Source: Flavobacteriales bacterium (GTDB taxonomy: Bacteria; Bacteroidota; Bacteroidia; UBA10329). Taken from it: a stretch of 64,000 nt of DNA. Positions 1-64,000 of this stretch are shown here, piece after piece. Below the pieces are notes generated by a model. The model saw only the letters and a list, made by a program, of their open reading frames with translations. It did not search any database and was not told the DNA's origin. How positions within the stretch are numbered: the first letter of the stretch is position 1; every line of letters begins with the position of its first letter. Position numbers and translations under genes: made by a program. The stretch lies in contig JAIOYO010000002.1 of assembly GCA_021741075.1 (NCBI GenBank), forward strand, positions 28,848 to 92,847, written 5' to 3'.

Positions 1-20
1 TAGGCACGGAAAAACTGCAC

Positions 21-494
21 ATGCAAACGCTTTGCGGCATCGCGCATTTCGATTACAACATGCCGAATGTCTATTCCTACGAACAGGCATTTCAGGTAAT
101 GCGGCAACTACGACTACCCTACTCAGACGCGGAAGAGTTGTTCCGAAGAATGGTGTTCAACGTACTCTGTTTCAACTGTGATGACCACACGAAGAACATT
201 TCATTCTTGATGGACAAGCGTGGCGAATGGCGGCTTTCTCCTGCGTATGATATGACCTATGCCTACAATCCTGAGAACCGCTGGCTGAAACAGCATCAGA
301 TGGCGGTGAACGGAAAACGCGAGAACATCTATCGGAGCGATTTGTTGAAAGTGGCCAGTGAAATGAACATCAAAAGGGCGTTGGAAATAATCGCCTCCGT
401 TCAGCAAGCGGTTGCAAATTGGTCGAAATACGCTGAAGAGGCTGGAATGCCCATCGGCCAGATCGATAAAATCGACCGATTGATCAATCCCTAA
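21..494 (+). CDS. HipA-like Ser/Thr kinase toxin, C-terminal domain (probably 5'-truncated by window edge)
   Basis: Motif DDHTKNISFL matches the HipA_C catalytic loop (DDHxKNxS). Reading frame is open to the window start, so the N-terminal part of the gene is likely outside. Confidence 0.55.
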   Translation: MQTLCGIAHFDYNMPNVYSYEQAFQVMRQLRLPYSDAEELFRRMVFNVLCFNCDDHTKNISFLMDKRGEWRLSPAYDMTYAYNPENRWLKQHQMAVNGKRENIYRSDLLKVASEMNIKRALEIIASVQQAVANWSKYAEEAGMPIGQIDKIDRLINP

Positions 495-2804
495 TTACTT
501 GCCCTTAGCGGCAGCCCGCTTGGCGCGCTGCATCGGGTTCTCATCAGGACGATCAATTCCTTTGAAAAGCTCGAAACGAGTAGGCTCCTGTTTAGGTGGC
601 CAGTAGTTGTTGTTTCGGTCGATGTCGGCTGTTTCCAAAGTCGGGTCCAGCACTACGCGCACGAGTTCCTTCTCGGAGAAAAACACCTTACTCACCTTCT
701 TGTCGTTGGTCTTCCATATCTCGGCCGGAATACGATGCGTTTCTTTGGTTCCGTCTGAATACTCCAATTCGAGAATGACAGGCATTACCAATTCTCCGGG
801 CGATGAAATATCGATCTGGTAATAGTTCAACTTGGAATTGAGAAGCTCTTTTTCGTTCTCGGAAAGGCGAGCCATGTAACGATCGTAATCTTCGCTATCC
901 AGAATGGTCCATTTGAAGCGGTCGTATTCGTTATTGTAGAAATCGCGGGTTCGAGCATCTTTTTCAACCACACTTTGGAAAGCGTTCTCATTCCGCATAT
1001 CACTGATGTACTGTTCCTTCGCATCTTCTTGCTTCTTGGCCAGCGGTTTCTCTACCGAAGGATCCTTGGTATCAACCTGAAACCACTTCACGGCATCCAA
1101 GCTCTGATCCACGTGTTCGGTGGTATAGAACCAGCCTCTCCAAAACCAATCGAGGTCAACGCCTGAAGCATCTTCCATCGTGCGGAAAAAGTCTGCTGGA
1201 GACGGATGTTTGAAGGCCCAACGTCTTGCGTATTCCTTGAACGAATAATCGAAAAGTTCGCGACCCATCACAGTTTCGCGGAGAATATTCAATGCAGTGG
1301 CGGGCTTACCGTAAGCGTTGTTCCCGAACTGAAGAATGCTTTCACTGTTGGTCATGATCGGTACCATTCCGTTCTTATCGCCTTTCATGTAATCGACAAT
1401 ATTCGGAGCAGGACCTCTTCTGGTAGGAAAATCCTTATCCCATTCTTTCTCGGTCAAATATTCCACAAATGAATTCAAACCCTCGTCCATCCAGGTCCAT
1501 TGGCGCTCATCAGAATTGATGATCATTGGGAAGAAATTGTGGCCCACTTCGTGAACAATTACCCCGATCATGCGGTGCTTAGTGTCTGCCGTGTAAGTGC
1601 CATCCTTTTCGGGTCTTCCAAAGTTGAAACAGATCATCGGATACTCCATTCCGATCCTGTCGGCATGGACGGAAATGGCAACAGGATAAGGATAATCAAT
1701 CGTGTATTTGCTGTAGGTTTTGAGCGTATGGGCGACAACGCGCGTAGAATATTGCTCCCAAAGTGGATTTCCTTCCTTCGGATAATAACTCATTGCCATC
1801 ACTTTCTTGCCCGCGATGTCAACGCCCATCGCGTCCCAAATGAATTTTCGTGAGGTTGCAAATGCAAAGTCGCGCACATTCGTGGCCTTGTAGGTCCAGG
1901 TTTTCTTCTCAGTTGTTCCTTCCTTCTCATTCTCTTCTGCGTCTTTCTGCGTAACGATGATGACGGGTTCGGTAGCTGTTTTCGCCTGATTGAACTTGTC
2001 CATTTGTGCCGAAGTCAATACTTGGCTATAGTTCTGGCAGAATCCGGTTGCACCTACAATATGATCGGCCGGAACGGTGATGTTCACTTTATAGTCTCCG
2101 AACGGAAGTGCAAATTCACCACTTCCCAAGAACTGCTTGTGCTGCCATCCTTCCACCTCATTGTAAACACATAGCCGAGGGAAGAACTGCGCAATGGTGT
2201 AGAGGTAATTCTTGTCCTCTGGAAAGTATTCGTATCCCGAACGACCACCGATCTTCATCCGGTCGTTGATGTTGTACGACCATTTGACCTTGATCACTGT
2301 TTTTCCCTTCGACTTTAGCGCTTTTGGAAGATCCACGCGCATCATGGTGTTCACCACGGTAGCCTTCAGGTCATTTCCAGCGGCATCTTTCACGTATTCC
2401 ATCTTGAAACCACCATCAAAATCATTGTGAATCCGCCCGAGGTCTCCAAATCCCATTCGGTCGTTTATTTCGGCCGTACCGATCTTCTTGGTGTCGCTGT
2501 CCTTGGCGCGCATGTTCTGATCCAGTTGCAGCCACAGGTAGGTCAATTCATCTGGCGAATTGTTCCAGTAAGTAATGGTGCTTGTTCCATACAGGCGCTG
2601 TGTGGCATCGTCCAGTTCAATGTCCATGTCGTAATCGACCTGCTGCTGATAATACTCATGCCCAGGTGCTCCACTTGCCGTGCGGTACACATTTGGGGTG
2701 GGAAGTTCCTGTCCGAGCTGCGCAAACTTGCTGGCGCTGTTGTTCTCCTGAGAGAAAAGGAAAAGAGGAGAAAGGAGAAAAAGAAGAATGGAAATGCGTT
2801 TCAT
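495..2804 (-). CDS. M1-family zinc aminopeptidase, secreted
   Basis: HEVGHNFF...WMDEGLNSF gives the HExxH-18-E zinc site, with a GMEYP (GAMEN-like) motif. Signal peptide MKRISILLFLLSPLFLFSQ begins at an internal ATG at 2804; the listed ORF extends to 2906. Confidence 0.8.
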   Translation of the reverse strand: MKRISILLFLLSPLFLFSQENNSASKFAQLGQELPTPNVYRTASGAPGHEYYQQQVDYDMDIELDDATQRLYGTSTITYWNNSPDELTYLWLQLDQNMRAKDSDTKKIGTAEINDRMGFGDLGRIHNDFDGGFKMEYVKDAAGNDLKATVVNTMMRVDLPKALKSKGKTVIKVKWSYNINDRMKIGGRSGYEYFPEDKNYLYTIAQFFPRLCVYNEVEGWQHKQFLGSGEFALPFGDYKVNITVPADHIVGATGFCQNYSQVLTSAQMDKFNQAKTATEPVIIVTQKDAEENEKEGTTEKKTWTYKATNVRDFAFATSRKFIWDAMGVDIAGKKVMAMSYYPKEGNPLWEQYSTRVVAHTLKTYSKYTIDYPYPVAISVHADRIGMEYPMICFNFGRPEKDGTYTADTKHRMIGVIVHEVGHNFFPMIINSDERQWTWMDEGLNSFVEYLTEKEWDKDFPTRRGPAPNIVDYMKGDKNGMVPIMTNSESILQFGNNAYGKPATALNILRETVMGRELFDYSFKEYARRWAFKHPSPADFFRTMEDASGVDLDWFWRGWFYTTEHVDQSLDAVKWFQVDTKDPSVEKPLAKKQEDAKEQYISDMRNENAFQSVVEKDARTRDFYNNEYDRFKWTILDSEDYDRYMARLSENEKELLNSKLNYYQIDISSPGELVMPVILELEYSDGTKETHRIPAEIWKTNDKKVSKVFFSEKELVRVVLDPTLETADIDRNNNYWPPKQEPTRFELFKGIDRPDENPMQRAKRAAAKGK

Positions 2805-2833
2805 ACTGTTTGAATAGAGCGTGCAGAATTCTC

Positions 2834-3394
2834 TTAGAACGGAATTCGTTGGGCGGCCAAAAGTAAGGAAATGCCTCCCGACACTATGGAAAACACCGTG
2901 TTCCAATGAGCTTGTTTAACACTTATTGTCTTTATGAGTGCGTATTGCACCATGAATATCAGCCCGACAACCAACAATTGACCAAGCTCAATGCCGATGT
3001 TGAAGGCAAAAAGCGGCATCAACAGTTCATCACCCAAAAGCGAGCGCAGGTAATTGGAGAAGCCCATTCCGTGGATGAGGCCGAAACCAAGCACCATGAA
3101 ATAAGTTGCCGTTGCTGTTTTTTGCTGTTTCGCGATAAGGTTTTTAGCGGCTGTTGCAGCAATCGTTATTGGAATGAGAAATTCAATCCAAGCTGCATTC
3201 ACAGGAATGATGTTCAGAACAGCTAACGCAAGCGTGATGGAATGCCCGACCGTGAAAGCAGTGACGAGCACGAGAATTTTCTTCCATTCGAAATACTGAT
3301 AGGCCGCACACAGCGCCAACAGGAACAGCATATGATCATAGCCGTTAAGATCAGTAATGTGCTCAAATCCGAGCTGGAAGTAGGTTGGGAACAT
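2834..3394 (-). CDS. HupE/UreJ-family membrane protein (metal transport accessory)
   Basis: Starts at MFPTYF (internal ATG), with G..H....G.DH.LF motif (GFEHITDLNGYDHMLF) and about 5 TM helices. The start overlaps the upstream stop codon in a TAATG arrangement. Confidence 0.45.
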   Translation of the reverse strand: MFPTYFQLGFEHITDLNGYDHMLFLLALCAAYQYFEWKKILVLVTAFTVGHSITLALAVLNIIPVNAAWIEFLIPITIAATAAKNLIAKQQKTATATYFMVLGFGLIHGMGFSNYLRSLLGDELLMPLFAFNIGIELGQLLVVGLIFMVQYALIKTISVKQAHWNTVFSIVSGGISLLLAAQRIPF

Positions 3395-4584
3395 TAATCG
3401 AAGATCACCTTCGCACCATACACATTCTCCACCGACACGCCCAGATTGAGGTAACCCGTAAGCAGGTTCTTCTCCTTGTCCCAATTCAGGTCGGAGAACC
3501 ACGTTTTCATTCCCTCGCGTCTGATCGGGTTGGAAGTGCTGTATCGAATCACCTTCCCTTTCAGGCCAGCATCCGTGAAGGTGAAGGTCTTCTCCCAAAA
3601 ATAGAGGTCAGAAGCTGTTTCGGGAATACCCTGAAGCTTGCTCAACCACTCAGCATCAAACATGTCATGAAGCAAATGCTCAAGTGTAATTTGTAGAGTG
3701 TCGTTTTTTAGGTCGAACACGAATGGCACCGAAACCTGCCCCACGCGTGGCTCCTTTTTCTTGTACCAACCACGGAAACGGTTGCTCGCCTCTTTCATAT
3801 AACCTACATACCATGTTTGGCTGGTTTCCGTCAAGCGGTCGGGATGCGTGTCGTACCACCACAGCCATTCGTAAGGATGGATCTCGGGATGGCCCGTGTG
3901 GTTGTAATCAGCCACAAAGGCTCCGTAAAGTCCGAAGGTGGTGTGATCTGAGCCGATGTTCGGATGTTCCTTCGATGAGTTGGGCTGCATGACCGGATAG
4001 AACTTCTCGTTGAGCAGCGGTAGATATTCCTGTGGTGGCGTGATCTCGCAGTGCATTCGGTAGCGCTTGATGTTCTCCAGCGTTTCGGGATAGATCCAAG
4101 GCGCCTCATCAAAGTTCTTGATGCGATTGAACCGGTTCTTGTCGCGCTGCTGCTTAATGCCGACCCAAGTAAGGTCAATGTACTTTCTGATGCGCGGAAT
4201 GAGGTTGAAGTTGACGTCATATTCCGTGAAGCGAGGGCCGTGGCCTGGAACACGGATGCCATCTCGTTCGGTTCCTACGAATTTCTGTTTCGTCATATTC
4301 AGCGCCTTCCATTTATAGCCGAAAATGCTGATGATCCAACCCGCTTCGCCCACGCGGTGCCGCTGGCTTTTTGATGGCAGAACGCTATCAATCGAAAACG
4401 CTTTTACAAGGTCAACCAGTTCTTCGTTCAGGCTGTCGTTGTCGCTGATGAACTGTCGGTCTTTGGTTAGCAGAAGCCAGTTTTCCGAGGTTGGTACGTA
4501 GGACGAAACAATCAGGTTGTTCTGACCGAATGATTGAAGAAAAAGGAAAAAGGAAATAAGAGAAATAGTGATTGTTCTAAACAT
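3394..4584 (-). CDS. hypothetical secreted protein
   Basis: 396-aa ORF with N-terminal signal peptide (LFLQSFGQ). No recognisable catalytic motif. Confidence 0.5.
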   Translation of the reverse strand: MFRTITISLISFFLFLQSFGQNNLIVSSYVPTSENWLLLTKDRQFISDNDSLNEELVDLVKAFSIDSVLPSKSQRHRVGEAGWIISIFGYKWKALNMTKQKFVGTERDGIRVPGHGPRFTEYDVNFNLIPRIRKYIDLTWVGIKQQRDKNRFNRIKNFDEAPWIYPETLENIKRYRMHCEITPPQEYLPLLNEKFYPVMQPNSSKEHPNIGSDHTTFGLYGAFVADYNHTGHPEIHPYEWLWWYDTHPDRLTETSQTWYVGYMKEASNRFRGWYKKKEPRVGQVSVPFVFDLKNDTLQITLEHLLHDMFDAEWLSKLQGIPETASDLYFWEKTFTFTDAGLKGKVIRYSTSNPIRREGMKTWFSDLNWDKEKNLLTGYLNLGVSVENVYGAKVIFD

Positions 4585-4618
4585 GAGATTGCTTCTTTCC
4601 TCGCAATGAAGAGGCTAA

Positions 4619-5146
4619 TTATTTACCGTCCGTTCTACTAAAATCGACCTTGTCTCCAACGGCAACTCCGTGAATGTCACAGAATCCCTCGATCAGTTCC
4701 AAAACATACTTCGCGGGTCCTTTTGACGGAATGGATCTGTCTGATTTCGGTACACAGTATTTGGCAATGCTCTCTATGGTGCCATCTTGTTTGATGTAGA
4801 GAATATCCAGCCCCATCAACGTGTTGTGCATCCAAAACGAGCGGGGCTCTTCCTCCTCAAAAATGAACAGCATTCCTTGCGTCTCAGGCATGCTCCAACG
4901 ATGCATCAAACCGATGGTGCGTTCACTTTCAATATCAGCAATCTCAATGTCGATCTTCCGAATGGTGTCACCAGTTGCCTTCAGCAAAATCAGCTCTCCT
5001 TCCTTCTTGAACTGCGGACCTGTTGGGCGGACTTCCGACTTACCCATGTCCTTTCTGTCAGTTTTAGTTGATGTTCCAGAATCGCTTTCGCAGCCTACAA
5101 ATCCGGCAACCAATAGTGCCAAAAGGATGTTTTTCAACTTACTCAT
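4619..5146 (-). CDS. DUF192-family lipoprotein
   Basis: Lipobox-like LVAGFVGC. Central WMHNTLMGLDILYI segment is typical of DUF192/COG1430. Confidence 0.5.
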   Translation of the reverse strand: MSKLKNILLALLVAGFVGCESDSGTSTKTDRKDMGKSEVRPTGPQFKKEGELILLKATGDTIRKIDIEIADIESERTIGLMHRWSMPETQGMLFIFEEEEPRSFWMHNTLMGLDILYIKQDGTIESIAKYCVPKSDRSIPSKGPAKYVLELIEGFCDIHGVAVGDKVDFSRTDGK

Positions 5147-6999
5147 TTTCTGTCCTTCGGAAATGGATATACTCCGTTCAAATTATTTAGATCGGCCAAG
5201 CGGTTCGAGGGGTCAATCGTGATGCTCTCGATCTTTTGCTTTTTCAGACCCACCTCAAAAGTATAGTTTGGATTCGTCCATTCCCAATCAGGAAGTATGG
5301 TCCTGTCCGTTTGCCCTTCTTCGGCTGGTTTTTCGCCACGCATCAACCCAACCGGAATGTAATACCAATTGGTGTTTCCGTCCTTGTCAACGATCTTGAT
5401 ATCTAGTGGCATTGGAAGCTGACCGATTCGTTTCAGCTCGATGACGGTTCGACCCTTCTTCTCTTTTTCAATTTCTTCGATGCTGTAATCAATGACCTGC
5501 GTAGTTCCAACCCACAGGTCCATGAACCAATTGAGTTCAAGTCCAGAGGTTTTTTCCATCACCCGAAGAAAATCGTTCGGAGTTGGATGCTTGAAGCCCC
5601 ATTCATTGAAGTAGCGCTTCATACCTTTCCAAAAGGCTTCTTTTCCAACGATGTATTCCAATTGCATGAGGAAAATGGAGCCTTTTACATAGGATGAAAT
5701 TCCGTAGCAATAGTTGGTCTGAAAATGGTCTGCATGGGTGGTCAGCGGCTCTTCTACCCCGTTTTTGTGCAATTCCGCCAAGCGTTGAATGTCGTTTGCA
5801 TGTGGGTTGGAAACGGGCTTAGAACTCAGCGCATTGAGCACATGATCCTGAGCGTAAGAGGTAAATCCCTCGTCCATCCATGGATATTTACTCTCGTTTG
5901 TGGCAAGCACTCCATAGTACCAATTATGAAATGCCTCGTGAACAGTTACACTTAACAGCCCGCCATAATTTCTGCCGGAAGTTATGAGTGTTGCCATCGG
6001 GTACTCCATGCCTCCATCTCCTCCTTGAATGACCGAGAATTGTTTGTACGGATACTTGCCGAATTTCTCGTTCATTAGGGAGAATGCACCTGTGAATTCA
6101 TTCTGCAATCGCAACCAATGCCCGCTCGTATCAGGCAAATAGAGGAAATGTAAGGTCGGGCCATCGGGAACCTGCGTGGTATGATGCACATAATCCGGGT
6201 CAGCTGCCCAAGCGAAATCGTGTACCTGTGGTGCCACAAAGTGCCAAGTTAGTTTTTCTCCAAGTGGTGGCTTTACCTCCACTCCCGGAGCGGCATATCC
6301 GTGTCCGATCTCGTTCGGGTTTTGCAAATAGCCAGTTCCTCCGATCACGTACTTTTTATCGATGGAGATTTTCACATCAAAATCGCCCCAAACACCATAG
6401 AATTCTCTTCCTACGTAAGGATCAGAATGCCAGCCTTCGTAGTCGTATTCGGCCATTTTCGGATACCATTGCGTCATGGAATAATCGATGCCTTGCGCAT
6501 TATCGCGTCCGCTTCTTCTTACCTGCAACGGAACTTGGGAGTTGAAATCCATCAGAAACTCCGATTTCTGTCCAGGTAGAATTGGCTTGGCAAGATCAAC
6601 TTCCAGAACGGTTCCCTGAACGTGAAATTTCAAGGGCTGTCCATCCTGGGTGAACTTACCGATCTTGTGATAACCGATTTCTTCGGGCGTCAGTTTCGAA
6701 ATTCTGTCGGCTACTCTTGGGTCTGCATCTCTAATGGTCCGAGAACGAATATCCATCATGCTGCCAGGCTGAAAAGCATTGAAATAGAGGTGATAGAAAA
6801 CCTTTGTGAGCGTATCGGGAGAGTTGTTGGTGTACACCAGTTTTTGCTTGCCAGAAAATTGATGCTTGGCCGCGTCCATGTCAATCTCCATTTGATAGGA
6901 GGCGTGTTGCTGCCAATAGCCGTGCTGCGAAAACAGCCGGGAAGAAATTAACATCAAAACCACCACGAGTCTTATCTTATTCATAGAAGTGAAACGCAT
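5143..6999 (-). CDS. M1-family zinc metallopeptidase, secreted
   Basis: HEAFHNWYY...WMDEGFTSY gives HExxH-18-E, with a GGMEYP motif. Signal peptide ends ..SRLFSQ. Confidence 0.75.
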   Translation of the reverse strand: MRFTSMNKIRLVVVLMLISSRLFSQHGYWQQHASYQMEIDMDAAKHQFSGKQKLVYTNNSPDTLTKVFYHLYFNAFQPGSMMDIRSRTIRDADPRVADRISKLTPEEIGYHKIGKFTQDGQPLKFHVQGTVLEVDLAKPILPGQKSEFLMDFNSQVPLQVRRSGRDNAQGIDYSMTQWYPKMAEYDYEGWHSDPYVGREFYGVWGDFDVKISIDKKYVIGGTGYLQNPNEIGHGYAAPGVEVKPPLGEKLTWHFVAPQVHDFAWAADPDYVHHTTQVPDGPTLHFLYLPDTSGHWLRLQNEFTGAFSLMNEKFGKYPYKQFSVIQGGDGGMEYPMATLITSGRNYGGLLSVTVHEAFHNWYYGVLATNESKYPWMDEGFTSYAQDHVLNALSSKPVSNPHANDIQRLAELHKNGVEEPLTTHADHFQTNYCYGISSYVKGSIFLMQLEYIVGKEAFWKGMKRYFNEWGFKHPTPNDFLRVMEKTSGLELNWFMDLWVGTTQVIDYSIEEIEKEKKGRTVIELKRIGQLPMPLDIKIVDKDGNTNWYYIPVGLMRGEKPAEEGQTDRTILPDWEWTNPNYTFEVGLKKQKIESITIDPSNRLADLNNLNGVYPFPKDRK

Positions 7000-8386
7000 T
7001 TTTTAAGATTCTTTTCAATGATTTGGAATCAGAAATTCCATTTAAAGTCATTATAGTAATTGACAAAACAACCACTTCAATCGTCCAATTACTGTATCTA
7101 AAATCATTGCTTGGAGCAATTATCAGATACGGCAGCCAATAAAGCAAAGCGCTAATTCCCATCCCCAATAAAAACAATCTCTGCTCAGAATTTGGTCTAA
7201 AGAAAAGGAATGTCAGAACGATCAATAGCAATGATAAGTATGGAATCAAATTGTAAAAGCCGAACCGAGACAATCTTGTAATTAAATCGTTTTCGATTTT
7301 TAACAATGCTGACTCATGATTCATCGCGTATCTTTTCAAATCTAAGTTTTCGTCTCCTTTCCAATAGCTGGTGTGAAAAATGTACGCCATATAAGGCCTC
7401 CATCTTCCGTTTCCTACTAGTTCGTTTAATGACCGAATTCTAATACGAACATAATCTGCAGGATGATTAATTATAGAGCGTAGGCCGGTATTAAAAAACG
7501 CTTTACCATACTCTGGGTCTTCCCAAACTTTTGGTTTAATTATGCCTGAACCAAAAACTATTGAATTATTGCTAGCATCGTTGTAATAACGTTTTAGTAC
7601 TTCAACATTGGCCGAATCGGCATTCTCGAAAGCATCAACAGGAATTAGCATTTCGTCACTTTCAATAGATAAACCTGCTAGGTTCCAAAACACCAACTGG
7701 TTAATTAAATAGGGGTATCGAACCTCTACGCCAATTTGGTTGATTTTTTTTGACGCAAAAACCATAGAAAGAATAAACGTACAACTAAATAAGACCTTCA
7801 CAAACCATTTAGCTCGCGCTTGCATTAAATCAAACGTCATCATAAAAACCAACGGGATTACAGCGGTAATCGCGTTATGTCTGACACCACATGCAACCAT
7901 CAAGAAAAGCCATATTACTGGCAATAAAAAAAACCAAAACTTTGATTTTTGGCTTTTGATTGGTTTTCTTATTGCCAAATAAAGTCCTAGCGAAAAAAGA
8001 ATGGTTGACAGCATCAGCGCATCTTTCCAAACAGAGGCCATCATAAACCAGGTAACAGGAAAAAAGCCTACAAAAACAAGGGCCAAAGCCTTTGCAACTA
8101 ACCCTCTGTTATTTAAGGCAAACTGCACTATCAAGCCCAACCCAATCCAATAAAGAATGGATTGAAGCACGAGTAATCCTGATGGACCTTCAATAATAGC
8201 ATTGGTCAATTTCCAGATTTGGATAACCATTGGAGGATGCCAGTCTGAAACAGGTATAATTCCATTTAGTTGGTACCATTGAGATAGAGAGTCATTTCCC
8301 ATGCTTCCTGGGAAGAAGAGCCAAATGGAAAAGGAGCAACAAATTGCAACTACAAACCAATAAATGGAATTAGCTTTTAAGGTCAC
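6977..8386 (-). CDS. polytopic integral membrane protein (possible GT-C-like glycosyltransferase)
   Basis: 469 aa with more than 10 predicted TM segments. No soluble catalytic motif recognised. Confidence 0.4.
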   Translation of the reverse strand: MTLKANSIYWFVVAICCSFSIWLFFPGSMGNDSLSQWYQLNGIIPVSDWHPPMVIQIWKLTNAIIEGPSGLLVLQSILYWIGLGLIVQFALNNRGLVAKALALVFVGFFPVTWFMMASVWKDALMLSTILFSLGLYLAIRKPIKSQKSKFWFFLLPVIWLFLMVACGVRHNAITAVIPLVFMMTFDLMQARAKWFVKVLFSCTFILSMVFASKKINQIGVEVRYPYLINQLVFWNLAGLSIESDEMLIPVDAFENADSANVEVLKRYYNDASNNSIVFGSGIIKPKVWEDPEYGKAFFNTGLRSIINHPADYVRIRIRSLNELVGNGRWRPYMAYIFHTSYWKGDENLDLKRYAMNHESALLKIENDLITRLSRFGFYNLIPYLSLLLIVLTFLFFRPNSEQRLFLLGMGISALLYWLPYLIIAPSNDFRYSNWTIEVVVLSITIMTLNGISDSKSLKRILKNAFHFYE

Positions 8387-8388
8387 AA

Positions 8389-10536
8389 TTATTTGTTTAC
8401 ACCAACCAACTTGAACATGAACGCATATTCAAGGGCCGTTTCTTTAAGACTTTCGAAGCGTCCGCTTGCACCACCATGACCCGCTTCCATATTCGTATGT
8501 AGAAGCAGCAAGTTATTGTCTGTCTTGTTCACTCTCAATTTTGCGACCCATTTGGCTGGTTCCCAATACTGCACTTGACTATCATGAAGTCCGGTGGTGA
8601 CAAGCATATTCGGATAATTCTGAGCCCTAACATTATCGTAAGGAGAATAGCTCAGAATGTAGTCGTAATACTCTTTTTCGTTCGGGTTTCCCCATTCGTC
8701 ATACTCGCTAGTGGTCAGCGGAATGGTTTCGTCCAACATAGTTGTAATTACATCAACAAAAGCCACCTGAGCTACCACGCCTTTCCATAAATCTGGACGC
8801 ATGTTGACCACAGCACCCATCAGCAAACCACCGGCCGATCCGCCCATGGCAAATAGTTTTTCGTTGGTCGTGTAGCCGTTCTTGATGAGGTAATCGCCAC
8901 AATCAATGAAATCTGTGAAGGTGTTTTTCTTGTTCAGAAGTTTACCATTGTCATACCACTGTCGGCCCATTTCCTGTCCGCCACGGATGTGCGCCAAGGC
9001 ATAGACAAAACCGCGGTCGAGCAAGCTTAAACGAACAGAACTGAAATACGGATCCATGCTTGCTCCATACGAACCGTAAGCATAAAGCAAAGTCGGATTG
9101 CTTCCATCTTTCTTTATTCCTTTTCGGTAAACGATGGAAACTGGCACCTGTGTTCCATCGGTTGCAGTTACCATTACTCGTTCGGTTGTGTAATTATTGC
9201 GGTCAAAATCTCCAATGACCGGTTGCTCTTTCAGCAACGTTTTTTCCTTGGTTCGCATGTTGTAATCCAAGGTTGACCAAGGTGTGGTTAGGGATGAATA
9301 TCCATAGCGCAGCACTTCGGTATCGAAATCCATATTGGTTCCGATGTAGCTGGTGTAGGCCGCCTCTCCGAAGTTGAGATAGTGCTCCTGCTTCGATTTT
9401 TGATCCATGATGCGCAGCTGCGGAAGACCATTTGTCCGTTCGTTCACTACCATGAAGTTTTTGAAAATCTCAATGCCTTCAAGCAGTGTTTCTGGTCGAT
9501 GGGCAATCACTTCTTTCCAGTTCGATTTTGCCGGTTTATCAACCGTTGTTTCCATCAAACGGAAATTCTGCGCATCCCAATTGGTGACGATATAAAGCTT
9601 GTTCTCAAAATGTGTGACGTTGTATTCGTGATCTCGCTCACGCGGTTGAATGACTTTGAATTCTCCTTTCGGGTTGGAAGCATCCAACATTCGGTATTCC
9701 GAAGACACTGTTTGAAAAGATCCGATGAAGATGTAGCCCTTGCTTTTTGTTCTCCATGCATAGCAAGAAAACGTCTCGTCTTTTTCCTTGAAAACCTCCA
9801 CATCCGAAGTTACTTCTGTTCCCAGTTCGTGGCGTAGAATGCGGTCTGTGCGAAGCGTTTCGAGATCTTTTCCTATGTAGAAAAAGGTCTTGTTGTCTGC
9901 TGCCCAGGCTCCTCCGCCCGCGCATCCGGCAATGGTTTCAGCATACATTTCCCCAGTCTCCAAATTCTTGAAATACATGGTATAAATTCTGCGGCTTACC
10001 GTATCAATCCCGAATGCCGCAATCTTGTTGTCATCGCTTATTTCAATTCCGCCAAGCGAGAAATAGTCGTGGCCCTCAGCCAATTTATTCTCATCAATGA
10101 AAACCTCTTCGGGCGCGTCCATCGAACCCTTTCTTCGGCAATGCAATTGGTATTCTTTGCCTTCTTCATATCGGGTGTAGTAGAAGTAGCCATTGTCTTT
10201 GTACGGAACGCTTTCGTCATCTTCCTTGATGCGACCACGCATTTCCTTATAGAGGTCTTCCTGAAACTGCTTGGTGTCTGCCATTACGTTTTCGGTGTAG
10301 GCGTTTTCTTCTTCCAGGTATTTGATAACCTCTGGGTTTTCGCGCTCTTTCAACCAGAAATAGTTGTCGGTTCTGGTATGACCATGAATGGTCATTTCGT
10401 GCGGTTTTACTGCCGCAATAGGTGGTTTCATATCTTCTTGACCTTTATTGTTTGAGTTACAGCTAAGAATCGTGGAGACCGACATCACAATTCCAGTAAT
10501 TTTTAAGTATTGATTCATCGTGTATTTGATTCTCAT
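8389..10536 (-). CDS. S9A prolyl oligopeptidase family peptidase (oligopeptidase B-like), lipoprotein
   Basis: GGSAGGLLMG nucleophile elbow and C-terminal alpha/beta hydrolase after an N-terminal beta-propeller region. Lipoprotein-type signal (..ILSCNS). Confidence 0.75.
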   Translation of the reverse strand: MRIKYTMNQYLKITGIVMSVSTILSCNSNNKGQEDMKPPIAAVKPHEMTIHGHTRTDNYFWLKERENPEVIKYLEEENAYTENVMADTKQFQEDLYKEMRGRIKEDDESVPYKDNGYFYYTRYEEGKEYQLHCRRKGSMDAPEEVFIDENKLAEGHDYFSLGGIEISDDNKIAAFGIDTVSRRIYTMYFKNLETGEMYAETIAGCAGGGAWAADNKTFFYIGKDLETLRTDRILRHELGTEVTSDVEVFKEKDETFSCYAWRTKSKGYIFIGSFQTVSSEYRMLDASNPKGEFKVIQPRERDHEYNVTHFENKLYIVTNWDAQNFRLMETTVDKPAKSNWKEVIAHRPETLLEGIEIFKNFMVVNERTNGLPQLRIMDQKSKQEHYLNFGEAAYTSYIGTNMDFDTEVLRYGYSSLTTPWSTLDYNMRTKEKTLLKEQPVIGDFDRNNYTTERVMVTATDGTQVPVSIVYRKGIKKDGSNPTLLYAYGSYGASMDPYFSSVRLSLLDRGFVYALAHIRGGQEMGRQWYDNGKLLNKKNTFTDFIDCGDYLIKNGYTTNEKLFAMGGSAGGLLMGAVVNMRPDLWKGVVAQVAFVDVITTMLDETIPLTTSEYDEWGNPNEKEYYDYILSYSPYDNVRAQNYPNMLVTTGLHDSQVQYWEPAKWVAKLRVNKTDNNLLLLHTNMEAGHGGASGRFESLKETALEYAFMFKLVGVNK

Positions 10537-10593
10537 GACATTTTTTTAGCTGCACAAAATTGTAGAAAGTAAATCACTTGGCTTTTTAAGGAA

Positions 10594-11331
10594 TTATTCA
10601 ACCCCGTGTGTTTCCTTGATTTGATACAGTTCTGCAGGCGGCATTCGCTTCGCAGCTAAGAAATACAAAAGGGTGTTAAACGCCAACGTGAGTTTTTTTC
10701 GAAAAGTCCATTGCGACATACCTACCTCCCGTTTTCGCTTTTCGTAAAACAGTATTGCAGGTTCTTTTTCGATTAGAAGTAATAGTAGCAATCCATTGAT
10801 TCCGGACCTCATCTTGGTTTTCAGTTCGGAGATGAGCAATTTGTCGAACAAACAAAAATCAAAACCACCCGCTGGCAGATTATGTAATCCAAAAATTCTA
10901 AGCATTAGATTGAAAATCCAAGCAAAAAGTTTGGTCGAAACCGAATCGTGTCTGCGTTCTCGTGCGGCAATTATGACCTTATTACCTTCTTTCCATTTTT
11001 GAAACATTTCTTGGATGAGTAGTGGAGGGTCTTGAAGATCGGCACTCATTACCACCACACAATGGCCCGTTGCGTATTCAAAACCGGCAAAAATGGCGTT
11101 GTATGAGCCAACATTGGCTGCCAACCCTATTACCTTGGTTTTATTCGGATTTAAACGATGAAAATGAACCAGCTCAGTAAGCGTTCCGTCTCCGGAGAAA
11201 TCATCGATAAAAACATACTCAAATTTCACGTCAATAGAAAATCGCTTTTCGTTTTCGAGTAGTGCAGCCGTTGTAATGGGAATGTTTTTCTCATTGTTGA
11301 AGCACGGAATGACGACCGAGATTTTAGTCAT
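10594..11331 (-). CDS. GT2 polyprenyl-phosphate sugar transferase (ArnC/GtrB-like)
   Basis: VVIPCFNNE ... FIDDFSGDGT (DXD) ... ADLQDPP, with C-terminal TM helices. Paralog of 56593..57552. Confidence 0.7.
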   Translation of the reverse strand: MTKISVVIPCFNNEKNIPITTAALLENEKRFSIDVKFEYVFIDDFSGDGTLTELVHFHRLNPNKTKVIGLAANVGSYNAIFAGFEYATGHCVVVMSADLQDPPLLIQEMFQKWKEGNKVIIAARERRHDSVSTKLFAWIFNLMLRIFGLHNLPAGGFDFCLFDKLLISELKTKMRSGINGLLLLLLIEKEPAILFYEKRKREVGMSQWTFRKKLTLAFNTLLYFLAAKRMPPAELYQIKETHGVE

Positions 11332-11421
11332 CGGAACTTGAATAAGGGAGAATCGTGCTGAGGATGAAAATTCTGGAATAGGTCTTTCATTACCTTCTCA
11401 TTTGGTGCAAAATCGAAATCA

Positions 11422-12552
11422 TCACTTTTCGAAAAAGCAACTTATGGATTCAATCACCGCGTTTTGGTTGTCTGTTGTAAGGTCGTAGAAAAGTGGAAGC
11501 CGAACCAATCTATTGGTAAAAGAATCCGAATTTTTCAATTCCCTTCCATCATATTTATTTGAAAAATAATCAGACCGATGAAGCGATTGAAAATGAAATG
11601 TAGCCGCAATTCCTTTTTCGGCCAAATAAGAAATCAGCCTATCACGCTGGGGCTTAGATTCGGTAATGAGATAAAATGTATGTCCGTTATGATTGGCGTA
11701 GGCTGGAATCTTAGGTCGCTCAATTTTCCCTTGGTTTTCCAGCGTTTCAAACGCTTCAAAGTAGTTGTTCCAAAGACCAACTCTTCTGGCATTCACATCT
11801 TGAACTTTAGGTATCTGCGCCAAAAGAAAGGCCGAATTGAATGCCGATGGATAAAACGAAGAACCCAAATCGACCCATCCATAGTTGTTGACCTTGCCAT
11901 CTTTGAATTCTTGGCGATTGGTGCCCATGTCCCAAACAATCTCTGCGCGTGAAACAAGTGCTGGATTGTTGATGAGAATCGCACCTCCTTCTCCACAGTG
12001 GATGTTCTTGGTTTCGTGAAACGACAGCGCTCCAAGTGTTCCGATTCCTCCTAGTGCCTTGCCTTTATAGGTGCTTCCTACGCCCTGCGCATTGTCCTCA
12101 ATCATGTGCAGAGAATGCTTATCGGCAATGGCTTTTAGGGTGTCCATTTCGCACGCAACTCCTCCGTAATGAAGCGCGACAATCGCTTTGGTTTTTGATG
12201 TGATGAGTTCCTCAACTCTTGATTCGTCAATGGACGGATGGTCTGGTCGGCTGTCTGCAAAAACGATTTTCGCTCCAAGATTAGCAAAAGCATTTGCCGT
12301 AGTAACAAAGGCATAGGAAGGAATAATAACCTCATCTCCTTCTCCAATATTCAATAATAATGCTGACAGTTCGAGGGCGGAAGTGCAAGAGGTGGTCAGA
12401 AGCGCTTTTTGGTAACCAAACTGTTTCTCCAGTTCTTGTTGACATCGATTTCCGAAAAAACCATTTCCGGCAAACTGTTTTGAATCGAAAACCTCCGATA
12501 GCAAGGCTTGCTCCGTTCCTAACACCAGTGGCCGATTGAATGGAATTTCCAT
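11422..12552 (-). CDS. DegT/DnrJ/EryC1-family PLP aminotransferase, WecE-like (dTDP-4-amino-4,6-dideoxyhexose transaminase)
   Basis: SFHETKNIHCGEGG includes the catalytic Lys. N-terminus MEIPFNRPLVLGTE and C-terminus RLPLFY resemble E. coli WecE/RffA. Confidence 0.75.
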   Translation of the reverse strand: MEIPFNRPLVLGTEQALLSEVFDSKQFAGNGFFGNRCQQELEKQFGYQKALLTTSCTSALELSALLLNIGEGDEVIIPSYAFVTTANAFANLGAKIVFADSRPDHPSIDESRVEELITSKTKAIVALHYGGVACEMDTLKAIADKHSLHMIEDNAQGVGSTYKGKALGGIGTLGALSFHETKNIHCGEGGAILINNPALVSRAEIVWDMGTNRQEFKDGKVNNYGWVDLGSSFYPSAFNSAFLLAQIPKVQDVNARRVGLWNNYFEAFETLENQGKIERPKIPAYANHNGHTFYLITESKPQRDRLISYLAEKGIAATFHFQSLHRSDYFSNKYDGRELKNSDSFTNRLVRLPLFYDLTTDNQNAVIESISCFFEK

Positions 12553-12557
12553 TTACC

Positions 12558-13565
12558 TCAAGCAAATTGATTTGCGTTCAGTCCCAACCAATCTAAACTC
12601 GAATTGCAGAAAATATTCTCCAAATCCTGTTGTGGAAGATTCATCTCTTCAATGAATTTTCCGATTTCCAAATCGCCTAGCGGGAATGGATAATCGCTTC
12701 CCAAACAGACTTTTTCGGAACCCACTTTGTCAATGATGAATTTAAGAGCATCTGCATCATGTGTAATGCAATCGACCCAAAACTTGCTTAGGTAATTGCG
12801 TGGGTTTACATCATTGTCAATAGCCACGAGGTCGGGGCGGCAATTGAAACCGTGTTCAATTCTACCAATTGTTGGAATGAAAGAGCCACCAGCGTGGGCG
12901 AAGCAAACTCGAAGGTTTGGCAGTTTTTCAAATATTCCAGCAAACACCATCGAGCAAATAGCTCTTGATGTTTCGGCTGGCATTCCTACCAACCACGGCA
13001 GCCAGTACTTCTTCATTTTGTCCATTCCCATCATGTTCCACGGGTGCACAAAAACCGCCATTCCGAGGTCTTGACAGGCTTCGAAAATGGGAAAGAACTC
13101 AGGTTCGTCAAGATTCTTATCGTTTATGTTTGAACCAATTTGCACGCCTGGAAATCCCAGCTCTTTGCAGTGCTGCAATTCATTAATGGCAAGGTCAGTA
13201 TCTTGCATGGGAAGGGTTCCCAACCCGATGTAATGCTTCTTGAATGGCGCGATGGATTGGGCCAAATCATCGTTCAAAAAACGTGCTACCTCCGCGCCAT
13301 CTTCGGGCTTTGCCCAATAGGAAAACAGCACCGGAATAGTACAAACTACCTGCACTTGCGTGTTGAATTGTGCATACTCCGGAATACGAATTTCTGGGTT
13401 CCAGCAGTTCTCCGTTATCTGTCGGAAGAATTTACCGCCTTGCATCATATTGGCCGTTCCAGGTTCAATATGGTCGAGCATGATAAAATCGCCATAGCCA
13501 AACTTGCGGGCAAAATCGGGCATTTTGCGCGGCATGATATGGGTATGCATGTCTATCTTAAGCAA
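12558..13565 (-). CDS. amidohydrolase-2 family protein (ACMSD-like metal-dependent decarboxylase/hydrolase)
   Basis: MLKIDMHTHIMP N-terminal HxH metal motif with TIM-barrel amidohydrolase_2 organisation. Confidence 0.55.
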   Translation of the reverse strand: MLKIDMHTHIMPRKMPDFARKFGYGDFIMLDHIEPGTANMMQGGKFFRQITENCWNPEIRIPEYAQFNTQVQVVCTIPVLFSYWAKPEDGAEVARFLNDDLAQSIAPFKKHYIGLGTLPMQDTDLAINELQHCKELGFPGVQIGSNINDKNLDEPEFFPIFEACQDLGMAVFVHPWNMMGMDKMKKYWLPWLVGMPAETSRAICSMVFAGIFEKLPNLRVCFAHAGGSFIPTIGRIEHGFNCRPDLVAIDNDVNPRNYLSKFWVDCITHDADALKFIIDKVGSEKVCLGSDYPFPLGDLEIGKFIEEMNLPQQDLENIFCNSSLDWLGLNANQFA

Positions 13566-14601
13566 GCTTCCCGTCTTTTAGCATTTGTGCATATTCCTTG
13601 GCAAAATAGGTAAGGATTGCCGAAGCGCCCGCTCGTTTAAAACTCAAGAGCATTTCGGGCATGGCTTTGTCGTAATCGAGCCAACCGTTTTGGGCTGCAG
13701 CTTTTAGCATGGCATATTCGCCACTTACGTTGTAGGCTGCTATTGGCAATTCAAACTTTTCTTTGAGAAGATGGATAATGTCTAGGTACAACAGCGCTGG
13801 CTTTACCATCAGAAAGTCTGCTCCTTCAGACGCATCTAATTCTGCTTCGCGAAGTGCTTCCCATTTGTTGGCTGGATCCATCTGGTAGGTTTTCTTGTCG
13901 CCCGATTTTGGTGCGCTGCCTAGCGCATCTCTAAACGGTCCGTAGTAGGCACTTGCATACTTGGCGGTGTAACTCATTATGCCCACGTTCTCAAAATCTT
14001 CGTCATCTAACTCTTCACGAATGTGCTGAATGCGTCCGTCCATCATATCCGATGGACCAATAATATCGATACCCACTTCTGCCTGTGCCACGGCCATTCT
14101 TCCAAGAATATCGAGCGTTTCGTCATTCAAGATTTTCCCATCTTCCACCAAGCCATCGTGTCCATCAGAACTGTACGGATCCATGGCCACATCGCTGATT
14201 AAACACGTTTCTGGAAACTCCTTTTTCAACTTTGAGATGGTGCGCAGGTAGAAGTTCTTCTGGCTGTAACTGTAGGTAGCAGTTTTGTCTTTCAGCGAAT
14301 CCTCTACCGCAGGAAAAAGCACAAACGAGCGCAATCCAAGGTTCATCGATTCTTCCACTTCTTTCAGCAATTTATCTTCCGAATAACGGTAGATGCCAGG
14401 CAGCGAACCAATCTCATCTTTAATTCCTTTTCCATCAACCATAAACAGCGGATAAATGAGGTTAGAAAGGTCTAAGCGCGTTTCGCGCACCATACTTCGT
14501 ATGGTTTCTGTGGCGCGGTTTCTTCTAGGTCGTTCAAGCATTGTTCTTACGGTGTCGGCCAAAGGTATAAACCTGTTGGCAACAGCATATCTTTGCTGCA
14601 T
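13558..14601 (-). CDS. hemB: porphobilinogen synthase (delta-aminolevulinate dehydratase)
   Basis: ERPRRNR N-terminal motif and active-site regions (SDVAMDPY, GPSDMMDGR) match HemB. Start may be the internal Met at MLERPRRNR (about 14538). Confidence 0.8.
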   Translation of the reverse strand: MQQRYAVANRFIPLADTVRTMLERPRRNRATETIRSMVRETRLDLSNLIYPLFMVDGKGIKDEIGSLPGIYRYSEDKLLKEVEESMNLGLRSFVLFPAVEDSLKDKTATYSYSQKNFYLRTISKLKKEFPETCLISDVAMDPYSSDGHDGLVEDGKILNDETLDILGRMAVAQAEVGIDIIGPSDMMDGRIQHIREELDDEDFENVGIMSYTAKYASAYYGPFRDALGSAPKSGDKKTYQMDPANKWEALREAELDASEGADFLMVKPALLYLDIIHLLKEKFELPIAAYNVSGEYAMLKAAAQNGWLDYDKAMPEMLLSFKRAGASAILTYFAKEYAQMLKDGKLA

Positions 14602-16989
14602 TCGATGATTTTCAAATCGCCATTATTTAAGCGCGTTTTAATTCTAGCATTTGGCGTTGGCTGTCTATGGTTGGGAATCACCACTTACCAAGGAGTTTCC
14701 TTCCTATTGAATCCAAACGTTTCTATAACACCAGATACGAGTCAATCAATCATTCCGAAGGGCACTCATATCATGACGCGCTTATTGCAAGACGCAATCA
14801 ATCGAGAAAACATTGTCATGCTTCCGTTTGAGATGACTCACAAATTGAGATTGATTGATTTCCTGTTAAAGAACACACATTGGTTGAATCAGGATTGGAA
14901 GGCCTCAATGAAGCAATGGCGAGCAGAAATGTTACTTGATTATGGAAGCAGCGAACAGGCGATAACCCAAATTGAAGATTTGATGATTCAATTAGGCTAC
15001 GCAACCGACCATGTGTCAGAAGAAAACGTCTACTTAATGAGGTTGTTGGCTGTGGCTCACCTAAGGGCTGGAGAACAAGAAAATTGCTTCAGCAATCATA
15101 ATGCAAAATCGTGCATTTTTCCGTTCCACCCTCTGGCATATCATAAGACTGAAGAACATGTGACTAGAGCCAGTGAAATTTATTCGAAAATCTTGGCATT
15201 TGCGCCAAATGACCGAACAGCAAGGTGGTTATTGAATGTATGTCAAAGTGCTTTAGGAAACTACCCTAATGGTCTTGCAGAAGAGCTGCTTGTGCCTATT
15301 CCGCAGGCTTGTACCGAAGTAGATAGAGGCTCAATTTTCGAAAATAAAGCCGCAGCGCTTGGCATTGATGACGGAAGAGTGGCAGGTGGTGTGGTTATCG
15401 ATGATTTTAACAATGATGGGTTGTTTGACCTATTCGTGTCATCGTTTGGTATAAAAGACCAGTTAAAATATTACGAACGTGTTGCTGACGGCACATTCGT
15501 AGATAAAACAAAGCAAGCTGGTATTCTGGGGCTTACTGGAGGATTGAATATGGTTCAGGCTGATTACAATAACGATGGACTGGTTGATTTACTGGTTTTG
15601 CGTGGTTCTTGGTTTGGGGCTTCGGGCTGCTACCCTAATTCGTTGCTAAAAAACCTTGGTAACGGAACTTTTGAAGACGTGACTATTGAAAGCGGGCTCT
15701 ATTCTGAATTTCCAACGCAAGTTGCATGTTGGGGAGATTTTAACCTTGATGGATGGGTTGATGTTTTTATTGGGAATGAAGTACGCGATGAGGACGTTTA
15801 CAACAGCAATACCAAGGAGGATGCATATCCAAGCGAATTTTATGTGAACAATGGCGATGGAACCTTCACCAACTTAGCAAGCAAATACGGTTTGGAGATA
15901 AATGGATTTGTAAAAGGTGCGGTTTGGACAGATATTGACAATGATCGATTGCAAGACCTTCTCGTATCCGTCAAAGGGAGAGGAAACCTTCTTTTTCACA
16001 ACCAAGGAGGAACATCAATAGGTAATTGGTCATTCCAAAACATATCAAAAACAGCAGATATAAAAGACCCTATTCAAAGCTTTGGCGCTGCCTCGTTTGA
16101 TATTGACAATGATGGGTTTCAGGACTTGATTATATGTGATTATGATGATATTAATAACACTCCCGAAAAGGCATTTGTGTCTGAAATGCTTGGCGAAAAA
16201 GCAGTAGTAACCATGGCCGTATATCACAATAATGGTAATAACACATATGAAGATATCACCCAAAAGGCTGGATTAGGCAAACAACTGTACACCATGGGAT
16301 TCAATTATGGTGATTACAACAATGATGGGTTTCTTGACTTCTTTGCTGGAACTGGAGCGCCCGACTATTCATCCTTGGTGCCAAATCGGCTTTTCAAGAA
16401 CGCTGGAAATAACCAATTTGAAGATGTTACCTTTTCTTACGGTTTTGGTTCTCTTCAAAAAGGACATGGGGTGAGTTTTGCCGACCTTGACCATGATGGT
16501 AATCTAGACATCTATCTGGTTCAAGGTGGAGCATTTCAGGGAGATCAATACCCAAATGCCTGCTATATGAACTCTGGGAATAACGGTTCTTGGCTATCGA
16601 TGAAGCTGATTGGATCCAAGTCAAACCGATCAGCAATTGGTGCAGTAGTTAGGGTTGACTTTACAGATTCATTACATAACAAACGTTACCTATTTAGAAC
16701 CGTTAGTTCTGGTGGAAGTTTCGGTGCAAATCCGTTTGATGTGCATGTTGGTCTCGGGAATACATCTACTATTGATTCAATAACGGTTACATGGCCAAAT
16801 AAAAACCACACCACGCAAACGTTTAGGACAATAAGCGTAAATCAGTTCTTGGTTATTAGAGAAGATTCGGACCATATAGAAATCGTTCAGAAAAATAAAA
16901 TTTCAATAGAATCAAACTCCACAAGTAGTGGGTCCTGTATCCTTGTTCCTAGTACAGTTAAAAATCAGTCAAACACATGGCGATGGTGA
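14593..16989 (+). CDS. CRTAC1-family protein: FG-GAP/VCBS repeats plus ASPIC/UnbV C-terminal domain
   Basis: Repeated D-x-N/D-x-DG-x-x-D-L calcium-binding loops (FNNDGLFDL, DYNNDGLVDL, FDIDNDGFQDL, DLDHDGNLDI) and a C-terminal UnbV_ASPIC-like segment. N-terminal signal/TM. Confidence 0.65.
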   Translation: MLHSMIFKSPLFKRVLILAFGVGCLWLGITTYQGVSFLLNPNVSITPDTSQSIIPKGTHIMTRLLQDAINRENIVMLPFEMTHKLRLIDFLLKNTHWLNQDWKASMKQWRAEMLLDYGSSEQAITQIEDLMIQLGYATDHVSEENVYLMRLLAVAHLRAGEQENCFSNHNAKSCIFPFHPLAYHKTEEHVTRASEIYSKILAFAPNDRTARWLLNVCQSALGNYPNGLAEELLVPIPQACTEVDRGSIFENKAAALGIDDGRVAGGVVIDDFNNDGLFDLFVSSFGIKDQLKYYERVADGTFVDKTKQAGILGLTGGLNMVQADYNNDGLVDLLVLRGSWFGASGCYPNSLLKNLGNGTFEDVTIESGLYSEFPTQVACWGDFNLDGWVDVFIGNEVRDEDVYNSNTKEDAYPSEFYVNNGDGTFTNLASKYGLEINGFVKGAVWTDIDNDRLQDLLVSVKGRGNLLFHNQGGTSIGNWSFQNISKTADIKDPIQSFGAASFDIDNDGFQDLIICDYDDINNTPEKAFVSEMLGEKAVVTMAVYHNNGNNTYEDITQKAGLGKQLYTMGFNYGDYNNDGFLDFFAGTGAPDYSSLVPNRLFKNAGNNQFEDVTFSYGFGSLQKGHGVSFADLDHDGNLDIYLVQGGAFQGDQYPNACYMNSGNNGSWLSMKLIGSKSNRSAIGAVVRVDFTDSLHNKRYLFRTVSSGGSFGANPFDVHVGLGNTSTIDSITVTWPNKNHTTQTFRTISVNQFLVIREDSDHIEIVQKNKISIESNSTSSGSCILVPSTVKNQSNTWRW

Positions 16990-17327
16990 GGAATTGACAG
17001 AATAAGAATACAAATCCATTTCGCCTTCCATGGCCGCCCCAAGCAACCGCTTGAGCATAGGGGCAAGTACTCCGACTTTGCTGCCTCGCTATGTTCCATT
17101 CTTCAACTTTTCTATCGCTTCCCTCTCAAAGTTGGCGTAATCAAACTTGTCTTTCTGTTCTCCTTTCATGTTCTGTGTCGTTTTCAGTTTCCAAATTAAT
17201 AATTCTTACTGCTGATACAGTTTATTGTACAGACTCTCAAAGGAGTTCGGTAATCCAATTAGGCTCTTTCAACCATTCGTTTCCATTACCATCAACCAAA
17301 ACAAACAGCTTAGCTTTGCCAGCCGAA

Positions 17328-17954
17328 ATGCTACGCACGCAAACACTCACGTTTTCTTATCCGAATGGAACGCCATTCGCATTTCCAGACCTGAATGTAG
17401 CTGCTAATGAAGCTGTGCTTGTTCTCGGAAACTCGGGAAAAGGCAAAACCACACTGCTTCATTTATTGGCAGGGTTGATGGATGCAACAGATGGAACCAT
17501 TGTGTTGGATGGCACCAATATGGCCACGTTGAAAGGCTCGGCAAGAGACCGTTTTCGAGGTCAACACATCGGAATTGTGTTTCAGCAATCACAGTTTATT
17601 CGTTCTATAAGCGTGCTGCAAAACCTGCGCTTGGCGCGTTCGCTTGCTGGACTTCCTGAAGACGATGCATTTGCAGAAACCCTGCTTTCCGAACTCGGAA
17701 TATCGGAACGGAAAAACGCCAGACCCAACGAATTAAGCATTGGCGAACGACAACGGGTTGCAATCGCTCGAGCATTGGTTACTAAACCCAAAATTGTGTT
17801 GGCCGATGAACCAACCTCTGCATTAGACGATGAAAATTGCGAAGCCGTGGCGGCACTTTTTGAACGAACAGTTACAGGTCATGGAGCGGCTTTGGTAATT
17901 GTAACACACGATCAGCGTTTGAAAAACAGATTTCAAAACTCGGTTTCGTTATGA
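17328..17954 (+). CDS. ABC transporter ATP-binding protein (LolD/MacB-type)
   Basis: Walker A GNSGKGKTT, signature LSIGERQRV, Walker B VLADEPTSALD. Start taken at the internal ATG 17328; the ORF upstream of that lacks homology. Confidence 0.8.
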   Translation: MLRTQTLTFSYPNGTPFAFPDLNVAANEAVLVLGNSGKGKTTLLHLLAGLMDATDGTIVLDGTNMATLKGSARDRFRGQHIGIVFQQSQFIRSISVLQNLRLARSLAGLPEDDAFAETLLSELGISERKNARPNELSIGERQRVAIARALVTKPKIVLADEPTSALDDENCEAVAALFERTVTGHGAALVIVTHDQRLKNRFQNSVSL

Positions 17955-19171
17955 GGATGTTGCAGCTAGCATACGCAAACCTAAAGGAGCATTTCCTTTC
18001 TACCATTCTTAGCGTAATGCTATTGGGAATTGGCGTAGGAATGGTCTCATTTATCGTCACGGTTAGCGAGCAACTTAACGACCGTTTTAACCGCGACATC
18101 CGTGGTATAGACATGGTGGTGGGCGCCAAGGGCAGTCCGCTGCAGCTCATTCTTTCGGCAGTATATCAAATTGACAACCCTACGGGGAATATTCCGCTTG
18201 CAGAAGTGAACAAACTGAAACGAAACCCACTCATTAAATACAGCATTCCGCTTTCGTATGGCGATAGTTATCAGGGCTACCGCATTGTGGGTACAGACTC
18301 GCTTTATCTAAAGCATTATGGGGCCACTTTTTTTGAAGGAAATGTGTGGAACCGCAGCATGGATGTGGTTTTGGGAAGTGCCGTTGCCGAAAAACTTAAC
18401 CTAAAAATAGGCGCCCATTTTCATGGGAACCATGGGTTTGATGAAGAAGGTCACGCACATGATGATTCCCACTATAATGTGGTGGGAATTTTAAATGAAA
18501 CAGGAACAGTTGCGGATAGGCTTATTCTCACATCTACCGCAAGTGTTTGGGATATTCACAATCATCATGAAGATGAACATGACCACGACCACGCTAGTTG
18601 CGACCATGACCATGTAAAGGATGCGCCCTCAGAAATTACTGCGCTATTAGTAAAATTTAAAAGCCCCATGGGCATCATGCAAATACCTCGTATGGTGAAT
18701 GAAAAAACATCCATGCAGGCGGCAATTCCAGCCATCGAAATCAATAGGCTTTATTCCTTGATGGGTGTCGGATTTACTACCCTGCAAATCATTGGAATGG
18801 TGATTATGTGTATTGCCGCTTTAAGCGTTTTCATCTCCTTGCTCAACTCCTTAAAAGAACGGAAGTACGAGCTCGCACTCATGCGTTCGTTGGGCGCATC
18901 GCCCTTCAAACTTTTTGGACTTATCATTCAAGAAAGCTTGCTGCTTTGCTTAGCTGGTTACACGCTTGGCATCATCTTGGGAAGGGTTGGCATCATGCTA
19001 CTTTCATCCATCGGAGAAGACCAATTTCAATTTTCAGTATCGCAAAGCGGTGTTGCTGATGTAGAAATTTGGCTGCTGCCACTCACGCTCTGCATCGGAC
19101 TTGTTGCAGCACTCATTCCTGCCTTCCGTGCGTATCGTTCAGACATTTCAAGCGTTTTGAGAAATGAATAG
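17951..19171 (+). CDS. FtsX/MacB-type ABC permease with His-rich periplasmic insertion
   Basis: N-terminal TM, large periplasmic domain, three C-terminal TMs (FtsX topology). Contains HFHGNHGFDEEGHAHDDSH and HNHHEDEHDHDHASCDHDH tracts. Overlaps the upstream ATPase by 4 nt. Confidence 0.7.
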   Translation: MRMLQLAYANLKEHFLSTILSVMLLGIGVGMVSFIVTVSEQLNDRFNRDIRGIDMVVGAKGSPLQLILSAVYQIDNPTGNIPLAEVNKLKRNPLIKYSIPLSYGDSYQGYRIVGTDSLYLKHYGATFFEGNVWNRSMDVVLGSAVAEKLNLKIGAHFHGNHGFDEEGHAHDDSHYNVVGILNETGTVADRLILTSTASVWDIHNHHEDEHDHDHASCDHDHVKDAPSEITALLVKFKSPMGIMQIPRMVNEKTSMQAAIPAIEINRLYSLMGVGFTTLQIIGMVIMCIAALSVFISLLNSLKERKYELALMRSLGASPFKLFGLIIQESLLLCLAGYTLGIILGRVGIMLLSSIGEDQFQFSVSQSGVADVEIWLLPLTLCIGLVAALIPAFRAYRSDISSVLRNE

Positions 19172-19610
19172 ACTCATCCCTTTTCTCTTTATCTCTTTAT
19201 CCCTCTTTTCTTATTCAGAAGGAAAGGCGCAGCACAAAAAGGTTGATTGGCCGTTGCTTGCCAAAGTTGTTTGGGGCGAGAAATATTTCAAAGAGTATGA
19301 CGAAACGGTCTTTTATCCCGATTTCAGCAAGGAAGTATTGGCATTGGATAGCGCCCTGATAGAAATTCAAGGATATGTGATTCCTGTTGATGTAGAATCT
19401 GGTTATTACGTGCTTTCGGCCAATCCGTATGCCTCTTGTTTTTTCTGCGGAAACGCAGGGCCCGAAAGCGTGATGGAACTTCAATTTCCAAAGTCGATGA
19501 AATCGGTGTTTAAGATGGATGAAATAGTCACGTTTAAAGGACGACTGAAGCTAAATTGGGATGATTTAGAGCACTGTAATTACATCTTGAAAAACGCCAC
19601 GCCAAAATGA
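19164..19610 (+). CDS. small secreted protein with conserved CFFCGNAGPE motif (DUF3299-like?)
   Basis: 148 aa with signal peptide. Motif GYVIPVD...SANPYASCFFCGNAGPE. Tandem paralog of the next gene. Confidence 0.5.
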   Translation: MNRLIPFLFISLSLFSYSEGKAQHKKVDWPLLAKVVWGEKYFKEYDETVFYPDFSKEVLALDSALIEIQGYVIPVDVESGYYVLSANPYASCFFCGNAGPESVMELQFPKSMKSVFKMDEIVTFKGRLKLNWDDLEHCNYILKNATPK

Positions 19611-20050
19611 TGCGGCTACTCATCGTATTTCTACTAATGATTAGTTCCTCTGCCGGATTCGCTCAAACATTGGTGAGTTGGGACACATTTGCGCAGGTTA
19701 CTTTCTACCGGCAATACTCAGAAACATTTGGGTTTGAGGTAAACGTAAAACCACCCGAATTTGCGCCCAAATTATTGGCCTATCAAGGAAAAGAAATTTT
19801 GGTGAAAGGTTACGTTATTCCTGTGGATGTGGAGTTGGGTATGTACATGGTTTCGGCCAATGCGTTTGCCAATTGCTTTTTTTGCGGAAATGCGGGGCCA
19901 GAAACGGTTGTGGAGATTTTTCCTTCGAGCAAATTACCTCGTTTTAAGACGGATCAAATTGTCACGTTCAAGGGCATTCTTCAAATAAACAAGGAAGGAG
20001 AAATGAATGCCGTGCCTTATCAGCTATTTCAGGCCAAAGTGATTAACTAA
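19607..20050 (+). CDS. small secreted protein with conserved CFFCGNAGPE motif (paralog)
   Basis: 147 aa with signal peptide. GYVIPVD...SANAFANCFFCGNAGPE. 4-nt overlap with the previous paralog. Confidence 0.5.
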   Translation: MMRLLIVFLLMISSSAGFAQTLVSWDTFAQVTFYRQYSETFGFEVNVKPPEFAPKLLAYQGKEILVKGYVIPVDVELGMYMVSANAFANCFFCGNAGPETVVEIFPSSKLPRFKTDQIVTFKGILQINKEGEMNAVPYQLFQAKVIN

Positions 20051-20055
20051 GGTGC

Positions 20056-20499
20056 CTACTTCTCTTTCAGTGCTCCACTAAAAGTGTATTCTTCTTTAAT
20101 CTTACCTTTTTTAGAAACAGTAGCCTTCCCTTCTATTTGGTCAACCAGCACCTTTCCTTCCCACTTAAGCGACATTCCTTTCTGATTTCTGTTGATGGCT
20201 TGAAAGTGATATACCGCATCTTCCATAAGCTTTTCAACTTTAGAAATGGCGTACTCGCCCATTTGAAAACCTCCGCGGTCGGCACTTCGCATTTGAACGG
20301 TTGACATTTTATTGGTTCGAAAACTCAACTCTTCTTCAAACGGCTCTTCCTTTTTCTTCTTGTCGGAAACTTCCTCCATGGTAATCACAAAAACCTTTCG
20401 ATCAAGGAGTTTATCTTTTGGCCTTTTCTGTGCAAACGCACTTTGAACAAGAACTAGCAAGACAACAACCACAGACAATTTTCTTACAATCATGCTCAT
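20056..20499 (-). CDS. hypothetical secreted protein
   Basis: Signal peptide VVLLVLVQSAFAQ, followed by a Lys/Glu-rich sequence. Confidence 0.4.
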   Translation of the reverse strand: MSMIVRKLSVVVVLLVLVQSAFAQKRPKDKLLDRKVFVITMEEVSDKKKKEEPFEEELSFRTNKMSTVQMRSADRGGFQMGEYAISKVEKLMEDAVYHFQAINRNQKGMSLKWEGKVLVDQIEGKATVSKKGKIKEEYTFSGALKEK

Positions 20500-20942
20500 C
20501 CAAAGTTCCTTAAATACTCGATTTTGTCGTAAAGATTGGCTTTCAACTGACTGCCAGCTATTCTAAAATCTTGCATTTCGTCTGCCATATCCTTGTGCTT
20601 AAAAGGCAGCTCGCGGTCTTTCAGTAACACTCGGTCTTCAACTACGCGTTGAAGGTATTCTTCGTGCATTTTCAGTCTGTTCTTCTGGTTTTCAACCCGG
20701 TGCTCAACAAACGAAGTCAGTGTTTCTTTTAGTAACTGAATGTCCCTTTTTTCAACTGGATCAGACGCTTTTAAACCATAAATATCAACCATTCGCTGAT
20801 AGAACAAAAGGTCTATAACCAACGTGTTGAGTTCTGATTGCCATTCGCGGGTTTCGCTATGGTTGCGCTGCGCCTGTTTTCTATCGTTTACCTCTACCGA
20901 CATGAACCAAATATAGCTAGGATCAATGAAACTGAAATGCAA
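20496..20942 (-). CDS. hypothetical protein
   Basis: 148-aa ORF, 4-nt overlap with the downstream gene, helical and charged. No motif recognised. Confidence 0.35.
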   Translation of the reverse strand: MHFSFIDPSYIWFMSVEVNDRKQAQRNHSETREWQSELNTLVIDLLFYQRMVDIYGLKASDPVEKRDIQLLKETLTSFVEHRVENQKNRLKMHEEYLQRVVEDRVLLKDRELPFKHKDMADEMQDFRIAGSQLKANLYDKIEYLRNFG

Positions 20943-20978
20943 GGAACTTTCGCCCTCTTCGGTTGTTAGCTTTGCCGC

Positions 20979-22016
20979 GTGGATAGCTTAACACAAATTG
21001 TACTTGGAGCAGCGGTTGCTGAGGCCACTCTTGGCAAAAAAGTTGGCAATAAGGCGCTTCTTTGGGGCGGCATAGCGGGAACCATTCCTGATTTAGATGT
21101 GTTTTACATTAAGCTGATTGGCGGTGGAGCGATTGAAGAAATTGTGCTGCATCGGGGCATTTCGCACTCCATCACGTTTGCTGTTCTCATGGCTCCGCTC
21201 CTTGGCTGGATTGTGCATTGGCTTTACAGAAAGAAAAATGAAGCTACTTTCTTGCAATGGACCAATCTGTTTTTCTGGGCCATTTTCACTCATCCACTTC
21301 TCGACAGTTTAACTACCTACGGAACACAACTCTTTCTTCCCTTTTCGGATTATCGCGTAACCATTGCCACCGTTTTTGTAGTGGATTTGTTTTATACCAT
21401 TCCATTTCTGCTGAGTGTGATTGCCGTCTCCTTCATCAACCGTACAAATGGCTGGCGCAGAAAAATCAATTATCTCGGACTCGGAGTTAGTTCAGCTTAC
21501 TTGCTTGCAGGGCTAGTAAATAAATATGTGGCAAGCGATGTGTTCCGAAAAGACCTTGCTACTGAACCCGAAAAGAAAGAGTTGGTTTTTGTGGGAACCA
21601 CACCTTTGAACATCGCTCTTTGGTATGGTGTGGCAGAATCAGACTCGGCATTTCATATTGGTTATTATTCCTTTTTTGATGAAACGAAAGATGTCTCGTG
21701 GGTTTCGTTTCAAAAGAACCACCACTTGATTGCGGGCATTGAAAACGAATATGGCGTTGAACGATTGAGATGGTTTGGTGATCAGCTTTTTGTGCTCACT
21801 CAATCATCGCCAGATACCATCAATTTTTATACACTTAAATTCGGGAGGAGTAGTTTCAAGTCTACAAGCCCAGATGAATCTTTCATTTTCTATTTCCAGA
21901 TTATTCGCAATGCGGATGGTAGTTTGGCGTATGAATCTATTCGCAATACGGAAGGGTTGGATGTAAAAAAGCAGCTTGGGGAGTTAAAAGACCGAATTCT
22001 CGGTTTGAAACCATAA
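20979..22016 (+). CDS. membrane-bound metal-dependent hydrolase (YdjM/DUF457 family)
   Basis: N-terminus MDSLTQIVLGAAVAEA...GTIPDLDVF is typical of the YdjM/LexA-regulated inner membrane hydrolase family. Several TMs. Confidence 0.55.
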   Translation: MDSLTQIVLGAAVAEATLGKKVGNKALLWGGIAGTIPDLDVFYIKLIGGGAIEEIVLHRGISHSITFAVLMAPLLGWIVHWLYRKKNEATFLQWTNLFFWAIFTHPLLDSLTTYGTQLFLPFSDYRVTIATVFVVDLFYTIPFLLSVIAVSFINRTNGWRRKINYLGLGVSSAYLLAGLVNKYVASDVFRKDLATEPEKKELVFVGTTPLNIALWYGVAESDSAFHIGYYSFFDETKDVSWVSFQKNHHLIAGIENEYGVERLRWFGDQLFVLTQSSPDTINFYTLKFGRSSFKSTSPDESFIFYFQIIRNADGSLAYESIRNTEGLDVKKQLGELKDRILGLKP

Positions 22017-22092
22017 TTCTCGGTTTGAAACTCAAATTTTGAGTATTCTTTAAATCCTTTTCCTAGATATACATGATACCTTTGGGTTTAGC

Positions 22093-22968
22093 ATGACAAT
22101 CCAAAATCCTCAGGTTTTTACTGACAAGCAACTCCAACGCCATTTTGATGACTTCGGGTTTGTGCGAATTAATTTGCTCAATCTGGAGGAAACAGAGGAG
22201 CTGTTAAATTCTTATGAAGCACTTCCCCGCCCACGAGAATCTGGGTTTCACTGTACTATGTTTAGTCCAGATGCGGATTTGAAAACGTCAGTCGATTCCA
22301 TTATTAAAAACGCTTTGGTTGAAAAACTGAAACCACACTTTAAACAACACACTGCTCTGTATGGAAATTTTATGGTGAAAGAGCCAGGAGAAGAAAGCGA
22401 CTGGTTTGTGCACCAAGATTGGACCTATGTGGATGAAGCACAACATGTAAGTGTTGCCGTTTGGGTCCCACTAGTCGACCTCACCGAGAAAAACGGTGTT
22501 CTGTGTGTTGTTCCTGGTTCCCAAAAGATTCCAAATACGGTTAGAGGCCCAGGGGTGCATGATCCGTGGACAGATTTGCATCAAGTCATCAAAGAAGAAT
22601 ATCACGAAAAAGTTTTTCTAAAAGCAGGAGAAGCTATAGTGTGGCACCATCGTTTGGTTCACTTCTCGCCACCAAACATGTCTGATGAGCCCAGAATTGC
22701 AGCAACGCTTATCTGCACTCCAACCAATGTGCCGGTGTATCACTACTGGAAAGATCCATTGCAACAAGGAACTTTGGCCAGAAAATACCAGGTCGATTGC
22801 CGTTTTTTCATGAACTATGACATTGTGAATGAGCCAGCTAATGTGCCGTTTTCAGGACTGGTAGACAGCCACTTCCCAGATTTGGACCTGAACAGACTGA
22901 AGTCATTTTCCAATGAGCCTGTCGATGCTAGCTTTGTACACGGACCTCCACTGACAACCAATGCATAG
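22093..22968 (+). CDS. PhyH-family Fe(II)/2-oxoglutarate dioxygenase
   Basis: HQDWTYVDE (HxD facial triad) ... HHRLVHFSPPN distal His. Confidence 0.7.
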   Translation: MTIQNPQVFTDKQLQRHFDDFGFVRINLLNLEETEELLNSYEALPRPRESGFHCTMFSPDADLKTSVDSIIKNALVEKLKPHFKQHTALYGNFMVKEPGEESDWFVHQDWTYVDEAQHVSVAVWVPLVDLTEKNGVLCVVPGSQKIPNTVRGPGVHDPWTDLHQVIKEEYHEKVFLKAGEAIVWHHRLVHFSPPNMSDEPRIAATLICTPTNVPVYHYWKDPLQQGTLARKYQVDCRFFMNYDIVNEPANVPFSGLVDSHFPDLDLNRLKSFSNEPVDASFVHGPPLTTNA

Positions 22969-23812
22969 ACGGGTATTAAAAGATGCTGAGCTGCAAGCCA
23001 GATTCGATCAGGACGGATTTGTGGTCATTGATATGTTCTCAAATCAAGAATTCAACGAGTTGAAATCGATTCTGAGCCAGCTCAATGAGGAGAAGAAAGA
23101 CCTACAGTTCAATATCAATACCGATTACAAACTCAGTTTTTTCAGCACAGAACCTAATTATAGGAAACAGGTATTCAATTCGATTAGCGCGTTCTGCATG
23201 CCTGTTGTAAGTCGGTTTTTGGATGAATATGAACCGCTCATCGTGAACACGTTTGACAAGGAACCTGGCGAAGGAGAAGTACCCATTCATCAGAATTGGA
23301 CATTCGTTGATGAATCGAAGGCCACTTCCGTATCGGTTTGGATACCGATGATAGACACCACACGCGTCAACGGAACAATGGAGGTGGTGAAAGGCAGCCA
23401 TCGCGTTCTTTCAAGCTATCGTAGTCCCTCTATTCCGTGGGTGTTTGAAAACCTGCGGCATGAGATCAGAACCAAGTACATGGAACCGATTGATGCAAAG
23501 GTCGGTCAGGCCGTGATTCTGGATGATAGTATTCTGCATTACACCTCGCAAAATGATAGTGAAACCGTTCGGTCGGCCATTCAGCTGATTATGAAACCGA
23601 ACGATGTGCCTGCCATTCATTATCACATACCTTCCACCAGCTCTGTTGGTGTAGATGTATATGAGGTGGATTGGGAATTTTTCACACGGTTCAATATGAA
23701 TGAACCTCCTACAGGTGTGAAAAAGGTAGATGAATTGACCATCCACCAACATTTCCTTACCGAAGCTGAATTGGTTGATAGGATTGCACCATTGAAAGTC
23801 GCTGATCGCTGA
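22961..23812 (+). CDS. PhyH-family dioxygenase paralog with HxN variant of the iron motif
   Basis: IHQNWTFVDE aligns to the HxDW..VDE motif of its neighbours but carries Asn in place of Asp. Distal His in ILHYTSQN. Overlaps the upstream gene by 8 nt. Confidence 0.6.
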   Translation: MHRRVLKDAELQARFDQDGFVVIDMFSNQEFNELKSILSQLNEEKKDLQFNINTDYKLSFFSTEPNYRKQVFNSISAFCMPVVSRFLDEYEPLIVNTFDKEPGEGEVPIHQNWTFVDESKATSVSVWIPMIDTTRVNGTMEVVKGSHRVLSSYRSPSIPWVFENLRHEIRTKYMEPIDAKVGQAVILDDSILHYTSQNDSETVRSAIQLIMKPNDVPAIHYHIPSTSSVGVDVYEVDWEFFTRFNMNEPPTGVKKVDELTIHQHFLTEAELVDRIAPLKVADR

Positions 23813-23815
23813 CCT

Positions 23816-25384
23816 ATGCCAACATCCGGTTTAGCCAAATCCTTCATTGATTTGAAAACACTTGACGAGCGTGGTTTCACGTTGGTTTCCGCTCTTTCGC
23901 TAAAGGACATACTGAACCTGTTGATATTTTTCGATAAGCATCCTCATACTTCGAAGGGAGGCTCGTTTCATTCCACCATGGAACAGACAGAAGTTGACTA
24001 CAAGAAAATGGTTGACGAAAAGCTAAAGTCTGTTCTTAGTGACCAGATAGAACTGATGCTGCCGGGTCATGAGATCCTGTTCGGCAACTTTTTGGTGAAA
24101 GAGCCCGGGGCGAGCGGAAGTGTGGGTATTCACACCGATTGGTCGTATGTTGACGAATCCGTTCACACGTCATACAACCTCTGGATTCCTTTGACGGATG
24201 TGAATGAGCACAACGGATGTCTACATGTGTGGCCCGAAAGTCACAGGTTCACTCCACGTGTACGGACAACCCCCTATGTTCCGTTCAGCACTAAAGAGCA
24301 GCAAATGGTCCAGTTCAACTCTGTAGCGGTTCTATTATCTGCAGGACAGGGAGTGCTCTACCATAGCGGCCTTCTTCATTATTCCAACCCGAACAATACA
24401 CCAGATAATAGACCGGCCATTGCCTTGGTCATTGTTCCGAAGGGCGCACAACCGATGCATTACTATCGGCCAGAGCCGAACGGGTCAGAAGTGGAAGTCC
24501 ACAAGGTGGACCGCTCGTTTTTCCTTACGCACCTGCCTCAGTCCCGACCAACAGGAACCAAATTAGTGAAGACTGACGAAGTGCCGGTGTTCACATTAAG
24601 TACCGAAAGCGTACTGGAATCAGATGCTACGCAAACCAAGGTTTCTAACTACTATGACGAGTGGACCGGGGCTTACAGGGATATTTATGGAGATGTAATC
24701 CAAGCATTCCGTCCGAAAGATGAGACCGCTCTTCTCAACTATATCATGCACAGCGCTAGGATTGAAAACGGCCAAAGGATAGTCGATGCCGGTTGCGGCA
24801 TCTGCGGTCCTGCCATTTACTTCGCTCAGAACCGGGCGGTGCACATTGAGGCCATTACCCTATCGGGCGTGCAGACATCGATTGCAAACGAACGTATTTC
24901 TGCGGCCGGTCTACAAGAACTGATAACCTGCACTCAAGGCGATTTCCGGCTAATGGATTCTCTTGTAACCAGCGGAATGGATGGTGTCATCTTCTTAGAA
25001 TCGCTGGGGCATAGCACCAATGCACAAATGGCCATTCTGGCAGCCTACAGGGTGCTAAGGACGGGCGGCTTCATCTACATAAAGGACTTTTTTCCGCGAG
25101 AGTCGGCCAATCCAGAGATTCAACAGCGTATCGATAAAACAATAGACAACATCAATCGAGCATATAACTATGCCGTGCTCGACCTGAATAAGACATTGAG
25201 CCACCTTCGGAAAGCAGGGTTTGTAATAGATTTCATTCAAAGCCTGAACTTTGAAAGCGATACAGAAATTAGACGCAATTTTGAATCACAACACGGCATA
25301 TCGGTTTTCGAAGGAGGGGAGTTTATGCCAGCAGAGTGGCTCGAAATAAGGGCTGTTAAATATTTTGAGGAGGATGATAGATAA
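23816..25384 (+). CDS. fusion protein: PhyH-family dioxygenase (N) plus class I SAM-dependent methyltransferase (C)
   Basis: N-terminal half has GIHTDWSYVDE ... LLHYSNPN. C-terminal half has MTase motif I RIVDAGCGICGPAIYFA and post-I acidic/Rossmann pattern. Confidence 0.7.
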   Translation: MPTSGLAKSFIDLKTLDERGFTLVSALSLKDILNLLIFFDKHPHTSKGGSFHSTMEQTEVDYKKMVDEKLKSVLSDQIELMLPGHEILFGNFLVKEPGASGSVGIHTDWSYVDESVHTSYNLWIPLTDVNEHNGCLHVWPESHRFTPRVRTTPYVPFSTKEQQMVQFNSVAVLLSAGQGVLYHSGLLHYSNPNNTPDNRPAIALVIVPKGAQPMHYYRPEPNGSEVEVHKVDRSFFLTHLPQSRPTGTKLVKTDEVPVFTLSTESVLESDATQTKVSNYYDEWTGAYRDIYGDVIQAFRPKDETALLNYIMHSARIENGQRIVDAGCGICGPAIYFAQNRAVHIEAITLSGVQTSIANERISAAGLQELITCTQGDFRLMDSLVTSGMDGVIFLESLGHSTNAQMAILAAYRVLRTGGFIYIKDFFPRESANPEIQQRIDKTIDNINRAYNYAVLDLNKTLSHLRKAGFVIDFIQSLNFESDTEIRRNFESQHGISVFEGGEFMPAEWLEIRAVKYFEEDDR

Positions 25385-26210
25385 GATTGCTTTTGACAGA
25401 TTGGTGTTCACAGACCCAGAATTGAATTCACGCTTCAAATCTGAAGGATATGTGATTGTCAAAGGGTTCCTGTCTGAAAACGAGGTGGAACGCCTTGCAA
25501 CGTTCTATGAAGAACATCCTTCTGAGAGACGTACTGGTTTTCACACGACACTGCACGACAGCCGACCTGATTATCGCGAGTCGGTAACGAATGAGGTGAA
25601 TGACGTGTTCTACCCCAAAGCACAGAAATTACTGGTTGGATATGAACCTGTTTTTTCGTGTTTTACAGTAAAAGAACAGGATGCAGAAAGCGGTTTTGAC
25701 CTTCACCTTGACTGGAGCATGGTGGATGAAAAACAGTTCACTTCTGTCACCATCTGGTCTCCACTTACAGACATCACAGATACAAACGGTCTACTCTGGG
25801 TTCTTCCTGGAAGCCACCAATTCGAATATACCATCCGTGGAGGACCTGGATTGAGACTGTGGTGCGAAAAGCCTGCGCATGAGTGTTCTCAACGTTTTTC
25901 CATCCTTGAGCTGAAGTTGGCAAAAGGAGACGCCATCATCTACGACCATCGGTTATTTCATGGGTCGCCACCAAATCAAAGTAATCAGCGAAGGGTAGCA
26001 ATCAACTATTCAAGTATTCCTATAGCTGCTGAGTCCTTGCACTACCTGTTCAATGGAGATTCAGAAGTGCGAAGCCGATGTATCTCTCCTAATTACTATC
26101 ATCATCATATCCTTGACTATCTAGAAAATTGTGGTTTATACATAAACCGTAAAGAAATTGGAGGCAGCTTTCTTACCCAATCAGATGTGAACACATTAGT
26201 TAGAGACTAG
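25365..26210 (+). CDS. PhyH-family Fe(II)/2-oxoglutarate dioxygenase
   Basis: DLHLDWSMVDE ... RLFHGSPPN. Overlaps the upstream gene. Confidence 0.7.
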   Translation: MRRMIDKIAFDRLVFTDPELNSRFKSEGYVIVKGFLSENEVERLATFYEEHPSERRTGFHTTLHDSRPDYRESVTNEVNDVFYPKAQKLLVGYEPVFSCFTVKEQDAESGFDLHLDWSMVDEKQFTSVTIWSPLTDITDTNGLLWVLPGSHQFEYTIRGGPGLRLWCEKPAHECSQRFSILELKLAKGDAIIYDHRLFHGSPPNQSNQRRVAINYSSIPIAAESLHYLFNGDSEVRSRCISPNYYHHHILDYLENCGLYINRKEIGGSFLTQSDVNTLVRD

Positions 26211-26274
26211 ACAGCGGCACCGTGACGAATGGAAATATAGCAATGAATCTTATTATAAGTCTAAGGCACCAAAT

Positions 26275-27966
26275 ATGCGTGCAATAATGGATACAAGAAG
26301 CACTAAAAACACAACCTGGTTGCGCTTTTTCATTTCGCTATTGTCGGTTTGTTCGTTGACGTTGCTGGTTCGCCTAATAATGGATGGTTGGTTTTATCAG
26401 ACGCAAAGTGACACAGTTTTCCCAACGTACATTTTCGGTTTATATAATGGTGGGACAAACGCAATGCCAGACACTTTTGGCTGTTTTTCAGGCATTTCGC
26501 ATGGTCTAAACGCCTTGTATCATGCGGGATTTCGCAATATTTATGATCATCTCCAGGTTATCCTAGTGACCTTATGCATGGTTTATTGGGTGTTTGTGCT
26601 TTTGCCAAACAACTGGAACTCAAAAGGCCCGAACGCATTCATTTTGGTGCCAATATTCATTCATCTTAGTGATTTGGTGTTGCCTTTTGAGTTTTCAAAA
26701 ACGGCCATGATTGTGTCTTTGACTGGATTTCATATTAGCAGTAACCGCGATGGATTCTTGTCTGCAGTTTTTGGTACTCTACTTATTTCCATTGGTTTTT
26801 GTATCAGGCCTGAGCCAGTAGTTATTATGCTAATCATGGCTTTGGCGCTATTTCCCTTGCAAGCCAGTCTCAAGTTTGTCAAACAAGGTGGTCGCACTTT
26901 GCTTTTAGCTGTATTGGCGATAGTTGGGCTAAGTCAATATTTTCTGAACTCAGACCGAACACCTTCAAACACACATTACAAAGAAATTAGACCATATGAA
27001 TACGCCCTTGTAGATTTTAGGAAAAACGATTTAGAACTCACCGACTTTGAACCTTCGGATCAAGCTAAGATAATAGCCGCTCAGAGCTTCTTTTTTGCGG
27101 ACAAAGAACAATTGAATGTGGCTTATTTTAAATCGATTGGAATTGCTCCGATAGACAAGAGTCCCGTTTCACTTGTTAAGTCATTTTTTAGGCCAAATTG
27201 GATTGCAGATGGATTGAAAAATTTTTGGAGGCGCACGTCTTCCATTAAATTTCATTTTTTCACCTTTTTGCTCTTGGTTCTAATTTTTTGGAATCAGCAC
27301 CGTCAGATTTCAATTTACCTACTATTAATCACAGCCCTCATTGTTGTTGTAAGCGTATTTCTGAAAACTGAGCATCACTTCATTACGACCATTATGATGG
27401 CAGCATTGCTACTAATTGGCACAAACGAAAATGTTGGAAACTCCGCCAACTACTCCCAAGGCAAGTTTTGGGCTCTTTGCCTCTTTTCTTTAGTATTAGC
27501 TGGATTTGCCTTAGCAGAAAAAAAAACAATCACCCAGTCCTCTAGCCAAAAACACAATTACTACGCGCATGTAGCCAACGAAGTAGAACATCTGAATCCA
27601 AATTCCTTGGTTTTGAACATTTCGTTTTGGGACAACCTTCATTACAAACTTTATGCTCCTATTCAACCATTACAACATGAAAGTATGTCGGTTCTTGACG
27701 GAGGCATTTTGTATTTAAACCAGGAGTATCAAGAAATAATACAAATAAAATCTGGAGAAAGTGAGTTCATTCTTCAATTTATGAACTTCGCCATAACCAA
27801 GCAAAAGATTTTCGTTTCATCTCAGAAAAGAATGGATTTAATCATTGATTATTTAAATACTGTACACGGTACTTCGCTTAGGTGTAGCCAGATTAAAACT
27901 TTCAAACTTGAGGATCAACAAACAGCTTGCGAAGAAATCGGACTATTTATGATTAAAGAAGTTTAG
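26275..27966 (+). CDS. integral membrane protein (N-terminal polytopic domain plus C-terminal soluble domain)
   Basis: 563 aa; about 10 TM helices in the first ~420 aa, then a hydrophilic C-terminus. No known motif. Confidence 0.45.
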   Translation: MRAIMDTRSTKNTTWLRFFISLLSVCSLTLLVRLIMDGWFYQTQSDTVFPTYIFGLYNGGTNAMPDTFGCFSGISHGLNALYHAGFRNIYDHLQVILVTLCMVYWVFVLLPNNWNSKGPNAFILVPIFIHLSDLVLPFEFSKTAMIVSLTGFHISSNRDGFLSAVFGTLLISIGFCIRPEPVVIMLIMALALFPLQASLKFVKQGGRTLLLAVLAIVGLSQYFLNSDRTPSNTHYKEIRPYEYALVDFRKNDLELTDFEPSDQAKIIAAQSFFFADKEQLNVAYFKSIGIAPIDKSPVSLVKSFFRPNWIADGLKNFWRRTSSIKFHFFTFLLLVLIFWNQHRQISIYLLLITALIVVVSVFLKTEHHFITTIMMAALLLIGTNENVGNSANYSQGKFWALCLFSLVLAGFALAEKKTITQSSSQKHNYYAHVANEVEHLNPNSLVLNISFWDNLHYKLYAPIQPLQHESMSVLDGGILYLNQEYQEIIQIKSGESEFILQFMNFAITKQKIFVSSQKRMDLIIDYLNTVHGTSLRCSQIKTFKLEDQQTACEEIGLFMIKEV

Positions 27967-28172
27967 TAGTGCACAAACTCATATGTGTTGATGATGCGCT
28001 TCGGCTGATTATTCCCGACATTCGTAACCGAGGATTTTTCTTATTCTGAGGTTTCCTGATTGGAACACAAAGTCTGCATTGTACAAACAAAATAAGAAAA
28101 GAAACAGCGTAATCAACCCTTGATTCATTGGATGCTATTAACGCCATTCGACTAAAACTTCTAGGTTAGCTA

Positions 28173-29036
28173 ATGAAACAAATGGCAAATGACATGTTAG
28201 ACTCGCTTAGTGTTGAAGACAAAAGCGTAACATACATTTCGGCCGCTCCTGAGAACCTACTGAAGTACGTGCAGCGAGCATGGCACATGAGGAGGTTCGT
28301 AATCACTCTTGCTAAAAGAGAAATTAAGGTTCGGCACGCCAACACGTACTTTGGTCTTTTATGGGTGCTGCTTCAGCCACTGCCTTCAATAATCGTTTTC
28401 ACCTTTTTTTTCGACCGAATTATTCAGGTGGATACAGGGGACGTTCCGTATTCCATTTTTGCGCTTATTGGACTAATTGGCTGGAATTATTTTACCTATT
28501 TATCGGTCTCGTTAGGCAACGTTTTATATGAGTCATCAGATTTAATAAAGAAGATCTATTTCCCTCGAATACTATTGCTTTTATCTCGCGTTCTGTCTGG
28601 TGCTTTGGAGTTCTCAATCTCACTTGTGTTGCTTATTTCAGCAATGTTGATTTTCGGAACTTATCCAGATTCATCATTTTTTTACTTCCCTTTCTTTATT
28701 GTGCTGAATATTCTATTTGGTTTGAGCATTGGCGTATGGCTCTGTATTCTTACCTACAAACGAAAGGACCTAATGCATGTAATTCCGATAATTATAAATT
28801 TTAGCATTTGGCTCACACCTGTTTTTTTTCCGACAACAGTTTTACCAAGCCATCTCGCTGACGTAATGTATATTAACCCAATGACCCTCATTTGCGAAGG
28901 TTATCGATTTGCGCTAGTAGGAGGTCCAGCTCCAGATTTAACCCACTTTGGGTCTGTTCCAGTTATGGTTGTTTTGTTATTATTAGGTTTAAATCAATTT
29001 CGAAAAATTGATTCTCGCATAGCTGAGCATTTATAG
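28173..29036 (+). CDS. ABC-2 type exporter permease (Wzm/TagG/KpsM-like)
   Basis: N-terminal RRFVITLAKREIKVRHANTYFGLLW matches the ABC-2 permease signature, with six TM helices. Confidence 0.7.
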   Translation: MKQMANDMLDSLSVEDKSVTYISAAPENLLKYVQRAWHMRRFVITLAKREIKVRHANTYFGLLWVLLQPLPSIIVFTFFFDRIIQVDTGDVPYSIFALIGLIGWNYFTYLSVSLGNVLYESSDLIKKIYFPRILLLLSRVLSGALEFSISLVLLISAMLIFGTYPDSSFFYFPFFIVLNILFGLSIGVWLCILTYKRKDLMHVIPIIINFSIWLTPVFFPTTVLPSHLADVMYINPMTLICEGYRFALVGGPAPDLTHFGSVPVMVVLLLLGLNQFRKIDSRIAEHL

Positions 29037-29098
29037 TTGATTCATATCATTTTTCACAGAGGCGTATTGGATAGCTTTGATTTAGTAAATTAAAATGA

Positions 29099-30736
29099 AT
29101 GAAACTCGTTACAATTAAAAATATAGAACTGGCCGAAAGCCTTCGAGAAAAAGGATACGGAACAATAAACGGAGTCCTGAAGCCTAAAGACATTAACGAG
29201 CTTTCGTCATTTTTCTATGACCAACTTGAATTTTGTGGAGTTGATACTCCATTCTTCACAACCCATTGGAGCAGTTCTGAAGAGTATCGCAGAAAGGTGG
29301 ACGCAACCGTAAGGCGAGTAGTAGTACCGGCAATTGATAATTGGTTTGGCGACTACAAATGTCTTTTGGGTTATTACCTTTTAAAAAGACCCTCTACTAA
29401 TGGAGTGGTCACTCCACATAGAGATTGGTCGTTAACGGATGAGTCAAAATCAGCAGGATTGATTCTATGGATTCCGCTAACCAACATTAGTGCAGAAAAT
29501 GGCGGATTGGAGGTTGTGCAAAACAGCCACAATAACGCACCGCTTCGAGGAACAAACATTCATCCAGAAGTTCCAACGGAAATAAGTAGGAAAAAACTGT
29601 ATCCAGCAGCAGGTGATGCAATTGTTATGGACAATCGATTACTGCATTGTTCCGAACCCAATTCAAGCATGCATGAAAGGCTGGTAGTAGGTCTCATATT
29701 GCTTCCTAAAGATGCCGAGGTGCTCCATTCGTATCGGAAAGAGGGGGAGCGAGAAACACGAACTGTAAAAACTGGAGACGATTTTCTATTACGCTATCAT
29801 TTCAATCATGATAACCCAACAGATTGTGCGCACCTTGAGCATTATTCGACCAATTCAACAGAAAACTCTCTTTTTGGAAAAGGGAAAGGAAAAAACCAAG
29901 TTTTCCGAGATATTGCCCTAAATAAGACGTTTGAAAAATACGGTTACGTTGTCCTGAAACGGTTCTTGGACGAAGAAACTATTCTACGACTTCGCCAAGT
30001 CTATGAAGAAAACATCGATGTCGTCACCGATAAAGCATTCTATATCAGCCAGTGGAGCAATAAACAAGACAAGAAAGAACGTATAAACAAGGCGGTTCAG
30101 TCGGCTCTCGTTGCGCGTGCTCAGAATTACCTAAATGGGTATGAGCCCGTGTTCGCAGTGTTTGGGGTAAAACACCCTCAGCAAGACAGTGAAATGTACC
30201 TTCACCAAGACTGGGCACATGTGGACGAAACTTATTACCGAACCGTGAATGTTTGGTGCCCATTACTTGACATATCGAAAGACCGCGGTCCAGTACACGT
30301 GATTAACGGAAGTCATCGGCTATTTGACACATGGAGGGGCGTGGATATCCCCGATTCATTCCAGGAAATTGGCGTGGATGAACTCAAAAAGTATCTTACC
30401 GATATTCTGATGGAAGCTGGAGACGTGATAATGTGGGATCATCGCATCATACATGGTTCGGGAGTTAACCATTCTGATGTAACACGCGTTGCTGCCATCG
30501 TTAATATGAAACCAACTGCGGCCAAATTCTACTTATTTTATGCTGACTCAATCGAAAACCCTAAAAAAATTGAGGTTTTTGAACCGTCAGAAGACTTTTT
30601 CGTTAGCAATGACTCAGCAAACGAACCTGGTCTGGTGAAAGAAAAAGCCATTTTCATTCATCAGTTTCCGTATTGTAAGCCGCAGGTAACGGAGGCGGTT
30701 TTGCAACGCTTTATGCTTGATGAATTTCCTAATTAA
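29099..30736 (+). CDS. tandem double PhyH-family dioxygenase (two Fe/2OG domains in one polypeptide)
   Basis: Domain 1: TPHRDWSLTDE ... RLLHCSEPN. Domain 2: LHQDWAHVDE ... RIIHGSGVN. Confidence 0.7.
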   Translation: MKLVTIKNIELAESLREKGYGTINGVLKPKDINELSSFFYDQLEFCGVDTPFFTTHWSSSEEYRRKVDATVRRVVVPAIDNWFGDYKCLLGYYLLKRPSTNGVVTPHRDWSLTDESKSAGLILWIPLTNISAENGGLEVVQNSHNNAPLRGTNIHPEVPTEISRKKLYPAAGDAIVMDNRLLHCSEPNSSMHERLVVGLILLPKDAEVLHSYRKEGERETRTVKTGDDFLLRYHFNHDNPTDCAHLEHYSTNSTENSLFGKGKGKNQVFRDIALNKTFEKYGYVVLKRFLDEETILRLRQVYEENIDVVTDKAFYISQWSNKQDKKERINKAVQSALVARAQNYLNGYEPVFAVFGVKHPQQDSEMYLHQDWAHVDETYYRTVNVWCPLLDISKDRGPVHVINGSHRLFDTWRGVDIPDSFQEIGVDELKKYLTDILMEAGDVIMWDHRIIHGSGVNHSDVTRVAAIVNMKPTAAKFYLFYADSIENPKKIEVFEPSEDFFVSNDSANEPGLVKEKAIFIHQFPYCKPQVTEAVLQRFMLDEFPN

Positions 30737-30745
30737 CATGTTTAA

Positions 30746-32092
30746 AAAACCACGTTCATCGAAACTGTAATTAAGACTATAAGTAGTAAAGAACCCGTTC
30801 TGCGTGTAAGTGGGATAAGTAAATCATTTAAGGGTTCTGCTCAATTCAGAATAGCCCACGAAAAGGGCCCAGTACTAACTGATATCTCATTTCAACTCGT
30901 TAAAGGTGATGTTCTTGGACTCGTTGGAAACAACGGGGCAGGTAAAAGCACACTTCTTAAAATAATTTCAGGACTAATCGCCCCAGATGCAGGAAGTGTA
31001 AGTTACAAGGGTAAGTTACTATCCATTTTAGATATTGGATCGGGTTTTCATCTTGATTTGACAGGGAGAGAAAACGTATTTATGGCGGGTCAATTATTTG
31101 GCCTTCAAAAAGAAGAAATAGCCACTAAGCTTGAAGAGATTGTGAAATTCAGCGGTCAAGGAGCACACATGGATACTCCGGTAAAGCATTATTCAAGCGG
31201 AATGTTTTTGCGTTTAGCATTCTCCGTGGCAACGACATTTCCGTCAGATATTCTTCTGTTAGATGAAGTAATGAGCGTTGGAGACATGAAATTTCAGGAG
31301 GAATCTGTCGACCGCATCAGGCAGATAACAAGTAGCGGAACCACGGTAATATTTGCTAGTCACGAACTTCCAGCGATACTAATGTTGTGTAATAAAGTTA
31401 TGCTTCTAGAAAATGGTATGATTAGTCGGTTTGGCGCTCCAAATAAAATAATTGAAGAATACTTAGAAAAAGAAGCGTTTAGTGAGCTACTGGGCAATGA
31501 AACTATTGCTGAAGGTGAAGCGATGTCAGCTCGCGGCCCGCAAAACCCAGAAAAAACCAACGATTTTGAGCCGACCGTTGATATTGAAGCCTCTATTTCG
31601 AACACAATAAGCGAATTAGAGAATCTAGAATCAACTAACCTGAACTTTGATGTGACGGTACACGATGCGTTTGTCTATGCTGATCAAAAAGAGAGGACGG
31701 ATACGATTTCTGCAGATGACAAAGTCTGTTTGTATATTGACTTTTCAAAAGACTGGGAAGGTCCAATCATATTATCAGCCGTTTTTACAGATAAGTTTAG
31801 AAACAACCTCATGAGTTTCTGTAACTATCGACCACTTAGGAAGGAGGAACATGTAGAAACTTCTCTGCCAGGAAGGTACGCTCTTCGACTTCGGCTTCCT
31901 GAAGGTTTTCTTAACGCTGGCCTTTTTCGTGTAAACCTATATTTCGCTAATGCACAGCAGATTACAACACTTGCTCTGGAGGATTATCTTTCCTTCCGAA
32001 TATCTCCCAGCGGCTATCGCCTCAAAGAATATCATAATATTGGAAACTATACTGGGCCTCTTTATCCACTCGGAGAATGGTCGCGCGCTTAA
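30746..32092 (+). CDS. ABC transporter ATP-binding protein, Wzt/TagH-like with C-terminal substrate-binding extension (start unresolved; possible frameshift)
   Basis: Walker A GNNGAGKST at about 30930, Q-loop, signature YSSGMFLRLAF, Walker B LLLDEVMSVGD, plus a C-terminal domain of about 170 aa. The frame is open from 30746 but has no ATG before the Walker A; an ATG at 30738 is in another frame, across an A6 run. Confidence 0.6.
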   Translation, partial: KTTFIETVIKTISSKEPVLRVSGISKSFKGSAQFRIAHEKGPVLTDISFQLVKGDVLGLVGNNGAGKSTLLKIISGLIAPDAGSVSYKGKLLSILDIGSGFHLDLTGRENVFMAGQLFGLQKEEIATKLEEIVKFSGQGAHMDTPVKHYSSGMFLRLAFSVATTFPSDILLLDEVMSVGDMKFQEESVDRIRQITSSGTTVIFASHELPAILMLCNKVMLLENGMISRFGAPNKIIEEYLEKEAFSELLGNETIAEGEAMSARGPQNPEKTNDFEPTVDIEASISNTISELENLESTNLNFDVTVHDAFVYADQKERTDTISADDKVCLYIDFSKDWEGPIILSAVFTDKFRNNLMSFCNYRPLRKEEHVETSLPGRYALRLRLPEGFLNAGLFRVNLYFANAQQITTLALEDYLSFRISPSGYRLKEYHNIGNYTGPLYPLGEWSRA

Positions 32093-32126
32093 ATTTTCTA
32101 TTTAGGTTACTTTAATCAACGAACTT

Positions 32127-32873
32127 TTGCAACAAGCCCCAACAGTTTCTGTTATTATTCCCCTCTACAAGAGCAAGCAGCTTTTCAAAAACATCATCAA
32201 CTTGACCCAAGAACTATTTCCCCTGCTTGGGTCAAAATCAGAACTTTTACTCATTAACGATGGAGATTCCGACCTTTTTGACCTCACTGTATTCGATGCG
32301 TTCACAACTATTAGCCGGTCTGTAACTTTACTGAGCCTTAGAAAAAATTTTGGTCAAATGACCGCCACTCTTTGCGGAATGAGCTTGGCAAAGAGCCCTA
32401 TTATACTGACAATAGATGCTGATTTTTACTGTGATTCAAACGTACTGAAAGAGTTAGTGATTAAGGCACAGGCTTCAAAGCACATCGCGTACATAGATTT
32501 ACAAGAACCAAACAACAACTTACCCATTCATCGAAAGGTTCTGAGTTGGATAAACAGAAAGGCCTTTACCCTCCTTGTTCACAATCCAGAATTGCATGCT
32601 TATACTGGGTCTTCAATTAGAGCAATTGAGCAATCATTGGTTGAAAGACTTATTCAAGAACACCGCAGTTCTGAATTAATGGATGTATGGTTGTTAAATA
32701 ATGCATTGAAGGTGTCGTTTATTCCCGTTAGCCAAAAAGGTGAGTCTAGTTCTTCTTATTCAATCACCTCCTTGATATCTTTCACATTTAGATTCATCCA
32801 TGGTTTGTTCAAGAAAAACAGCCGTTTCAAGGCTACTGACTATATTTATCAAATAGAAAAATTAAGCGGTTGA
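32127..32873 (+). CDS. GT2 family glycosyltransferase
   Basis: VSVIIPLYKS ... INDGDSD ... TIDADF (DXD). Confidence 0.6.
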   Translation: MQQAPTVSVIIPLYKSKQLFKNIINLTQELFPLLGSKSELLLINDGDSDLFDLTVFDAFTTISRSVTLLSLRKNFGQMTATLCGMSLAKSPIILTIDADFYCDSNVLKELVIKAQASKHIAYIDLQEPNNNLPIHRKVLSWINRKAFTLLVHNPELHAYTGSSIRAIEQSLVERLIQEHRSSELMDVWLLNNALKVSFIPVSQKGESSSSYSITSLISFTFRFIHGLFKKNSRFKATDYIYQIEKLSG

Positions 32874-34288
32874 CCGAAAAAAAAGGCCTTTCTGTTCTTA
32901 AAACAAAGTCTAGTGATGTTGAGGTTGTTTTCATAAACCCACGAGACTTGGTTGCTTGTGTGCCATATGTAAAGTTAGCCTCACTTGCAGGAACCCTTCG
33001 TGGTAACGGAATCCGCTCCCTTATTATAGAGCCAACGGCTACGAGGCTAAGTACAGCCGATGTGGTTCAACGTATCATTGATATTGATCCTAAAATCGTA
33101 TGTATTGGAGCATTCCCTTCCACTCTTCCTGATGCTTACAAACTAACATGTGAGCTAAAAAAGGAGGTGCCAAATACTACGTTGATACTGGAAGGCTACC
33201 ATGTAAATGCCGACCCTTCGATTCTAGTGGAAATGGATATTGAATGGGGTCTTCGAGGAGATGCTGAGTTGGCATTTGTCAATCTCTGTAAACACATATT
33301 ATCTGGTGAATCGTTTGATAATTCCATTCCAGGACTTGTACATTACATTGGGGGTATACTTAAAGACAATGGGCCAGCAACAATCAAGGATCTTGATTCA
33401 CTGCCCCTGCCCGCTTACGATTTGTTGTCTGTAGAGCGCTACTATTCTGCAAGCACCAACAAGCGATATATGCAGCTGTTCACCACACGTGGCTGTCCGT
33501 ACAATTGTAATTTCTGCGCTAACCCAACACAAATGAGTTTTCGCTATTTGAGCAACGAAAGAGTGCTGCAACACCTTAACGTACTCGTAAAAGACTGCCG
33601 TGTAGAATGGGTGGAATTTATGGATCTAACGTTTACAGTAAATCGCAAACGCACACTGTCTATGTGTCAAGCAATTATTGACTTTGGTGTTCATTTTGAC
33701 TGGGGATGTGAGACCCGAGCAGACTTGATAGATGAAGAATTGTTGTTAAAAATGAAGGACGCGGGTTGCAAAAAAATCACTTTCGGTGTTGAGTCTGGCG
33801 CGGAGCATGTTCGTTTTAGAACGGGAAAGAAAATTACCAATCAGCAGTGCATAGAAGCTTTCGATTTATGTCGAAAGCACGGAGTAAAAACAATGGCCAA
33901 TTTCATTTTCGGCCATCCCAACGAGACAGAATCTGAAATGTGGGAGACCGTACGCTTTGCAGCAAAACTAAAACCGTTCAACGTCATGTTTACGCGAATG
34001 GTGCCTATGCCAGATGTGGAGGTTTATAAATTGGGTATAAAAGAAAAACAATTCGGTTCTGATGTTTGGGTACGGTACATGAAGGGCGAAATAGAACATC
34101 CCACCTATATCCCTAACACCATTGACAAGTCTTTGATGAATAAGATGTACCAATTAGCTTACCTGCGGTACTATCTTTCTTTAAGAGTTATGCGAAGCTA
34201 CCTACCTCTGCTAATTGAACCTAAATTTTTTGTGCAATCAATTATCGTTTTTGGTCGAATGGCCTTCGGAAAACCTGTATTTAAATGA
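32870..34288 (+). CDS. B12-binding domain radical SAM protein (class B rSAM, probable methyltransferase)
   Basis: N-terminal Rossmann-like B12-binding region, then TTRGCPYNCNFCANP (Cx3Cx2C). Confidence 0.65.
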   Translation: MTEKKGLSVLKTKSSDVEVVFINPRDLVACVPYVKLASLAGTLRGNGIRSLIIEPTATRLSTADVVQRIIDIDPKIVCIGAFPSTLPDAYKLTCELKKEVPNTTLILEGYHVNADPSILVEMDIEWGLRGDAELAFVNLCKHILSGESFDNSIPGLVHYIGGILKDNGPATIKDLDSLPLPAYDLLSVERYYSASTNKRYMQLFTTRGCPYNCNFCANPTQMSFRYLSNERVLQHLNVLVKDCRVEWVEFMDLTFTVNRKRTLSMCQAIIDFGVHFDWGCETRADLIDEELLLKMKDAGCKKITFGVESGAEHVRFRTGKKITNQQCIEAFDLCRKHGVKTMANFIFGHPNETESEMWETVRFAAKLKPFNVMFTRMVPMPDVEVYKLGIKEKQFGSDVWVRYMKGEIEHPTYIPNTIDKSLMNKMYQLAYLRYYLSLRVMRSYLPLLIEPKFFVQSIIVFGRMAFGKPVFK

Positions 34289-34812
34289 ACCTACGAAAAA
34301 TCTTTACCTCGTTTTTTAAGTCAGAAAATATTCCGGTTAATTCGATTCACAACTTATCGATTAAAACCCTCGAAGGAGAGCCTTTTTCCTTAAGCCAATT
34401 CAAGGGCAAAAAGCTGCTAATTGTAAATGTGGCTTCTGCATGTGGTCTCACTCCACAGTACGAGCAACTGCAACAGCTTTACGTCAAGTACCATGGCAAA
34501 CTGGAAATTCTAGGTATTCCTTGCAACGATTTTGCTGGGCAAGAACCCGGAACGCCAGAACAGATACTTGAATTCTGTAAAATCAATTATGATGTCTCTT
34601 TTCTGCTAACAGAAAAAGTGAACATTAAAACCGAGCCTATTCATCCGCTATATACTTTTCTTACCAGAAAGGAGAATAATGGGCTTCAAGACTCAGAAGT
34701 AGATTGGAATTTTCAGAAGTATTTGCTTAATGAGCAAGGTGTGTTAATTCAAGTTTTATCACCAGCAACAGAGCCTCTTTCGTCCGAGTTGTGTGCTGCC
34801 ATAGATGCGTAG
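34285..34812 (+). CDS. glutathione peroxidase family protein (Cys-type)
   Basis: LLIVNVASACGLTPQY ... ILGIPCNDFAGQEPG is the classic GPx/BtuE signature, with Cys rather than Sec. Confidence 0.8.
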   Translation: MNLRKIFTSFFKSENIPVNSIHNLSIKTLEGEPFSLSQFKGKKLLIVNVASACGLTPQYEQLQQLYVKYHGKLEILGIPCNDFAGQEPGTPEQILEFCKINYDVSFLLTEKVNIKTEPIHPLYTFLTRKENNGLQDSEVDWNFQKYLLNEQGVLIQVLSPATEPLSSELCAAIDA

Positions 34813-34909
34813 TTTTGAGAAATTCATTCAAATTGGCTTGATTGCAAGTTATATTTGAGACAATGCGATTTTACGGCTACGCGCAATAAATTCCGTTAAT
34901 TACTGGAAA

Positions 34910-36412
34910 ATGGCGAAGGTTCTATTTGTACAAGATATCGTTTACGAATACTTTGGAGTAATGTACATGAGTGCATACCTCAAAAAACATGGCCACGACT
35001 GTGACGTTGTTGTAGAATTTGCAGAAAAAGACTGGATGGAATCCGTGCGCAAGTACAAACCGGATATAATAGCTTTCTCTGTGCTTAGTGGGAGTTACAA
35101 CTGGGCAATCGATCGCGCAACACGATTAAAAAATGAGTTTGGAGCTCCAATCGTTTTCGGAGGCGTTCACGTGTACCTTAACCCAGCAGAAACAATTACC
35201 CAATCCTGTATAGACGCAATATGTATTGGAGAAGGAGAGATTCCGCTTAAAGAGCTGTGCGATGAATTTGATCGGTTAGGTCAAATGCCAAATGATGTAA
35301 AGGGTTTCTGGTTCAAAAACGAAGACGGATCTATACAGAAGAACGCACATCAACGTTTGGTCGAAGACCTTGATAGTCTGCCATTTGCTGATAGAGATAT
35401 CTATTACAAATACCCAAGTATCAAACGAAGAAACATTCTTCCGATGTTAGGCAGTAGAGGATGCCCATATACTTGCTCTTATTGCGTTATTCCAGCGGCT
35501 AAAAAAGTCTTTGAAGGCCAGGGCAAATTCATTCGCGAACGTTCTGCCGAAAGCATTCTAGAAGAGGTAGAGTTTTGCATTTCAAAATCAGACCGAAAGG
35601 AGTTTGTTCATTTTGTTGAGGACCACTTTGGCAATAATCGGCAGCTTGCACTTAAAGTACTACGAGGAATCTCCAAATTAAACAATGGCACGTTGGCATG
35701 GGGAGGTGCGATTAGGGTCGAACGTTTTAATAAGGAAGAATACGTTAAGGAATTAAGCACCACTAATCACGGGCTATTAGGAATTGCTGTAGAGTGTGGC
35801 GATGAAGACTATAGGCGAGACGTATTGAAGAGACCTGTTACAAATGCGCAAATTAGGGAGGCAGCAACTCTTGCTCGAAAATATGGCATTCAATTCGATA
35901 CATTAAATATGATCGGGTTACCAGGGGAAACCTTTGAACAAGCATTGAAAACTCTTGATTTAAACATTGAACTAAAACCCGTATTTGCCAATTGTTACGT
36001 CTACCAACCATATCCTGGGACTGATTTGCAGAAATTTTCCGTTGAACATGGACTCATTGACCCTAAGGTCATAGCAAATATTGGTCTTTCTTTTTACGAC
36101 CGGTATTGGAAAAGCAATAAAGAGCACAATACGATAATAAACCTACAGCGCATTTTTGGACTCGCGGTAAAATTCCCCATTCTCAAACAACCTCTAGTTT
36201 TCATTGCAAGAAAAGACATCCGCCCAATAGCCGATATGATTTTCGGGGCTTATTACATGTGGTGGCTGCTTTATTATTATAAACTGACACTAGGTCAAGT
36301 TGCCAACCTAGTTTACACTTGGACGCGATCCAAGTTCTCATTCCATGATGGCCCAGCGGCCGAGAGCATTAGGCAAGGAGAAGGTCAACTTTATCCTGAC
36401 ATTCGAGAATGA
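34910..36412 (+). CDS. B12-binding domain radical SAM protein (class B rSAM)
   Basis: N-terminal B12-binding-like region, then LGSRGCPYTCSYCVIP (Cx3Cx2C). Confidence 0.65.
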   Translation: MAKVLFVQDIVYEYFGVMYMSAYLKKHGHDCDVVVEFAEKDWMESVRKYKPDIIAFSVLSGSYNWAIDRATRLKNEFGAPIVFGGVHVYLNPAETITQSCIDAICIGEGEIPLKELCDEFDRLGQMPNDVKGFWFKNEDGSIQKNAHQRLVEDLDSLPFADRDIYYKYPSIKRRNILPMLGSRGCPYTCSYCVIPAAKKVFEGQGKFIRERSAESILEEVEFCISKSDRKEFVHFVEDHFGNNRQLALKVLRGISKLNNGTLAWGGAIRVERFNKEEYVKELSTTNHGLLGIAVECGDEDYRRDVLKRPVTNAQIREAATLARKYGIQFDTLNMIGLPGETFEQALKTLDLNIELKPVFANCYVYQPYPGTDLQKFSVEHGLIDPKVIANIGLSFYDRYWKSNKEHNTIINLQRIFGLAVKFPILKQPLVFIARKDIRPIADMIFGAYYMWWLLYYYKLTLGQVANLVYTWTRSKFSFHDGPAAESIRQGEGQLYPDIRE

Positions 36413-37209
36413 CCCGCCTTAAACACGCTAGCAACGCCCCTGAGCTTTGGTTTGCAGATTTCGATGGAACTTATTTAGGAGAGCAAATCGATTTTCTACC
36501 CAAAGAACACGACCCTATATGCCATGAGTTAGAAAAACTATATCCCGAAATCCTTAAGGAAGTCTCTTTCTTGTGGGTAAACCCAAATGCTTTCAATAAT
36601 TATGATTTGTTTGACGACAAACAATTTCCTGTTGGGTCTTGGAAAAAGATAGTGCTCAAAGTCTGGGGTATAACTCTGAAGTCCAATAGCGCGCAATTTC
36701 CCATAATTGCTTCACTGCTTTTAAATTATCGCAAAAGAGTAACCAGTTGTCAAATTACGCGCCTTGCCCCCAACTCTCTAATTAAACCACACTGTGGAGA
36801 AACAAACTCAATTATAAGAATTCACTTAGGTCTCAATGTTCCAGATTGCTCAATAGAGGAGTGTGGAATCAGAGTTGGTGCATCAAAAAAGCAATGGAAC
36901 AACGGAAAAGTGCTTTGCTTTCTGGATGCCACAGACCACGAAGTTTGGAACAATTCACAGTTCTATAGGTATGTCTTAATAGTGGATGTCCTAAGGCCTG
37001 ATTTTCAATCCCGAGCTTCACTCATATGTTCCCGAATTATCATTTCCCAAGCAATTTTCATGGTTCTCATTAGCCTAAGGCTAAAAAAGCTGGCGCAAAT
37101 GATTCCTTCTCAAGTGCTTGCGTTTCTAGCACACATATTTCGATATCCGATAGCCCTTATTTCGTTCATTCTTAATTATCGAATAAATGATAGGGCAAAC
37201 CAACATTGA
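36409..37209 (+). CDS. aspartyl/asparaginyl beta-hydroxylase family Fe/2OG oxygenase (AspH/LpxO-like)
   Basis: HCGETNSIIRIHLGL matches the AspH/LpxO H-x-G-x-T-N-x-x-x-R-x-H-L-G-L motif. Confidence 0.6.
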   Translation: MTRLKHASNAPELWFADFDGTYLGEQIDFLPKEHDPICHELEKLYPEILKEVSFLWVNPNAFNNYDLFDDKQFPVGSWKKIVLKVWGITLKSNSAQFPIIASLLLNYRKRVTSCQITRLAPNSLIKPHCGETNSIIRIHLGLNVPDCSIEECGIRVGASKKQWNNGKVLCFLDATDHEVWNNSQFYRYVLIVDVLRPDFQSRASLICSRIIISQAIFMVLISLRLKKLAQMIPSQVLAFLAHIFRYPIALISFILNYRINDRANQH

Positions 37210-38836
37210 AAAAATGACAGCGTGGTCTAAGCAACGAGTCGAAAGATTCGCTTTAACCCTATTTGCAACAAGCATTTTGTTGTCCGCCATTGCCTATCCT
37301 ATTTGGTTAGGTAGTTCGGTTAATGATAAAGACAAGGCATTTACCGGTGTTGTAGGTCTTTATGCAGATGAATCGTTCTATTATCTTGCTTTAGGACCTG
37401 CAGAGATGACTGATAATCAAAGATTATTTGGTGAGGATAAATTTATGAGGTCTGATAAGGCAATGTTTATAAATCCTATTGGAAACTTCATTGCCTTACT
37501 GTCGCACGTAACCAGATGGGACAATACGACCTCTTTTTTCGTCTACCGAATTATTGCAGCCATATTACTTATGGTTAGTTTTTTGAGGCTCAGCCGCGCT
37601 TTTTTGAGCCAAAAGAAATTTCAGCTATTCGCGCTTCTAATTTTTGCTTTCGGTACTGGTTTAGACACGTGTGTTCCAGGTCTCAATGCTTGCTCTTGGT
37701 CAGTTACGGCACCAGAACTAAACACGTTTATCGCTTGCATTGGCGAGTATTACATTCCTACAGCAACCGCATTGTTTTTATTCTATATAGAGCGGTTATT
37801 GTCGCTCATGAATGCTCCTTGCCCACAGCGAAGAAATCTGCTATTAACTGGCTTGTTGCTGTTCCTCTTAGGGGCGGTGTATGTCTATTCTATGCTAATT
37901 GCCCTGCTAATTACAGCGTCACTACTGATTTATAAGCAAAAAAAACAACCTGCCAAAGGACACAGTTATTGGAAAATTGTAGGTTGGTTAATTCCATTTT
38001 CACTTATAGTCATTGTTTACTACGCTTGGGTATATTTCAACTTGAGTAACGCAGGGCAAGATGAAGGCTGGGTAGTTGGTCCAAGTTTGATGGAAACATT
38101 ACTGACTAATTTTTGGGTTGCCATTCCTGCATTGTTTTTAGTTGTTTTCAGCACAAATAATAATCGTGAGGACAAAGATTGGAAACCTCTTGCTATATGG
38201 GTTGCCACAACACTTCTCATTACCCGAATTCCTCCTCCTTATTTACCTTTTCAAGTTCAAGCTCATGTTGGTTTGTATGCGCCATTATGTTTAATGGCGG
38301 CCACGGGCTTACAAAAATGGTACAACAATAAAAGGCTTAGTCAATTTACCAAGCCGATAGTTCTGTCCCTAAGTATGTTACTACTGTTTTTCTCTGCACT
38401 TCCAAATTGGAACTTTTACGATAAAATGCTAACACGCGTTGAGCAAATGAATTACCCTGAATTTGCGGATAAAGATGAATTGGAAGCATTCAGTTGGATT
38501 CGCGATAATCTCCCTCAGACTGCAACTTTCGCGGTTGTACCTGAGCGAGCTCGCATGCTTGCCGGAACCACCGGATGCCGCGTGTTTTACCGAAACACTC
38601 CTTTTCATGAACTATCTGAAACCACAGAGGTTTTGGCAAATTGGTCAAAAGCGATTGAAAAAAATGACACAAACTGTCCAAGCAGTCTAACACAACATGC
38701 AATATCTCACGTTTTTGCCGAAAAAAAATTTCGCGTCAGTTATCTAGATTCGCTTGGAATAAAAAACATACCGTGTTCCAAAAGCATCTATTCTTCAGGA
38801 GAAGTTACTATTTGGGAGTTAACCAAGCAACCCTAA
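37187..38836 (+). CDS. polytopic integral membrane protein (possible GT-C-like transferase)
   Basis: 549 aa with about 12 TMs and a periplasmic-type C-terminal domain. Confidence 0.4.
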   Translation: MIGQTNIEKMTAWSKQRVERFALTLFATSILLSAIAYPIWLGSSVNDKDKAFTGVVGLYADESFYYLALGPAEMTDNQRLFGEDKFMRSDKAMFINPIGNFIALLSHVTRWDNTTSFFVYRIIAAILLMVSFLRLSRAFLSQKKFQLFALLIFAFGTGLDTCVPGLNACSWSVTAPELNTFIACIGEYYIPTATALFLFYIERLLSLMNAPCPQRRNLLLTGLLLFLLGAVYVYSMLIALLITASLLIYKQKKQPAKGHSYWKIVGWLIPFSLIVIVYYAWVYFNLSNAGQDEGWVVGPSLMETLLTNFWVAIPALFLVVFSTNNNREDKDWKPLAIWVATTLLITRIPPPYLPFQVQAHVGLYAPLCLMAATGLQKWYNNKRLSQFTKPIVLSLSMLLLFFSALPNWNFYDKMLTRVEQMNYPEFADKDELEAFSWIRDNLPQTATFAVVPERARMLAGTTGCRVFYRNTPFHELSETTEVLANWSKAIEKNDTNCPSSLTQHAISHVFAEKKFRVSYLDSLGIKNIPCSKSIYSSGEVTIWELTKQP

Positions 38837-38908
38837 TTTTTTCGTCTTCTTCTATTTGAGCCTTTATAGATTTGACATTGGGAACCACCAGTTTCCTACC
38901 TTCTATCT

Positions 38909-40438
38909 TTGTGGTACATAGCCGAAATGTCCGTCAATCAAGAAATCAGTCGATTATTTGAAATTCCGGGTTTAAATCCTGACCGTATAATGTTTAAATA
39001 TGTTAGGCGCGGTGCTGTACAATCGATTACTGGATTGGAAATTGATTCGCGTTCGACTTATTTAGCCTACCAACTCGTTGATGCCGGAATTGAGACTGGA
39101 GATAGAATAATTAGCTTTGTTAAAGACTTGCCCACTTGGAATATTGTCGAATGTGCTGTGCTAAAGTCAGGAGCCATTCACGTCCCGTTGCCAGTGTCCG
39201 TTTCCGAAAACAGACTACTGTCAGTGATAAGCATGGTCCGACCAGTGAAAATCTTGGTCGATTCTGCTGTTCAATTAAGGAGAATTCGTTCAGCATGTTC
39301 GTCATTGCTTGATGCGAATTCTATTTGGTTGGTTCACGAATTAGAGGAAATCGAGAAATCCGAATCCCTTGTAACTGAATTAAACCAACGCATAAACCGC
39401 GTAAAACCACAGAACACGGCCGTCATCCTGTTCACATCTGGAAGCACTGGCGCCTCAAAAGGGGTAATGCTGAGCCATAGAAACATATTGGTTGCTGCAG
39501 AAGAGTTCAGCAAAACAGACGTTTTTCAGGGTATTGACAAGAGCTTAAGTGTTCTTCCCATGAGTCATAGTGCGGCTAGGAAGGTAAATTACGCATGTCA
39601 ACTGAAGGGGATAACCATTTGTTATTCTGCCACAACGATTTCCTTGCTTAAAAACCTCCAATTATTTGAAGTACAGCATGTTGCGCTAGTTCCGTTTCTC
39701 CTTCAAAAACTAAAAAACGAATTAGGAAAAAGCGCTCTCTCAACTCATGAACTTAAAACCATAACCTGCGGTGGCGCTCCTTTATCTGCCGGTCTATGGC
39801 ATTGGTTTGAAAACCTTGGCGTGAACATTTTTGAAGTTTACGGGCTTACCGAAACGGCCTCTCTGCTCACTTACAGCACAAACAAAGTTAGGCGGCCAAA
39901 TTGTGTTGGAATAAAGGCAAAAAATATTGAGATTAGAATAACAGAAAAAAGCGAGCTGGAAGTTAAAGGCCCAACTTTACTTCAAGCATATATGCTCAGC
40001 GATGGGTCAGTCCTAGATGCACTGAATGATAGCGGTTGGTTCAATACTGGCGATAATGTCTCCATAAGTGAGGATGGAGGTGTTCAGGTTACAGGTAGAA
40101 CAACACGCAGTTACAAAACTGAGCGTGGAAATTTTCTCCACCCAGAAGACATTGAGCGTTCGCTAGTGTCTTTATCAGGTGTAGAGGAAGCCTATTTAAT
40201 CGATGATTCGTTGAAGCCGTTGAAGGTAGTACTAGTGACTTCCGAAGCAGTGCCTATTGATTACATTCACAAACAGATAAGGCAATACAACCACGGAAAA
40301 ACAGAAGACCTACAAATAGATTCTTTCTCCGTTTTGAACTCGAATTCCATCAGGAAATTCCGAAAAATAGGGGAGATGAAACTGGAGAAACATACCTTCA
40401 CAAAAATGATGAGGAATCAAAAGTTCACCAAAATTTGA
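38909..40438 (+). CDS. AMP-dependent synthetase/ligase (acyl-AMP/acyl-ACP ligase-like)
   Basis: ILFTSGSTGASKGVMLSHRN (AMP-binding motif I) and downstream YGLTE / GWFNTGD motifs. Confidence 0.75.
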   Translation: MWYIAEMSVNQEISRLFEIPGLNPDRIMFKYVRRGAVQSITGLEIDSRSTYLAYQLVDAGIETGDRIISFVKDLPTWNIVECAVLKSGAIHVPLPVSVSENRLLSVISMVRPVKILVDSAVQLRRIRSACSSLLDANSIWLVHELEEIEKSESLVTELNQRINRVKPQNTAVILFTSGSTGASKGVMLSHRNILVAAEEFSKTDVFQGIDKSLSVLPMSHSAARKVNYACQLKGITICYSATTISLLKNLQLFEVQHVALVPFLLQKLKNELGKSALSTHELKTITCGGAPLSAGLWHWFENLGVNIFEVYGLTETASLLTYSTNKVRRPNCVGIKAKNIEIRITEKSELEVKGPTLLQAYMLSDGSVLDALNDSGWFNTGDNVSISEDGGVQVTGRTTRSYKTERGNFLHPEDIERSLVSLSGVEEAYLIDDSLKPLKVVLVTSEAVPIDYIHKQIRQYNHGKTEDLQIDSFSVLNSNSIRKFRKIGEMKLEKHTFTKMMRNQKFTKI

Positions 40439-40680
40439 ATTGCCCTTTGGAATTAACGCGTTTCATAGCATTACTAGCTTCAGAGTTTGACGATTTGGAC
40501 CCCAACATCATTGGGTCAGACAGTGTTTACAAGGAAGTGATCGAGTGGAACTCCATTAACTCGGTGGTGCTGTCCGTGATTATAGAGGCTGAGTTTGGGG
40601 TTTTACTTGAAAAGGAAGATTACCAGAAGGCCGTTACCGTTGCTGAATTACTTGAGTTGATTCAAACAAAAAGTGATTGA
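40435..40680 (+). CDS. acyl carrier protein-like (phosphopantetheine-binding)
   Basis: 81 aa, acidic, four-helix pattern. Candidate attachment Ser in IEWNSINSV. Coupled by a 4-nt overlap to the ligase. Confidence 0.5.
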   Translation: MNCPLELTRFIALLASEFDDLDPNIIGSDSVYKEVIEWNSINSVVLSVIIEAEFGVLLEKEDYQKAVTVAELLELIQTKSD

Positions 40681-40686
40681 AACTAA

Positions 40687-41709
40687 ATGGATAACGTTCG
40701 AATTGTCAGTATTGGGGCGGCCGTTCCTCAGAAAAAACTTCTGAGCTCTCAGGTTTCTTTCGAATCTGATGAAACAAGAAGTCAGTTTATCCGACAAGTT
40801 GGCGTTACAGAAAAGCGTTACTCACAAAACCGGCTTACAGCAGGAGACCTGTGCTTCTCGGCAGCACAAAAGTTGCTCACCGAGGTTGCATGGGATCCTT
40901 CTACAATTGGAGTTGTAATACTAGTCACGCAGTCGCCCGACAGACTTATGCCTGCAACGGCCATCTTATTGCAGGAAAAATTAGGATTGCCTTCTTCGTG
41001 CTTGGCGTTCGACATTAACTTAGGTTGCTCTGGTTGGGTATATGGGCTATCTGTGGTTAGTTCGCTAATGCAAACACTAAAAATTGACCGAGGTTTGCTG
41101 TTGGCTGGCGAAACGGCAGTGCTCGCTTCTGAAGATGATACAAGCTATTTCCCACTCATGGGTGATGCAGGAACCGCTACCGTTTTGGAACTGTCTATGC
41201 ATTCCGAACCTATGGTTTTCCAGTTCTACTCTGACGGAAGCCAGTTTGAGGCCATACATGCCCCCAACAGTGGTGCTCGCCATTTTGCAGATGGCGGAAC
41301 AGAAGCCGCCCAAAAGTACCGAGCTCAAATGGATGCGGATCAGGTATTGCGCTTTTGCTTGCGCGATGTGGTGCCAAACATACATTCCTTCTTGAACCAG
41401 CTGAATGTTACAGTTCAAGAAATAGATTACTTCGTATTCCATCAGGCCAACAAGCTCATTAACGAAGCTATGCGCAAAAAACTTAACATCCCAGAGGAAA
41501 AGTTTCCCTACTCTATTGGTCAATTTGGTAATACCTCATCTGCATCTATTCCACTTACCATGGTAACGCAGCTTCGCGAGCAAATGGCACATAAACAAAC
41601 GTTGCTTTGCTCTGGCTTCGGAGTTGGGCTTTCTATGGGACACGTGCTATTACACACAGAGAACATTATTTGCCATCCAATAATAGAGGTCGCAATTCCT
41701 GAAAAATGA
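40687..41709 (+). CDS. 3-oxoacyl-ACP synthase III (FabH/KAS III family)
   Basis: AFDINLGCSGWVYGL (active-site Cys) ... HQANKLIN (His) ... GNTSSASIP (Asn). These are the FabH Cys-His-Asn triad motifs. Confidence 0.75.
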   Translation: MDNVRIVSIGAAVPQKKLLSSQVSFESDETRSQFIRQVGVTEKRYSQNRLTAGDLCFSAAQKLLTEVAWDPSTIGVVILVTQSPDRLMPATAILLQEKLGLPSSCLAFDINLGCSGWVYGLSVVSSLMQTLKIDRGLLLAGETAVLASEDDTSYFPLMGDAGTATVLELSMHSEPMVFQFYSDGSQFEAIHAPNSGARHFADGGTEAAQKYRAQMDADQVLRFCLRDVVPNIHSFLNQLNVTVQEIDYFVFHQANKLINEAMRKKLNIPEEKFPYSIGQFGNTSSASIPLTMVTQLREQMAHKQTLLCSGFGVGLSMGHVLLHTENIICHPIIEVAIPEK

Positions 41710-42266
41710 AAATAAGTCACGGAAATACCGTACTCCGCAGCCTTGAAAACAAAGACCTTGAACGTGTGCGAAGCTGGCGCAATAACGAATCCGTAAACCA
41801 GCACCTTCTGAACAGGGAATACATCTCTATAGAGGCGCAGGCAAAGTGGTTCGAAAATATTGATGCTGAAACATCCCTTTATTGTATTGCAGAGGAAAGT
41901 GGCGTTCCTTTCGGATTGATTTACGCAACTGAAATAAACAAGGGAAAACGAACTTTTTGGGGAAACGTCTTAGTCGGGGAGCCTGCGTTTCGTAGCTCTG
42001 CTTTGCCTGTAAAGGCAGTGGTTATGCTCATGTGGTACTTTTTAGAAAATTTGGGGTTTGAAACCTGTTTTTCCAAGGTTGCGACTAGCAACTCTTCGGC
42101 ATTGCAACTAAATCAGCGACTCGGTTTTTTAACATTCAAAAAAGAAGGCGGCCTTTCGATTCAACGTTGTGAACGAGCACTGTACCATTCCAAGGCAGCA
42201 CGATTCTGGAAACCCCTGCTCGCCCACCATCAAATACGAGTATTTCAATCTGAACTTGATTTATGA
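41706..42266 (+). CDS. GNAT-family N-acyltransferase
   Basis: 186 aa with RimL/WecD-like GNAT fold pattern (..QLNQRLGF.. acyl-CoA binding motif A region). Confidence 0.55.
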   Translation: MKISHGNTVLRSLENKDLERVRSWRNNESVNQHLLNREYISIEAQAKWFENIDAETSLYCIAEESGVPFGLIYATEINKGKRTFWGNVLVGEPAFRSSALPVKAVVMLMWYFLENLGFETCFSKVATSNSSALQLNQRLGFLTFKKEGGLSIQRCERALYHSKAARFWKPLLAHHQIRVFQSELDL

Positions 42267-45200
42267 TGAGACCATTCTTTTTTCTGGTAGGGATAACGGT
42301 ACTATTTGTGTCTTGCGGCACACTACCGAATAAAAAGACCAAAGGGCCAATGTTTGAAGCTCTTTCCCCTCAGCAATCTGGTATTTTCTTTTCGAACGTG
42401 CTAGACGATACGCGCAGCATTCCTTCTGGGGCAGATTCATTAATGGAAAACCTCCCGTGGGGGATTAATGAGCTTATGTATAACTATGCTGGCGGGGGTG
42501 TTTCTGTAGCTGATATTAACAACAATGGGCTACCAGATATTTTCTTCACCAGCAATCAAGGAGAAGGAGCTCTTTACCTGAATTTGGGCGATTTTCGCTT
42601 CCAAGACATAACAAAGGAGTCCGGTTTAACATATCCTGCTGCGTGGGTTACAGGAACAGTGATGGCCGATGTAAATGGTGACGGCTTTATGGACATTTAT
42701 GTGTGTAGAGCGGGTAAGAAACCAATGTCAAACACCAGTAATCTTCTGTTTATCAATAACGGTAATCTAACATTTACTGAGCGAGCTGCCGAATATGGTC
42801 TCAACGATATTGGTCTGACTACAAGCGCCTCATTCTTCGACATGGATTTAGACGGAGATTTGGACGTCTATGTTTTGAACCAGCCTATTTTCGGTGAAGA
42901 AGACCCCACTAGTTTTCAATTTGAAATTTTACTTCCGCATGATTCATTAAGTGCCGACCGTCTTTATGAGAATGTTGGAAATCGATTTGTTGATGTGACG
43001 TTCCAAGCTGGACTACCGGTCGAAAAGGGCTCTGGTTTGGGCATCACCATATCAGATTTAGATATGGATGGCCTTCCAGACATTTTTGTGGCAAACGATT
43101 GGATTACGAATGATTTCGTTTACATCAATCAGGGTAACGGCAAATTTGAGAATCAGTGTGAAGAACTACTGCCACGAAATAGTTTTTTCAGCATGGGATG
43201 TGACATTGCAGATGTAGACAACAACGGCCGCCCAGATGTATTTGTATGCGATATGGCTCCGTATTCGCATTACAGAAGAAACATGATTCTTAACGGTGCA
43301 CCACAAGAGTATTATCAATTGCAAAAACGGTATAAAGGAGTAATGCAGTATAGTCGTAACATGCTTCATCTCAATTACCAAGGAGGTTTTCAGGAAACAG
43401 GAAATATGCACGGAATAGCACGCACAGATTGGAGCTGGAGCCCCCTTCTTGTGGATTTGGATAATGATGGTCTGAAAGACCTTTTCGTTACCAACGGCAT
43501 GAAACGAGATGTTGGAAATATGGACTTTGAAATGCTGATGTATGCGGACCTTGAAGGCGAGAGTTATAAAAGAGAGCGTGCCGAGCTAGTAAAAAACTAC
43601 CCGGTTTACAGGCTCCCCAATAGGGCCTTCCGCAACAATAGTGCTGGTCGCTGGATAGATGTGACAGATTCGTGGGGATTTGGCGGCCCTTTGAATACAC
43701 AAGGATCCGCTTATGCCGACCTAGACCTTGACGGAAACATCGACCTGATTTTGAATCCAACGGACAGTGTAGCACGCATTTACAAAAACCACGGAGATGA
43801 GAACAACCATCTGTCCATCAAAATACTAGGAGCAGGAAAAAACACATTAGGGCTAGGAACTAAAGTTTGGCTATTCAACAACGGAGAAACACATTTTTGT
43901 GAGCTTTCTAATGCACGCGGGTTTCAATCGTCTTCAGAACCCATTATTCATTTCGGGGTGGGAAAAGCTACTCTTATTGACAGTATTCGTGTGGTTTTTC
44001 CTTTGGGGTCTTATCAGGTATTGAAAAACGTACCTGTCCAGCAACGGATTACACTTACGGAAAATGGTTCAAACCCTCAACATTTGATTCCACTGGAAGA
44101 CGCAAATGATACTTGGTCAAACGCTACACACCGAATTATACCTGCTTTTAAACATAATCAACCCGACTTTTTTGACTTTGCTAGAGATAAGACTGCGTTT
44201 AGAATGTTTTCCCGTGAGGGACCGGCACTTGTGGTTGCAGACGTAAATGGCGACCTCCGCCAAGACTTTTTTGTAGGCGGCCAAGCCGGACAGCCATCAA
44301 GAATTTACATCCAAACTACATCGGGAGAATTCTTGTTGTCTAACCAACCAGAAATTGAAGCCGATAGCACATCGGCTGACGTAGACGCGGTTATTGTAGA
44401 CCTTAATGCAGACGGTTATCCCGATCTCTACGTGGCTAGTGGAAGTAACCTGTTCCCTATTAGTGACGAGCGCTACCTTGACCGGCTTTATTTGAACAAT
44501 GGCAAGGGTCAGTTTAAACGGTGCAAAGACTGCTTAGAAGACATCCGTGTAAGTTCGGGATGTGTTGCTGCTCATGACGTGGATGATGACGGAATTCCTG
44601 AATTATTTGTAGGAGGTAGGGTAGTTCCTGGGACAGAAGGAATCATTCCCGAAAGCTACTTGCTTCAAAATTCAAACGGACGTTTTAGCTCAACTAGTAA
44701 TACGATTATTAAGAATCTACCAAGTGTTGGAATGGTAACTGACGCAATTTGGCATGACCTCAATACTGACGGAGAAAAAGAACTCATTGTGACATGTGAG
44801 TGGGAATCGCCAAAAGTGTACAAGTGGTCAAAAAATGTCTTCACAGAGTCCGCGGCTGAATTCGGCATAAATCTGCCAAACGGACTGTGGACGAGTATTT
44901 CCGTTTGCGATGCAAATGCCGATGGTAAACAAGACCTCTTGTTTGGAAATTGGGGGCTTAACTCCATCCTGACCGCAGACGTAAAGAAACCACTAAAGCT
45001 CTTAATCAACGATTTTGACGGAAACGGAAAGCAAGAGCCACTGTTATGCATCTATTTGAACGACACCTTAGACTCGTTCCTCGGGAGAAACGAAATCTGT
45101 GGAGCAATGCCGCAATTCTGGAGAAAGTACAACACCTACCAAAGTTTTGCGACCACACCACTAACTAATAAGTTTGGATTGGCGACAATTGATAATTCTG

Positions 45201-45574
45201 AGTATCGAACTGTAAATGAACTCCAATCTACCCTTATGATGAACAGTGAGTCTGGCAAATACACACAAAAATCATTGCCTTTTGGTTGTCAAGCAGCTTC
45301 AATTAATGCAGCTATTACGTTAAATGGCGACAAACGCCCTATTCTATTCGGAGGTAACGAAAGTTTGCATTATACCGAGGGAGCAATTGATGCGCTCGGG
45401 GTTCGACTTCTCAGCTTGTCTGAATCAAATATCTTGCAAATACAGTCACCTAAACTAGGCGAGTTATTTCCATTATTCCGCAATGTGAGTAGCGCAGAAA
45501 TTATTTCCATTAATGGGGAGGAGTTCATTCTTGTCGCACGGCCATCAAATGAGTTGTTACTAGTAAAGCCTTGA
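42263..45574 (+). CDS. CRTAC1-family lipoprotein: multiple FG-GAP/VCBS repeats plus ASPIC/UnbV domain
   Basis: Lipobox VLFVSCGT. Many D-x-N-x-DG-x-x-D loops (DINNNGLPDIF, DVNGDGFMDIY, DMDLDGDLDVY ...) and a central UnbV_ASPIC-like segment (GLGTKVWLFNNGETHFCE...). Paralog of 14593..16989. Confidence 0.65.
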   Translation: MMRPFFFLVGITVLFVSCGTLPNKKTKGPMFEALSPQQSGIFFSNVLDDTRSIPSGADSLMENLPWGINELMYNYAGGGVSVADINNNGLPDIFFTSNQGEGALYLNLGDFRFQDITKESGLTYPAAWVTGTVMADVNGDGFMDIYVCRAGKKPMSNTSNLLFINNGNLTFTERAAEYGLNDIGLTTSASFFDMDLDGDLDVYVLNQPIFGEEDPTSFQFEILLPHDSLSADRLYENVGNRFVDVTFQAGLPVEKGSGLGITISDLDMDGLPDIFVANDWITNDFVYINQGNGKFENQCEELLPRNSFFSMGCDIADVDNNGRPDVFVCDMAPYSHYRRNMILNGAPQEYYQLQKRYKGVMQYSRNMLHLNYQGGFQETGNMHGIARTDWSWSPLLVDLDNDGLKDLFVTNGMKRDVGNMDFEMLMYADLEGESYKRERAELVKNYPVYRLPNRAFRNNSAGRWIDVTDSWGFGGPLNTQGSAYADLDLDGNIDLILNPTDSVARIYKNHGDENNHLSIKILGAGKNTLGLGTKVWLFNNGETHFCELSNARGFQSSSEPIIHFGVGKATLIDSIRVVFPLGSYQVLKNVPVQQRITLTENGSNPQHLIPLEDANDTWSNATHRIIPAFKHNQPDFFDFARDKTAFRMFSREGPALVVADVNGDLRQDFFVGGQAGQPSRIYIQTTSGEFLLSNQPEIEADSTSADVDAVIVDLNADGYPDLYVASGSNLFPISDERYLDRLYLNNGKGQFKRCKDCLEDIRVSSGCVAAHDVDDDGIPELFVGGRVVPGTEGIIPESYLLQNSNGRFSSTSNTIIKNLPSVGMVTDAIWHDLNTDGEKELIVTCEWESPKVYKWSKNVFTESAAEFGINLPNGLWTSISVCDANADGKQDLLFGNWGLNSILTADVKKPLKLLINDFDGNGKQEPLLCIYLNDTLDSFLGRNEICGAMPQFWRKYNTYQSFATTPLTNKFGLATIDNSEYRTVNELQSTLMMNSESGKYTQKSLPFGCQAASINAAITLNGDKRPILFGGNESLHYTEGAIDALGVRLLSLSESNILQIQSPKLGELFPLFRNVSSAEIISINGEEFILVARPSNELLLVKP

Positions 45575-45578
45575 GTTT

Positions 45579-46931
45579 TTACTCAGCCGCAACAAGCCGT
45601 TTAAGCACGTGTTGACCAATCTTTTTTCCTTGTGCGATGCCGTCATCATTAGAAAAACGATAATGAATTCCACCGTATAGACGGCTGTTTGCCACTTCGT
45701 CTGAAGCCTCTTTAAAACTACCGAATGACCTAGGCGTTTTGCCGAAAGGAACCTCAAGGCTATCGGTGAATGCATAATTATTTCCAAAAAATTCAGTTAA
45801 AACCGTGGATGCTGCAGCAGAAATAGCGCTGTGTCCGCTAGTGTAGTCTGGAAAATGTGGGGTTTCAAGCAATGGTCTCCACTTAGGATCTATGTATCTG
45901 TTTATATACGTCTCTGGCCGTATCAATTGATAATGGTATTTGGTGTCCCACACGGAAATAAATCCATCGTGAAGCGCAATAGCCGTTATGGCGGTCCTAA
46001 ATGAGCTTTCGTGAAGGTCTAAGTTCTGTACTGTGCAAGCATTTCGAACCAAACCTATCCAGTGAGCCCCTGGGCTCATTTGCCGAACGGCCCTAATGGC
46101 ATGACCATCCCTCTTAGTGAGATATGGATTGCAATCCCAAAAATTCGCAATCTCCCGCTGTTCTAGCGTCAGTGTTTCAACTGTTTGTTGTACCTCTTTG
46201 GCGTAGTTATAGAATTCCGAACTTGAATCCGCGGAAAAAGTCACCCGAAAATCTGGTCTGTAAACCGAAGGTGAGTCCAATACGAAAGACCTAATCTTAT
46301 GCCACCAAGGGTCTAAGGCTTCGGAATACTTGGGTGGTGTTGGTTCCCATGCCCATGGCTCGTTTATAGTTACATACCGTGGCAGTGCTCGCATCTCAGC
46401 GAAACCATCTGCACGCATCCATTTAAGCAAATGCTCTTCTAGTTTACGGCATATTTCCATGGTGTATTCCACCTTATGGTTGCCGTATAAAGAACTAATT
46501 GAATCTGTGAAATGGGCGCTTAATTCATCTATCAATTGTGGATGAAAAACCCCCTCTCTCGCTAAAGAACAGAAAGCGTGTATTACCGCTAGTTCTACCA
46601 CATAATTGCTTGTATCCACATCCAAATCTGGAACACCATAGCCATTCAATCTTCCTGAAAAACCATTGTACTTGTTCTGCTTAATTGCAGTTGCTTCAAA
46701 GGCGGCTATGTTCGCATAAGCAAAGCACCTAGCTGCAGCAGGTGGCGAAAGGGTTCCAGCTATGGTTGCCTCGGTAAGCCGATGGTTTATTCGATTCAAA
46801 AGTTCATTGTTGCGTTTATTTGACTCCATCAACGAACCCACCTTGTGGTCACACCCATTGTGCGTCAAGGCCAAAAGCAGCAGACCAATCGAGATGAACG
46901 TTTTGTTGAGGGCTTGGATAAATTCAATCAT
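45579..46931 (-). CDS. PAP2-superfamily protein, vanadium-dependent haloperoxidase-like
   Basis: Three PAP2/V-HPO motifs in order: KYHYQLIRP (KxxxxxxRP), PDYTSGHS (PSGH), SRLYGGIHYRFSND (SRxxxGxH...D), preceded by a helical N-terminal domain of about 280 aa. Lipoprotein signal. Confidence 0.5.
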   Translation of the reverse strand: MIEFIQALNKTFISIGLLLLALTHNGCDHKVGSLMESNKRNNELLNRINHRLTEATIAGTLSPPAAARCFAYANIAAFEATAIKQNKYNGFSGRLNGYGVPDLDVDTSNYVVELAVIHAFCSLAREGVFHPQLIDELSAHFTDSISSLYGNHKVEYTMEICRKLEEHLLKWMRADGFAEMRALPRYVTINEPWAWEPTPPKYSEALDPWWHKIRSFVLDSPSVYRPDFRVTFSADSSSEFYNYAKEVQQTVETLTLEQREIANFWDCNPYLTKRDGHAIRAVRQMSPGAHWIGLVRNACTVQNLDLHESSFRTAITAIALHDGFISVWDTKYHYQLIRPETYINRYIDPKWRPLLETPHFPDYTSGHSAISAAASTVLTEFFGNNYAFTDSLEVPFGKTPRSFGSFKEASDEVANSRLYGGIHYRFSNDDGIAQGKKIGQHVLKRLVAAE

Positions 46932-47071
46932 GTTTTGTAAATGTAAGTGAATGGATTGAATAATTTCGCAATGGCTTTCCTGTGATTAAGCCAAAGAACA
47001 ACAACATTTTACTTCTTCCTTTGAGGCTTCATTCTCTAAAAATTTAATTCTTTCTTACATATCTAACCATC

Positions 47072-47260
47072 ATGAATTCACGAGAAAGCGCTCAAAATAT
47101 CGTTAAATTGATGCTCATTTTTTGTGTCCTAATGGTAGTGGTTTTAGTTTCTGCAAGAATCGTTTTTGACACATCAAAACCAGAGATAGTGCGTTGGCTG
47201 AAACCAAATTTAGGTGTTATTTCGGTGGTATTTTTCGCAATTCTTTCACGCAACCGTTAA
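47072..47260 (+). CDS. small membrane ORF in-frame with and abutting the next gene (possible N-terminal fragment of an interrupted gene)
   Basis: 62 aa, two hydrophobic helices, ends with TAA immediately followed by the ATG of 47261..48556 in the same reading frame. Confidence 0.3.
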   Translation: MNSRESAQNIVKLMLIFCVLMVVVLVSARIVFDTSKPEIVRWLKPNLGVISVVFFAILSRNR

Positions 47261-48556
47261 ATGTTGCCGGATTCTGCCCCAAGTATTGTGTTCGGAACAG
47301 GAATGATGTTCCACAATTTGGTTGCAGGCGGTTTACCTGGCGTGGCGTTAGCCCTATTTATAAGCACGTTCTATACAAATTCAACTGAGAAAAAATTTCG
47401 CATTTTTTTATTGCATCTATATGCAATCCATTTTGTCATTTCTAGTGTTTCGGGACTAATGCTTGAAACGGGCCTAGACATTCATTGGCCTGGTCTTGAA
47501 AATTCATTAGTGCAGTTGGTCAATCATCCATTTGGAAGGTCTGCACTACTCGCCTTTATTCAAATATCCGTTTTGTTGATTGTTTTGCTCGGTAAAAGTG
47601 AAACGCGTATTTGGAAAGTCGCGACCTTGTATATCTGCCTAAACAGCTTCTTCCTAAGCGGATGGTCAGTTATTGTAAATAGCTGGATGCACGCACCAAG
47701 TTTAGGTATTTATGGCAACCACAATCAAGATATTACTGATTTAGGGTTTAAGCAAGTCTGTGATTTTATGATGCAACCATTTGTACTTAGTCGGCTTTTG
47801 CATCATTACCTAGCTTCAATATTGATTGGTCTTTTTTGGGTTTTGTTTTCCCTTTCATTAAATCATTCGTCCAATTCGAATTCAGCGTGCCTTTTGCAAA
47901 CTAGATTTAGAAAATCAATATTGGGGTTATCTGCAATTTTACTACTAATCCAGCCCATTCTTGGGCACCTTAGCTTCAATCAACTTGCAATACTGCAACC
48001 AATCAAAGTTTCAGCAATCGAAGGGTTGTACAGTAAAACAACAGGTGACATTCCAATTTATTTTTTTGGAAAGACTAACCCAGAAAGAATGGTTACAGAG
48101 GGTATTGCTCTACCTAAATCGATTTCAAACGCACTACAGCAGTCTATGGATGTGCCAATTGAATCTCTCTCTTCTCAACCTAAGGATAAGTGGCCTCCAG
48201 TGAGAAGGGTATTCTATTCGTTTCGCATCATGATTGTAAGCTGGGGAGCGCTACTTGTGGCAACGTGCGTCTTAGTTTTTATTGACTTCTCTGAGAATCA
48301 GAGAACTTTTGTCACATCCCTAGCTCTAGCTATTGCGATTTCGGCTTCCTCGGCTGGTTGGATGGTCAGTGAGTCAGGAAGATTGCCTTGGATAATATAC
48401 GATGTAACTACCGTATCACAAGCAGTTAGTATAGACGTCAAACCCTACGATTATTACAGAGCAATCTTTTCTAACGTCATTCTGCACCTCGCTCTTTTAA
48501 TTAGCAGCATTCGCATACAACTCAAAATTGTTAGACTACATTTCGCAACCCCATAG
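47261..48556 (+). CDS. polytopic integral membrane protein
   Basis: 431 aa, more than 9 TMs. No motif recognised. Confidence 0.45.
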   Translation: MLPDSAPSIVFGTGMMFHNLVAGGLPGVALALFISTFYTNSTEKKFRIFLLHLYAIHFVISSVSGLMLETGLDIHWPGLENSLVQLVNHPFGRSALLAFIQISVLLIVLLGKSETRIWKVATLYICLNSFFLSGWSVIVNSWMHAPSLGIYGNHNQDITDLGFKQVCDFMMQPFVLSRLLHHYLASILIGLFWVLFSLSLNHSSNSNSACLLQTRFRKSILGLSAILLLIQPILGHLSFNQLAILQPIKVSAIEGLYSKTTGDIPIYFFGKTNPERMVTEGIALPKSISNALQQSMDVPIESLSSQPKDKWPPVRRVFYSFRIMIVSWGALLVATCVLVFIDFSENQRTFVTSLALAIAISASSAGWMVSESGRLPWIIYDVTTVSQAVSIDVKPYDYYRAIFSNVILHLALLISSIRIQLKIVRLHFATP

Positions 48557-48602
48557 AAGTGCAAACAAGCAGTACTGCTTGAGTTAGAGTTGCTTCATAA
48601 GA

Positions 48603-49751
48603 TTAGTCTTTAACGCATCGAATCTGAAAGCCATCCGCTTTAGGGTCATAACCTCTTCCTACAGCACCATCCGAAAAGTCACACGCCTGAGCAAATGCAT
48701 CAGCACTATTTTCAGCAAGAGTCGTCCACCAACAACCCGCTATTTGTAATAAGCCAAACTGCCCAGCTACGGCTGATAATCGTGCACCTCCTCCTCTACC
48801 AGAGAAGCCTGAAATATTTGTTGCGTCACGATTGGGGGCAAGCCAGTAATCTGTCCCTGTTTCCTTCATTTTTCCTCCAGCAACATACTCCCCTCCCAAA
48901 TTAGCGACCAATGCATTCATTTCTGAATCTGAAGGTAAATGCCAGCCTGTTGGACAGGCATTTCGTGAATCGGTAGCAGCATACCAATTGTACATCTTGC
49001 CGTAAATAGGCTCATACTGTGGGTTATTTTCAAAATGACACCAAGCACCAGTGGTCAAATTGCCCCAAGCCGTACCGTCCTGTACATTAGGAATTGGGTC
49101 TCCGTTTGCGTATGTTCCTGTTCGAAGGTTTTCCGCCATCCATTCTGGTCCATAATTCATTACAATCGTGCTGTAATTGTTTCCTTCAATATCTGTAACG
49201 CCAGCCCCTGGTATAGAGTATTGGCTTCCTGGACCACCATTGCTACTGCTGATGCCAGGGATAATAACATAGTCAGCTCCCAAATAGAGCGTATCGCCTG
49301 TAGCCGAAACAGAATGAACACCTCCACTAAGTGAAGCAGCGGTTTTGGCGTGCATGGCATAAGGAACACTTATAAGCTGAGAGGTTCCCATTTCTGTGTA
49401 TGCGCTTCCACCTGCGGCATCTAATCCTACCTGAAGGAAAAAATCGTTGGAAGACCAATCTATGAGGCCAAGAGCCCCTACCTGCACAACGCCACCACCA
49501 ATTTGTAAACTTAAACGCCCAAAATCGTCTGAGTTAAGGGTGTGATTTTCTTGATAAACTACAACTCCATTTATTGAACCTTCAAGCACCGAAATTTGAA
49601 CTCCAATAGCGCTATTGCTAATCGGGTCTCCAGAAGCGTCACGCGCAATTGCGCTATAGCTGAATTTATCCGGATGTGACTGGGCAAAAATTCCAGTAGA
49701 GCAACAAATCAGTAGAGCTAGCTGGATTCCAAAAATTACGTGCTTTTTCAT
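48603..49751 (-). CDS. secreted protein with C-terminal Fibrobacter succinogenes major paralogous (FISUMP) domain
   Basis: Signal peptide; C-terminal YSTIVMNYGPEWMAENL ... CPTGWHLPSDSEMNALV ... GFQIRCVKD resembles the TIGR02145 pattern. Confidence 0.55.
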   Translation of the reverse strand: MKKHVIFGIQLALLICCSTGIFAQSHPDKFSYSAIARDASGDPISNSAIGVQISVLEGSINGVVVYQENHTLNSDDFGRLSLQIGGGVVQVGALGLIDWSSNDFFLQVGLDAAGGSAYTEMGTSQLISVPYAMHAKTAASLSGGVHSVSATGDTLYLGADYVIIPGISSSNGGPGSQYSIPGAGVTDIEGNNYSTIVMNYGPEWMAENLRTGTYANGDPIPNVQDGTAWGNLTTGAWCHFENNPQYEPIYGKMYNWYAATDSRNACPTGWHLPSDSEMNALVANLGGEYVAGGKMKETGTDYWLAPNRDATNISGFSGRGGGARLSAVAGQFGLLQIAGCWWTTLAENSADAFAQACDFSDGAVGRGYDPKADGFQIRCVKD

Positions 49752-50047
49752 GTTATGCGATTTAAATAAATGATGGTTTTAATTGCCTAAGAAGACAGCA
49801 AAACCATAAAACGGTCGTGATGTTTCGTATGGTATCATCAAAGAAAGCAATTTTCTCCCTCAAATTGAGCTGATGTTTGATTTAAATAATGCGCTGAGGA
49901 GTAACTAAGCCTTGCTACCATAGGTCTATTACATCGGGTTTCAACAAGGGCGTGACGATTTTTGCCGACCAACAAACATATTGCGAGTAAGCGGCATAGT
50001 TTTAACGAAAGAATACCTTCATTGCACTGATTGGATTAACGTACGCC

Positions 50048-51034
50048 ATGTCAATGAGGTCTTCTTTGTTTAGAATAACTGTCCAAGCTTCTCTCTTTAT
50101 ATTGATTATTTGGGTTCTTACTTCGAAACTCAACATGGATTCGATTGTTCCAGCAATTCAATCGTTCTCGTTTTTTCCAATAGCAGTAGCGACCTTGTTG
50201 ATGCTGGTTCGTTATGCCTTGTTGGGAACAAGATGGTGGTTATCGATTACAAACAATCGTCCACCTCTTTTTTGGTCAATACAAACGGAATGGCACATCC
50301 TCTTTTTGGAGTTTGTGATTCCGTTTCCTGATGCTGAAGACATTTTTAGAATTTTGCTTCTGAAATTTCGGAACGTGACTGATGGATCCGCAATTAGAAG
50401 CGTTATACGAATGCGACTGGCGGGCGTGGCTGTGCTTCTTTGTCTTTTGTTGTTGTTTTTCATCTCATGGGGGCAGGCCGTAATTGGCCAAAAATCCACA
50501 GCCCTGTATTCAGTGGTGGCCCTATTTATTTTGTTTCTATTGCCCTTTACAGATTTTTTTGTTCGAAACGCTTTGCGTCTTGTCAAGCATGTGCCTAAAA
50601 TTGGTCAACCACTGGCCAAGCGGTTGACTGACGCACTCGAGGAGCCGCAAAAATCGGGTTTAATGACCGTTTTGTTTTTGGTTTCTTTGTTACAATCTGT
50701 TGTTCAAGCAGCAGTCATTTTTGTTTTGCTTTCCAAGACAAGTCAATCAATTCCTTTTCTGGACATACTGTGCCTAGTTCCATTGTTAAACCTAAGTTTC
50801 ATCTTGCCATTAAGTATACAAGGCTTCGGGTTACCCGAAACTTGTTTAATATTTATGCTTCCCTTTTTTGGAGTGCCCTTGGAGGAAGCCACTGCCGTTG
50901 CTTTGGTTCATTTGCTCATTTACTCAACGATGATTTTTATGGGCGCCTGTTTGTTCTTCATTAATTCAGAACTAACATTGAAAGGCTTACGGAACATGTT
51001 TAGAAAACCTGGACGCTTTCCAGACGCAAAATGA
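50048..51034 (+). CDS. UPF0104/LPG-synthase-TM-like (flippase-like) membrane protein
   Basis: 328 aa, 8 TMs. N-terminal FRITVQASLFILIIWVL..L and R/K-rich loops are typical of YbhN-type proteins that pair with GT2 enzymes. Confidence 0.4.
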   Translation: MSMRSSLFRITVQASLFILIIWVLTSKLNMDSIVPAIQSFSFFPIAVATLLMLVRYALLGTRWWLSITNNRPPLFWSIQTEWHILFLEFVIPFPDAEDIFRILLLKFRNVTDGSAIRSVIRMRLAGVAVLLCLLLLFFISWGQAVIGQKSTALYSVVALFILFLLPFTDFFVRNALRLVKHVPKIGQPLAKRLTDALEEPQKSGLMTVLFLVSLLQSVVQAAVIFVLLSKTSQSIPFLDILCLVPLLNLSFILPLSIQGFGLPETCLIFMLPFFGVPLEEATAVALVHLLIYSTMIFMGACLFFINSELTLKGLRNMFRKPGRFPDAK

Positions 51035-51112
51035 AGGAGCGACTAATTGGTCTTTTGATGCTTTGAGAAACATTTTATACCTACACGCCAACATTCATAC
51101 AGATTTAGCCGG

Positions 51113-52021
51113 TTGAGAATAGTACGAATTTTAATAATCCTCTCGCTTTTAATTGCTGTGGTGGTTGGTGTCTTAGGATTGCTTTGGACTCCAAATTTCT
51201 CGCGTCCAGGATATAACGATTTGCCAAACTCGTCAATGGAAAATACCAGTACGATTGAAGGCGAGCGAATTGTAAAGACTATATGTATTCGCTGCCATTA
51301 CAATCCCAACACATTGTCTTTATCAGGGTTTAACCACGCCAACCCAGAAAGAATAGGACATTTTTGGAGTAGTAACATTACTGGTGATAGCTTATTTGGA
51401 ATAGGGTCGTGGACCAAACGCGACTTGGTCTACTTTTTACGGTTTGGCGTCAATCCAGATGGAGACTTCGTATTTGATATGCCAAAGTATGTGCATTTAA
51501 GCGATCAAGATATGTCTTCGTTGGTAAGCTTTCTTAAGAGTGATGACCCACTTGTTAAACCCACCCCATTCAAAACGCCAAGCCCAGAATACTCATTACC
51601 GATGAGACTATTGATGTCTTTTTGGCTGAGGCCGCCCTCTTGGAAACCAAAACCGGTGTTAGAACCCGACAAAACAAACCAAGTGGCTTGGGGTCGATAT
51701 TTGGCAGTAGCCAAGTTTGCTTGTTTTGACTGTCACAGCGGAAATAGTATGACTAACAATCATCTCCATCCAGAAAACTCTTGGCGGTTTTTTGAAGGGG
51801 GCAGTCCGCATGCAAACGAATTTGGAGAAAAGATAGTATCGGCCAATTTGACACAAAATGATGTAAGCGTGATTATAAATTGGTCTGAAAATGACTTTGT
51901 TCGCTGCTTACGAACAGGAATCCGCCCTGACGGGAGCACCGTTCGGGACCCGATGTTTCCATTTTCGATGTTAACGGAAGATGAAGCTAGGGCTATTTAT
52001 CAATACTTACTGACCTTGTAA
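51113..52021 (+). CDS. diheme c-type cytochrome, membrane-anchored
   Basis: Two CxxCH motifs (CIRCH, CFDCH). N-terminal TM anchor. Confidence 0.6.
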   Translation: MRIVRILIILSLLIAVVVGVLGLLWTPNFSRPGYNDLPNSSMENTSTIEGERIVKTICIRCHYNPNTLSLSGFNHANPERIGHFWSSNITGDSLFGIGSWTKRDLVYFLRFGVNPDGDFVFDMPKYVHLSDQDMSSLVSFLKSDDPLVKPTPFKTPSPEYSLPMRLLMSFWLRPPSWKPKPVLEPDKTNQVAWGRYLAVAKFACFDCHSGNSMTNNHLHPENSWRFFEGGSPHANEFGEKIVSANLTQNDVSVIINWSENDFVRCLRTGIRPDGSTVRDPMFPFSMLTEDEARAIYQYLLTL

Positions 52022-52046
52022 TGCTTGTTCTTATCGTGCTAGAGCG

Positions 52047-53624
52047 TTAGGTGGCTTTTACAATTACACGGAACAGATACCATGATTTACCTACAGTAAG
52101 TGCTGGTTTTTCAGTTGTTATCAATGGACACACACTTTCAAAGTCTGTTCGTTCTCCGATAAATACAACCAATTGAAAAGAGTCTGGGCAAGCTTTAACA
52201 ATTCTTTCATAATAATGATCTTGAAAGCCCTTTTCAAATCGTTTTAGGGCATTGGGGTCGTAAATTTCTGCTAGCTCGGAAAAATGTTTGGTGTTTGGTT
52301 TAGTGGGGACAATCTTGACGTCTATTAATTCGTTTCCCGTGCGAAAAGAGATATACTTAATTACCGCATCGAACATCTCTATATTTACTAAAGGGTCTCC
52401 CACAAGAACTACCTTGCCCTCATTCTCGCGGGTTTCAGCCACAAACCTTATGAGTTCTTGTATGGCTTTGCCAGAATCAATGTATTCGGAAATCATATTT
52501 CTCGACCACACCGATTGAATACAAAAAATAAGGATAAGCGCAGAAGCAATTAGACTTTTCTGAACGTTTGATTCTCGTAAAGAAGCAATGCCGATTGCTA
52601 CTATTACAAAAAACACTATCAGTGAAGGAATAAGGTATCTGCCTGCGTAACCAACTGATGAAAACAGCACTAACTGAGCCAAAATGCAAAGCATGCCAAT
52701 GGCGAAAAGGCTCCAAAACCAGCGGCCACCTTTGTTCCGAACGTAAACCAAAAAATATAAAATGGCAAGTACAATAAAGTACGGCAAGGGAGTTGACGCT
52801 AGCCATTGATGCTGCCAAACATGATTAAAATAACTGATGAGATTATCTACAACCGCTGTCGGCTCACTAAGAATATAATCTGCCTCCGAGTTTGTTGTGT
52901 CTACAACTAGAAAGGCTCCTGCAAAAAGCGCGCAGATTCCAAACACTCCTAATGAGAAATAATGCTGCCCTTTGCTCTCCAATGTGGTGCTTTTATTCCA
53001 TTCTGATTGGCAGAAATAGGAAAACACGACCAAGAAGGGTGCTAACAATACAAAACTTTCTTTAGTAAAAAACAGGAGAAATAATAAACCCAGCGTTTTC
53101 CAATCGTGTTTACCATTGGCAATTCGGTTTAATAGAATCCCCGCAATCAGCAACGATACGCTTTCAATTGTCGCCAACCGAGTCATCAACTCTGTTGGAG
53201 TTCCAACAACAAGCATTAGCGGCAACACAAAGGAAATGACCTTTGACAAGCCCAACGTCCTTCCCAACGACTGAAATTGATGCAAAGCCAACGTCATTAA
53301 CGTCAAAACCAGCGTGTGCCACATCCACCACCGAGAGCCAAACATGGCAGAAAACAATCCAAGGTATACGTTCAAACCTCGGCTTATGCGGTTTCCGCTT
53401 TCATTCCAAACCCGCAAAACATAATCATCGAGCGCAGCTTGTTTAAACAGAAGGTGATTGGCCATTATTTCGTGATCTTCCATCATGTGAAATCCGGACT
53501 CGATTAGCCCCGAAACCATGTACACTATCAGAAAAATCAGCCCGTAAGGCCAAGCCTTTGTCATTTTCATTACAAATCGTACTTTCCCGTCCAAACCACG
53601 GTTTCTTCTTTTCATCCCAATCAA
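52047..53624 (-). CDS. polytopic membrane protein, GT-C (ArnT/PMT)-like putative glycosyltransferase
   Basis: More than 11 TMs. First extracytoplasmic loop carries an acidic HMMEDHE motif reminiscent of the GT-C DE/DExxY loop. The assignment is weak. Confidence 0.35.
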   Translation of the reverse strand: MIGMKRRNRGLDGKVRFVMKMTKAWPYGLIFLIVYMVSGLIESGFHMMEDHEIMANHLLFKQAALDDYVLRVWNESGNRISRGLNVYLGLFSAMFGSRWWMWHTLVLTLMTLALHQFQSLGRTLGLSKVISFVLPLMLVVGTPTELMTRLATIESVSLLIAGILLNRIANGKHDWKTLGLLFLLFFTKESFVLLAPFLVVFSYFCQSEWNKSTTLESKGQHYFSLGVFGICALFAGAFLVVDTTNSEADYILSEPTAVVDNLISYFNHVWQHQWLASTPLPYFIVLAILYFLVYVRNKGGRWFWSLFAIGMLCILAQLVLFSSVGYAGRYLIPSLIVFFVIVAIGIASLRESNVQKSLIASALILIFCIQSVWSRNMISEYIDSGKAIQELIRFVAETRENEGKVVLVGDPLVNIEMFDAVIKYISFRTGNELIDVKIVPTKPNTKHFSELAEIYDPNALKRFEKGFQDHYYERIVKACPDSFQLVVFIGERTDFESVCPLITTEKPALTVGKSWYLFRVIVKAT

Positions 53625-53634
53625 ATGAATTCGA

Positions 53635-55344
53635 ATGGTTTCGCGTTTAACACCAAATGTAAAAGGTATTTATCTGTCGCAACACGTTGACAAGATACCT
53701 TGGTTGGTCTTTTTATTCGCGGCACCGATTAGTTATTTTTTCGGCTATTTCGAAAGTCATGTTGACCTTGTAAATCACAGCATGACCGAAAGTTTGTGGT
53801 TTGAACAGACTAAATCTCCACTTTGGAATGCAACCGGCTTTCTTGTCCCTTGTTTAGACAATGCACTAAACGCCACGTTTGGAGAGTATGATTTCTACGC
53901 ACTGTTCATGGTTTCCATCAATTCAGCTGTATTATCGTTTCTGATTTGGTCCCTGCTAAAACTAGCCTCGAAGCTTGACATTTCGACTGGATATTTCATA
54001 GCAATTTGCTCTTGGTTAATCGTTGCTGCACCGCAAATTTTGACCATTAACAGCACTCGAATAGCAATTACAGGCACCTTTGCTGTGCTGCTCTATCTCG
54101 GCTCAAAGGATAATTGGCGAGGAATGCTTTGCATTACAAAAGCATTCTTGTTGTTCCTGTTTTTGGCAATTTTATCGCTGGTGAGGATGGAAGCTGTAGT
54201 TTTAATAGGCGCATACGTAGGTTTCCCTCTATTTATCTACAACCGCTGGTCGTACAAATTTTTGTCGCCTGTGATTATTGGGTTAGCGATAATGATTGGC
54301 TACAACCTTTCGCTGGAAGCTCGCGCCCCAGAAGCAATGAAAGTCTTCTATTATTACGAAAACGAATTGATAGATCGCGGGAATGTGTGTGTCGAAAATG
54401 CTTATACCAGAGGTCTTTTGGATGATAAAACACTGGTACTGAAGAACAGCGAGGACAGCCTGTCGATGCAAACTACAACACTTATTTACCACTCTCTGCC
54501 AGACATTGGATTGCTAAAAACCAGTTTTGTCGAAAACACGCTGTGCTCAGGAAAGCTTAAGCCTCTTGTTCATCTGTTCCTAGGAGGAATAAATTTAGAT
54601 AGCTGGCGTAGTTGCTTTACACTGTCTATCGAAGAGTCTAAGAGAGGGCTTTGGGTGATGATTGCTTCTTTGTTACTGTTAGTGTTTTTAAGTTTTGCAC
54701 ATGGGTTTGATAGATTCACTTTATCAGCTTTCTTGATGTTCCTCTTACCCGTGTTATTACTATTTCATATTACGGTTCCGGATAGGTTTTTGATACCCTA
54801 CTATACTTGTTTTATATCTATTTATTTGATTTTATCATGTCTTAAACAACCCCGCGTAGGCCCAATCTCAATACTTTTTTCTTTACTTATCGCTTCTTTT
54901 TTAATTGTCGAGCAAGGACTGTGTATTAAGGAAAAACAGGCAAAAGAAAAACTAATCGCTAACTACATAGCTGGTGTTCGGAAAATCGTAAAAGAAGAAA
55001 AGCGTTTTGTTGTTCTACAAACTAACTCCCCTGAATTGTTTATGCCACAACGCGTACAACAAAACTATTCACCAATAGACTCTGTCTTGTTTATGGATGA
55101 ATACTTTACGTATAAAACTTTTTATGAAACTTGGCGTGCAACCTGTAATTGCAATCCTGCCTCCATTACAGACCGTTTGGAATTTGCAGCAATAACTAAA
55201 GCAGCGTACATTTCAACTGAATCAGGAGTTCATTTTAGTTCAAAGTACGCCCACTTAATGCATAAATTTCCAGTGAAATTCATTCCAAAATCAAACTTCG
55301 GAAATGCTCTTACGAGGTATCAAGTGCAAATAAGTCAACAGTAG
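53635..55344 (+). CDS. polytopic integral membrane protein
   Basis: 569 aa, more than 12 TMs, divergent from 52047..53624. Confidence 0.4.
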   Translation: MVSRLTPNVKGIYLSQHVDKIPWLVFLFAAPISYFFGYFESHVDLVNHSMTESLWFEQTKSPLWNATGFLVPCLDNALNATFGEYDFYALFMVSINSAVLSFLIWSLLKLASKLDISTGYFIAICSWLIVAAPQILTINSTRIAITGTFAVLLYLGSKDNWRGMLCITKAFLLFLFLAILSLVRMEAVVLIGAYVGFPLFIYNRWSYKFLSPVIIGLAIMIGYNLSLEARAPEAMKVFYYYENELIDRGNVCVENAYTRGLLDDKTLVLKNSEDSLSMQTTTLIYHSLPDIGLLKTSFVENTLCSGKLKPLVHLFLGGINLDSWRSCFTLSIEESKRGLWVMIASLLLLVFLSFAHGFDRFTLSAFLMFLLPVLLLFHITVPDRFLIPYYTCFISIYLILSCLKQPRVGPISILFSLLIASFLIVEQGLCIKEKQAKEKLIANYIAGVRKIVKEEKRFVVLQTNSPELFMPQRVQQNYSPIDSVLFMDEYFTYKTFYETWRATCNCNPASITDRLEFAAITKAAYISTESGVHFSSKYAHLMHKFPVKFIPKSNFGNALTRYQVQISQQ

Positions 55345-55481
55345 TTTTCGTAAATATGCAGCAGTACCTGAATGCCAACGGATTCGCAATCTGATTGAAT
55401 CATTTATAAACCATTGCTTCAGACATATTACATTTGAGAACAAACTTCAGGTTTGTTTCTGCAAACAGCACTCAATAAATT

Positions 55482-56612
55482 GTGAATCAGATAATTCCGC
55501 TATTCAAAAACACACATGAACAGCTCGGTCTAACCGACCCTGTATATTCTCTGGGTGTGAACGACCAGACCGTCTTGTGCAAACAGTTCCTCTCAAGAAT
55601 CGTAGGGACCGAGGATGTGTTTTTCACAAAATCATGCACTCAGTCTTTGGAGTTAGCAATCATGATTCTTAATCTGCCTCCAAATAGTGAGATAATACTC
55701 CCGTCTTATGGATTCGTGTCACTGGCAAACGCAGTGGCTCTATTGGGTCATAAGTGTGTGTTTGTTGATTGTGAAATTGAAACGCTTAACATCTCTGCTG
55801 ATGCTATAGAAGCAGCCATCACCGAAAGAACAAAAGCGGTAATCTGTATTAATTATGCCGGAGTACCATGCGAATACGATAAAATCAACTCCATTTGCAA
55901 TCGAAACAACCTCTGGCTAATTGAAGATAATGCGCATGGGTTCCTTGCCAACTTAAATGGCAATCCGCTCGGCTCGTTTGGCGATATATCAACATTCAGT
56001 TTTGATCACCTAAAAATGATTACTTCATATGAGGGCGGAGCGTTGGCCATAAACAATAAATCCTTGGTTGGCGGTGCTTCTTCTTGTTTGGATATGGGAA
56101 CTAATCGGTCTGAATTCAAAGCAGGCAAGGCGCCCTTTTATGAATGGACGTCACTTGGCACAAACTCTGTATTGGCGGCTCCGCTTTTTGATCTTTTGAT
56201 AAAGCAGTTTCATGAATCTCCAACAATTCTTAGTTCATTCGTTAATGGTTGGCTCTTTTACCAAGAAGCACTGGCCCCTCTATTTGCTAAGCACGGAATT
56301 AAGGGGGCTAAGGTCGTTTCTACCCTAAACATCAACGGTTACATTTTCTGGATTATGACTCGATCTGCAACCGAGCGAAGTGCACTAATTGCTGAATTGC
56401 AGACAAAAGGAATTACGCTAAGTCCACACTATTCTGCTCTACACAAATCCCATTACGGAAAAACCTACCATTCATATTCTGGTGACATGAAAAACACGGA
56501 AGAAGCCGTAGCACAAATGGTTCGTCTTCCACTGTTCTATGGTATCACCGTTGATGAGCAAAAACGAGTGGTTTCGGAAATTGAACAATTTTATGCTGAA
56601 CTGGATGGATAA
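55482..56612 (+). CDS. DegT/DnrJ/EryC1-family PLP aminotransferase, WecE-like (second copy)
   Basis: SFDHLKMITSYEGG (catalytic Lys), IEDNAHG, C-terminal RLPLFYGIT. Paralog of 11422..12552. Confidence 0.7.
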   Translation: MNQIIPLFKNTHEQLGLTDPVYSLGVNDQTVLCKQFLSRIVGTEDVFFTKSCTQSLELAIMILNLPPNSEIILPSYGFVSLANAVALLGHKCVFVDCEIETLNISADAIEAAITERTKAVICINYAGVPCEYDKINSICNRNNLWLIEDNAHGFLANLNGNPLGSFGDISTFSFDHLKMITSYEGGALAINNKSLVGGASSCLDMGTNRSEFKAGKAPFYEWTSLGTNSVLAAPLFDLLIKQFHESPTILSSFVNGWLFYQEALAPLFAKHGIKGAKVVSTLNINGYIFWIMTRSATERSALIAELQTKGITLSPHYSALHKSHYGKTYHSYSGDMKNTEEAVAQMVRLPLFYGITVDEQKRVVSEIEQFYAELDG

Positions 56613-57552
56613 TGAAACCAATGCAGCATTTGGTATCTCTAGGTTGATTTCGATTGTCGTTCCGTGCTATCAAAGCGACTCGGAATTGATTGAGCTTGAA
56701 AGGGCGATTAGCACACTTCACCAAGAAATTCAGAACGCATATAAACTTGAGGTTGTGTTTGTTGATGATGGATCTACCGACAGCACCCTTGATGGTTTAA
56801 AAAAAATTAAAGCCCGGGCTCCTTTTGAGTGTAAAATTGTTGTTCTAACCGGCAACTTCGGGTCGTATAATGCTTTTCATGCAGGCATATTAAACACAAG
56901 CGGAGAGGCCATCATTCAACTTCACGCGGACCTTCAGGACTCTCCCAAACATATTCCATTAATGCTAAGTAAGTGGGCAGAGGGCGCTAAACTTGTTATC
57001 GGTCAGCGTGTAGCTAGAGAAGAAAGTATGTCAACCAAGTTCTTTTCTGGAATGTACCACAATATGGTAAAGCGCTTTGCACTTCCACACATTCCCGATG
57101 GAGGTTATGACCTTATACTTCTTGATAAAGAAATTGGTGAGCACCTAAGGCAAATAGACGTTCACAACATAAACCTAGTTTATTTAATCTCATGGTTAAG
57201 TCAGCGCTACGAAGCCGTTCCGGTTGTTAGAGAAAGTAGAAAAACTGGGAAGTCTCAGTGGTCCTTTTCGAAGAAAGTAAAGCTGGTAATAGACACCTTT
57301 ATTGGCTTTTCATACGCTCCAGTCAGATTTTTTCGAATTCTAGCGATAGTCGAGCTTCTTCTTTTTCCAGTGCTCGTAATTCTGGTAACAAAATCTAACT
57401 GGGATCTAACCATTAAGGTCTGCTCCATCATTGTTTCAAGCTGGATGGTCACCATCCTAATCGGAATCACGTTACTATCCGAAATGCTTTGGAGAACGCT
57501 TGTTTCCGCCAGAAAAAGACCGCCATACATCATAGAAAAAGTGATTCAGTAA
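56593..57552 (+). CDS. GT2 polyprenyl-phosphate sugar transferase (ArnC/GtrB-like; second copy)
   Basis: IVVPCYQSD ... FVDDGSTDST ... HADLQDSP ... C-terminal TM helices. Start ATG at 56593 overlaps the WecE-like stop. Confidence 0.65.
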   Translation: MLNWMDNETNAAFGISRLISIVVPCYQSDSELIELERAISTLHQEIQNAYKLEVVFVDDGSTDSTLDGLKKIKARAPFECKIVVLTGNFGSYNAFHAGILNTSGEAIIQLHADLQDSPKHIPLMLSKWAEGAKLVIGQRVAREESMSTKFFSGMYHNMVKRFALPHIPDGGYDLILLDKEIGEHLRQIDVHNINLVYLISWLSQRYEAVPVVRESRKTGKSQWSFSKKVKLVIDTFIGFSYAPVRFFRILAIVELLLFPVLVILVTKSNWDLTIKVCSIIVSSWMVTILIGITLLSEMLWRTLVSARKRPPYIIEKVIQ

Positions 57553-58850
57553 TGAACCTCCGCATTGCAGACTGGTGGAATTCTAAGGTGGCCATGCTTG
57601 TTGGATGGTCTTATTTTTTTGTTCTCCTTTCTGATGTTGAGCCCAATTTATATTTCAAACTTTTACCTGTCATCCTCATTTGGCTATTCTCCACAGCTGG
57701 TTTTGGGTATTACGTAAATGATTGCTTCGATGTAGCAATTGACGAAAAAGCATCCAAACCAAACTACGTTTCCCAACATTCCAAGTTTAAGCGGTTTTCA
57801 ATATCGCTGTTTTTGGCGGTAGTTTCATTGGCAAGTGCCTTGGTTTTATTTTGGAATCAGCCCTATTTTATTGCAATTGTTGGTGTTCAGCTCATACTGT
57901 TTGTCTTGTACTCAGCCTCGCCTTTTAGATGGAAAGAGGTTCCTTACATAGACGTTGTGACTGATTCGGTTTATGCCCAAGTTATTCCTGTAACCATAAT
58001 GGCATTGGTAATTGTTTCAATGCAAACCAGTCCGCCCAACTCATTTCAACTCTTGGTCTATTGTCTCACAGGGTTTTGGGGGGTTCTTTCGGGTCTTCGA
58101 AACATAGTAGAACATCAAGTAATAGACTTCCAAAATGATGAGATTTCTGGCGTATCAAATACCGTTCAATTAATCGGCATTTCAAATGCTACTGCATTTC
58201 TCAATAAATGGATTATTCCGATGGAATGGTTGCTTTTTGCGGCAATCATTATTTACTCTGGTTTTCACCTACCTCCATTACTCATTCTCACTGCCCTATT
58301 CGTAGTTACTATTGGATTTACTACGCCCATAGCTGAGGGAATTATTGAGAAAACCAGACCTTTTAGGTTAGGTAGCCGGTTGCTAGAACCACGACTCATT
58401 TACGAATTCTGGTTCCCTTTGGCTTGTATTATGGTTTTGATGCTCCTGAATTGGAAATATCTGCTTTTAGGTATTCTTCATTTAGTGCTTTTTAGAAATT
58501 GGATTGCCATTTTGATTGGGGACTTTATGGGGAATGTTGTCTACTACCAAACTTCAGACGTGCTTTGGCATCGTGGTGCGCTACGGTTTTACTATCAGAC
58601 TAAAACTGTTTTGAGCATGCTTTATGGTATTTCTAAGGATGTTGCAAACCGAATACTAACTACCATTTGGGCAATTCTTGTAGGTTTCTCATACCGCTTG
58701 TTTCACATTATTTACTTCAAAGGCATTTTAGAACTTTGGATTGCCTTTAAGTTGCTTGTAAATTACTTAGCCTATCAATTTAAATTCCGAGTGCTTGGCG
58801 ATAAAGAAGAACAGATTCGATGGAAAAATAGGAATGGCGGAAACCGTTAA
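57552..58850 (+). CDS. UbiA-family polyprenyltransferase-like membrane protein
   Basis: YYVNDCFDVAIDEKA (NDxxDxxxD) and a later DFQND (DxxxD) motif, 8-9 TMs. Start taken at internal ATG 57552 (TAATG overlap with GT2 stop). Confidence 0.5.
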   Translation: MNLRIADWWNSKVAMLVGWSYFFVLLSDVEPNLYFKLLPVILIWLFSTAGFGYYVNDCFDVAIDEKASKPNYVSQHSKFKRFSISLFLAVVSLASALVLFWNQPYFIAIVGVQLILFVLYSASPFRWKEVPYIDVVTDSVYAQVIPVTIMALVIVSMQTSPPNSFQLLVYCLTGFWGVLSGLRNIVEHQVIDFQNDEISGVSNTVQLIGISNATAFLNKWIIPMEWLLFAAIIIYSGFHLPPLLILTALFVVTIGFTTPIAEGIIEKTRPFRLGSRLLEPRLIYEFWFPLACIMVLMLLNWKYLLLGILHLVLFRNWIAILIGDFMGNVVYYQTSDVLWHRGALRFYYQTKTVLSMLYGISKDVANRILTTIWAILVGFSYRLFHIIYFKGILELWIAFKLLVNYLAYQFKFRVLGDKEEQIRWKNRNGGNR

Positions 58851-59625
58851 TGGCTTATGGATTGGTAATCGGCTTTCTCTCATGGAAACCCTCACCATTA
58901 CTTCCTTCCTAGCGCAAGGACACGAATTCCGTCTTTTCGTGTACGAACCCATTTTAACACCGCTACCTTCAGGTTGCATTATTGAAGACGCAAATAAAAT
59001 CCTGCCCGAATCCGCAGTTTTCAGATACAAAAACACCACTCAGTTCGGACAAGGAAAAGGAAGTGTTTCTGGTTTTTCAGACATCTTTCGGTACAAGCTC
59101 CTTTATGAAGAGGGTGGGTGGTGGTCAGATATGGATGTTACGTGTTTGAAACATTTAGACATTCCTTCTGATTACTATTTCAGAGAACATCCCACCCTAC
59201 CGTTGGTTGGAAACATGATGAAAGCCCCAAAAGGTTCTGAACTCATGAGAAACTGTTTTGAACAAGCCTCTTCTCAAGTTGACGAGCACAATACAGATTG
59301 GCACAAGCCAATTGAAATACTAGCCAATGCAGTAGCACATTTTGAACTCAACCAATACATTGATAGTGGCTACAAACGGTCAAATCCTGATGCCTGGGAT
59401 TACGTTCGTAATCTTCTTATTGGAAAAACTGAAATGCCACAAGACTATTATTTCATTCATTGGATGAATGAAAATTGGAGGTCTAAAGGGCTAGACAAAA
59501 ATGACTTTATGATTGGTTCGGCTTACTTTAAACTCCTTGTTAAATACGGATTAATTGAGGATGATTTCAACGCTTTTCAGCGATGGAAAAATCGTTTCAG
59601 GCATCGTTACTTAAATTGGTATTAG
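58834..59625 (+). CDS. GT32-family glycosyltransferase (Och1/capsule-type, DXD)
   Basis: LWIGNRLS ... FSDIFRYKLLYEEGGWWSDMD matches the GT32 D..R..LL...GG.Y.D.D signature. Confidence 0.55.
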   Translation: MAETVNGLWIGNRLSLMETLTITSFLAQGHEFRLFVYEPILTPLPSGCIIEDANKILPESAVFRYKNTTQFGQGKGSVSGFSDIFRYKLLYEEGGWWSDMDVTCLKHLDIPSDYYFREHPTLPLVGNMMKAPKGSELMRNCFEQASSQVDEHNTDWHKPIEILANAVAHFELNQYIDSGYKRSNPDAWDYVRNLLIGKTEMPQDYYFIHWMNENWRSKGLDKNDFMIGSAYFKLLVKYGLIEDDFNAFQRWKNRFRHRYLNWY

Positions 59626-59697
59626 TTTACGCTTGGATTTCAAAGGTTCCATTCTTTCAATAAGACAATTTCAAGTACCAAAACCGCACAAATAAAA

Positions 59698-61122
59698 ATG
59701 AGTTTCTTCAAAAGCCTTTTTAATCGAAAAAGTATTGGGAACTCTGAATCTGGACTCCCCGCAGAAACAATTAGAGCCTATAACCAAACAAGGCGCGTTC
59801 GAGATAAATCACTTTTATGCCACGCCCCTTTCTCAAACATGTACTTCAACACAGAGGGGCATGTTGCTGTGTGCTGGAAAACGTTCCATAAGCATGAAAC
59901 CTATTCTGAGGAAAAATCCATCATGGATATTTGGAAAGGGGAGAACTTTGAAAAAATTAGAGCGGGCATAAAGTCATGCAATCTTGATTTTGGGTGTCAA
60001 GAGTGCAAAAAGCACCTGTTAGAAGGGAATTATGTAAACGTGCTTTCCAAGGCATACGACAACGACCATTTACATCCAATTTACCCAACAATTATGGAGT
60101 TTGAGCTCAGTAACCGATGTAATTTGGGCTGTACCATGTGCAACGGAAACCTCAGCTCCACTATTCGTAAGGATCGAGAGAAACTTCCGCCTTTACCTTC
60201 TCCTTATGGTCAAAAGTTTGTTGAAGAACTGAACGAATTCATTCCGCACCTTAATGAAGCACGTTTTAATGGAGGTGAACCTTTCCTCATTAAACAATAC
60301 TACGACATCTGGGACAATATCATTAAGCTGAATCCGAAGCTTAAACTGGTGATTGCAACCAACGGTACGGTGCTTACTTCTAAGGTGAAAGAGTACATGG
60401 AAAAATCGAATTTCCATTTCAACATATCCATTGATGGTTTTAGTCCAGAAACGTATGGGTCTATTCGGATAAACGGAAATTTTGAGAAACTGATGGAGAA
60501 CCTCGAGTACTTTATCACTTATTGCCAAAAAAATAAACGCACGTTGTGCATCATGATAAACCCACTACGGCAAAACTGGTGGGAAATGCCCGCATTCGTG
60601 AATTGGTGCAACCAGAAAAACATTCACCTCTGGTTCAATAGCATCATCAAACCTGCCGACCAAGCACTTTGGAGCTTGCCTTCTTCTGAATTAGGAAATA
60701 TTCTGAAAAAGCTTTCATCTGCCAAATTAGAGATGCCAAATACGGGAGACCGAGCCATTCACAAATACAACATCGACACCTATAATAACCTCGTAAATCA
60801 GCAAATAAAAACATGGTATTTAGAGGCTGTTGAGAGAGAGGAAACAAGTAATAATTTGTCTGAAAAACCCGAGGTAAACGCTAAACAACAAGCCCAGAAA
60901 AAAATAACGACTTATTTCGGTGCCGAACATAAAAGCGACTGCCAATTTCTCCTCGATAAATTAAGTGTTCTAGAGTCAACAATTGAAACCGAACAGCTCA
61001 TTAATCGCCTCTATGCTCTTGTTTTGAATAGCGACCCAGCGGTTCTTTTGGAAATGGCCAAAGACCTATCTGCGGAGGAACTCAAACAAAAGTTTGAATC
61101 AGAAGTAACCAAGAATCAATAG
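59698..61122 (+). CDS. radical SAM protein with N-terminal SPASM/twitch-like Cys-rich domain (paralog 1 of 3)
   Basis: Core EFELSNRCNLGCTMCNG (Cx3Cx2C) at about residue 140, with GGEPFL downstream. It is preceded by CHAPFSNMYFNTEGHVAVCW...IWKG...SCNLDFGCQEC. About 200 aa of unique C-terminal extension. Confidence 0.6.
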   Translation: MSFFKSLFNRKSIGNSESGLPAETIRAYNQTRRVRDKSLLCHAPFSNMYFNTEGHVAVCWKTFHKHETYSEEKSIMDIWKGENFEKIRAGIKSCNLDFGCQECKKHLLEGNYVNVLSKAYDNDHLHPIYPTIMEFELSNRCNLGCTMCNGNLSSTIRKDREKLPPLPSPYGQKFVEELNEFIPHLNEARFNGGEPFLIKQYYDIWDNIIKLNPKLKLVIATNGTVLTSKVKEYMEKSNFHFNISIDGFSPETYGSIRINGNFEKLMENLEYFITYCQKNKRTLCIMINPLRQNWWEMPAFVNWCNQKNIHLWFNSIIKPADQALWSLPSSELGNILKKLSSAKLEMPNTGDRAIHKYNIDTYNNLVNQQIKTWYLEAVEREETSNNLSEKPEVNAKQQAQKKITTYFGAEHKSDCQFLLDKLSVLESTIETEQLINRLYALVLNSDPAVLLEMAKDLSAEELKQKFESEVTKNQ

Positions 61123-62720
61123 TTTTCCTCTACGTGCGCCAATAAATTCTCGGTTGTATTGTTGGTGATTAATTGGAGGTGATTCACAACACTTTTTCGG
61201 TCTATGTCATCAATCAAGTCACTCAAAATGGCTTGCTGCCTTCTCATATCTGTTACGTGCGCTAGGATTGCCGCAGCTTTAGTTTCTGTTTCATTTAGCA
61301 GCTCTACTCCATAAAAAGCCCCAGCCAAAAGAGGCATTAATTTGAAATAGGCCTCAAAAAACCATGAATCGCCATTCTTTTTCCAAAGATTAAAGAGGAG
61401 CGGTTTAATCGGTTTTGGTTCGTCCGAATCTAAAAAACCAACGGTAATGAGCTGGTCTTTTATAGCAGGTTTTGCCCATGCGTAATGCTTTACTAGACTC
61501 TTTGCAAGCAACAAAACATCGGGCGAGTTGGAAGGGATTTCTGATAATAAGCTAGGGTTAACTAAATCAACATTTTCATAACTATCCAATTTTTCCAGCC
61601 TGTTTTTAGCCCGTTCACTCTTCCAATGCTTAACCGTATTGTTCAGCTCCGCAAAGGCTTTCACGTTCATCTTTTCTGTGTTGGTTTTATTCGGCAACGA
61701 AACACTAGCAAAATATTCCGCTATCTGAGTAAGCTCGTCAAAGTTCATGTATCGCATCGACAAGTGCCCTGGATTCCACACAACGTTAAAATGTATTGGA
61801 ATCTCTTTGGCATTACAGAACTCAATTAGTTTGGGAATTCCTTTCCAATTCGTGCTCATGGCACACGCGGCAATGGTTAAATATGTGTTCTTCTTTTTTG
61901 TTAGGGCATGCAACTGTTCTAGGTTTTCTAAAACCCTCGACAGTTTTGCACCAGACCTTACAGAAGCAAATTCTTCAGGATCAATGGAGTCAACGGAAAT
62001 AACCAAACCAACATTCAATCTGGTCATTATTTCCTTTACCCGGTTGTTAAAAACCGTTCCGTTTGTTGTAATGTGTATTCGGATATTGGGGTTTACAACC
62101 GCAACTCGTTCCCATATTTTGTAATAAATCTCAATCAAAAATGGTTCTCCTCCCAGAAACTTGAGGTCGGTTAAATAAGGCATGAATTCAGCTACCTGGT
62201 CTACAAAAGCATCATCGTAAGGATTGTGCATTGGCGGAAGTTGCTCACGATTCTTCCTTATGGTTGAAGAAAAGTAACCGTTGCACATTTCGCATTCTAG
62301 ATTACACGTGTTGGATATTTCAAACTCAAAAACACGTGGCATGGTAGATTTATCCTTCAGTCCTACAAAGCTTTTAAGCTTCTCCATTTTTCCCTGCGGA
62401 ATCGCATACTCATCGTAATGGATTGCTTTGGTTCCCTGATAATTTCCACTTTCCAATAAAATGCCGCACAGTTTACACCCTCCATCCAGTTTTTTCTGAG
62501 CAATATTCTTTCGAAGCTGATGGATTGCTAATCCATTCCATATTTCTGAAATTGTCTGGTCTGGATATCGGCCTAAAACATCCGTTCGGTTAAAACAACA
62601 TGCTGTTACATTTCCGTTCTGTTCAAAGTTTAAGCTTACCGATGGAGCATGACATACTTTGTCTCGCGCTTGAACTGGTCTTAACGCATTATACTTTTCT
62701 ATATCGGTTGATGTAATCAT
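61116..62720 (-). CDS. radical SAM protein with N-terminal SPASM/twitch-like Cys-rich domain (paralog 2 of 3)
   Basis: CHAPSVSLNFEQNGNVTACCFNR...IWNG...GGCKLCG, then EFEISNTCNLECEMCNG and FLGGEPFL. Start at internal ATG 62720 (ATGA overlap with upstream paralog). Confidence 0.6.
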   Translation of the reverse strand: MITSTDIEKYNALRPVQARDKVCHAPSVSLNFEQNGNVTACCFNRTDVLGRYPDQTISEIWNGLAIHQLRKNIAQKKLDGGCKLCGILLESGNYQGTKAIHYDEYAIPQGKMEKLKSFVGLKDKSTMPRVFEFEISNTCNLECEMCNGYFSSTIRKNREQLPPMHNPYDDAFVDQVAEFMPYLTDLKFLGGEPFLIEIYYKIWERVAVVNPNIRIHITTNGTVFNNRVKEIMTRLNVGLVISVDSIDPEEFASVRSGAKLSRVLENLEQLHALTKKKNTYLTIAACAMSTNWKGIPKLIEFCNAKEIPIHFNVVWNPGHLSMRYMNFDELTQIAEYFASVSLPNKTNTEKMNVKAFAELNNTVKHWKSERAKNRLEKLDSYENVDLVNPSLLSEIPSNSPDVLLLAKSLVKHYAWAKPAIKDQLITVGFLDSDEPKPIKPLLFNLWKKNGDSWFFEAYFKLMPLLAGAFYGVELLNETETKAAAILAHVTDMRRQQAILSDLIDDIDRKSVVNHLQLITNNTTENLLAHVEENY

Positions 62721-63916
62721 TCCTTTTTCTGTGCTCTCCACGATTTTAGTTGTGCAATAAGATGCTGTAGTTGAATTTGGAGATGCTTAGGAAACGTTTG
62801 TTTCGAATATAACTCAATAACCTCATCAAGTTCCGATTGGCCCATGGTCTGAAGAGAAACATCAGGAAGAAGCTCTGTAGCACTGCCTGATTCAATCGAA
62901 TTGAATTTATGAACGCCTTCAAGTTTTCCACCTAACGGACCATAAACCACGTTAAAGTAAATATCTAAGTCGTTTTTATCGCAAAACCTCATTATATCCG
63001 GAATCTCCTTCCAATTTTGAATCATTGGGCAAACCGAAAATGATTTCAGCTTTTTGCTGCCCAAAAGCCAATGAATGTTGTTTTCTAAATCTTCAAAACA
63101 TCCATTTCGTCTTATAGACTCCCAAGTGCTCTTATTAAGACTATCAATGGAAAGTGTAATTCGGCAATTTGGTAGCCGTTCAATAATGCCTCTAGCCCGA
63201 GAGCTGAGCATGGTGCCGTTTGAGGTGATACCTACATCTACATTCGGATTTACCTCAATAATAGCCTCCCAAATGTCATAATATGGTCCTATCAAAAATG
63301 GTTCTCCTCCCAAAAAGTTAGCCCTAGCAAGCTGGGGCAAATAGTTCTTTACTTGATTAACAAACTCTTTATCGTATGGGCTTTTAAGCGGGGGAAGTTT
63401 TTCTCTGTTCTTACGAATGGCAGACGACCACTTACCTCCGCACATAATACATTCAAGGTTACAATGGTTCGATATTTCAAACTCAAAAACCAGCGGTGCT
63501 TGGTTCGGTTTCTCTTCCTTTTTCCGATAAAATGAACCTAGTATTGAACTTAATAGACCATTGTTTTCTGGCTTGACTTGTTGGTCTTTTATTAAAGGTA
63601 CGTAGTCGTCAAAATGATTAATAAGCACACTCTCGAAATTTCTCTCCACAATCATTCGGTCGCATAATCCGCAACCCAATTCCAGCTTATTGGACGCCAA
63701 GGAGTCGCGGAGTTTTTTCACCTTTTCACCGGACCAAATTTCATCAATCGTATTTTCGGGATAACTGCCTAAAACGTATTGCCTGTTAAAACAACAGGCC
63801 GTTACATTACCTGTTTGGTCAAAATTTAGCGATAAGACAGGAGCGTAACACAAATAGGCCGAGTTTCGGACACTTCTGGTCTGGTTGAAGGCCTTTATTT
63901 GCTCGATAGTTGCCAT
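62717..63916 (-). CDS. radical SAM protein with N-terminal SPASM/twitch-like Cys-rich domain (paralog 3 of 3)
   Basis: CYAPVLSLNFDQTGNVTACCFNR...IWSG...LGCGLCD, then EFEISNHCNLECIMCGG and FLGGEPFL. Confidence 0.6.
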   Translation of the reverse strand: MATIEQIKAFNQTRSVRNSAYLCYAPVLSLNFDQTGNVTACCFNRQYVLGSYPENTIDEIWSGEKVKKLRDSLASNKLELGCGLCDRMIVERNFESVLINHFDDYVPLIKDQQVKPENNGLLSSILGSFYRKKEEKPNQAPLVFEFEISNHCNLECIMCGGKWSSAIRKNREKLPPLKSPYDKEFVNQVKNYLPQLARANFLGGEPFLIGPYYDIWEAIIEVNPNVDVGITSNGTMLSSRARGIIERLPNCRITLSIDSLNKSTWESIRRNGCFEDLENNIHWLLGSKKLKSFSVCPMIQNWKEIPDIMRFCDKNDLDIYFNVVYGPLGGKLEGVHKFNSIESGSATELLPDVSLQTMGQSELDEVIELYSKQTFPKHLQIQLQHLIAQLKSWRAQKKE

Positions 63917-64000
63917 AACGCTAAAGTAACTAGCAATAGTCCAATTGACCTACAAATTCCAGAACGAAGCCATTACCTTTGGGCTAGATGTCTAATTCAC

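Follow-up and report, generated by a model that had tools for sequence, protein, structure and literature searches.

The locus analysed here raises the question of which scaffold a dense series of PhyH-type Fe(II)/2OG oxygenases acts on, and in what kind of pathway. Within a 64,000-nucleotide stretch of a Flavobacteriales bacterium (hereafter the window), six such domains lie at positions 22093-30736. They form an uncharacterised oxygenase module within a cell-surface polysaccharide export locus, and this module recurs mainly in Bacteroidota genomes.

Composition of the oxygenase array

In a Pfam hmmscan all six domains scored above the gathering score of PF05721, in agreement with the domain count and family of a first-pass annotation that had proposed this search as a check. 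They are distributed over five genes (1+1+1+1+2 domains), not four as had been stated there, and the gene described as a tandem indeed returned two stretches of PF05721. The features are:

22093..22968, + strand: PhyH domain 1; 291 aa; HQDWTYVDE ... HFSPPN ... R, triad and Arg in the alignment; PF05721 1e-21, 78.7 bits
22961..23812, + strand: PhyH domain 2, H-Q-N variant; 283 aa; PF05721 8.9e-16, 59.2 bits
23816..24601, + strand: PhyH domain 3, N-terminal half of a 522-aa fusion (gene 23816..25384); HTDWSYVDE ... HYSNPN ... R; PF05721 1.7e-18, residues 57-200, 68.1 bits
24602..25384, + strand: class I SAM-dependent methyltransferase, C-terminal half of the fusion, aa ~263-522; Pfam CMAS, Methyltransf_11, Methyltransf_25
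25365..26210, + strand: PhyH domain 4; 281 aa from TTG; HLDWSMVDE ... HGSPPN ... R; PF05721 2.9e-23, 83.7 bits
29099..30736, + strand: tandem PhyH-PhyH protein; 545 aa; PF05721 3.7e-37, two stretches, 129.1 bits

The domain 4 gene more likely starts at the ATG at 25374 than at the TTG at 25365. According to hmmsearch, the tandem protein divides into domains 5a (~29099-29872) and 5b (~29885-30733), each with the full H/D/H/R set. An HMM built from the six domains detected no seventh copy among the window ORFs of at least 150 aa. All five PhyH-bearing proteins are soluble and have no signal peptide.

Both histidines and the 2OG-binding arginine are kept in all six domains, and the Arg is invariably located 11 residues past the distal His, so that these three positions form invariant alignment columns. 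The canonical HxD...H...R set is present in five domains, the exception being domain 2. The motif given in the first-pass annotation does not apply uniformly: domains 2 (HQNWTFVDE), 5a (HRDWSLTDE) and 5b (HQDWAHVDE) deviate from it. Pairwise identities among the six range from 21 to 32% and, judged by sequence, they are old paralogues. A 47-sequence profile matched the solved enzymes MysH (2.5e-21), SnoK (1e-20), PHYHD1 (2.5e-20), PhyH (3e-18) and EvdO2 (6.6e-17), and on these similarities the six domains are assigned to the PhyH / Fe(II)-2OG family. For domain 3 and its fusion, the AF2 model has a pLDDT of 92.3, and MysH (9c9n) was the top Foldseek oxygenase match.

The methyltransferase half and the fusion architectures

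The fusion of domain 3 to a methyltransferase, noted in the first pass, was corroborated by Pfam and PDB matches. The best phmmer matches of the methyltransferase half were RebM (3bus, 8.4e-15), AtmM (6uv6, 4.4e-13) and MitM (7.6e-13), and Foldseek retrieved MitM, AtmM, TleD, SpnF and RebM at E values of ~1e-17. Motif I (VDAGCGICGPA) aligns with that of RebM (LDVGCGIGKPA). From these alignments, this half is classed as a SAM methyltransferase of the RebM/AtmM/MitM clade with intact SAM motifs. Its nearest solved relatives serve natural-product pathways, and RebM and AtmM among them O-methylate sugars. The first-pass idea that the fusion couples hydroxylation to O-methyl capping is hypothetical, and O-methylation of sugars needs no newly made hydroxyl.

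Two novel fusions had been claimed for this array, but both architectures are already known. The PhyH-methyltransferase fusion was found in at least 36 homologue clusters (34-93% identity), and among the 142 family representatives newly returned, 97 contain two or three PhyH domains. The reverse order, MTase-PhyH-PhyH, exists in P0016, and PhyH and methyltransferase are adjacent separate genes in the related loci L002 and L011. A methyltransferase-oxygenase fusion with a solved structure is also available, PDB 6ec3, which we take to be EvdMO1; its C-terminal part matches the PhyH profile at 2.6e-12. The novelty is the genomic context.

A conserved subfamily with an altered metal site

In domain 2 an Asn occupies the position of the triad carboxylate, and the distal H-x-S-x-x-N is displaced to H-Y-T-S-Q-N; neither the distal His nor the Arg at +11 is lost. 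This variant defines a subfamily: among 120 domain 2 homologues (34-92% identity), H-[QE]-N-W was found in all, with an invariant Asn, as was the distal His, and 119 have the Arg at +11. With Asn at its metal site, domain 2 may be non-catalytic. The H-x-N subfamily is the only universal reciprocal-best orthologue across the related loci (38-92% identity); for the other PhyH domains, matches are at 26-41% once two close relatives are set aside. A universal H-x-N protein with divergent partners would be expected where the core is conserved and the tailoring varies in a serotype-like manner. The H-x-N gene is located directly 5' of the methyltransferase-bearing gene in 9 of 10 loci, the exception being L012. 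Fusions of H-x-N and H-x-D domains occur in at least 14 proteins and PhyH-methyltransferase fusions in both orders, suggesting that the H-x-N, H-x-D and methyltransferase proteins work together.

Transport and glycosyltransferase genes

The PhyH genes are interleaved with wzm, wzt and a GT-C gene, and are followed by a GT2 gene and two B12-radical SAM genes:

26275..27966, + strand: GT-C fold membrane glycosyltransferase; 563 aa
28173..29036, + strand: Wzm-type ABC-2 permease; PF01061 8e-17; NCBIfam KpsM and Wzm matches
30738..32092, + strand: Wzt-type ABC ATPase with C-terminal carbohydrate-binding domain (CBD); ABC_tran 1.2e-18; weak full-length Wzt_C match
32127..32873, + strand: GT2 glycosyltransferase, polyprenyl-phosphate type, ArnC/GtrB-like; 248 aa; PF00535
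32870-34288, + strand: first B12-binding radical SAM gene (Pfam)
34285-34812, + strand: glutathione peroxidase gene, between both B12-binding radical SAM genes (Pfam)
34910-36412, + strand: second B12-binding radical SAM gene (Pfam)
36409-37209: OlsC/LpxO-like hydroxylase (Asp_Arg_Hydrox) gene, same operon

The first-pass annotation did not mention the GT-C and wzm genes, which lie inside its interval, nor the export-locus context and the conserved H-x-N metal site.

The 563-aa GT-C protein had no Pfam or NCBIfam match. In this assembly, translation of the frames places an apparent frameshift in wzt right after the ATG, where an A6 run carries a 1-nt indel. A profile of six Wzt proteins of the locus type matched A. 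aeolicus Wzt (8dku/7k2t) at 2e-88 over residues 33-374, reaching the CBD, and all eight Wzt proteins of related loci are 405-485 aa long, a length from which they are considered CBD-bearing. Wzt proteins of this type read a terminal cap, such as 3-O-methyl-mannose or 3-O-methyl-rhamnose (PMC9445017). The top NCBIfam match of the GT2 was the undecaprenyl-phosphate Ara4FN transferase (2e-16, below cutoff), and this protein is the probable donor-maker for the GT-C enzyme. A GT2 gene is also found 3' of wzt, directly or within a few genes, in L005, L002 and L008. No obvious chain-polymerising glycosyltransferase or initiating phosphoglycosyltransferase was present in the window's operon.

The B12-radical SAM proteins, whose genes also adjoin the module in L005, L008 and L010, gave sub-threshold NCBIfam matches alone (BchE, HpnJ, AprD4). 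Together with several 2OG oxygenases, an Asp_Arg_Hydrox protein and a SAM methyltransferase, they resemble the enzyme set used in polytheonamide tailoring, and the locus could be imagined to mature a proteusin-like ribosomal peptide by C-methylation, hydroxylation (including an Asp/Asn-hydroxylase homologue) and methyl transfer before ABC export. This is very improbable, given that the intergenic gaps hold no conserved small ORF (a 32-aa ORF of L005 has no window counterpart), leader-peptide, protease and RiPP-recognition genes are absent, the transporter is of the Wzm/Wzt polysaccharide type, and the four ~147-aa ORFs upstream bear signal peptides and accompany a MacB-type pump.

Recurrence of the module

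The module was found in nine further loci with 3-10 PhyH domains each, a count that takes in one partial locus with no visible transporter. In L005/L006, an independent metagenome contig, the whole block is syntenic at ~54-72% protein identity, and analogous arrays are present in L002 and L007-L012. Domain 1 has orthologues in L001 (74%) and L005 (61%), and the tandem protein in L005 and L007. With such conservation, the gene arrangement is far beyond chance. A single methyltransferase constantly accompanies the transporter, and it is fused to PhyH domains or adjoins them. Sugar-related genes accompany several loci: L007 has 10 PhyH domains along with GDP-mannose-dehydratase-like genes, a GT1 and an acyltransferase; L008 encodes a NodU-like carbamoyltransferase; and L009 carries genes for a sugar C-methyltransferase and for a dehydratase. 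In L011 the order is wzm, wzt, H-x-N PhyH, methyltransferase, PhyH, PhyH, with a 786-aa GT4/GT1 two genes on and a ManC-like gene upstream. Several related loci show few glycosyltransferases.

These comparisons bear on the proposal that the oxygenases iteratively hydroxylate one non-carbohydrate scaffold (fatty-acyl, amino-lipid or polyketide-like) of a small-molecule or lipid product, started by an acyl-AMP ligase and KAS III, capped at the new hydroxyl by the fused methyltransferase and exported by a DrrAB/NodIJ-like ABC-2 pump. The window's operon does run on into lipid-type genes (OlsC/LpxO-like hydroxylase, acyl-AMP ligase, KAS III), with AMP-binding and GNAT genes among those downstream on the same strand, and a lipid or glycolipid target is possible for that reason. 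The natural-product oxygenases MysH, SnoK, PtlH and GriE are also among the profile matches, and the methyltransferase clade holds MitM, TleD and SpnF. However, the lipid-type genes are outside the recurring module and were not seen in the portions of L007-L011 retrieved for comparison. What recurs beside the oxygenases is Wzm, a CBD-type Wzt, GT-C and GT2 proteins and sugar-nucleotide genes, and core genes of PKS, NRPS or terpene pathways are absent. The proposal is accordingly doubtful. For the single scaffold assumed in the first pass, the Wzm/Wzt and GT-C context makes a polyprenyl-linked glycan the most likely identity, ahead of a small-molecule product.

Proposed glycan tailoring before export

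On balance, the interval is somewhat more probably than otherwise the tailoring core of a conserved cell-envelope glycan locus of the ABC-transporter (Wzm/Wzt) route, found mainly in Bacteroidota. The six PhyH domains and the RebM-like O-methyltransferase domain would work in the cytoplasm on a polyprenyl-linked saccharide, which Wzm/Wzt would then carry across the inner membrane. In characterised systems, the Wzt carbohydrate-binding domain recognises a chemical cap, often O-methyl, at the non-reducing end. Given the CBD-bearing Wzt and the PhyH-linked nature of the sole methyltransferase constantly found with the transporter, the universal trio of H-x-N PhyH, its PhyH partner and methyltransferase may make an export-licensing terminal modification. 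Domains 1, 4, 5a and 5b, poorly conserved and of varying copy number, may add strain-specific C-H oxidations to the chain, candidates being hydroxylation, ketone formation, epimerisation or oxidative cyclisation. Once export is complete, more sugar would be attached in the periplasm by the GT-C enzyme, which the GT2 supplies.

Several points count against this glycan tailoring. One cap does not account for 3-10 oxygenase domains per locus, the window's operon shows no obvious polymerising or initiating enzyme, wzt appears frameshifted, the operon runs on into lipid-type genes, the Asn may leave domain 2 inactive, and we know of no enzyme of this PhyH subfamily with a known substrate. Nor is any 2OG oxygenase known that acts on O-antigen or capsule polymers; literature searches gave just PhyH annotations in Xanthomonas LPS cassettes and LpxO-type lipid A hydroxylases.

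The same genes could instead serve a lipid-linked monosaccharide donor pathway comparable to Arn or decaprenyl-phospho-arabinose synthesis. A polyprenyl-phosphate sugar would be made by the GT2 (in some loci by a UbiA-type enzyme) and remodelled in the cytoplasm by the PhyH, methyltransferase and B12-radical SAM proteins; Wzm/Wzt would flip it, and the GT-C would move this extensively altered residue to LPS, another glycan or protein. This scheme suits an operon with no polymerising glycosyltransferases and initiating transferases, in which, as in L005 and L002, a small GT2 gene lies 3' of wzt. It also suits the presence of a GT-C gene or its syntenic equivalent in the modules of the window and L005, the GT-C gene right after wzt in L002 and the same-size protein at this position in L009 and L010. 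UbiA homologues adjoin the PhyH arrays in L009 and L012, and decaprenyl-phospho-ribose is the product of a UbiA-type enzyme and undergoes its oxidation and reduction on the lipid carrier. We nevertheless consider it unlikely, since the Wzt CBD is a homologue of the CBD in the O-antigen exporter of A. aeolicus and known CBDs read a polymer end, since the large GT4/GT1 enzymes and the GDP-sugar genes of L011 and L007 are of the kind usual in polymer synthesis, and since known polyprenyl-P-monosaccharide flippases are small GtrA/ArnEF-type proteins.

Comparison with known systems

Human PhyH, PHYHD1 and MysH share with the array the Pfam family, the DSBH fold, the H-x-D...H and the Arg past the distal His; pairwise identity is low (17% for MysH in the Foldseek alignment), and they act on acyl-CoA and a mycosporine-like amino acid. 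Closer to carbohydrate chemistry are the PhyH-family enzymes SnoK and SnoN (nogalamycin) and KanJ, with profile scores of 1e-20, 5e-14 and ~2e-5, which oxidise sugar C-H bonds and bring about C-C cyclisation, epimerisation and oxidative deamination to a ketone. Unlike the array, they are single-domain, act on small glycosylated antibiotics and have no link to ABC polysaccharide export.

The orthosomycin oxidative cyclases (EvdO1, EvdO2, AviO1, HygX) and EvdMO1 are likewise PhyH-like Fe/2OG oxygenases, and theirs are assembled oligosaccharide substrates. As here, their clusters contain several paralogues each, and one of the enzymes is fused to a SAM methyltransferase, although this domain is N-terminal in EvdMO1 and C-terminal in the present fusion. 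HygX also has a non-canonical triad, H-x-G...E-x3-H, as compared with H-x-N...H. The orthosomycin enzymes belong to actinomycete antibiotic pathways, whereas the array is part of a cell-envelope locus, and to our knowledge no bacterial polysaccharide has a known orthoester or methylene-acetal product. Since MysH, SnoK and PHYHD1 outscore all orthosomycin enzymes (EvdO2 6.6e-17, 4xaa 8e-13, 6ec3 2.6e-12), there is no specific orthology to them. For the methylenedioxy bridge, O-methylation followed by oxidative cyclisation has been proposed (PMC13374393).

With respect to export, the CBD of A. aeolicus WzmWzt is homologous to that of Wzt here, and the caps described for known systems consist of O-methyl or methyl-phosphate groups (PMC9445017). 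WbdD of E. coli O8/O9a is an example of a methyltransferase-bearing gene beside wzm/wzt, in the same relative position as in L011. The gene order of E. coli O8/O9a, wzm-wzt-wbdD-wbdA, is paralleled by that locus. The module lacks the kinase domain and the coiled-coil molecular ruler of WbdD, and its methyltransferase, for which a capping role is suggested, is of the RebM/MitM clade and fused or adjacent to 2OG oxygenases. Finally, LpxO, OlsC and KdoO are known Fe/2OG oxygenases of the Gram-negative envelope that modify glycolipids in an O2/2OG-dependent manner, and an OlsC/LpxO-like gene is part of the same operon. They belong to other 2OG subfamilies (Asp_Arg_Hydrox, Kdo_hydroxy) and are single enzymes targeting lipid A acyl chains, ornithine lipid or Kdo, whereas an array between wzm and wzt is a feature of the locus described here.

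Six PhyH domains in five genes

A Pfam scan combined with an ORF listing of 22093-30736 matched five proteins to PF05721 (PhyH) with scores of 59-129 bits, all above the gathering score of 22 bits. All six domains read from the sequence in the first-pass annotation, including the tandem pair in a single gene, are thus assigned to the PhyH/2OG-FeII family, but they are carried by five genes and not by four. All five lie on the same strand:

22093-22968, PhyH gene (domain 1), 291 aa, PF05721
22961-23812, PhyH gene (domain 2), 283 aa, PF05721
23816-25384, PhyH-methyltransferase (MTase) fusion gene (domain 3), 522 aa, PF05721
25365-26210, PhyH gene (domain 4), 281 aa, PF05721
29099-30736, tandem PhyH gene (domains 5a and 5b), 545 aa, two PF05721 stretches

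The first four genes are separated, in order, by an 8-nt overlap, a 3-nt gap, and an overlap of about 11-20 nt, a spacing that resembles translational coupling within an operon. When the window ORFs of at least 150 aa were searched with an HMM of the six domains, no seventh copy was detected. The six domains share pairwise identities of 21-32% and are old paralogues.

The H-x-D motif initially thought to be common to all six holds for five of them: the H-x-D ... H triad is complete in domains 1, 3, 4, 5a, and 5b, whereas domain 2 reads H-Q-N ... H. The proximal and distal His are retained by all six domains, as is an Arg at position +11 from the distal His, which forms an invariant column in a 47-domain alignment and which we take to match Arg275 of human PhyH, the binder of the 2OG C5 carboxylate. 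The presence of a double-stranded beta-helix was checked for domain 3, for which the N-terminal half of the AlphaFold2 model (pLDDT 92.3) is beta-rich and resembles MysH (9c9n; Foldseek E 3.7e-14). Five domains possess the residue set of Fe(II)/2OG oxygenases and are candidates for Fe(II)-, O2-, and 2OG-dependent turnover. Fe/2OG halogenases were considered and rejected: H-x-A/G is absent from the six domains, HG occurs in only 1 of 250 family domains, and the NCBIfam chlorinating-enzyme model reached about 22 bits, its cutoff being 226.

The fused methyltransferase and multidomain architectures

The C-terminal half of the 522-aa protein matched the Pfam families CMAS, Methyltransf_11, and Methyltransf_25. 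SAM motif I, sought as acidic-x-G-x-G-x-G, is intact: VDAGCGICGPA aligns with LDVGCGIGKPA of RebM and LDVGCGVGKPA of AtmM, and D324, G326, and G328 are invariant among 36 fusion homologues. In a model of the entire protein built on these homologues (pTM 0.88), this half matched MitM, AtmM, TleD, SpnF, and RebM with E values of about 1e-17 and target-normalised TM scores of about 0.72 (Foldseek). Its solved neighbours comprise the sugar O-methyltransferases RebM and AtmM, the N-methyltransferase MitM, the C-methyltransferases TleD and GPPMT, and the cyclase SpnF. By alignment and predicted fold, it is a class I SAM methyltransferase of the RebM/AtmM/MitM clade.

Contrary to the initial claim, neither this fusion nor the tandem gene is a novel architecture. 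The PhyH-MTase fusion was found in at least 36 homologue clusters with 34-93% identity, and several PhyH domains are present in 97 of the best 142 newly returned representatives (two in 86, three in 11) of an exhaustive HMMER search, by which the subfamily amounts to 2,635 clusters at 50% identity. These proteins reach about 1,260 aa and mostly have two or three domains (P0182-P0323). The reverse order MTase-PhyH-PhyH occurs in the 851-aa protein P0016, and the two functions are encoded by separate adjoining genes in the related loci L002 and L011. A profile search also matched the C-terminal part of a solved methyltransferase-oxygenase fusion, 6ec3, at 2.6e-12; this entry is presumably EvdMO1.

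A polysaccharide exporter and other neighbouring genes

Genes for an ABC exporter and for candidate glycosyltransferases (GTs) are interspersed with the PhyH genes or follow them:

26275-27966, multi-pass membrane protein of GT-C type, 563 aa, no Pfam or NCBIfam match
28173-29036, ABC-2 permease of Wzm/KpsM type (PF01061, NCBIfam)
downstream of wzt, GT2, ArnC/GtrB-like, 248 aa
downstream, two B12-radical SAM genes with a glutathione peroxidase gene (34285-34812) in between
within 36409-38836, OlsC/LpxO-like Asp_Arg_Hydrox protein, OlsC model 3.9e-21, below its cutoff
within 36409-38836, after the preceding gene, membrane protein of 549 aa that weakly matches Dpy19 (GT-C)
downstream, acyl-AMP ligase, KAS III, and PseH-like GNAT genes

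The 563-aa protein has a multi-pass GT-C fold and is 100% identical to NCBI K9G41_00870, which assigns the window to a Flavobacteriales MAG. Its gene and wzm sit among the PhyH genes, and the gene for a Wzt-type ATPase directly follows the tandem PhyH gene. A profile of six Wzt proteins from these loci matched the O-antigen Wzt of Aquifex aeolicus at 2e-88; since the alignment reaches residue 374, it partly covers the carbohydrate-binding domain (CBD). The Pfam Wzt_C match in the window Wzt is weak and near full-length (positions 7-132 of 143). The Wzm permease and a CBD-bearing Wzt are thus both present, the latter after a 1-nt frame correction: the wzt frame, open from 30746, contains no ATG, GTG, or TTG ahead of 31058, and an ATG at 30738 lies one base out of frame across the A6 run 30744-30749, where one added A would restore MFKKTTFIETVIK.... 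An indel of the assembly could account for the break, as could a pseudogene or a homopolymer subject to phase variation.

Neither chain-building GTs nor an initiating phosphoglycosyltransferase was found in the window operon, which contains only the 248-aa GT2 and the GT-C-type proteins. A WbdD-like terminator is likewise not present, and the sole conserved methyltransferase is the PhyH-fused or PhyH-adjacent one. BLASTP detected no paralogy between the membrane proteins encoded at 26275 and 37187. A scan for sigma-70 promoters and for terminators, with a consensus ill-suited to Bacteroidota, gave no usable signal and returned fewer promoter-like sites than expected from shuffled sequence.

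The OlsC/LpxO-like protein is a seventh 2OG-type oxygenase in the operon, and the 549-aa protein is a possible second GT-C. The glutathione peroxidase gene has the same position between B12-radical SAM genes in L005, a close relative of the window locus, and its product may protect O2-sensitive enzymes co-expressed with O2-dependent oxygenases. Further features are located elsewhere in the window:

14593-16989 and 42263-45574, FG-GAP/ASPIC-UnbV repeat proteins of 798 and 1103 aa, flanking the wider glycan-locus region
19164-20942, four ORFs of about 147 aa, two (+) and two (-), beside a MacB-type ABC pump (17091-19171)
59698-61122 (+), 61116-62741 (-), 62717-63916 (-), three adjacent radical SAM genes with an N-terminal, not C-terminal, SPASM/twitch domain (Pfam)

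The plus-strand pair of the 147-aa ORFs has signal peptides and the motif CFFCGNAGPE in common; three of the four were scanned, giving no convincing Pfam match (best E about 0.1), and their arrangement with the MacB pump is kept in L005. The product of the first radical SAM gene matched N_Twi_rSAM at 1.4e-43 (NCBIfam), and all three genes adjoin DegT, GT2, and Gly_transf_sug genes, which could constitute another glycan-related cluster (50-59 kb).

Recurrence of the module in related loci

The closest relatives, L005 and L006, show full synteny with the window, and their PhyH domains are 54-72% identical to those of the window. Further related loci differ in content as follows.

Gene content of related PhyH loci
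L002: block of five PhyH domains and a stand-alone MTase, then Wzt, PMT_2-like GT-C, GT2; a sixth PhyH domain on the other strand, about 6 kb downstream
L007: 10 PhyH domains, including PhyH-MTase and a tandem protein; Wzm, Wzt, GT1, acyltransferase, three GDP-mannose-dehydratase/epimerase-like genes
L008: Wzm, PhyH, MTase-PhyH-PhyH, PhyH, Wzt; NodU-like carbamoyltransferase, two B12-radical SAM genes, GT2
L009: 8 PhyH domains, two Wzm genes, Wzt, UbiA, TylC3-like sugar C-methyltransferase, dehydratase
L010: 7 PhyH domains, Wzm, Wzt, unannotated 572-aa protein, B12-radical SAM
L011 (minimal form): wzm, wzt, HxN-PhyH, MTase, PhyH, PhyH; a 786-aa GT4/GT1 two genes after the block, a ManC-like gene upstream
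L012: seven PhyH domains, two MTases, UbiA; the contig ends close by and no transporter is visible there

All eight Wzt proteins seen have 405-485 aa and are hence considered CBD-bearing. Named sources are mostly Bacteroidota, namely, Flavobacteriales, Chitinophagales, Crocinitomicaceae, and Bacteroidia; a partial match, L004, stems from an Acidimicrobiia MAG. As a scan of genome contigs gave only four loci, the taxonomic spread is derived mainly from metagenome contigs.

This recurrence bears on what the locus makes. The first-pass annotation, whose PhyH and SAM-methyltransferase assignments stand, suggested hydroxylations of one scaffold, which can be read as a non-carbohydrate lipid or natural product. 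The acyl-AMP ligase, KAS III, and OlsC-like genes downstream would fit such a product, but they lie outside the recurring module, and we consider this origin of the cluster quite improbable. A RiPP cluster is hardly credible: the locus has a polysaccharide-type transporter, and no small ORF is common to the 207-bp gap 27966-28173 and its counterpart in L005.

Genes of the UbiA prenyltransferase family adjoin the PhyH arrays of L009 (4417-5514) and L012 (6533-7513), an arrangement reminiscent of polyprenyl-phospho-ribose synthesis. On them is based the alternative that the locus encodes a lipid-linked monosaccharide donor pathway, similar to those of Arn or DPA. The universal pairing of GT2/UbiA with GT-C and the small number of polymerising GTs agree with such a pathway, but the CBD-type Wzt and the polymer genes of L011 and L007 fit it less well, so that it appears unlikely.

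A conserved H-x-N subfamily

The orthogroup of domain 2 is the only PhyH orthogroup present in every locus, with reciprocal best matches at 38-92% identity; the remaining window domains have 26-41% identity to those of related loci, the two close relatives excepted. The H-x-N gene is located immediately upstream of the MTase-bearing gene in 9 of 10 loci, the exception being L012. Among 120 database homologues of domain 2 (34-92% identity), H-[QE]-N-W and the distal His are present in all, and the Arg at +11 in 119. The 250 domains of the top representatives include 192 of the type H/D/H/R and 50 of the type H/N/H/R, plus one further H/N/H domain lacking the aligned Arg. Judged by this conservation, the H-x-N site is a selected feature and not the result of decay.

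The H-x-N protein may contain a metal site with a neutral ligand, or may be a 2OG- and metal-binding partner subunit. At least 14 of the representative proteins join H/N and H/D domains in one chain, which suggests that the two types pair obligately as heteromers. We are aware of no 2OG oxygenase with an H-x-N triad that has been characterised, nor did a literature search find one, which does not in itself prove absence. For 2OG-oxygenase enzymology, the strictly conserved site is of interest whether it proves to be a variant with a neutral ligand or to mark a pseudoenzyme partner.

Proposed function

The PhyH and MTase proteins of the window lack signal peptides which, together with their 2OG requirement, places their action in the cytoplasm. 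They are constantly accompanied by an ABC exporter for polysaccharides, whose CBD is of the cap-reading kind, by a GT-C transferase, and by a polyprenyl-phosphate GT2, and several loci contain sugar-nucleotide genes alongside the array. Characterised exporters with a CBD-bearing Wzt accept only chains capped at the non-reducing end, for example with 3-O-methyl-mannose or 3-O-methyl-rhamnose (PMC9445017). No methyltransferase other than the PhyH-linked one accompanies these transporters in every case. This exporter context and the constant MTase with its RebM/AtmM relatives lead to the proposal, which we favor by a modest degree, that the array tailors a polyprenyl-linked glycan ahead of export. 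More tentatively, the conserved trio of HxN-PhyH, PhyH, and MTase may introduce a terminal modification that licenses export. The variable PhyH paralogues would add strain-specific oxidations.

Reactions on sugars have precedents among solved PhyH-family enzymes, namely, hydroxylation, oxidative deamination or ketone formation by KanJ, and epimerisation and C-C cyclisation by SnoN and SnoK. For HygX, EvdO1/2, and EvdMO1, the precedent is an oxidative cyclisation that gives orthoesters and probably also methylenedioxy bridges (PMC13374393). A more speculative and rather doubtful extension of glycan tailoring is that some Bacteroidota first polymerise a simple lipid-linked polysaccharide and then edit it with these arrays, so that Fe/2OG oxygenases would stand in for many glycosyltransferases. 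Editing could proceed by C-H oxidation to keto sugars or by radical epimerisation, or an O-methyl group could be oxidatively cyclised to an orthosomycin-like methylene acetal or orthoester; the product would be the export cap recognised by the CBD of Wzt. The universally conserved H-x-N...H...R protein would represent either a new type of metal centre that binds 2OG or a non-catalytic partner dedicated to directing the canonical domains.

Comparison with known systems

Neither the enzyme families nor the export pathway is new. Uncharacterised so far are the PhyH arrays that make up the variable part of Wzm/Wzt loci, their universal H-x-N member, and the Rosetta-stone links to a putative O-methyltransferase. 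Since the family of 2,635 clusters is wholly unannotated, a single biochemical characterisation would propagate widely, and if the trio does make the export cap, it would represent a new class of O-polysaccharide terminator. Among the orthosomycin synthases (EvdO1, EvdO2, AviO1, and HygX), EvdO2 was matched at 6.6e-17 and ranked below MysH, SnoK, PHYHD1, and PhyH. A literature search for PhyH proteins in O-antigen or ABC-transporter loci returned only PhyH gene annotations from Xanthomonas LPS cassettes and papers on LpxO, and no functional study.

The diversity of bacterial surface polysaccharides is usually ascribed to sugar-nucleotide pathways, glycosyltransferases, and simple acyl or methyl decorations. 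In the recurring module, 3-10 domains of Fe/2OG oxygenases and a fused putative O-methyltransferase are placed between wzm and wzt. This points to an oxidative, O2-dependent tailoring of envelope glycans, for which we know of no characterised precedent beyond LpxO and KdoO, which act on lipid A and Kdo.

Follow-up and report, generated by a model that had tools for sequence, protein, structure and literature searches.

Four tightly packed plus-strand genes in an uncultured marine Flavobacteriales genome appear to serve as the dedicated acyl-donor module of a pathway for a surface glycan or a lipid-linked sugar, a reading to which we assign a probability of about 0.55. Most likely, a special acyl group is made on the module's own ACP and ends up on an amino sugar in a surface glycan. 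The genes encode a ligase, an ACP, a KAS III, and a GNAT, and were found by an ORF scan of a 64,000-nucleotide stretch of DNA (the window).

Gene organization and genomic context

The four genes have intact catalytic motifs and are translationally coupled. They are consecutive (Table 1), as the initial annotation had described. It had called all of them overlapping, which holds for ligase/ACP and KAS III/GNAT (4 nt each, the ligase stop codon overlapping the ACP start), whereas ACP and KAS III are separated by a 6-nt gap. The 3' end of the GNAT gene shares 4 nt with the next gene.

Table 1 Features of the window discussed in the text.
Feature	Position	Strand	Match or remark
Ligase ORF	38909-40438	+	Pfam AMP-binding
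ACP	40435-40680	+	PP-binding, 81 aa
KAS III	40687-41709	+	ACP_syn_III, ACP_syn_III_C
GNAT	41706-42266	+	Acetyltransf_4, _3, _8 (Pfam)
Wzm-like ABC-2 permease	28173-29036	+	ABC2_membrane
Double PhyH protein	29099-30736	+	Between permease and ATPase
Wzt/TagH-like ATPase	about 30746-32092	+	TagH, Wzt models, 94-96 bits
Short ArnC-like GT2, catalytic domain only	32127-32873	+	Same operon as module
B12-binding radical SAM genes (two)	32870-34288, 34910-36412	+	Pfam B12-binding, Radical_SAM; flank glutathione peroxidase gene
OlsC/LpxO-like Fe/2OG hydroxylase	36409-37209	+	Asp_Arg_Hydrox E 7e-36; OlsC 75 bits, LpxO 45 bits
Polytopic membrane protein	37187-38836	+	Weak Dpy19 match, E 0.0024
DegT/WecE-like sugar aminotransferase	55482-56612	+	DegT_DnrJ_EryC1 E 1.6e-63
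Full-length ArnC/PgfS-like polyprenyl-phosphate GT2	56539-57552	+	PgfS 127 bits, ArnC 109 bits, whole model length
WecE-family dTDP-4-amino-4,6-dideoxyhexose aminotransferase	11422-12552	-	NF008687, 505 bits vs cut-off 375
PgfS/ArnC-like GT2	10594-11331	-	Adjoins aminotransferase 11422-12552

The initial annotation is partly supported: its outline is largely right and some details are wrong. What is borne out is a dedicated, non-housekeeping acyl module in which an ACP of its own and a KAS III of the condensing type are coupled to an N-acyltransferase. The pathway had also been called self-contained, which it is not: scans of the window ORFs of at least 150 aa (a set from which two ORFs nested in longer opposite-strand genes were left out) reveal neither a ketoreductase nor a malonyl or phosphopantetheinyl transferase. 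Nor does the window contain a dehydratase, a nucleotidyltransferase, or a 4,6-dehydratase, and no pse genes lie near the module.

Several genes upstream of the module recur with it. Homologues of the radical SAM/glutathione peroxidase block (32870-36412) are present in every related locus, making the block a conserved companion of the module; its radical SAM proteins have BchE, HpnJ, ApyD, and AprD4 as nearest NCBIfam models, all far under their cut-offs. The hydroxylase, a candidate tailoring enzyme for the acyl group, has homologues accompanying the module or a sister cassette in L004, L005, L012, L023, L026, L039, L058, L093, and L094. The membrane protein could possibly be a GT-C-type periplasmic glycosyltransferase, as its faint Dpy19 similarity hints; it has homologues in L002, L004, and L012 and no match in a PDB sequence search. 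At a similar place, L005 encodes a large membrane protein with a weak PMT_2 match, and homology between the two was not detected. The permease-PhyH-ATPase order recurs in L012. Elsewhere in the window, small ORFs adjoin a MacB-type exporter.

Properties of the four proteins

The ligase matches Pfam AMP-binding with an E-value of 4.9e-54. Position 38909 is merely the earliest TTG that could serve as start; both the gene caller and a 70%-identical orthologue begin at ATG 38927, which is likely the true start and gives a protein of 503 aa with the N-terminus MSVNQEI. The motifs TSGST/S, YGLTET, GW..TGD, and GR.....K..G are invariant across five ligase orthologues, and by sequence the protein is classed as an ANL-family adenylate-forming enzyme. 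It reaches no specific family in NCBIfam, the best model being MenE (164 bits vs a cut-off of 330). The ligases of L005 and L095 stop shortly past motif A8, at 395-407 aa, which is odd for an adenylating enzyme. The product would most simply be an ACP-loaded acyl group, or else a CoA ester.

Alone, the ACP scores 19.1 bits on Pfam PP-binding, slightly under the threshold of 20.8, and a profile built from eight family members matches solved ACPs with an E-value of 3.6e-8. Residues Trp38 and Ser40 of a W-x-S motif (W-N-S here) are invariant across the eight members, those of sister cassettes included. Ser40 is the putative phosphopantetheine site.

KAS III matches ACP_syn_III_C (E 4.8e-26) and ACP_syn_III (E 9.2e-13), and its Cys114/His252/Asn282 triad is intact and invariant in 18 homologues. 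Among solved structures, the orphan Burkholderia KAS III 4efi scores best (183 bits), ahead of E. coli FabH (95 bits) and the still detectable ZhuH (PDB 1mzj, 80 bits). The initial annotation had raised grouping with housekeeping FabH, in a cell with no other fabH, as a finding that would speak against it. Instead, KAS III falls under both NCBIfam FabH cut-offs (212.9 vs 249 and 175.2 vs 292.1 bits), and in a neighbour-joining tree it nests, away from E. coli FabH, among the KAS III genes that glycan loci carry downstream of a dedicated ACP. By these comparisons, KAS III is assigned to a glycan-cluster clade and not to housekeeping FabH. A single, provisional alignment with E. coli FabH puts M, M, and A at the sites of its pocket residues F87, F157, and L205, and its CoA-adenine residues W32 and R151 are not kept.

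The sole clear NCBIfam match for the GNATs of the window, L004, and L093 is PseH, on which the window protein scores 55.8 bits, under the cut-off of 93.1. PDB sequence matches comprise SpeG enzymes, which are on top, FdhC (E 7e-6), and PseH (E 3.5e-3), with identities of just 14-18% to the latter two. Foldseek searches with the AF2 model (pLDDT 90) retrieve FdhC (5ktc, TM-score 0.79), PseH (4ri1, 0.77), and SpeG (~0.73), all with E-values of ~1e-11; SpeG tops the list, and FdhC has the highest query-normalised TM-score. Sequence and predicted fold thus place the protein among PseH/FdhC/SpeG-like N-acyltransferases. It had been described as WecD type, a label that has to be dropped, since the WecD model gives no match at E<=1e-3 in NCBIfam. 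Kinship with ribosomal-protein acetylases, a concern raised earlier, is not seen either, the RimJ, RimL, and RimI models being unmatched.

The GNAT family comprises 557 clusters (50% identity) at E<=1e-30. In an alignment of 19 members, the usual glycine-rich CoA pyrophosphate loop is, by our reading, absent. The missing loop, the tight gene coupling, and the precedent of SbzI, a GNAT dependent on a carrier protein (PMC11685415), suggest that the acyl donor is ACP rather than CoA.

Related loci and a probable glycosyltransferase partner

The ligase-ACP-KAS III order is kept in six independent related loci (KAS III identity 44-81%), indicating that the arrangement is no chance effect. The GNAT gene comes next after KAS III in most of the six and lies elsewhere within the locus in L004. 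In the clade of the window KAS III (seven loci including the window, with the gene content of L095 taken from the Pfam gene table only), the ligase is always present and a ketoreductase never. The wider KAS III clade is represented by 33 metagenome loci with enough flanking DNA, which contain a ketoreductase (33/33), an ACP (28/33), a second KAS III (27/33), a DegT aminotransferase (17/33), an ArnC-like GT2 (13/33), and a GNAT of this family (10/33). The slot upstream of the ACP is occupied by the ligase in the window clade and by the second KAS III in 11 of the sister-cassette genes that can be placed. L005 also carries a second KAS III, of sister-cassette type.

Gene adjacency, the arrangement in L004, and protein fusions link the GNAT family to ArnC-like polyprenyl-phosphate GT2s. 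In sister cassettes, that of cultured Parvicella tangerina included, the GT2 and GNAT genes are adjacent or overlapping, and two GT2-GNAT fusion proteins were found. In L004, a DegT fragment (162 aa), the GNAT orthologue (37% identity, E 8e-51), and an ArnC-like GT2 follow one another, with Ugd and a sugar SDR adjoining. In L095, an FdtA ketoisomerase gene abuts the module, FdtA and a GT2 being divergent from ligase-ACP-KAS III-GT2-GNAT. No DegT gene occurs within 10 kb of the sister cassettes of L093 and L094.

In the window, the short GT2 has ArnC as its best NCBIfam match (59.9 bits, model positions 6-227 of 316). Its homologues adjoin the GNAT gene in L095 and L004, and it shares homology with the GT2 portion of the fusion protein P0314 (E 7e-11). 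It is likely the partner of the GNAT. WecE-like aminotransferases had been reported elsewhere in the window, and they are present, 13 and 27 kb from the module. The minus-strand enzyme passes the WecE cut-off; the plus-strand enzyme is WecE-like and stays under it (322 bits vs 375). The latter is a candidate source of the amino-sugar acceptor. It forms with the next GT2 a pair kept in L002/L003, and the orthologue of that GT2 adjoins FdtA in L095.

An amino sugar is the best-supported acceptor of the GNAT. The proposed N-acylation of such a sugar gains from the PseH/FdhC kinship, the sugar-gene neighbours, and the GT2-GNAT fusions; on the other side, SpeG, which acts on polyamines, is no more distant than the sugar GNATs in sequence and fold, so the acceptor remains presumptive. 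Also on that side are the missed PseH cut-off, the lack of pse genes nearby, the 13- and 27-kb distances to the aminotransferase genes, the absence of a nucleotidyltransferase or 4,6-dehydratase from the window, the 10 kb free of DegT around the L093 and L094 sister cassettes, and the fragmentary DegT of L004.

Proposed pathway, alternatives, and known systems

The observed gene identities, conserved catalytic residues, gene order, and GNAT-GT2 link are compatible with the following pathway. The ligase would adenylate a carboxylic acid for which the cell has no common CoA ester and pass it to the module, most simply onto the adjacent ACP. KAS III would add one malonyl unit to this primer, giving a 3-oxoacyl-ACP, and as the module has no ketoreductase, the 3-oxo group would be retained unless tailored later. 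That the ligase supplies the primer is suggested by its constant presence in a clade devoid of ketoreductase, its position in the slot of the second KAS III, and the altered FabH pocket and CoA-adenine residues. The GNAT would then take the acyl group over from the ACP and acylate the amino nitrogen of a sugar that is linked to a nucleotide (or to polyprenyl phosphate) and owes its amino group to a DegT/WecE-type aminotransferase. Finally, an ArnC-like GT2 would link the N-acylated sugar to polyprenyl phosphate, so that it can be used beyond the cytoplasm. The acid, its chain length, the choice of ACP over CoA as acyl donor, the sugar, and the order of acylation and lipid-carrier transfer are conjectural.

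With the same acyl-ACP supply, the GNAT might acylate a non-sugar amine, namely a polyamine, an amino-acid or amino-lipid head group, or a peptide. We regard this as unlikely. The SpeG enzymes heading both search lists would fit a polyamine, yet the GNAT scores 27 bits on the SpeG model against a cut-off of 218. Hydroxylases of the OlsC/LpxO type, whose substrates are lipid acyl chains, accompany the module, and radical SAM and PhyH tailoring enzymes abound in the window; against this, the fusions and the near-constant GT2-GNAT adjacency bind the GNAT family to a sugar-transferring enzyme, with DegT, Ugd, and the sugar SDR (L004) and FdtA (L095) as neighbours. For a peptide acceptor there is precedent in lipidated ribosomal peptides, to which GNATs attach fatty acyl groups (PMC8784127), but no precursor-peptide candidate was found, at least three of the four small ORFs at 19164-20942 encoding signal-peptide proteins.

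Two further alternatives concern KAS III. It is distinctly unlikely that the enzyme is non-elongating and serves for priming or transfer, moving the acyl group activated by the ligase onto or off the ACP, with the GNAT transferring the unextended acid. KAS III-like acyltransferases occur in natural-product pathways, the residues that bind CoA in E. coli FabH are not conserved, and the window offers no ketoreductase, dehydratase, or malonyl transferase. However, the full Cys-His-Asn triad that decarboxylative condensation requires is invariant, and a ketoreductase always follows the orthologous KAS III in the sister clade, implying a 3-oxo product. An ordinary fatty-acid initiation operon (fabH, acpP, acyl-CoA synthetase) beside an unrelated acetyltransferase is very improbable. 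KAS III is indeed FabH-like, with 213 bits on the NCBIfam 'KAS 3' subfamily model and weak DarB and OleA scores, but it fails both FabH cut-offs, and the ACP scores only ~20 bits on the NCBIfam AcpP models (cut-offs 66-71). Moreover, fabD, fabG, and fabF were not found near the module, which is translationally coupled into a glycan/tailoring operon conserved across distant loci, and L005 has its second KAS III.

The preferred reading, an acyl-donor module acting on an amino sugar, has counterparts in known systems, of which the wfp genes of Flavobacterium psychrophilum and the viosamine island of Pseudomonas syringae come nearest. In the same bacterial class, Flavobacterium psychrophilum wfpC-wfpG likewise combine a dedicated ACP, KAS III, and an N-acyltransferase. 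For their KAS-ACP-KAS-KR set, the predicted product is the 3,5-dihydroxyhexanoyl N-acyl group of the O-antigen; the functions are themselves predictions, the acyl group being built on ACP and then transferred onto a nucleotide 4-amino sugar (PMC6519341). This order is exactly that of the wider clade of the window KAS III (compared by description), which in this respect is also similar to the viosamine island. In the module, the ligase takes the slot of the first KAS III (wfpC), the ketoreductase (wfpF) is missing, and the transferase is a GNAT instead of a PglD-type left-handed-helix enzyme.

Two Pseudomonas islands, the viosamine island of P. syringae and the flagellin glycosylation island of P. 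aeruginosa PAK, likewise place KAS III, ACP, and an N-acyltransferase next to a DegT-type aminotransferase (PMC3927599). The former (vioA, vioS, vioR, acp, vioB) makes dTDP-N-(3-hydroxybutanoyl)viosamine, and the roles of vioR, vioA, vioB, and vioT are backed by mutant mass spectrometry (PMC3927599). The viosamine island has a ketoreductase and no ligase, the reverse of the module, and its target is flagellin, whereas the module lies in an ABC-transporter and polyprenyl-phosphate GT2 glycan locus. VioB is not known to be a GNAT. GNAT-fold enzymes that N-acylate nucleotide-linked amino sugars are FdhC (Acinetobacter nosocomialis; PDB 5kta, 5ktc) and PseH (4ri1, 4xpk). FdhC, a nucleotide-sugar N-3-hydroxybutanoyl transferase, is among the closest solved relatives of the module GNAT. 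It has CoA bound in its structure and therefore uses acyl-CoA, whereas acyl-ACP is proposed here.

The module resembles in logic the Ara4N pathway of lipid A modification (ArnA formyltransferase domain, ArnC, ArnT), in which a nucleotide 4-amino sugar is N-acylated, transferred by a GT2 to undecaprenyl phosphate, and used outside the cytoplasm. L004 unites an Ara4N-like set of Ugd, ArnA-C-terminal-like SDR, DegT fragment, GNAT, and GT2. ArnC is the best NCBIfam match for the GNAT-linked GT2s, yet at 60-135 bits against an equivalog cut-off of 529. The Ara4N acyl group comes from formyl-tetrahydrofolate, whereas that of the module would come from KAS III/ACP via the GNAT; no deformylase-like gene was identified in this comparison. 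Type II polyketide and aryl-polyene pathways also use an acid:ACP ligase, a dedicated ACP, and a KAS III to supply a non-acetate starter (EncN and ZhuH/ZhuG are examples). Unlike those systems, the module has no ketosynthase/chain-length-factor pair, cyclase, or other polyketide genes, and its product would go to a GNAT in a glycan locus. Modules of this kind have already been predicted in fish and plant pathogens; the make-up found here, with a ligase, no ketoreductase, and a GNAT, is new.

Composition and conservation of the module

The module lies near the late end of a long forward-strand gene run (~14.6 to 45.6 kb). Its G+C content resembles that of the surroundings, and the source organism is uncultured and known from assemblies only. 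All four genes that the initial annotation placed at 38909-42266 are seen on the forward strand. They had been described as overlapping: ligase and ACP, KAS III and GNAT, and GNAT and the next gene share 4 nt each, but the ACP and KAS III genes are 6 nt apart.

The ligase ORF encodes an AMP-binding domain (Pfam, E 4.9e-54), and its ANL motifs are kept in an alignment of five orthologues. ATG 38927 is a likelier start than TTG 38909, the first possible one. The ACP (81 aa) alone falls slightly under the Pfam PP-binding threshold. Its family, however, has an invariant Trp-x-Ser motif in eight members, with Ser40 as the invariant serine, and the family profile matches solved acyl carrier proteins (E 3.6e-8). 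The KAS III matches both KAS III domains, and the GNAT matches several GNAT families (Pfam).

The order ligase-ACP-KAS III is kept in six independent loci, with homologues at 44-81% identity. The GNAT comes next in most of these and is placed elsewhere in L004. Companions in these loci include B12 radical SAM, Asp/Arg-hydroxylase-like and GT2 genes and large membrane proteins. With the single KAS III, a scan of genome contigs yields no more than two distant loci, its peptide patterns being too specific. A metagenome scan with a KAS III alignment returns 80 loci (KAS III identity 34-46%), of which 33 have enough flanking DNA for gene counts. These sister loci have a FabG-like ketoreductase in all cases (33/33), an ACP in 28 and a second KAS III in 27. 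A DegT aminotransferase lies within 10 kb in 17, an ArnC-like GT2 is found in 13, a GNAT of the same family in 10 and a distant ligase in 7.

The window clade differs consistently from its sisters: a ligase replaces the second KAS III, and the ketoreductase is absent. In all seven loci counted, including the window and L095 (a related locus counted from its Pfam gene table only), the ligase sits upstream of the ACP, where many sister cassettes have the second KAS III, and there is no ketoreductase. No ketoreductase homologue is found by BLAST in the related loci L002-L006 and L012, or in the gene table of L095. The module had also been called self-contained. This does not hold, as ketoreductase, malonyl transferase and phosphopantetheinyl transferase genes, as well as dehydratase genes, are not found among the window ORFs of at least 150 aa; the scan took in every such ORF except two inside longer opposite-strand genes. 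The same ORFs include no nucleotidyltransferase or sugar 4,6-dehydratase, and fabD, fabG and fabF are not found within the 64-kb window.

In the window but outside the module, a DegT aminotransferase is twice paired with a polyprenyl-phosphate-type GT2; the WecE gene is 27 kb and the DegT gene 13 kb from the module. A DegT fragment adjoins the GNAT gene in L004, and a DegT gene is 9 kb away in L002 and L003.

Coordinates of features in the window and in related loci
Feature	Locus	Position	Strand	Remarks
HipA C-terminal domain fragment	window	21-494		157 aa; covers positions 80-213 of the 213-position model; ORF starts mid-domain-model, close to window edge
GT2	window	10594-11331	-	partner of WecE aminotransferase
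WecE aminotransferase	window	11422-12552	-	above WecE cut-off
FG-GAP/ASPIC proteins	window		+	first in forward-strand run
MacB-type exporter	window		+	after FG-GAP/ASPIC proteins
Four small ORFs	window	19164-20942	two per strand	147-148 aa; beside MacB-type ABC exporter
Five PhyH dioxygenase genes	window	22093-26210; 29099-30736	+	after MacB-type exporter
PhyH-methyltransferase fusion	window	23816-25384	+	one of the PhyH genes
Double-PhyH protein	window	29099-30736	+	between Wzm and Wzt; also in L012
Wzm- and Wzt-like ABC transporter parts	window		+	after PhyH genes
Wzt-like ATPase frame	window	30734-31060	+	
Short ArnC-like GT2	window		+	after Wzm/Wzt-like parts
Two B12-binding radical SAM enzymes	window		+	after short GT2
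Glutathione peroxidase	window		+	listed after B12-binding radical SAM enzymes
OlsC/LpxO-like hydroxylase	window		+	before large membrane protein
Large membrane protein	window		+	directly ahead of module in listed order
Ligase	window	38909-40438	+	module
ACP	window	40435-40680	+	module
KAS III	window	40687-41709	+	module
GNAT	window	41706-42266	+	module
Large FG-GAP/ASPIC-UnbV and PAP2/vanadium-chloroperoxidase-like proteins	window	42263-46931		adjoin module
Stretch with cytochrome bd subunit I-like gene	window	47261-52021		subunit II not recognisable; small ~62-aa ORF upstream
WecE-like aminotransferase	window	55482-56612	+	below WecE cut-off
GT2	window	56539-57552	+	partner of WecE-like aminotransferase
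Three radical SAM genes	window	59698-63916		SPASM-like domain N-terminal to radical SAM core
FG-GAP/ASPIC-UnbV and PAP2-like pair	L004	1-7067		beside module
FG-GAP/ASPIC-UnbV and PAP2-like pair	L012	11580-16236		beside module
bd-like, cytochrome c and LPG_synthase_TM-family genes	L002	13819-17330		also together in L003
Short ligase	L005	8516-9703		
Short ligase	L095	8481-9704		
Four-gene PhyH run including fusion, as in window	L095	1898-5975		
KAS III, ACP, KAS III, KR, ArnC-like GT2, GNAT cassette	L093	6032-16634		Parvicella tangerina OU015584.1; also L058, L094

Several neighbouring features are recorded here in their own right. From 30746 onwards the frame of the Wzt-like ATPase is open, and from 30791 it can be aligned to its L012 orthologue, with no ATG, GTG or TTG until 31058. 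An ATG at 30738 is in a different frame, immediately ahead of an A6 run (30744-30749), which suggests a 1-nt indel, an assembly error or a non-canonical start. The FG-GAP/ASPIC-UnbV and PAP2-like pair adjoins the module in three loci, and the start of its FG-GAP/ASPIC-UnbV gene overlaps the GNAT stop in the window and L012. Cytochrome c and LPG_synthase_TM-family genes occur without the bd-like gene in L004 and L012. In the radical SAM genes near the window end, the SPASM-like match (residues about 23-103) precedes the core (136-312), an unusual domain order. A 549-aa membrane protein has no match in a PDB sequence search, so its GT-C assignment remains weak.

KAS III and ligase

The initial annotation allowed for a KAS III that is simply the housekeeping FabH. 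The protein scores under both NCBIfam FabH cut-offs (212.9 versus 249 bits for NF006829; 175.2 versus 292.1 bits for TIGR00747). In a neighbour-joining tree, it groups with KAS III genes directly downstream of an ACP; E. coli FabH and most of the paralogues that lie upstream of the ACP fall elsewhere. Judged by family profiles, then, the KAS III is not housekeeping FabH. Among solved structures, an orphan KAS III of Burkholderia scores best (4efi, 183 bits; E. coli FabH, 95 bits), and matches to DarB and OleA are weak or partial.

The catalytic triad of Cys114, His252 and Asn282 is kept in all 18 homologues aligned (45-100% identity). These residues align with C112, H244 and N274 of the E. coli FabH sequence used, which matches published numbering at eight checked positions. 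In E. coli FabH, Trp32 and Arg151 surround the adenine of acetyl-CoA, and Phe87 closes the pocket. Against this reference, the window KAS III has Gln, Thr and Met at these three positions, which vary across the KAS III clade; this is weak evidence that the primer site is not kept. At positions 87, 157 and 205 of the pocket, its residues are smaller.

A fatty acyl-AMP ligase (FAAL) passes its acyl group to a carrier protein, and a FAAL-specific insertion blocks CoA ligation. Residues 23-352 of the ligase, in its N-terminal domain, align with positions 8-363 of the Pfam AMP-binding model, the only reference used; the shorter span argues against a large insertion. The ligase gene overlaps that of the adjoining ACP. 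The ligases of L005 and L095 have only 395-407 aa, stop right after motif A8 and are without most of the C-terminal subdomain. Adenylating enzymes normally need this subdomain, and the short ligases count against a simple picture of the module.

The GNAT family and its acceptor

The GNAT had been assigned to the WecD type. Only the PseH and SpeG models match it at E<=1e-3 (NCBIfam), and WecD does not. PseH (TIGR03585), the sole clear match, is reached at 55.8 bits, below the cut-off of 93.1; PseB, PseF, PseG and PseI are not found in the window, and the PseC model is only a lower-ranking match of the WecE-like genes. A ribosomal-protein acetylase, the other outcome foreseen, is rejected, as no RimJ, RimL or RimI equivalog matches in NCBIfam and only the broad Pfam Acetyltransf_3 does (33.6 bits); the 'RimJ/RimL' labels given by JGI to GNAT relatives are without family-model support.

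A polyamine acceptor is harder to set aside. By sequence, the solved relatives of the GNAT are SpeG, FdhC and PseH. In a Foldseek search with the confident AF2 model (pLDDT 90), SpeG, MJ1062, PseH and FdhC appear at about equal E-values. SpeG structures are the top matches, though the SpeG equivalog is rejected at 27.1 versus 218 bits. The highest query-normalised TM-scores belong to FdhC (0.79), a nucleotide-linked sugar GNAT with CoA and a 3-hydroxybutanoylamino sugar bound according to its PDB titles, and PseH (0.77). The nearly equal E-values mean that the fold does not decide between sugar and polyamine, and the claimed amino-sugar acceptor is not proven, with SpeG left equally close by sequence and Foldseek. 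The abundance of radical SAM and hydroxylase genes also suggested lipidation of a RiPP. No precursor candidate was found, and of the four small ORFs beside the MacB-type exporter at least three encode signal-peptide proteins. The idea is retained only within a rival reading, acylation of a non-sugar amine by the GNAT. These four ORFs have zero Pfam matches; three have signal-peptide-like N-termini, and the two on the forward strand are apparent paralogues.

Genomic context separates a sugar from a polyamine acceptor better than the fold does. In L004, the orthologous GNAT (37% identity, E 8e-51) lies between the DegT fragment and an ArnC-like GT2, with Ugd and a sugar SDR resembling the ArnA C-terminal domain and UXS as neighbours. 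L095 carries an FdtA ketoisomerase gene and a GT2 gene that diverge from a ligase-ACP-KAS III-GT2-GNAT run; FdtA was sought in the window and all loci and detected only there. In sister cassettes the GT2 is full-length and ArnC-like, with the GNAT directly after it (for example in L058, L094 and L093, from the cultured Parvicella tangerina). A single-sequence word-indexed search finds 5 GNAT homologues, and a profile is required for more; an exhaustive profile search gives 557 clusters (50% identity) at E<=1e-30. In two members, P0314 (414 aa) and P0370 (425 aa), the GNAT is naturally fused to the catalytic domain of an ArnC-like GT2, and the GT2 half of these proteins is homologous to the short GT2 of the window. 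Fusion and adjacency tie the GNAT family to a sugar-to-polyprenyl-phosphate transferase.

The L093 cassette is followed by four OlsC/LpxO-like hydroxylase and three sulfotransferase genes, with fewer in L058 and L094. We found no literature description of this Bacteroidota cassette. The wider conserved cluster and its GT2-GNAT family, uncharacterised so far, could contain new chemistry.

A putative route to N-acylated amino sugars

In GNATs, a glycine-rich loop usually holds the CoA pyrophosphate. By our own reading of the alignment, the GNAT family is without this loop. Acyl-ACP would be the donor to the GNAT, given the missing loop, the tight gene coupling and the precedent of SbzI, a known carrier-protein-dependent GNAT (PMC11685415). 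Three features suggest that the ligase would provide a primer bigger than acetyl: its gene precedes that of the ACP, the KAS III does not keep the FabH residues around the CoA adenine, and its pocket residues are smaller. The KAS III would extend this primer one time. Since a ketoreductase is lacking, this step would yield a 3-oxoacyl group, a possible substrate for the hydroxylase, radical SAM and PhyH enzymes encoded nearby.

The concept of a dedicated acyl supply for amino sugars is already in the literature. In Flavobacterium psychrophilum, wfpC (KAS), wfpD (ACP), wfpE (KAS), wfpF (KR) and wfpG (PglD-like transferase) are predicted to build and attach the 3,5-dihydroxyhexanoyl group that Qui2NAc4NR carries (PMC6519341). 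The viosamine island of Pseudomonas syringae (vioS, vioR, acp, vioB) makes N-(3-hydroxybutanoyl)viosamine, with support from mutants (PMC3927599). Aeromonas flagellin glycosylation islands have ACP, ketoreductase and AMP-dependent synthetase genes (orf1-orf3) downstream of pseH (PMC7874193). As in the wfp and vio cassettes, the window has a dedicated ACP beside the KAS III and an N-acyltransferase gene, whose start overlaps the KAS III stop codon. In contrast to them, it has a ligase and no 3-oxoacyl-ACP reductase (no SDR is among the window ORFs scanned), and the left-handed-helix transferase gives way to a GNAT, whose fold class is unlike that of the PglD homologue WfpG. The association with ArnC-like GT2 enzymes recalls the Ara4N pathway. 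Literature searches found no paper that joins KAS III, ACP, GNAT and amino sugar in just this way, and only general fatty-acid papers on 3-hydroxybutyryl and O-antigen clusters. The initial interpretation stands in outline; its WecD-type GNAT and self-contained module do not, and the acceptor is unproven.

Tentatively, with a probability of roughly 0.3, the module and the sister cassettes may represent a widespread, uncharacterised Bacteroidota pathway. The products of a carrier-protein-dependent GNAT and an ArnC-like GT2, sometimes fused, would be amino sugars that are linked to polyprenyl phosphate and bear an N-(3-oxo- or 3-hydroxyacyl) group. LpxO-like hydroxylases, B12 radical SAM enzymes, PhyH dioxygenases or sulfotransferases would then modify these products, which would serve to decorate the envelope outside the cytoplasm. 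If true, the pathway would bring new chemistry and be the acyl counterpart of the Ara4N system.

The N-acyl groups of amino sugars shape O-antigen serotypes, flagellin glycans and host and phage recognition, and the enzymes for unusual ones are mostly predictions so far. The variant would broaden the supply routes: the ligase would select the primer, a single condensation without reduction would follow, and the GNAT would probably recognise a carrier protein. Direct experimental access is possible through the GT2-GNAT fusions and through the cassette of cultured Parvicella tangerina. The cell-surface chemistry of marine Bacteroidota is poorly known, and, if the polyprenyl-phosphate link holds, these bacteria would have an Arn-like route of envelope modification.

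Follow-up and report, generated by a model that had tools for sequence, protein, structure and literature searches.

The window analysed here, a 64,000-nucleotide stretch of a Flavobacteriales contig (JAIOYO010000002.1), holds two genes that converge tail to tail (Table 1). The minus-strand gene encodes a homologue of the vanadium-dependent haloperoxidases (VHPOs). The plus-strand gene encodes a large CRTAC1-like protein, whose translated N-terminus presents a lipoprotein-type signal (MMRPFFFLVGITVLFVSC) and whose sequence matches only human CRTAC1 in the PDB (9ETN; E 2.8e-11). The distance of 4 bp between the two stops, as given in the earlier note, is exact: the partner gene ends with TGA (45572-45574), and the VHPO gene ends with TTA on the forward strand (45579-45581), the reverse complement of TAA. 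The spacer leaves no room for a terminator. The neighbour had also been described as the last biosynthetic gene, a description that has to be dropped, as its product is an FG-GAP/UnbV_ASPIC lipoprotein in which no biosynthetic enzyme is recognisable. In the intergenic region on the other side of the VHPO gene, TACATTTAC lies 7 nt before the ATG; it resembles the Bacteroidota -7 promoter element, and may represent the -7 promoter of the VHPO gene.

Table 1. Features of the convergent gene pair and two further genes of the window (window positions)
Feature	Position	Strand	Description and basis
Second FG-GAP/UnbV gene	14593-16989		left of the pair
GSHPx gene	34285-34812		left of the pair
Partner gene, CRTAC1-like lipoprotein	42263..45574	+	1103 aa; FG-GAP_3 x8, 7.5e-65; UnbV_ASPIC, 1.5e-16 (Pfam)
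Spacer between the two convergent stop codons	45575..45578		4 bp, GTTT (sequence)
VHPO CDS, ZgVIPO1-type homologue	45579..46931	-	ORF with ATG start, 450 aa; coordinates checked by translation
Motif 3, S416-R417-x3-G421-x-H423 (SRLYGGIH)	45663..45686	-	R and H in 37/37 homologues
Motif 2, T364-S365-G366-H367 (TSGH)	45831..45842	-	S and H in 37/37 homologues; G in 35/37
Motif 1, K331-x6-R338-P339 (KYHYQLIRP)	45915..45941	-	K331 and R338 invariant in 37/37 homologues
VHPO signal peptide ending in the putative lipidated Cys27 (MIEFIQALNKTFISIGLLLLALTHNGC)	46851..46931	-	translation; Cys27 column of the alignment
Intergenic region upstream of the VHPO gene	46932..47071		divergent from a 62-aa ORF and a cytochrome bd subunit-I-like gene (sequence)

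The pair is embedded in genes of biosynthetic type. To its left lie GT2 and DegT genes together with a second FG-GAP/UnbV gene, MacB-type and ABC-2 transporters, five PhyH proteins (one with two PhyH domains), two B12-radical-SAM enzymes, GSHPx, an Asp/Asn beta-hydroxylase, and a set comprising an AMP-ligase, an ACP, a KAS III and a GNAT. To its right follow the cytochrome bd-I-like protein, Fib_succ_major, LPG_synthase_TM, cytochrome c and DUF6056, and then DegT, GT2 and three rSAM-SPASM enzymes. The VHPO gene thus does not converge on the end of the locus, as had been supposed; biosynthetic-type genes continue beyond it. The window PhyH paralogues were considered as Fe/2OG halogenases and rejected, with HxD in five of the six domains, HxN in one and HxG/A in none, and no other recognisable halogenase besides the VHPO was found in the window. 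Among the ORFs scanned, which comprise nearly all of those of at least 120 aa, none gave a Plug, TonB_dep_Rec or SusD match in Pfam that would indicate SusC or SusD.

To which family does the 450-residue protein belong? In a phmmer search of all PDB chains, its best and sole strong match was 4CIT/4USZ, the vanadium iodoperoxidase ZgVIPO1 of Zobellia galactanivorans (Fournier et al. 2014, AEM 80:7561). The match extends over residues 45-446 against 41-447 with an E value of 1e-103, and the identity between the two proteins is 42% over 407 aa (BLASTP). The PAP2 domain (PF01569) scores 30.7 bits at residues 315-425, against a Pfam gathering cut-off of 27.2. It was the only domain reported by our own Pfam scan at E<=0.01; the precomputed annotation of an identical protein lists PF22778 (VCPO_2nd) in addition to PAP2, and NCBIfam gave no match for the VHPO. 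We built a family profile and alignment from 37 homologues and searched the PDB with the profile. It retrieved 4CIT at E 8e-192, followed by NapH1 (3.5e-8), XhnO11 (4.5e-8), NapH3 (3.8e-6), the Curvularia inaequalis chloroperoxidase CiVCPO (1.6e-5) and, more weakly, the algal VBPOs. Every solved VHPO ranked above any PAP2 phosphatase, the acid phosphatase appearing at E 0.48.

The fold agrees with this ranking. An AlphaFold2 model computed from the 37-homologue alignment (pLDDT 89.3, pTM 0.88) is all-helical save for two short hairpins, and five of its helices lie in the N-terminal part (34-59, 63-82, 112-127, 131-146 and 151-173), bearing out the long helical N-terminal domain that had been noticed from the sequence. 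When the model was compared with the PDB by Foldseek, 4USZ/4CIT came out on top (TM 0.83/0.90, rmsd 2.1 A), NapH1, NapH3 and CiVCPO came next with TM values of about 0.6, and acid phosphatases overlapped the C-terminal bundle alone, with a TMq of about 0.3. The family assignment proposed in the earlier note is supported by both the full-length match to ZgVIPO1 and the structural superposition. Judged from its sequence, the product of the minus-strand gene is a ZgVIPO1-type member of the vanadium-dependent haloperoxidase family. This assignment is correct and not new: the identical NCBI protein already carries the name [quoted passage not shown].

Next, we examined the active site. The three ordered signature motifs were expected to read KxxxxxxRP, PSGH and SRxxxGxH. 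The first and the third are present in this form, and the second is TSGH, so that only the general xSGH pattern holds there. The vanadate-site residues K331, R338, S365, G366, H367, R417 and H423 all align with residues of 4CIT (chain positions 332, 339, 366-368, 418 and 424), which provides the full Lys, Arg, Ser-Gly-His, Arg and His set that the alignment had been meant to look for, and apart from G366 they are invariant in the 37 homologues. We take the equivalents in ZgVIPO1 to be Lys324, Arg331, Ser358-Gly359-His360, Arg410 and His416, in keeping with an 8-residue offset to the 4CIT chain numbering, and those in CiVCPO are Lys353, Arg360, Ser402-Gly403-His404, Arg490 and His496. The title of Hemrika 1999 corroborates the CiVCPO set. 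The residues W328 and F360, which correspond to Trp350 and Phe397 of the CiVCPO halide pocket, are invariant as well (37/37), and Tyr270, the counterpart of Tyr263 in ZgVIPO1, is Tyr or Phe across the family. With the vanadate-site and halide-pocket residues in place and the acid phosphatases matching far worse, the haloperoxidase-family reading withstood the comparison proposed for its refutation. The residue predicted to bind vanadate covalently is H423. The conserved residues show a competent oxyanion site; conservation alone is no proof of vanadate use, because PAP2 phosphatases hold phosphate with these very residues and, according to the title of PDB entry 3BB0, apo-VCPO has phosphatase chemistry.

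The translated N-terminus of the VHPO consists of a hydrophobic signal, MIEFIQALNKTFISIGLLLLALTHNG, directly followed by C27. The lipoprotein signal that had been read from this gene has two elements in its favour, the hydrophobic stretch and a cysteine that is conserved in all 37 homologues, most of which possess a canonical [LVI][ASTG][GA]C lipobox (LFSGC, VLGC, IAGC). It is weaker in one respect: the lipobox of the VHPO itself reads T-H-N-G-C, and its positions -3 to -1 (H-N-G) are less canonical than those of the homologues. The VHPO is thus likely a lipoprotein.

We collected the 80 best loci from GTDB species genomes, mostly of Bacteroidota and some of Gemmatimonadota, with VHPO homologues of 37-43% identity, and searched them by tblastn with the window proteins. 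Adjacency was counted on 49 of these, in which the sequence extends for 3.5 kb or more beyond the gene in each direction. The nearest FG-GAP/UnbV homologue lies at most 600 bp upstream of the VHPO gene and co-directional with it in 31 of them; it is adjacent downstream in two, convergent in one and co-directional in the other. In eight loci it is not adjacent but within 10 kb, and in the remaining eight there is none within 10 kb. An FG-GAP/UnbV homologue is accordingly found directly beside the VHPO gene in 33/49 loci and within 10 kb in 41/49, in many cases with two or three paralogues in tandem. SusC-like matches occur in 19 and SusD-like matches in 16 of the 80 loci (for example L089), and a protein of about 190 aa is located between FG-GAP paralogues in 15. 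The known enzyme conforms to this arrangement. A Zobellia sp. OII3 protein (P0121) is 100% identical to the 4CIT sequence as reconstructed here, and its gene begins 8 bp after a compact run of three FG-GAP_3/UnbV_ASPIC genes, whose products are 1107, 1119 and 1101 aa long (L095).

The VHPO and the CRTAC1-like protein are therefore a family-wide module, which, outside the subclade of the window, usually ends SusC/SusD loci. Direct adjacency in 33/49 loci, combined with the operon-like spacing, would greatly exceed the frequency expected if the copies in a genome, even tens of them, were scattered at random. In the literature searched, there was no report joining UnbV with haloperoxidase and nothing on vanadium-dependent haloperoxidase with Bacteroidetes SusD, and the items found on ASPIC/UnbV were, by their titles and abstracts, unrelated to such a pairing. 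The family-wide pairing is apparently undescribed.

The window VHPO and its near relatives form a subclade apart from that of ZgVIPO1 in an unbootstrapped NJ tree, and they differ from the main clade in second-shell residues, with H333/Y334 in place of R/S, H359 in place of P beside F360, and R283/Q284 in place of K/K. The gene neighbourhoods of these relatives are informative. The closest one (L002; VHPO identity 81%) has nearly all genes on both sides in common with the window. The next two (L003, 71%; L006, 59%) have the GNAT-KASIII-ACP-AMP ligase set in common with it and carry a flavin-dependent Trp_halogenase. A more distant relative (L090, 43%) shares PhyH (46%), cytochrome c (53%), LPG_synthase_TM and Asp_Arg_Hydrox and possesses WelO5 in addition, and in another (L092, 44%) the pair is co-directional with a 4-bp overlap and accompanied by five PhyH genes, WelO5, ABC, GT2, GNAT and Cyt_bd_I. 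The co-location of the VHPO with the cluster is thus kept in all five, from 81% down to 43% identity, despite shuffled gene order and with both orientations of the pair. In the 80 more distant loci no cluster genes of the window were found, and the few cross-matches there are generic (ABC ATPase, M1 peptidase, GT2, DegT). A co-location kept through so much divergence and rearrangement argues that the VHPO module works with the biosynthetic cluster in this lineage; it bears on the association and not on the substrate.

Comparison with known systems places the window protein more precisely. ZgVIPO1 resembles it in its length of 450 aa, the full-length alignment, the fold, the vanadate ligands, the Trp/Phe pair and Tyr270, and likewise has a putative N-terminal lipoprotein-type signal and an FG-GAP/UnbV_ASPIC gene directly beside it. 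In contrast, the window VHPO is only 42% identical, belongs to another subclade, and has V327 where ZgVIPO1 has Cys320, in addition to the second-shell substitutions described above. Its partner is single and convergent, whereas ZgVIPO1 has three tandem co-directional copies, and it is embedded in a biosynthetic-type cluster, unlike ZgVIPO1. The chloroperoxidase CiVCPO (1VNC/1IDQ) and Streptomyces NapH1 (3W36) have the same fold of two four-helix bundles and the same K/R/S-G-H/R/H site, but are larger (531-609 aa) and only 13-15% identical. The selectivity residues of NapH1 are K324 and S427, and neither NapH1 nor CiVCPO is a lipoprotein, to our knowledge. The class A acid phosphatases and PAP2 lipid phosphatases (7F17, 1D2T-type, PgpB 5JKI) have the three PAP2 motifs and the C-terminal helical bundle in common with the VHPO; they consist of a single bundle of about 200-250 aa or are membrane-embedded, while the VHPO is a 450-aa protein with an extra N-terminal bundle. 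Finally, the SusC/SusD (PUL-like) loci of Bacteroidota contain the same FG-GAP/UnbV and VHPO module as the window, where SusC and SusD are missing and the module sits amid PhyH, radical-SAM, acyl-ACP and glycosyltransferase genes.

The reading that best accounts for these observations, to which we assign a probability of roughly 0.65, is that the gene encodes an envelope VHPO of the ZgVIPO1 type, paired with a CRTAC1-like propeller lipoprotein in a conserved module of two genes, and that in the subclade of the window this module is part of a PhyH/radical-SAM-rich cluster. Family, fold, residues and the linkage to partner and cluster are shown by the data, and the metal, the oxidation of halide, the cellular location and any action on the product of the cluster are inferred. 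The steps proposed for the enzyme follow the chemistry known for its family. His423, together with Lys331, Arg338, Ser365, Gly366, His367 and Arg417, would hold vanadate, and H2O2 would turn it into peroxovanadate. The peroxovanadate would then oxidise a halide beside Trp328 and Phe360, iodide at least and possibly bromide or chloride, so that a hypohalous species would be made outside the cytoplasm. A VHPO from Rhodopirellula that clusters with VIPO-like sequences is a chloroperoxidase preferring bromide (PMC13519999), and the halide scope of the window VHPO is therefore not predictable from residues or clustering. The enzyme would act together with the FG-GAP/UnbV_ASPIC propeller. In most of the family the module ends SusC/SusD-type uptake loci and, in this subclade, it has become a stable component of the biosynthetic cluster, where the VHPO may act in the context of the exported or surface product of the cluster.

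A more far-reaching version can be offered tentatively, as a possibility that we consider has the odds against it. According to this version, the VHPO and the CRTAC1-like propeller would form an obligate module of the envelope that has not been described before. It would normally be tied to uptake through SusC/SusD, and the cluster of one Flavobacteriales lineage would have captured it for the halide-dependent oxidation of an exported or surface-bound product. The propeller might then bind the substrate or Ca2+, or it might supply or position the oxidant.

Is the VHPO instead a dedicated tailoring halogenase or oxidase, acting on the product of the cluster after export? The lasting association of the pair with PhyH/rSAM-type clusters, the presence of ABC exporters within the cluster, and a window in which no second halogenase is recognisable and the PhyH domains are of the HxD or HxN type all speak for this role. 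The Trp_halogenase and WelO5 genes of the relatives point in the same direction, as they indicate that the product class of the cluster is probably halogenated. However, the relatives equipped with a dedicated halogenase keep the VHPO too, which means that it is not simply the halogenase of the cluster, and the VHPO and FG-GAP module occurs without such a cluster in 80 other species, the characterised ZgVIPO1 included. Moreover, the hypohalous acid made by ZgVIPO1-type enzymes is, according to PMC10427571, released in diffusible form. We regard a dedicated tailoring role as doubtful.

A non-halogenating role on the VHPO fold is unlikely, be it a NapH3-like reaction of an organic substrate or the consumption of peroxide in the envelope with the FG-GAP partner. 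NapH3 shows that the fold can perform non-halogenating chemistry, as stated in the title of PDB entry 8CXL, and peroxide-related genes (GSHPx, cytochrome c, the cytochrome bd-I-like gene) lie nearby. Nothing, however, points to an organic-substrate pocket, and the full vanadate-binding set is conserved across the family, as expected of an active haloperoxidase. Very unlikely is a PAP2-type acid or lipid phosphatase that would use its K/R/SGH/R/H site to act on phosphate esters and would take no part in halide chemistry. In its favour, PAP2 does exceed its gathering score, haloperoxidases and phosphatases have their active-site residues in common, and some sources name homologues, the ZgVIPO1-identical protein among them, "phosphatidic acid phosphatase" or "PAP2 family". 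On the other side, the acid phosphatases fall behind all VHPOs in both profile and structural comparison, and on these grounds we rejected phosphatase as the primary identity; the architecture of two bundles and the invariant pair W328/F360 are characteristic of VHPOs, and the nearest solved relative is a demonstrated iodoperoxidase that served as the positive control in PMC10427571.

Taken alone, the protein is nothing unusual: its family is very large, with at least 7969 database proteins matching ZgVIPO1 at E<=1e-100, and NCBI has already named it correctly. A moderate interest is added by the pairing and by its capture by a biosynthetic cluster. For bacterial ZgVIPO1-type enzymes, roles in accumulating iodine and in protection from algal halogens have been proposed. 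The near-constant pairing with CRTAC1-like propellers, often behind SusC/SusD, offers a testable handle on the physiological role of these enzymes. The subclade of the window shows the module in another setting, within a biosynthetic cluster, where its substrate might be identifiable.

In the Zobellia sp. OII3 locus L095, the 80 more distant VHPO loci L007-L086, and the further loci L087 and L089, the ZgVIPO1-type VHPO gene almost always comes last, behind one to three tandem FG-GAP_3/UnbV_ASPIC (CRTAC1-like) genes, each encoding a protein of ~1100 aa, as exemplified by L021, L057, and L075. SusC/SusD genes often precede this run. The biochemically characterised ZgVIPO1 has the same arrangement, with its gene lying behind FG-GAP_3/UnbV_ASPIC genes in L095. 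In the literature searched, we found no link between ZgVIPO1-type VHPOs and the FG-GAP_3/UnbV_ASPIC family. The window also encodes a second, shorter FG-GAP_3/UnbV_ASPIC protein, and a MacB-type ABC transporter gene adjoins it. The cluster relative L090 similarly has additional FG-GAP/UnbV paralogues, located there beside the VHPO–FG-GAP pair.

The window cluster encodes three rSAM-SPASM enzymes, two B12-radical-SAM enzymes, an Asp/Asn beta-hydroxylase, a prolyl oligopeptidase, and two M1 peptidases, and four ORFs of ~147 aa have no Pfam match. In combination, these features are reminiscent of a locus for peptide (RiPP-like) maturation. An acyl-ACP/KAS III/GNAT set and numerous glycosyltransferases are encoded there as well.

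Coordinates of the features in the window and related loci
Locus	Positions	Strand	Feature
Window	495-10536, 19164-20942, 32870-36412, 59698-63916		features with RiPP-like resemblance
Window	14593-16989	+	second FG-GAP_3/UnbV_ASPIC protein, 798 aa, TTG start
Window	22093-26210, 29099-30736	+	five PhyH-family proteins, six PhyH domains
Window	22961-23812		PhyH domain with HxN
Window	23816-25384	+	PhyH-methyltransferase fusion
Window	29099-30736	+	tandem double PhyH
Window	34285-34812	+	glutathione peroxidase, between two B12-radical-SAM genes
Window	45579-46931		VHPO
Window	47072-48556	+	cytochrome bd subunit-I-like, solitary, 431 aa, divergent from VHPO
L003; L006; L090; L092	9046-10614; 5106-6677; 3229-4104; 14702-15559		flavin-dependent Trp_halogenase or WelO5-type halogenase
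L095	3-11353		FG-GAP_3/UnbV_ASPIC genes and ZgVIPO1

The HxD iron motif is present in five of the six window PhyH domains, with HxN in the sixth; HxG/A, the form seen in Fe/2OG halogenases, occurs in none of them. Four cluster relatives encode a flavin-dependent Trp_halogenase or a WelO5-type halogenase, the Trp_halogenase being inserted between the GNAT and FG-GAP genes; both types are absent from the window and its 81% relative, L002.

No CydB adjoins the cytochrome bd subunit-I-like gene. Just ahead of this gene, in the same frame, lies a 62-aa ORF, with no gap between the ORF's stop codon and the gene's ATG. L092 also has a Cyt_bd_oxida_I gene near the pair, and the window gene may be linked to oxidant supply. 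The glutathione peroxidase gene sits within the cluster and is kept in L002; its presence alongside the VHPO and cytochrome c is a hint of peroxide chemistry at this locus.

The cluster-associated VHPO subclade has its own conserved substitutions at residues 283-284, 333-334, 356, 359, and 398. Near the catalytic Lys331 and Phe360, it has H333, Y334, and H359, while the ZgVIPO1 clade has R, S, and P, respectively. These substitutions could alter the halide or substrate preference.
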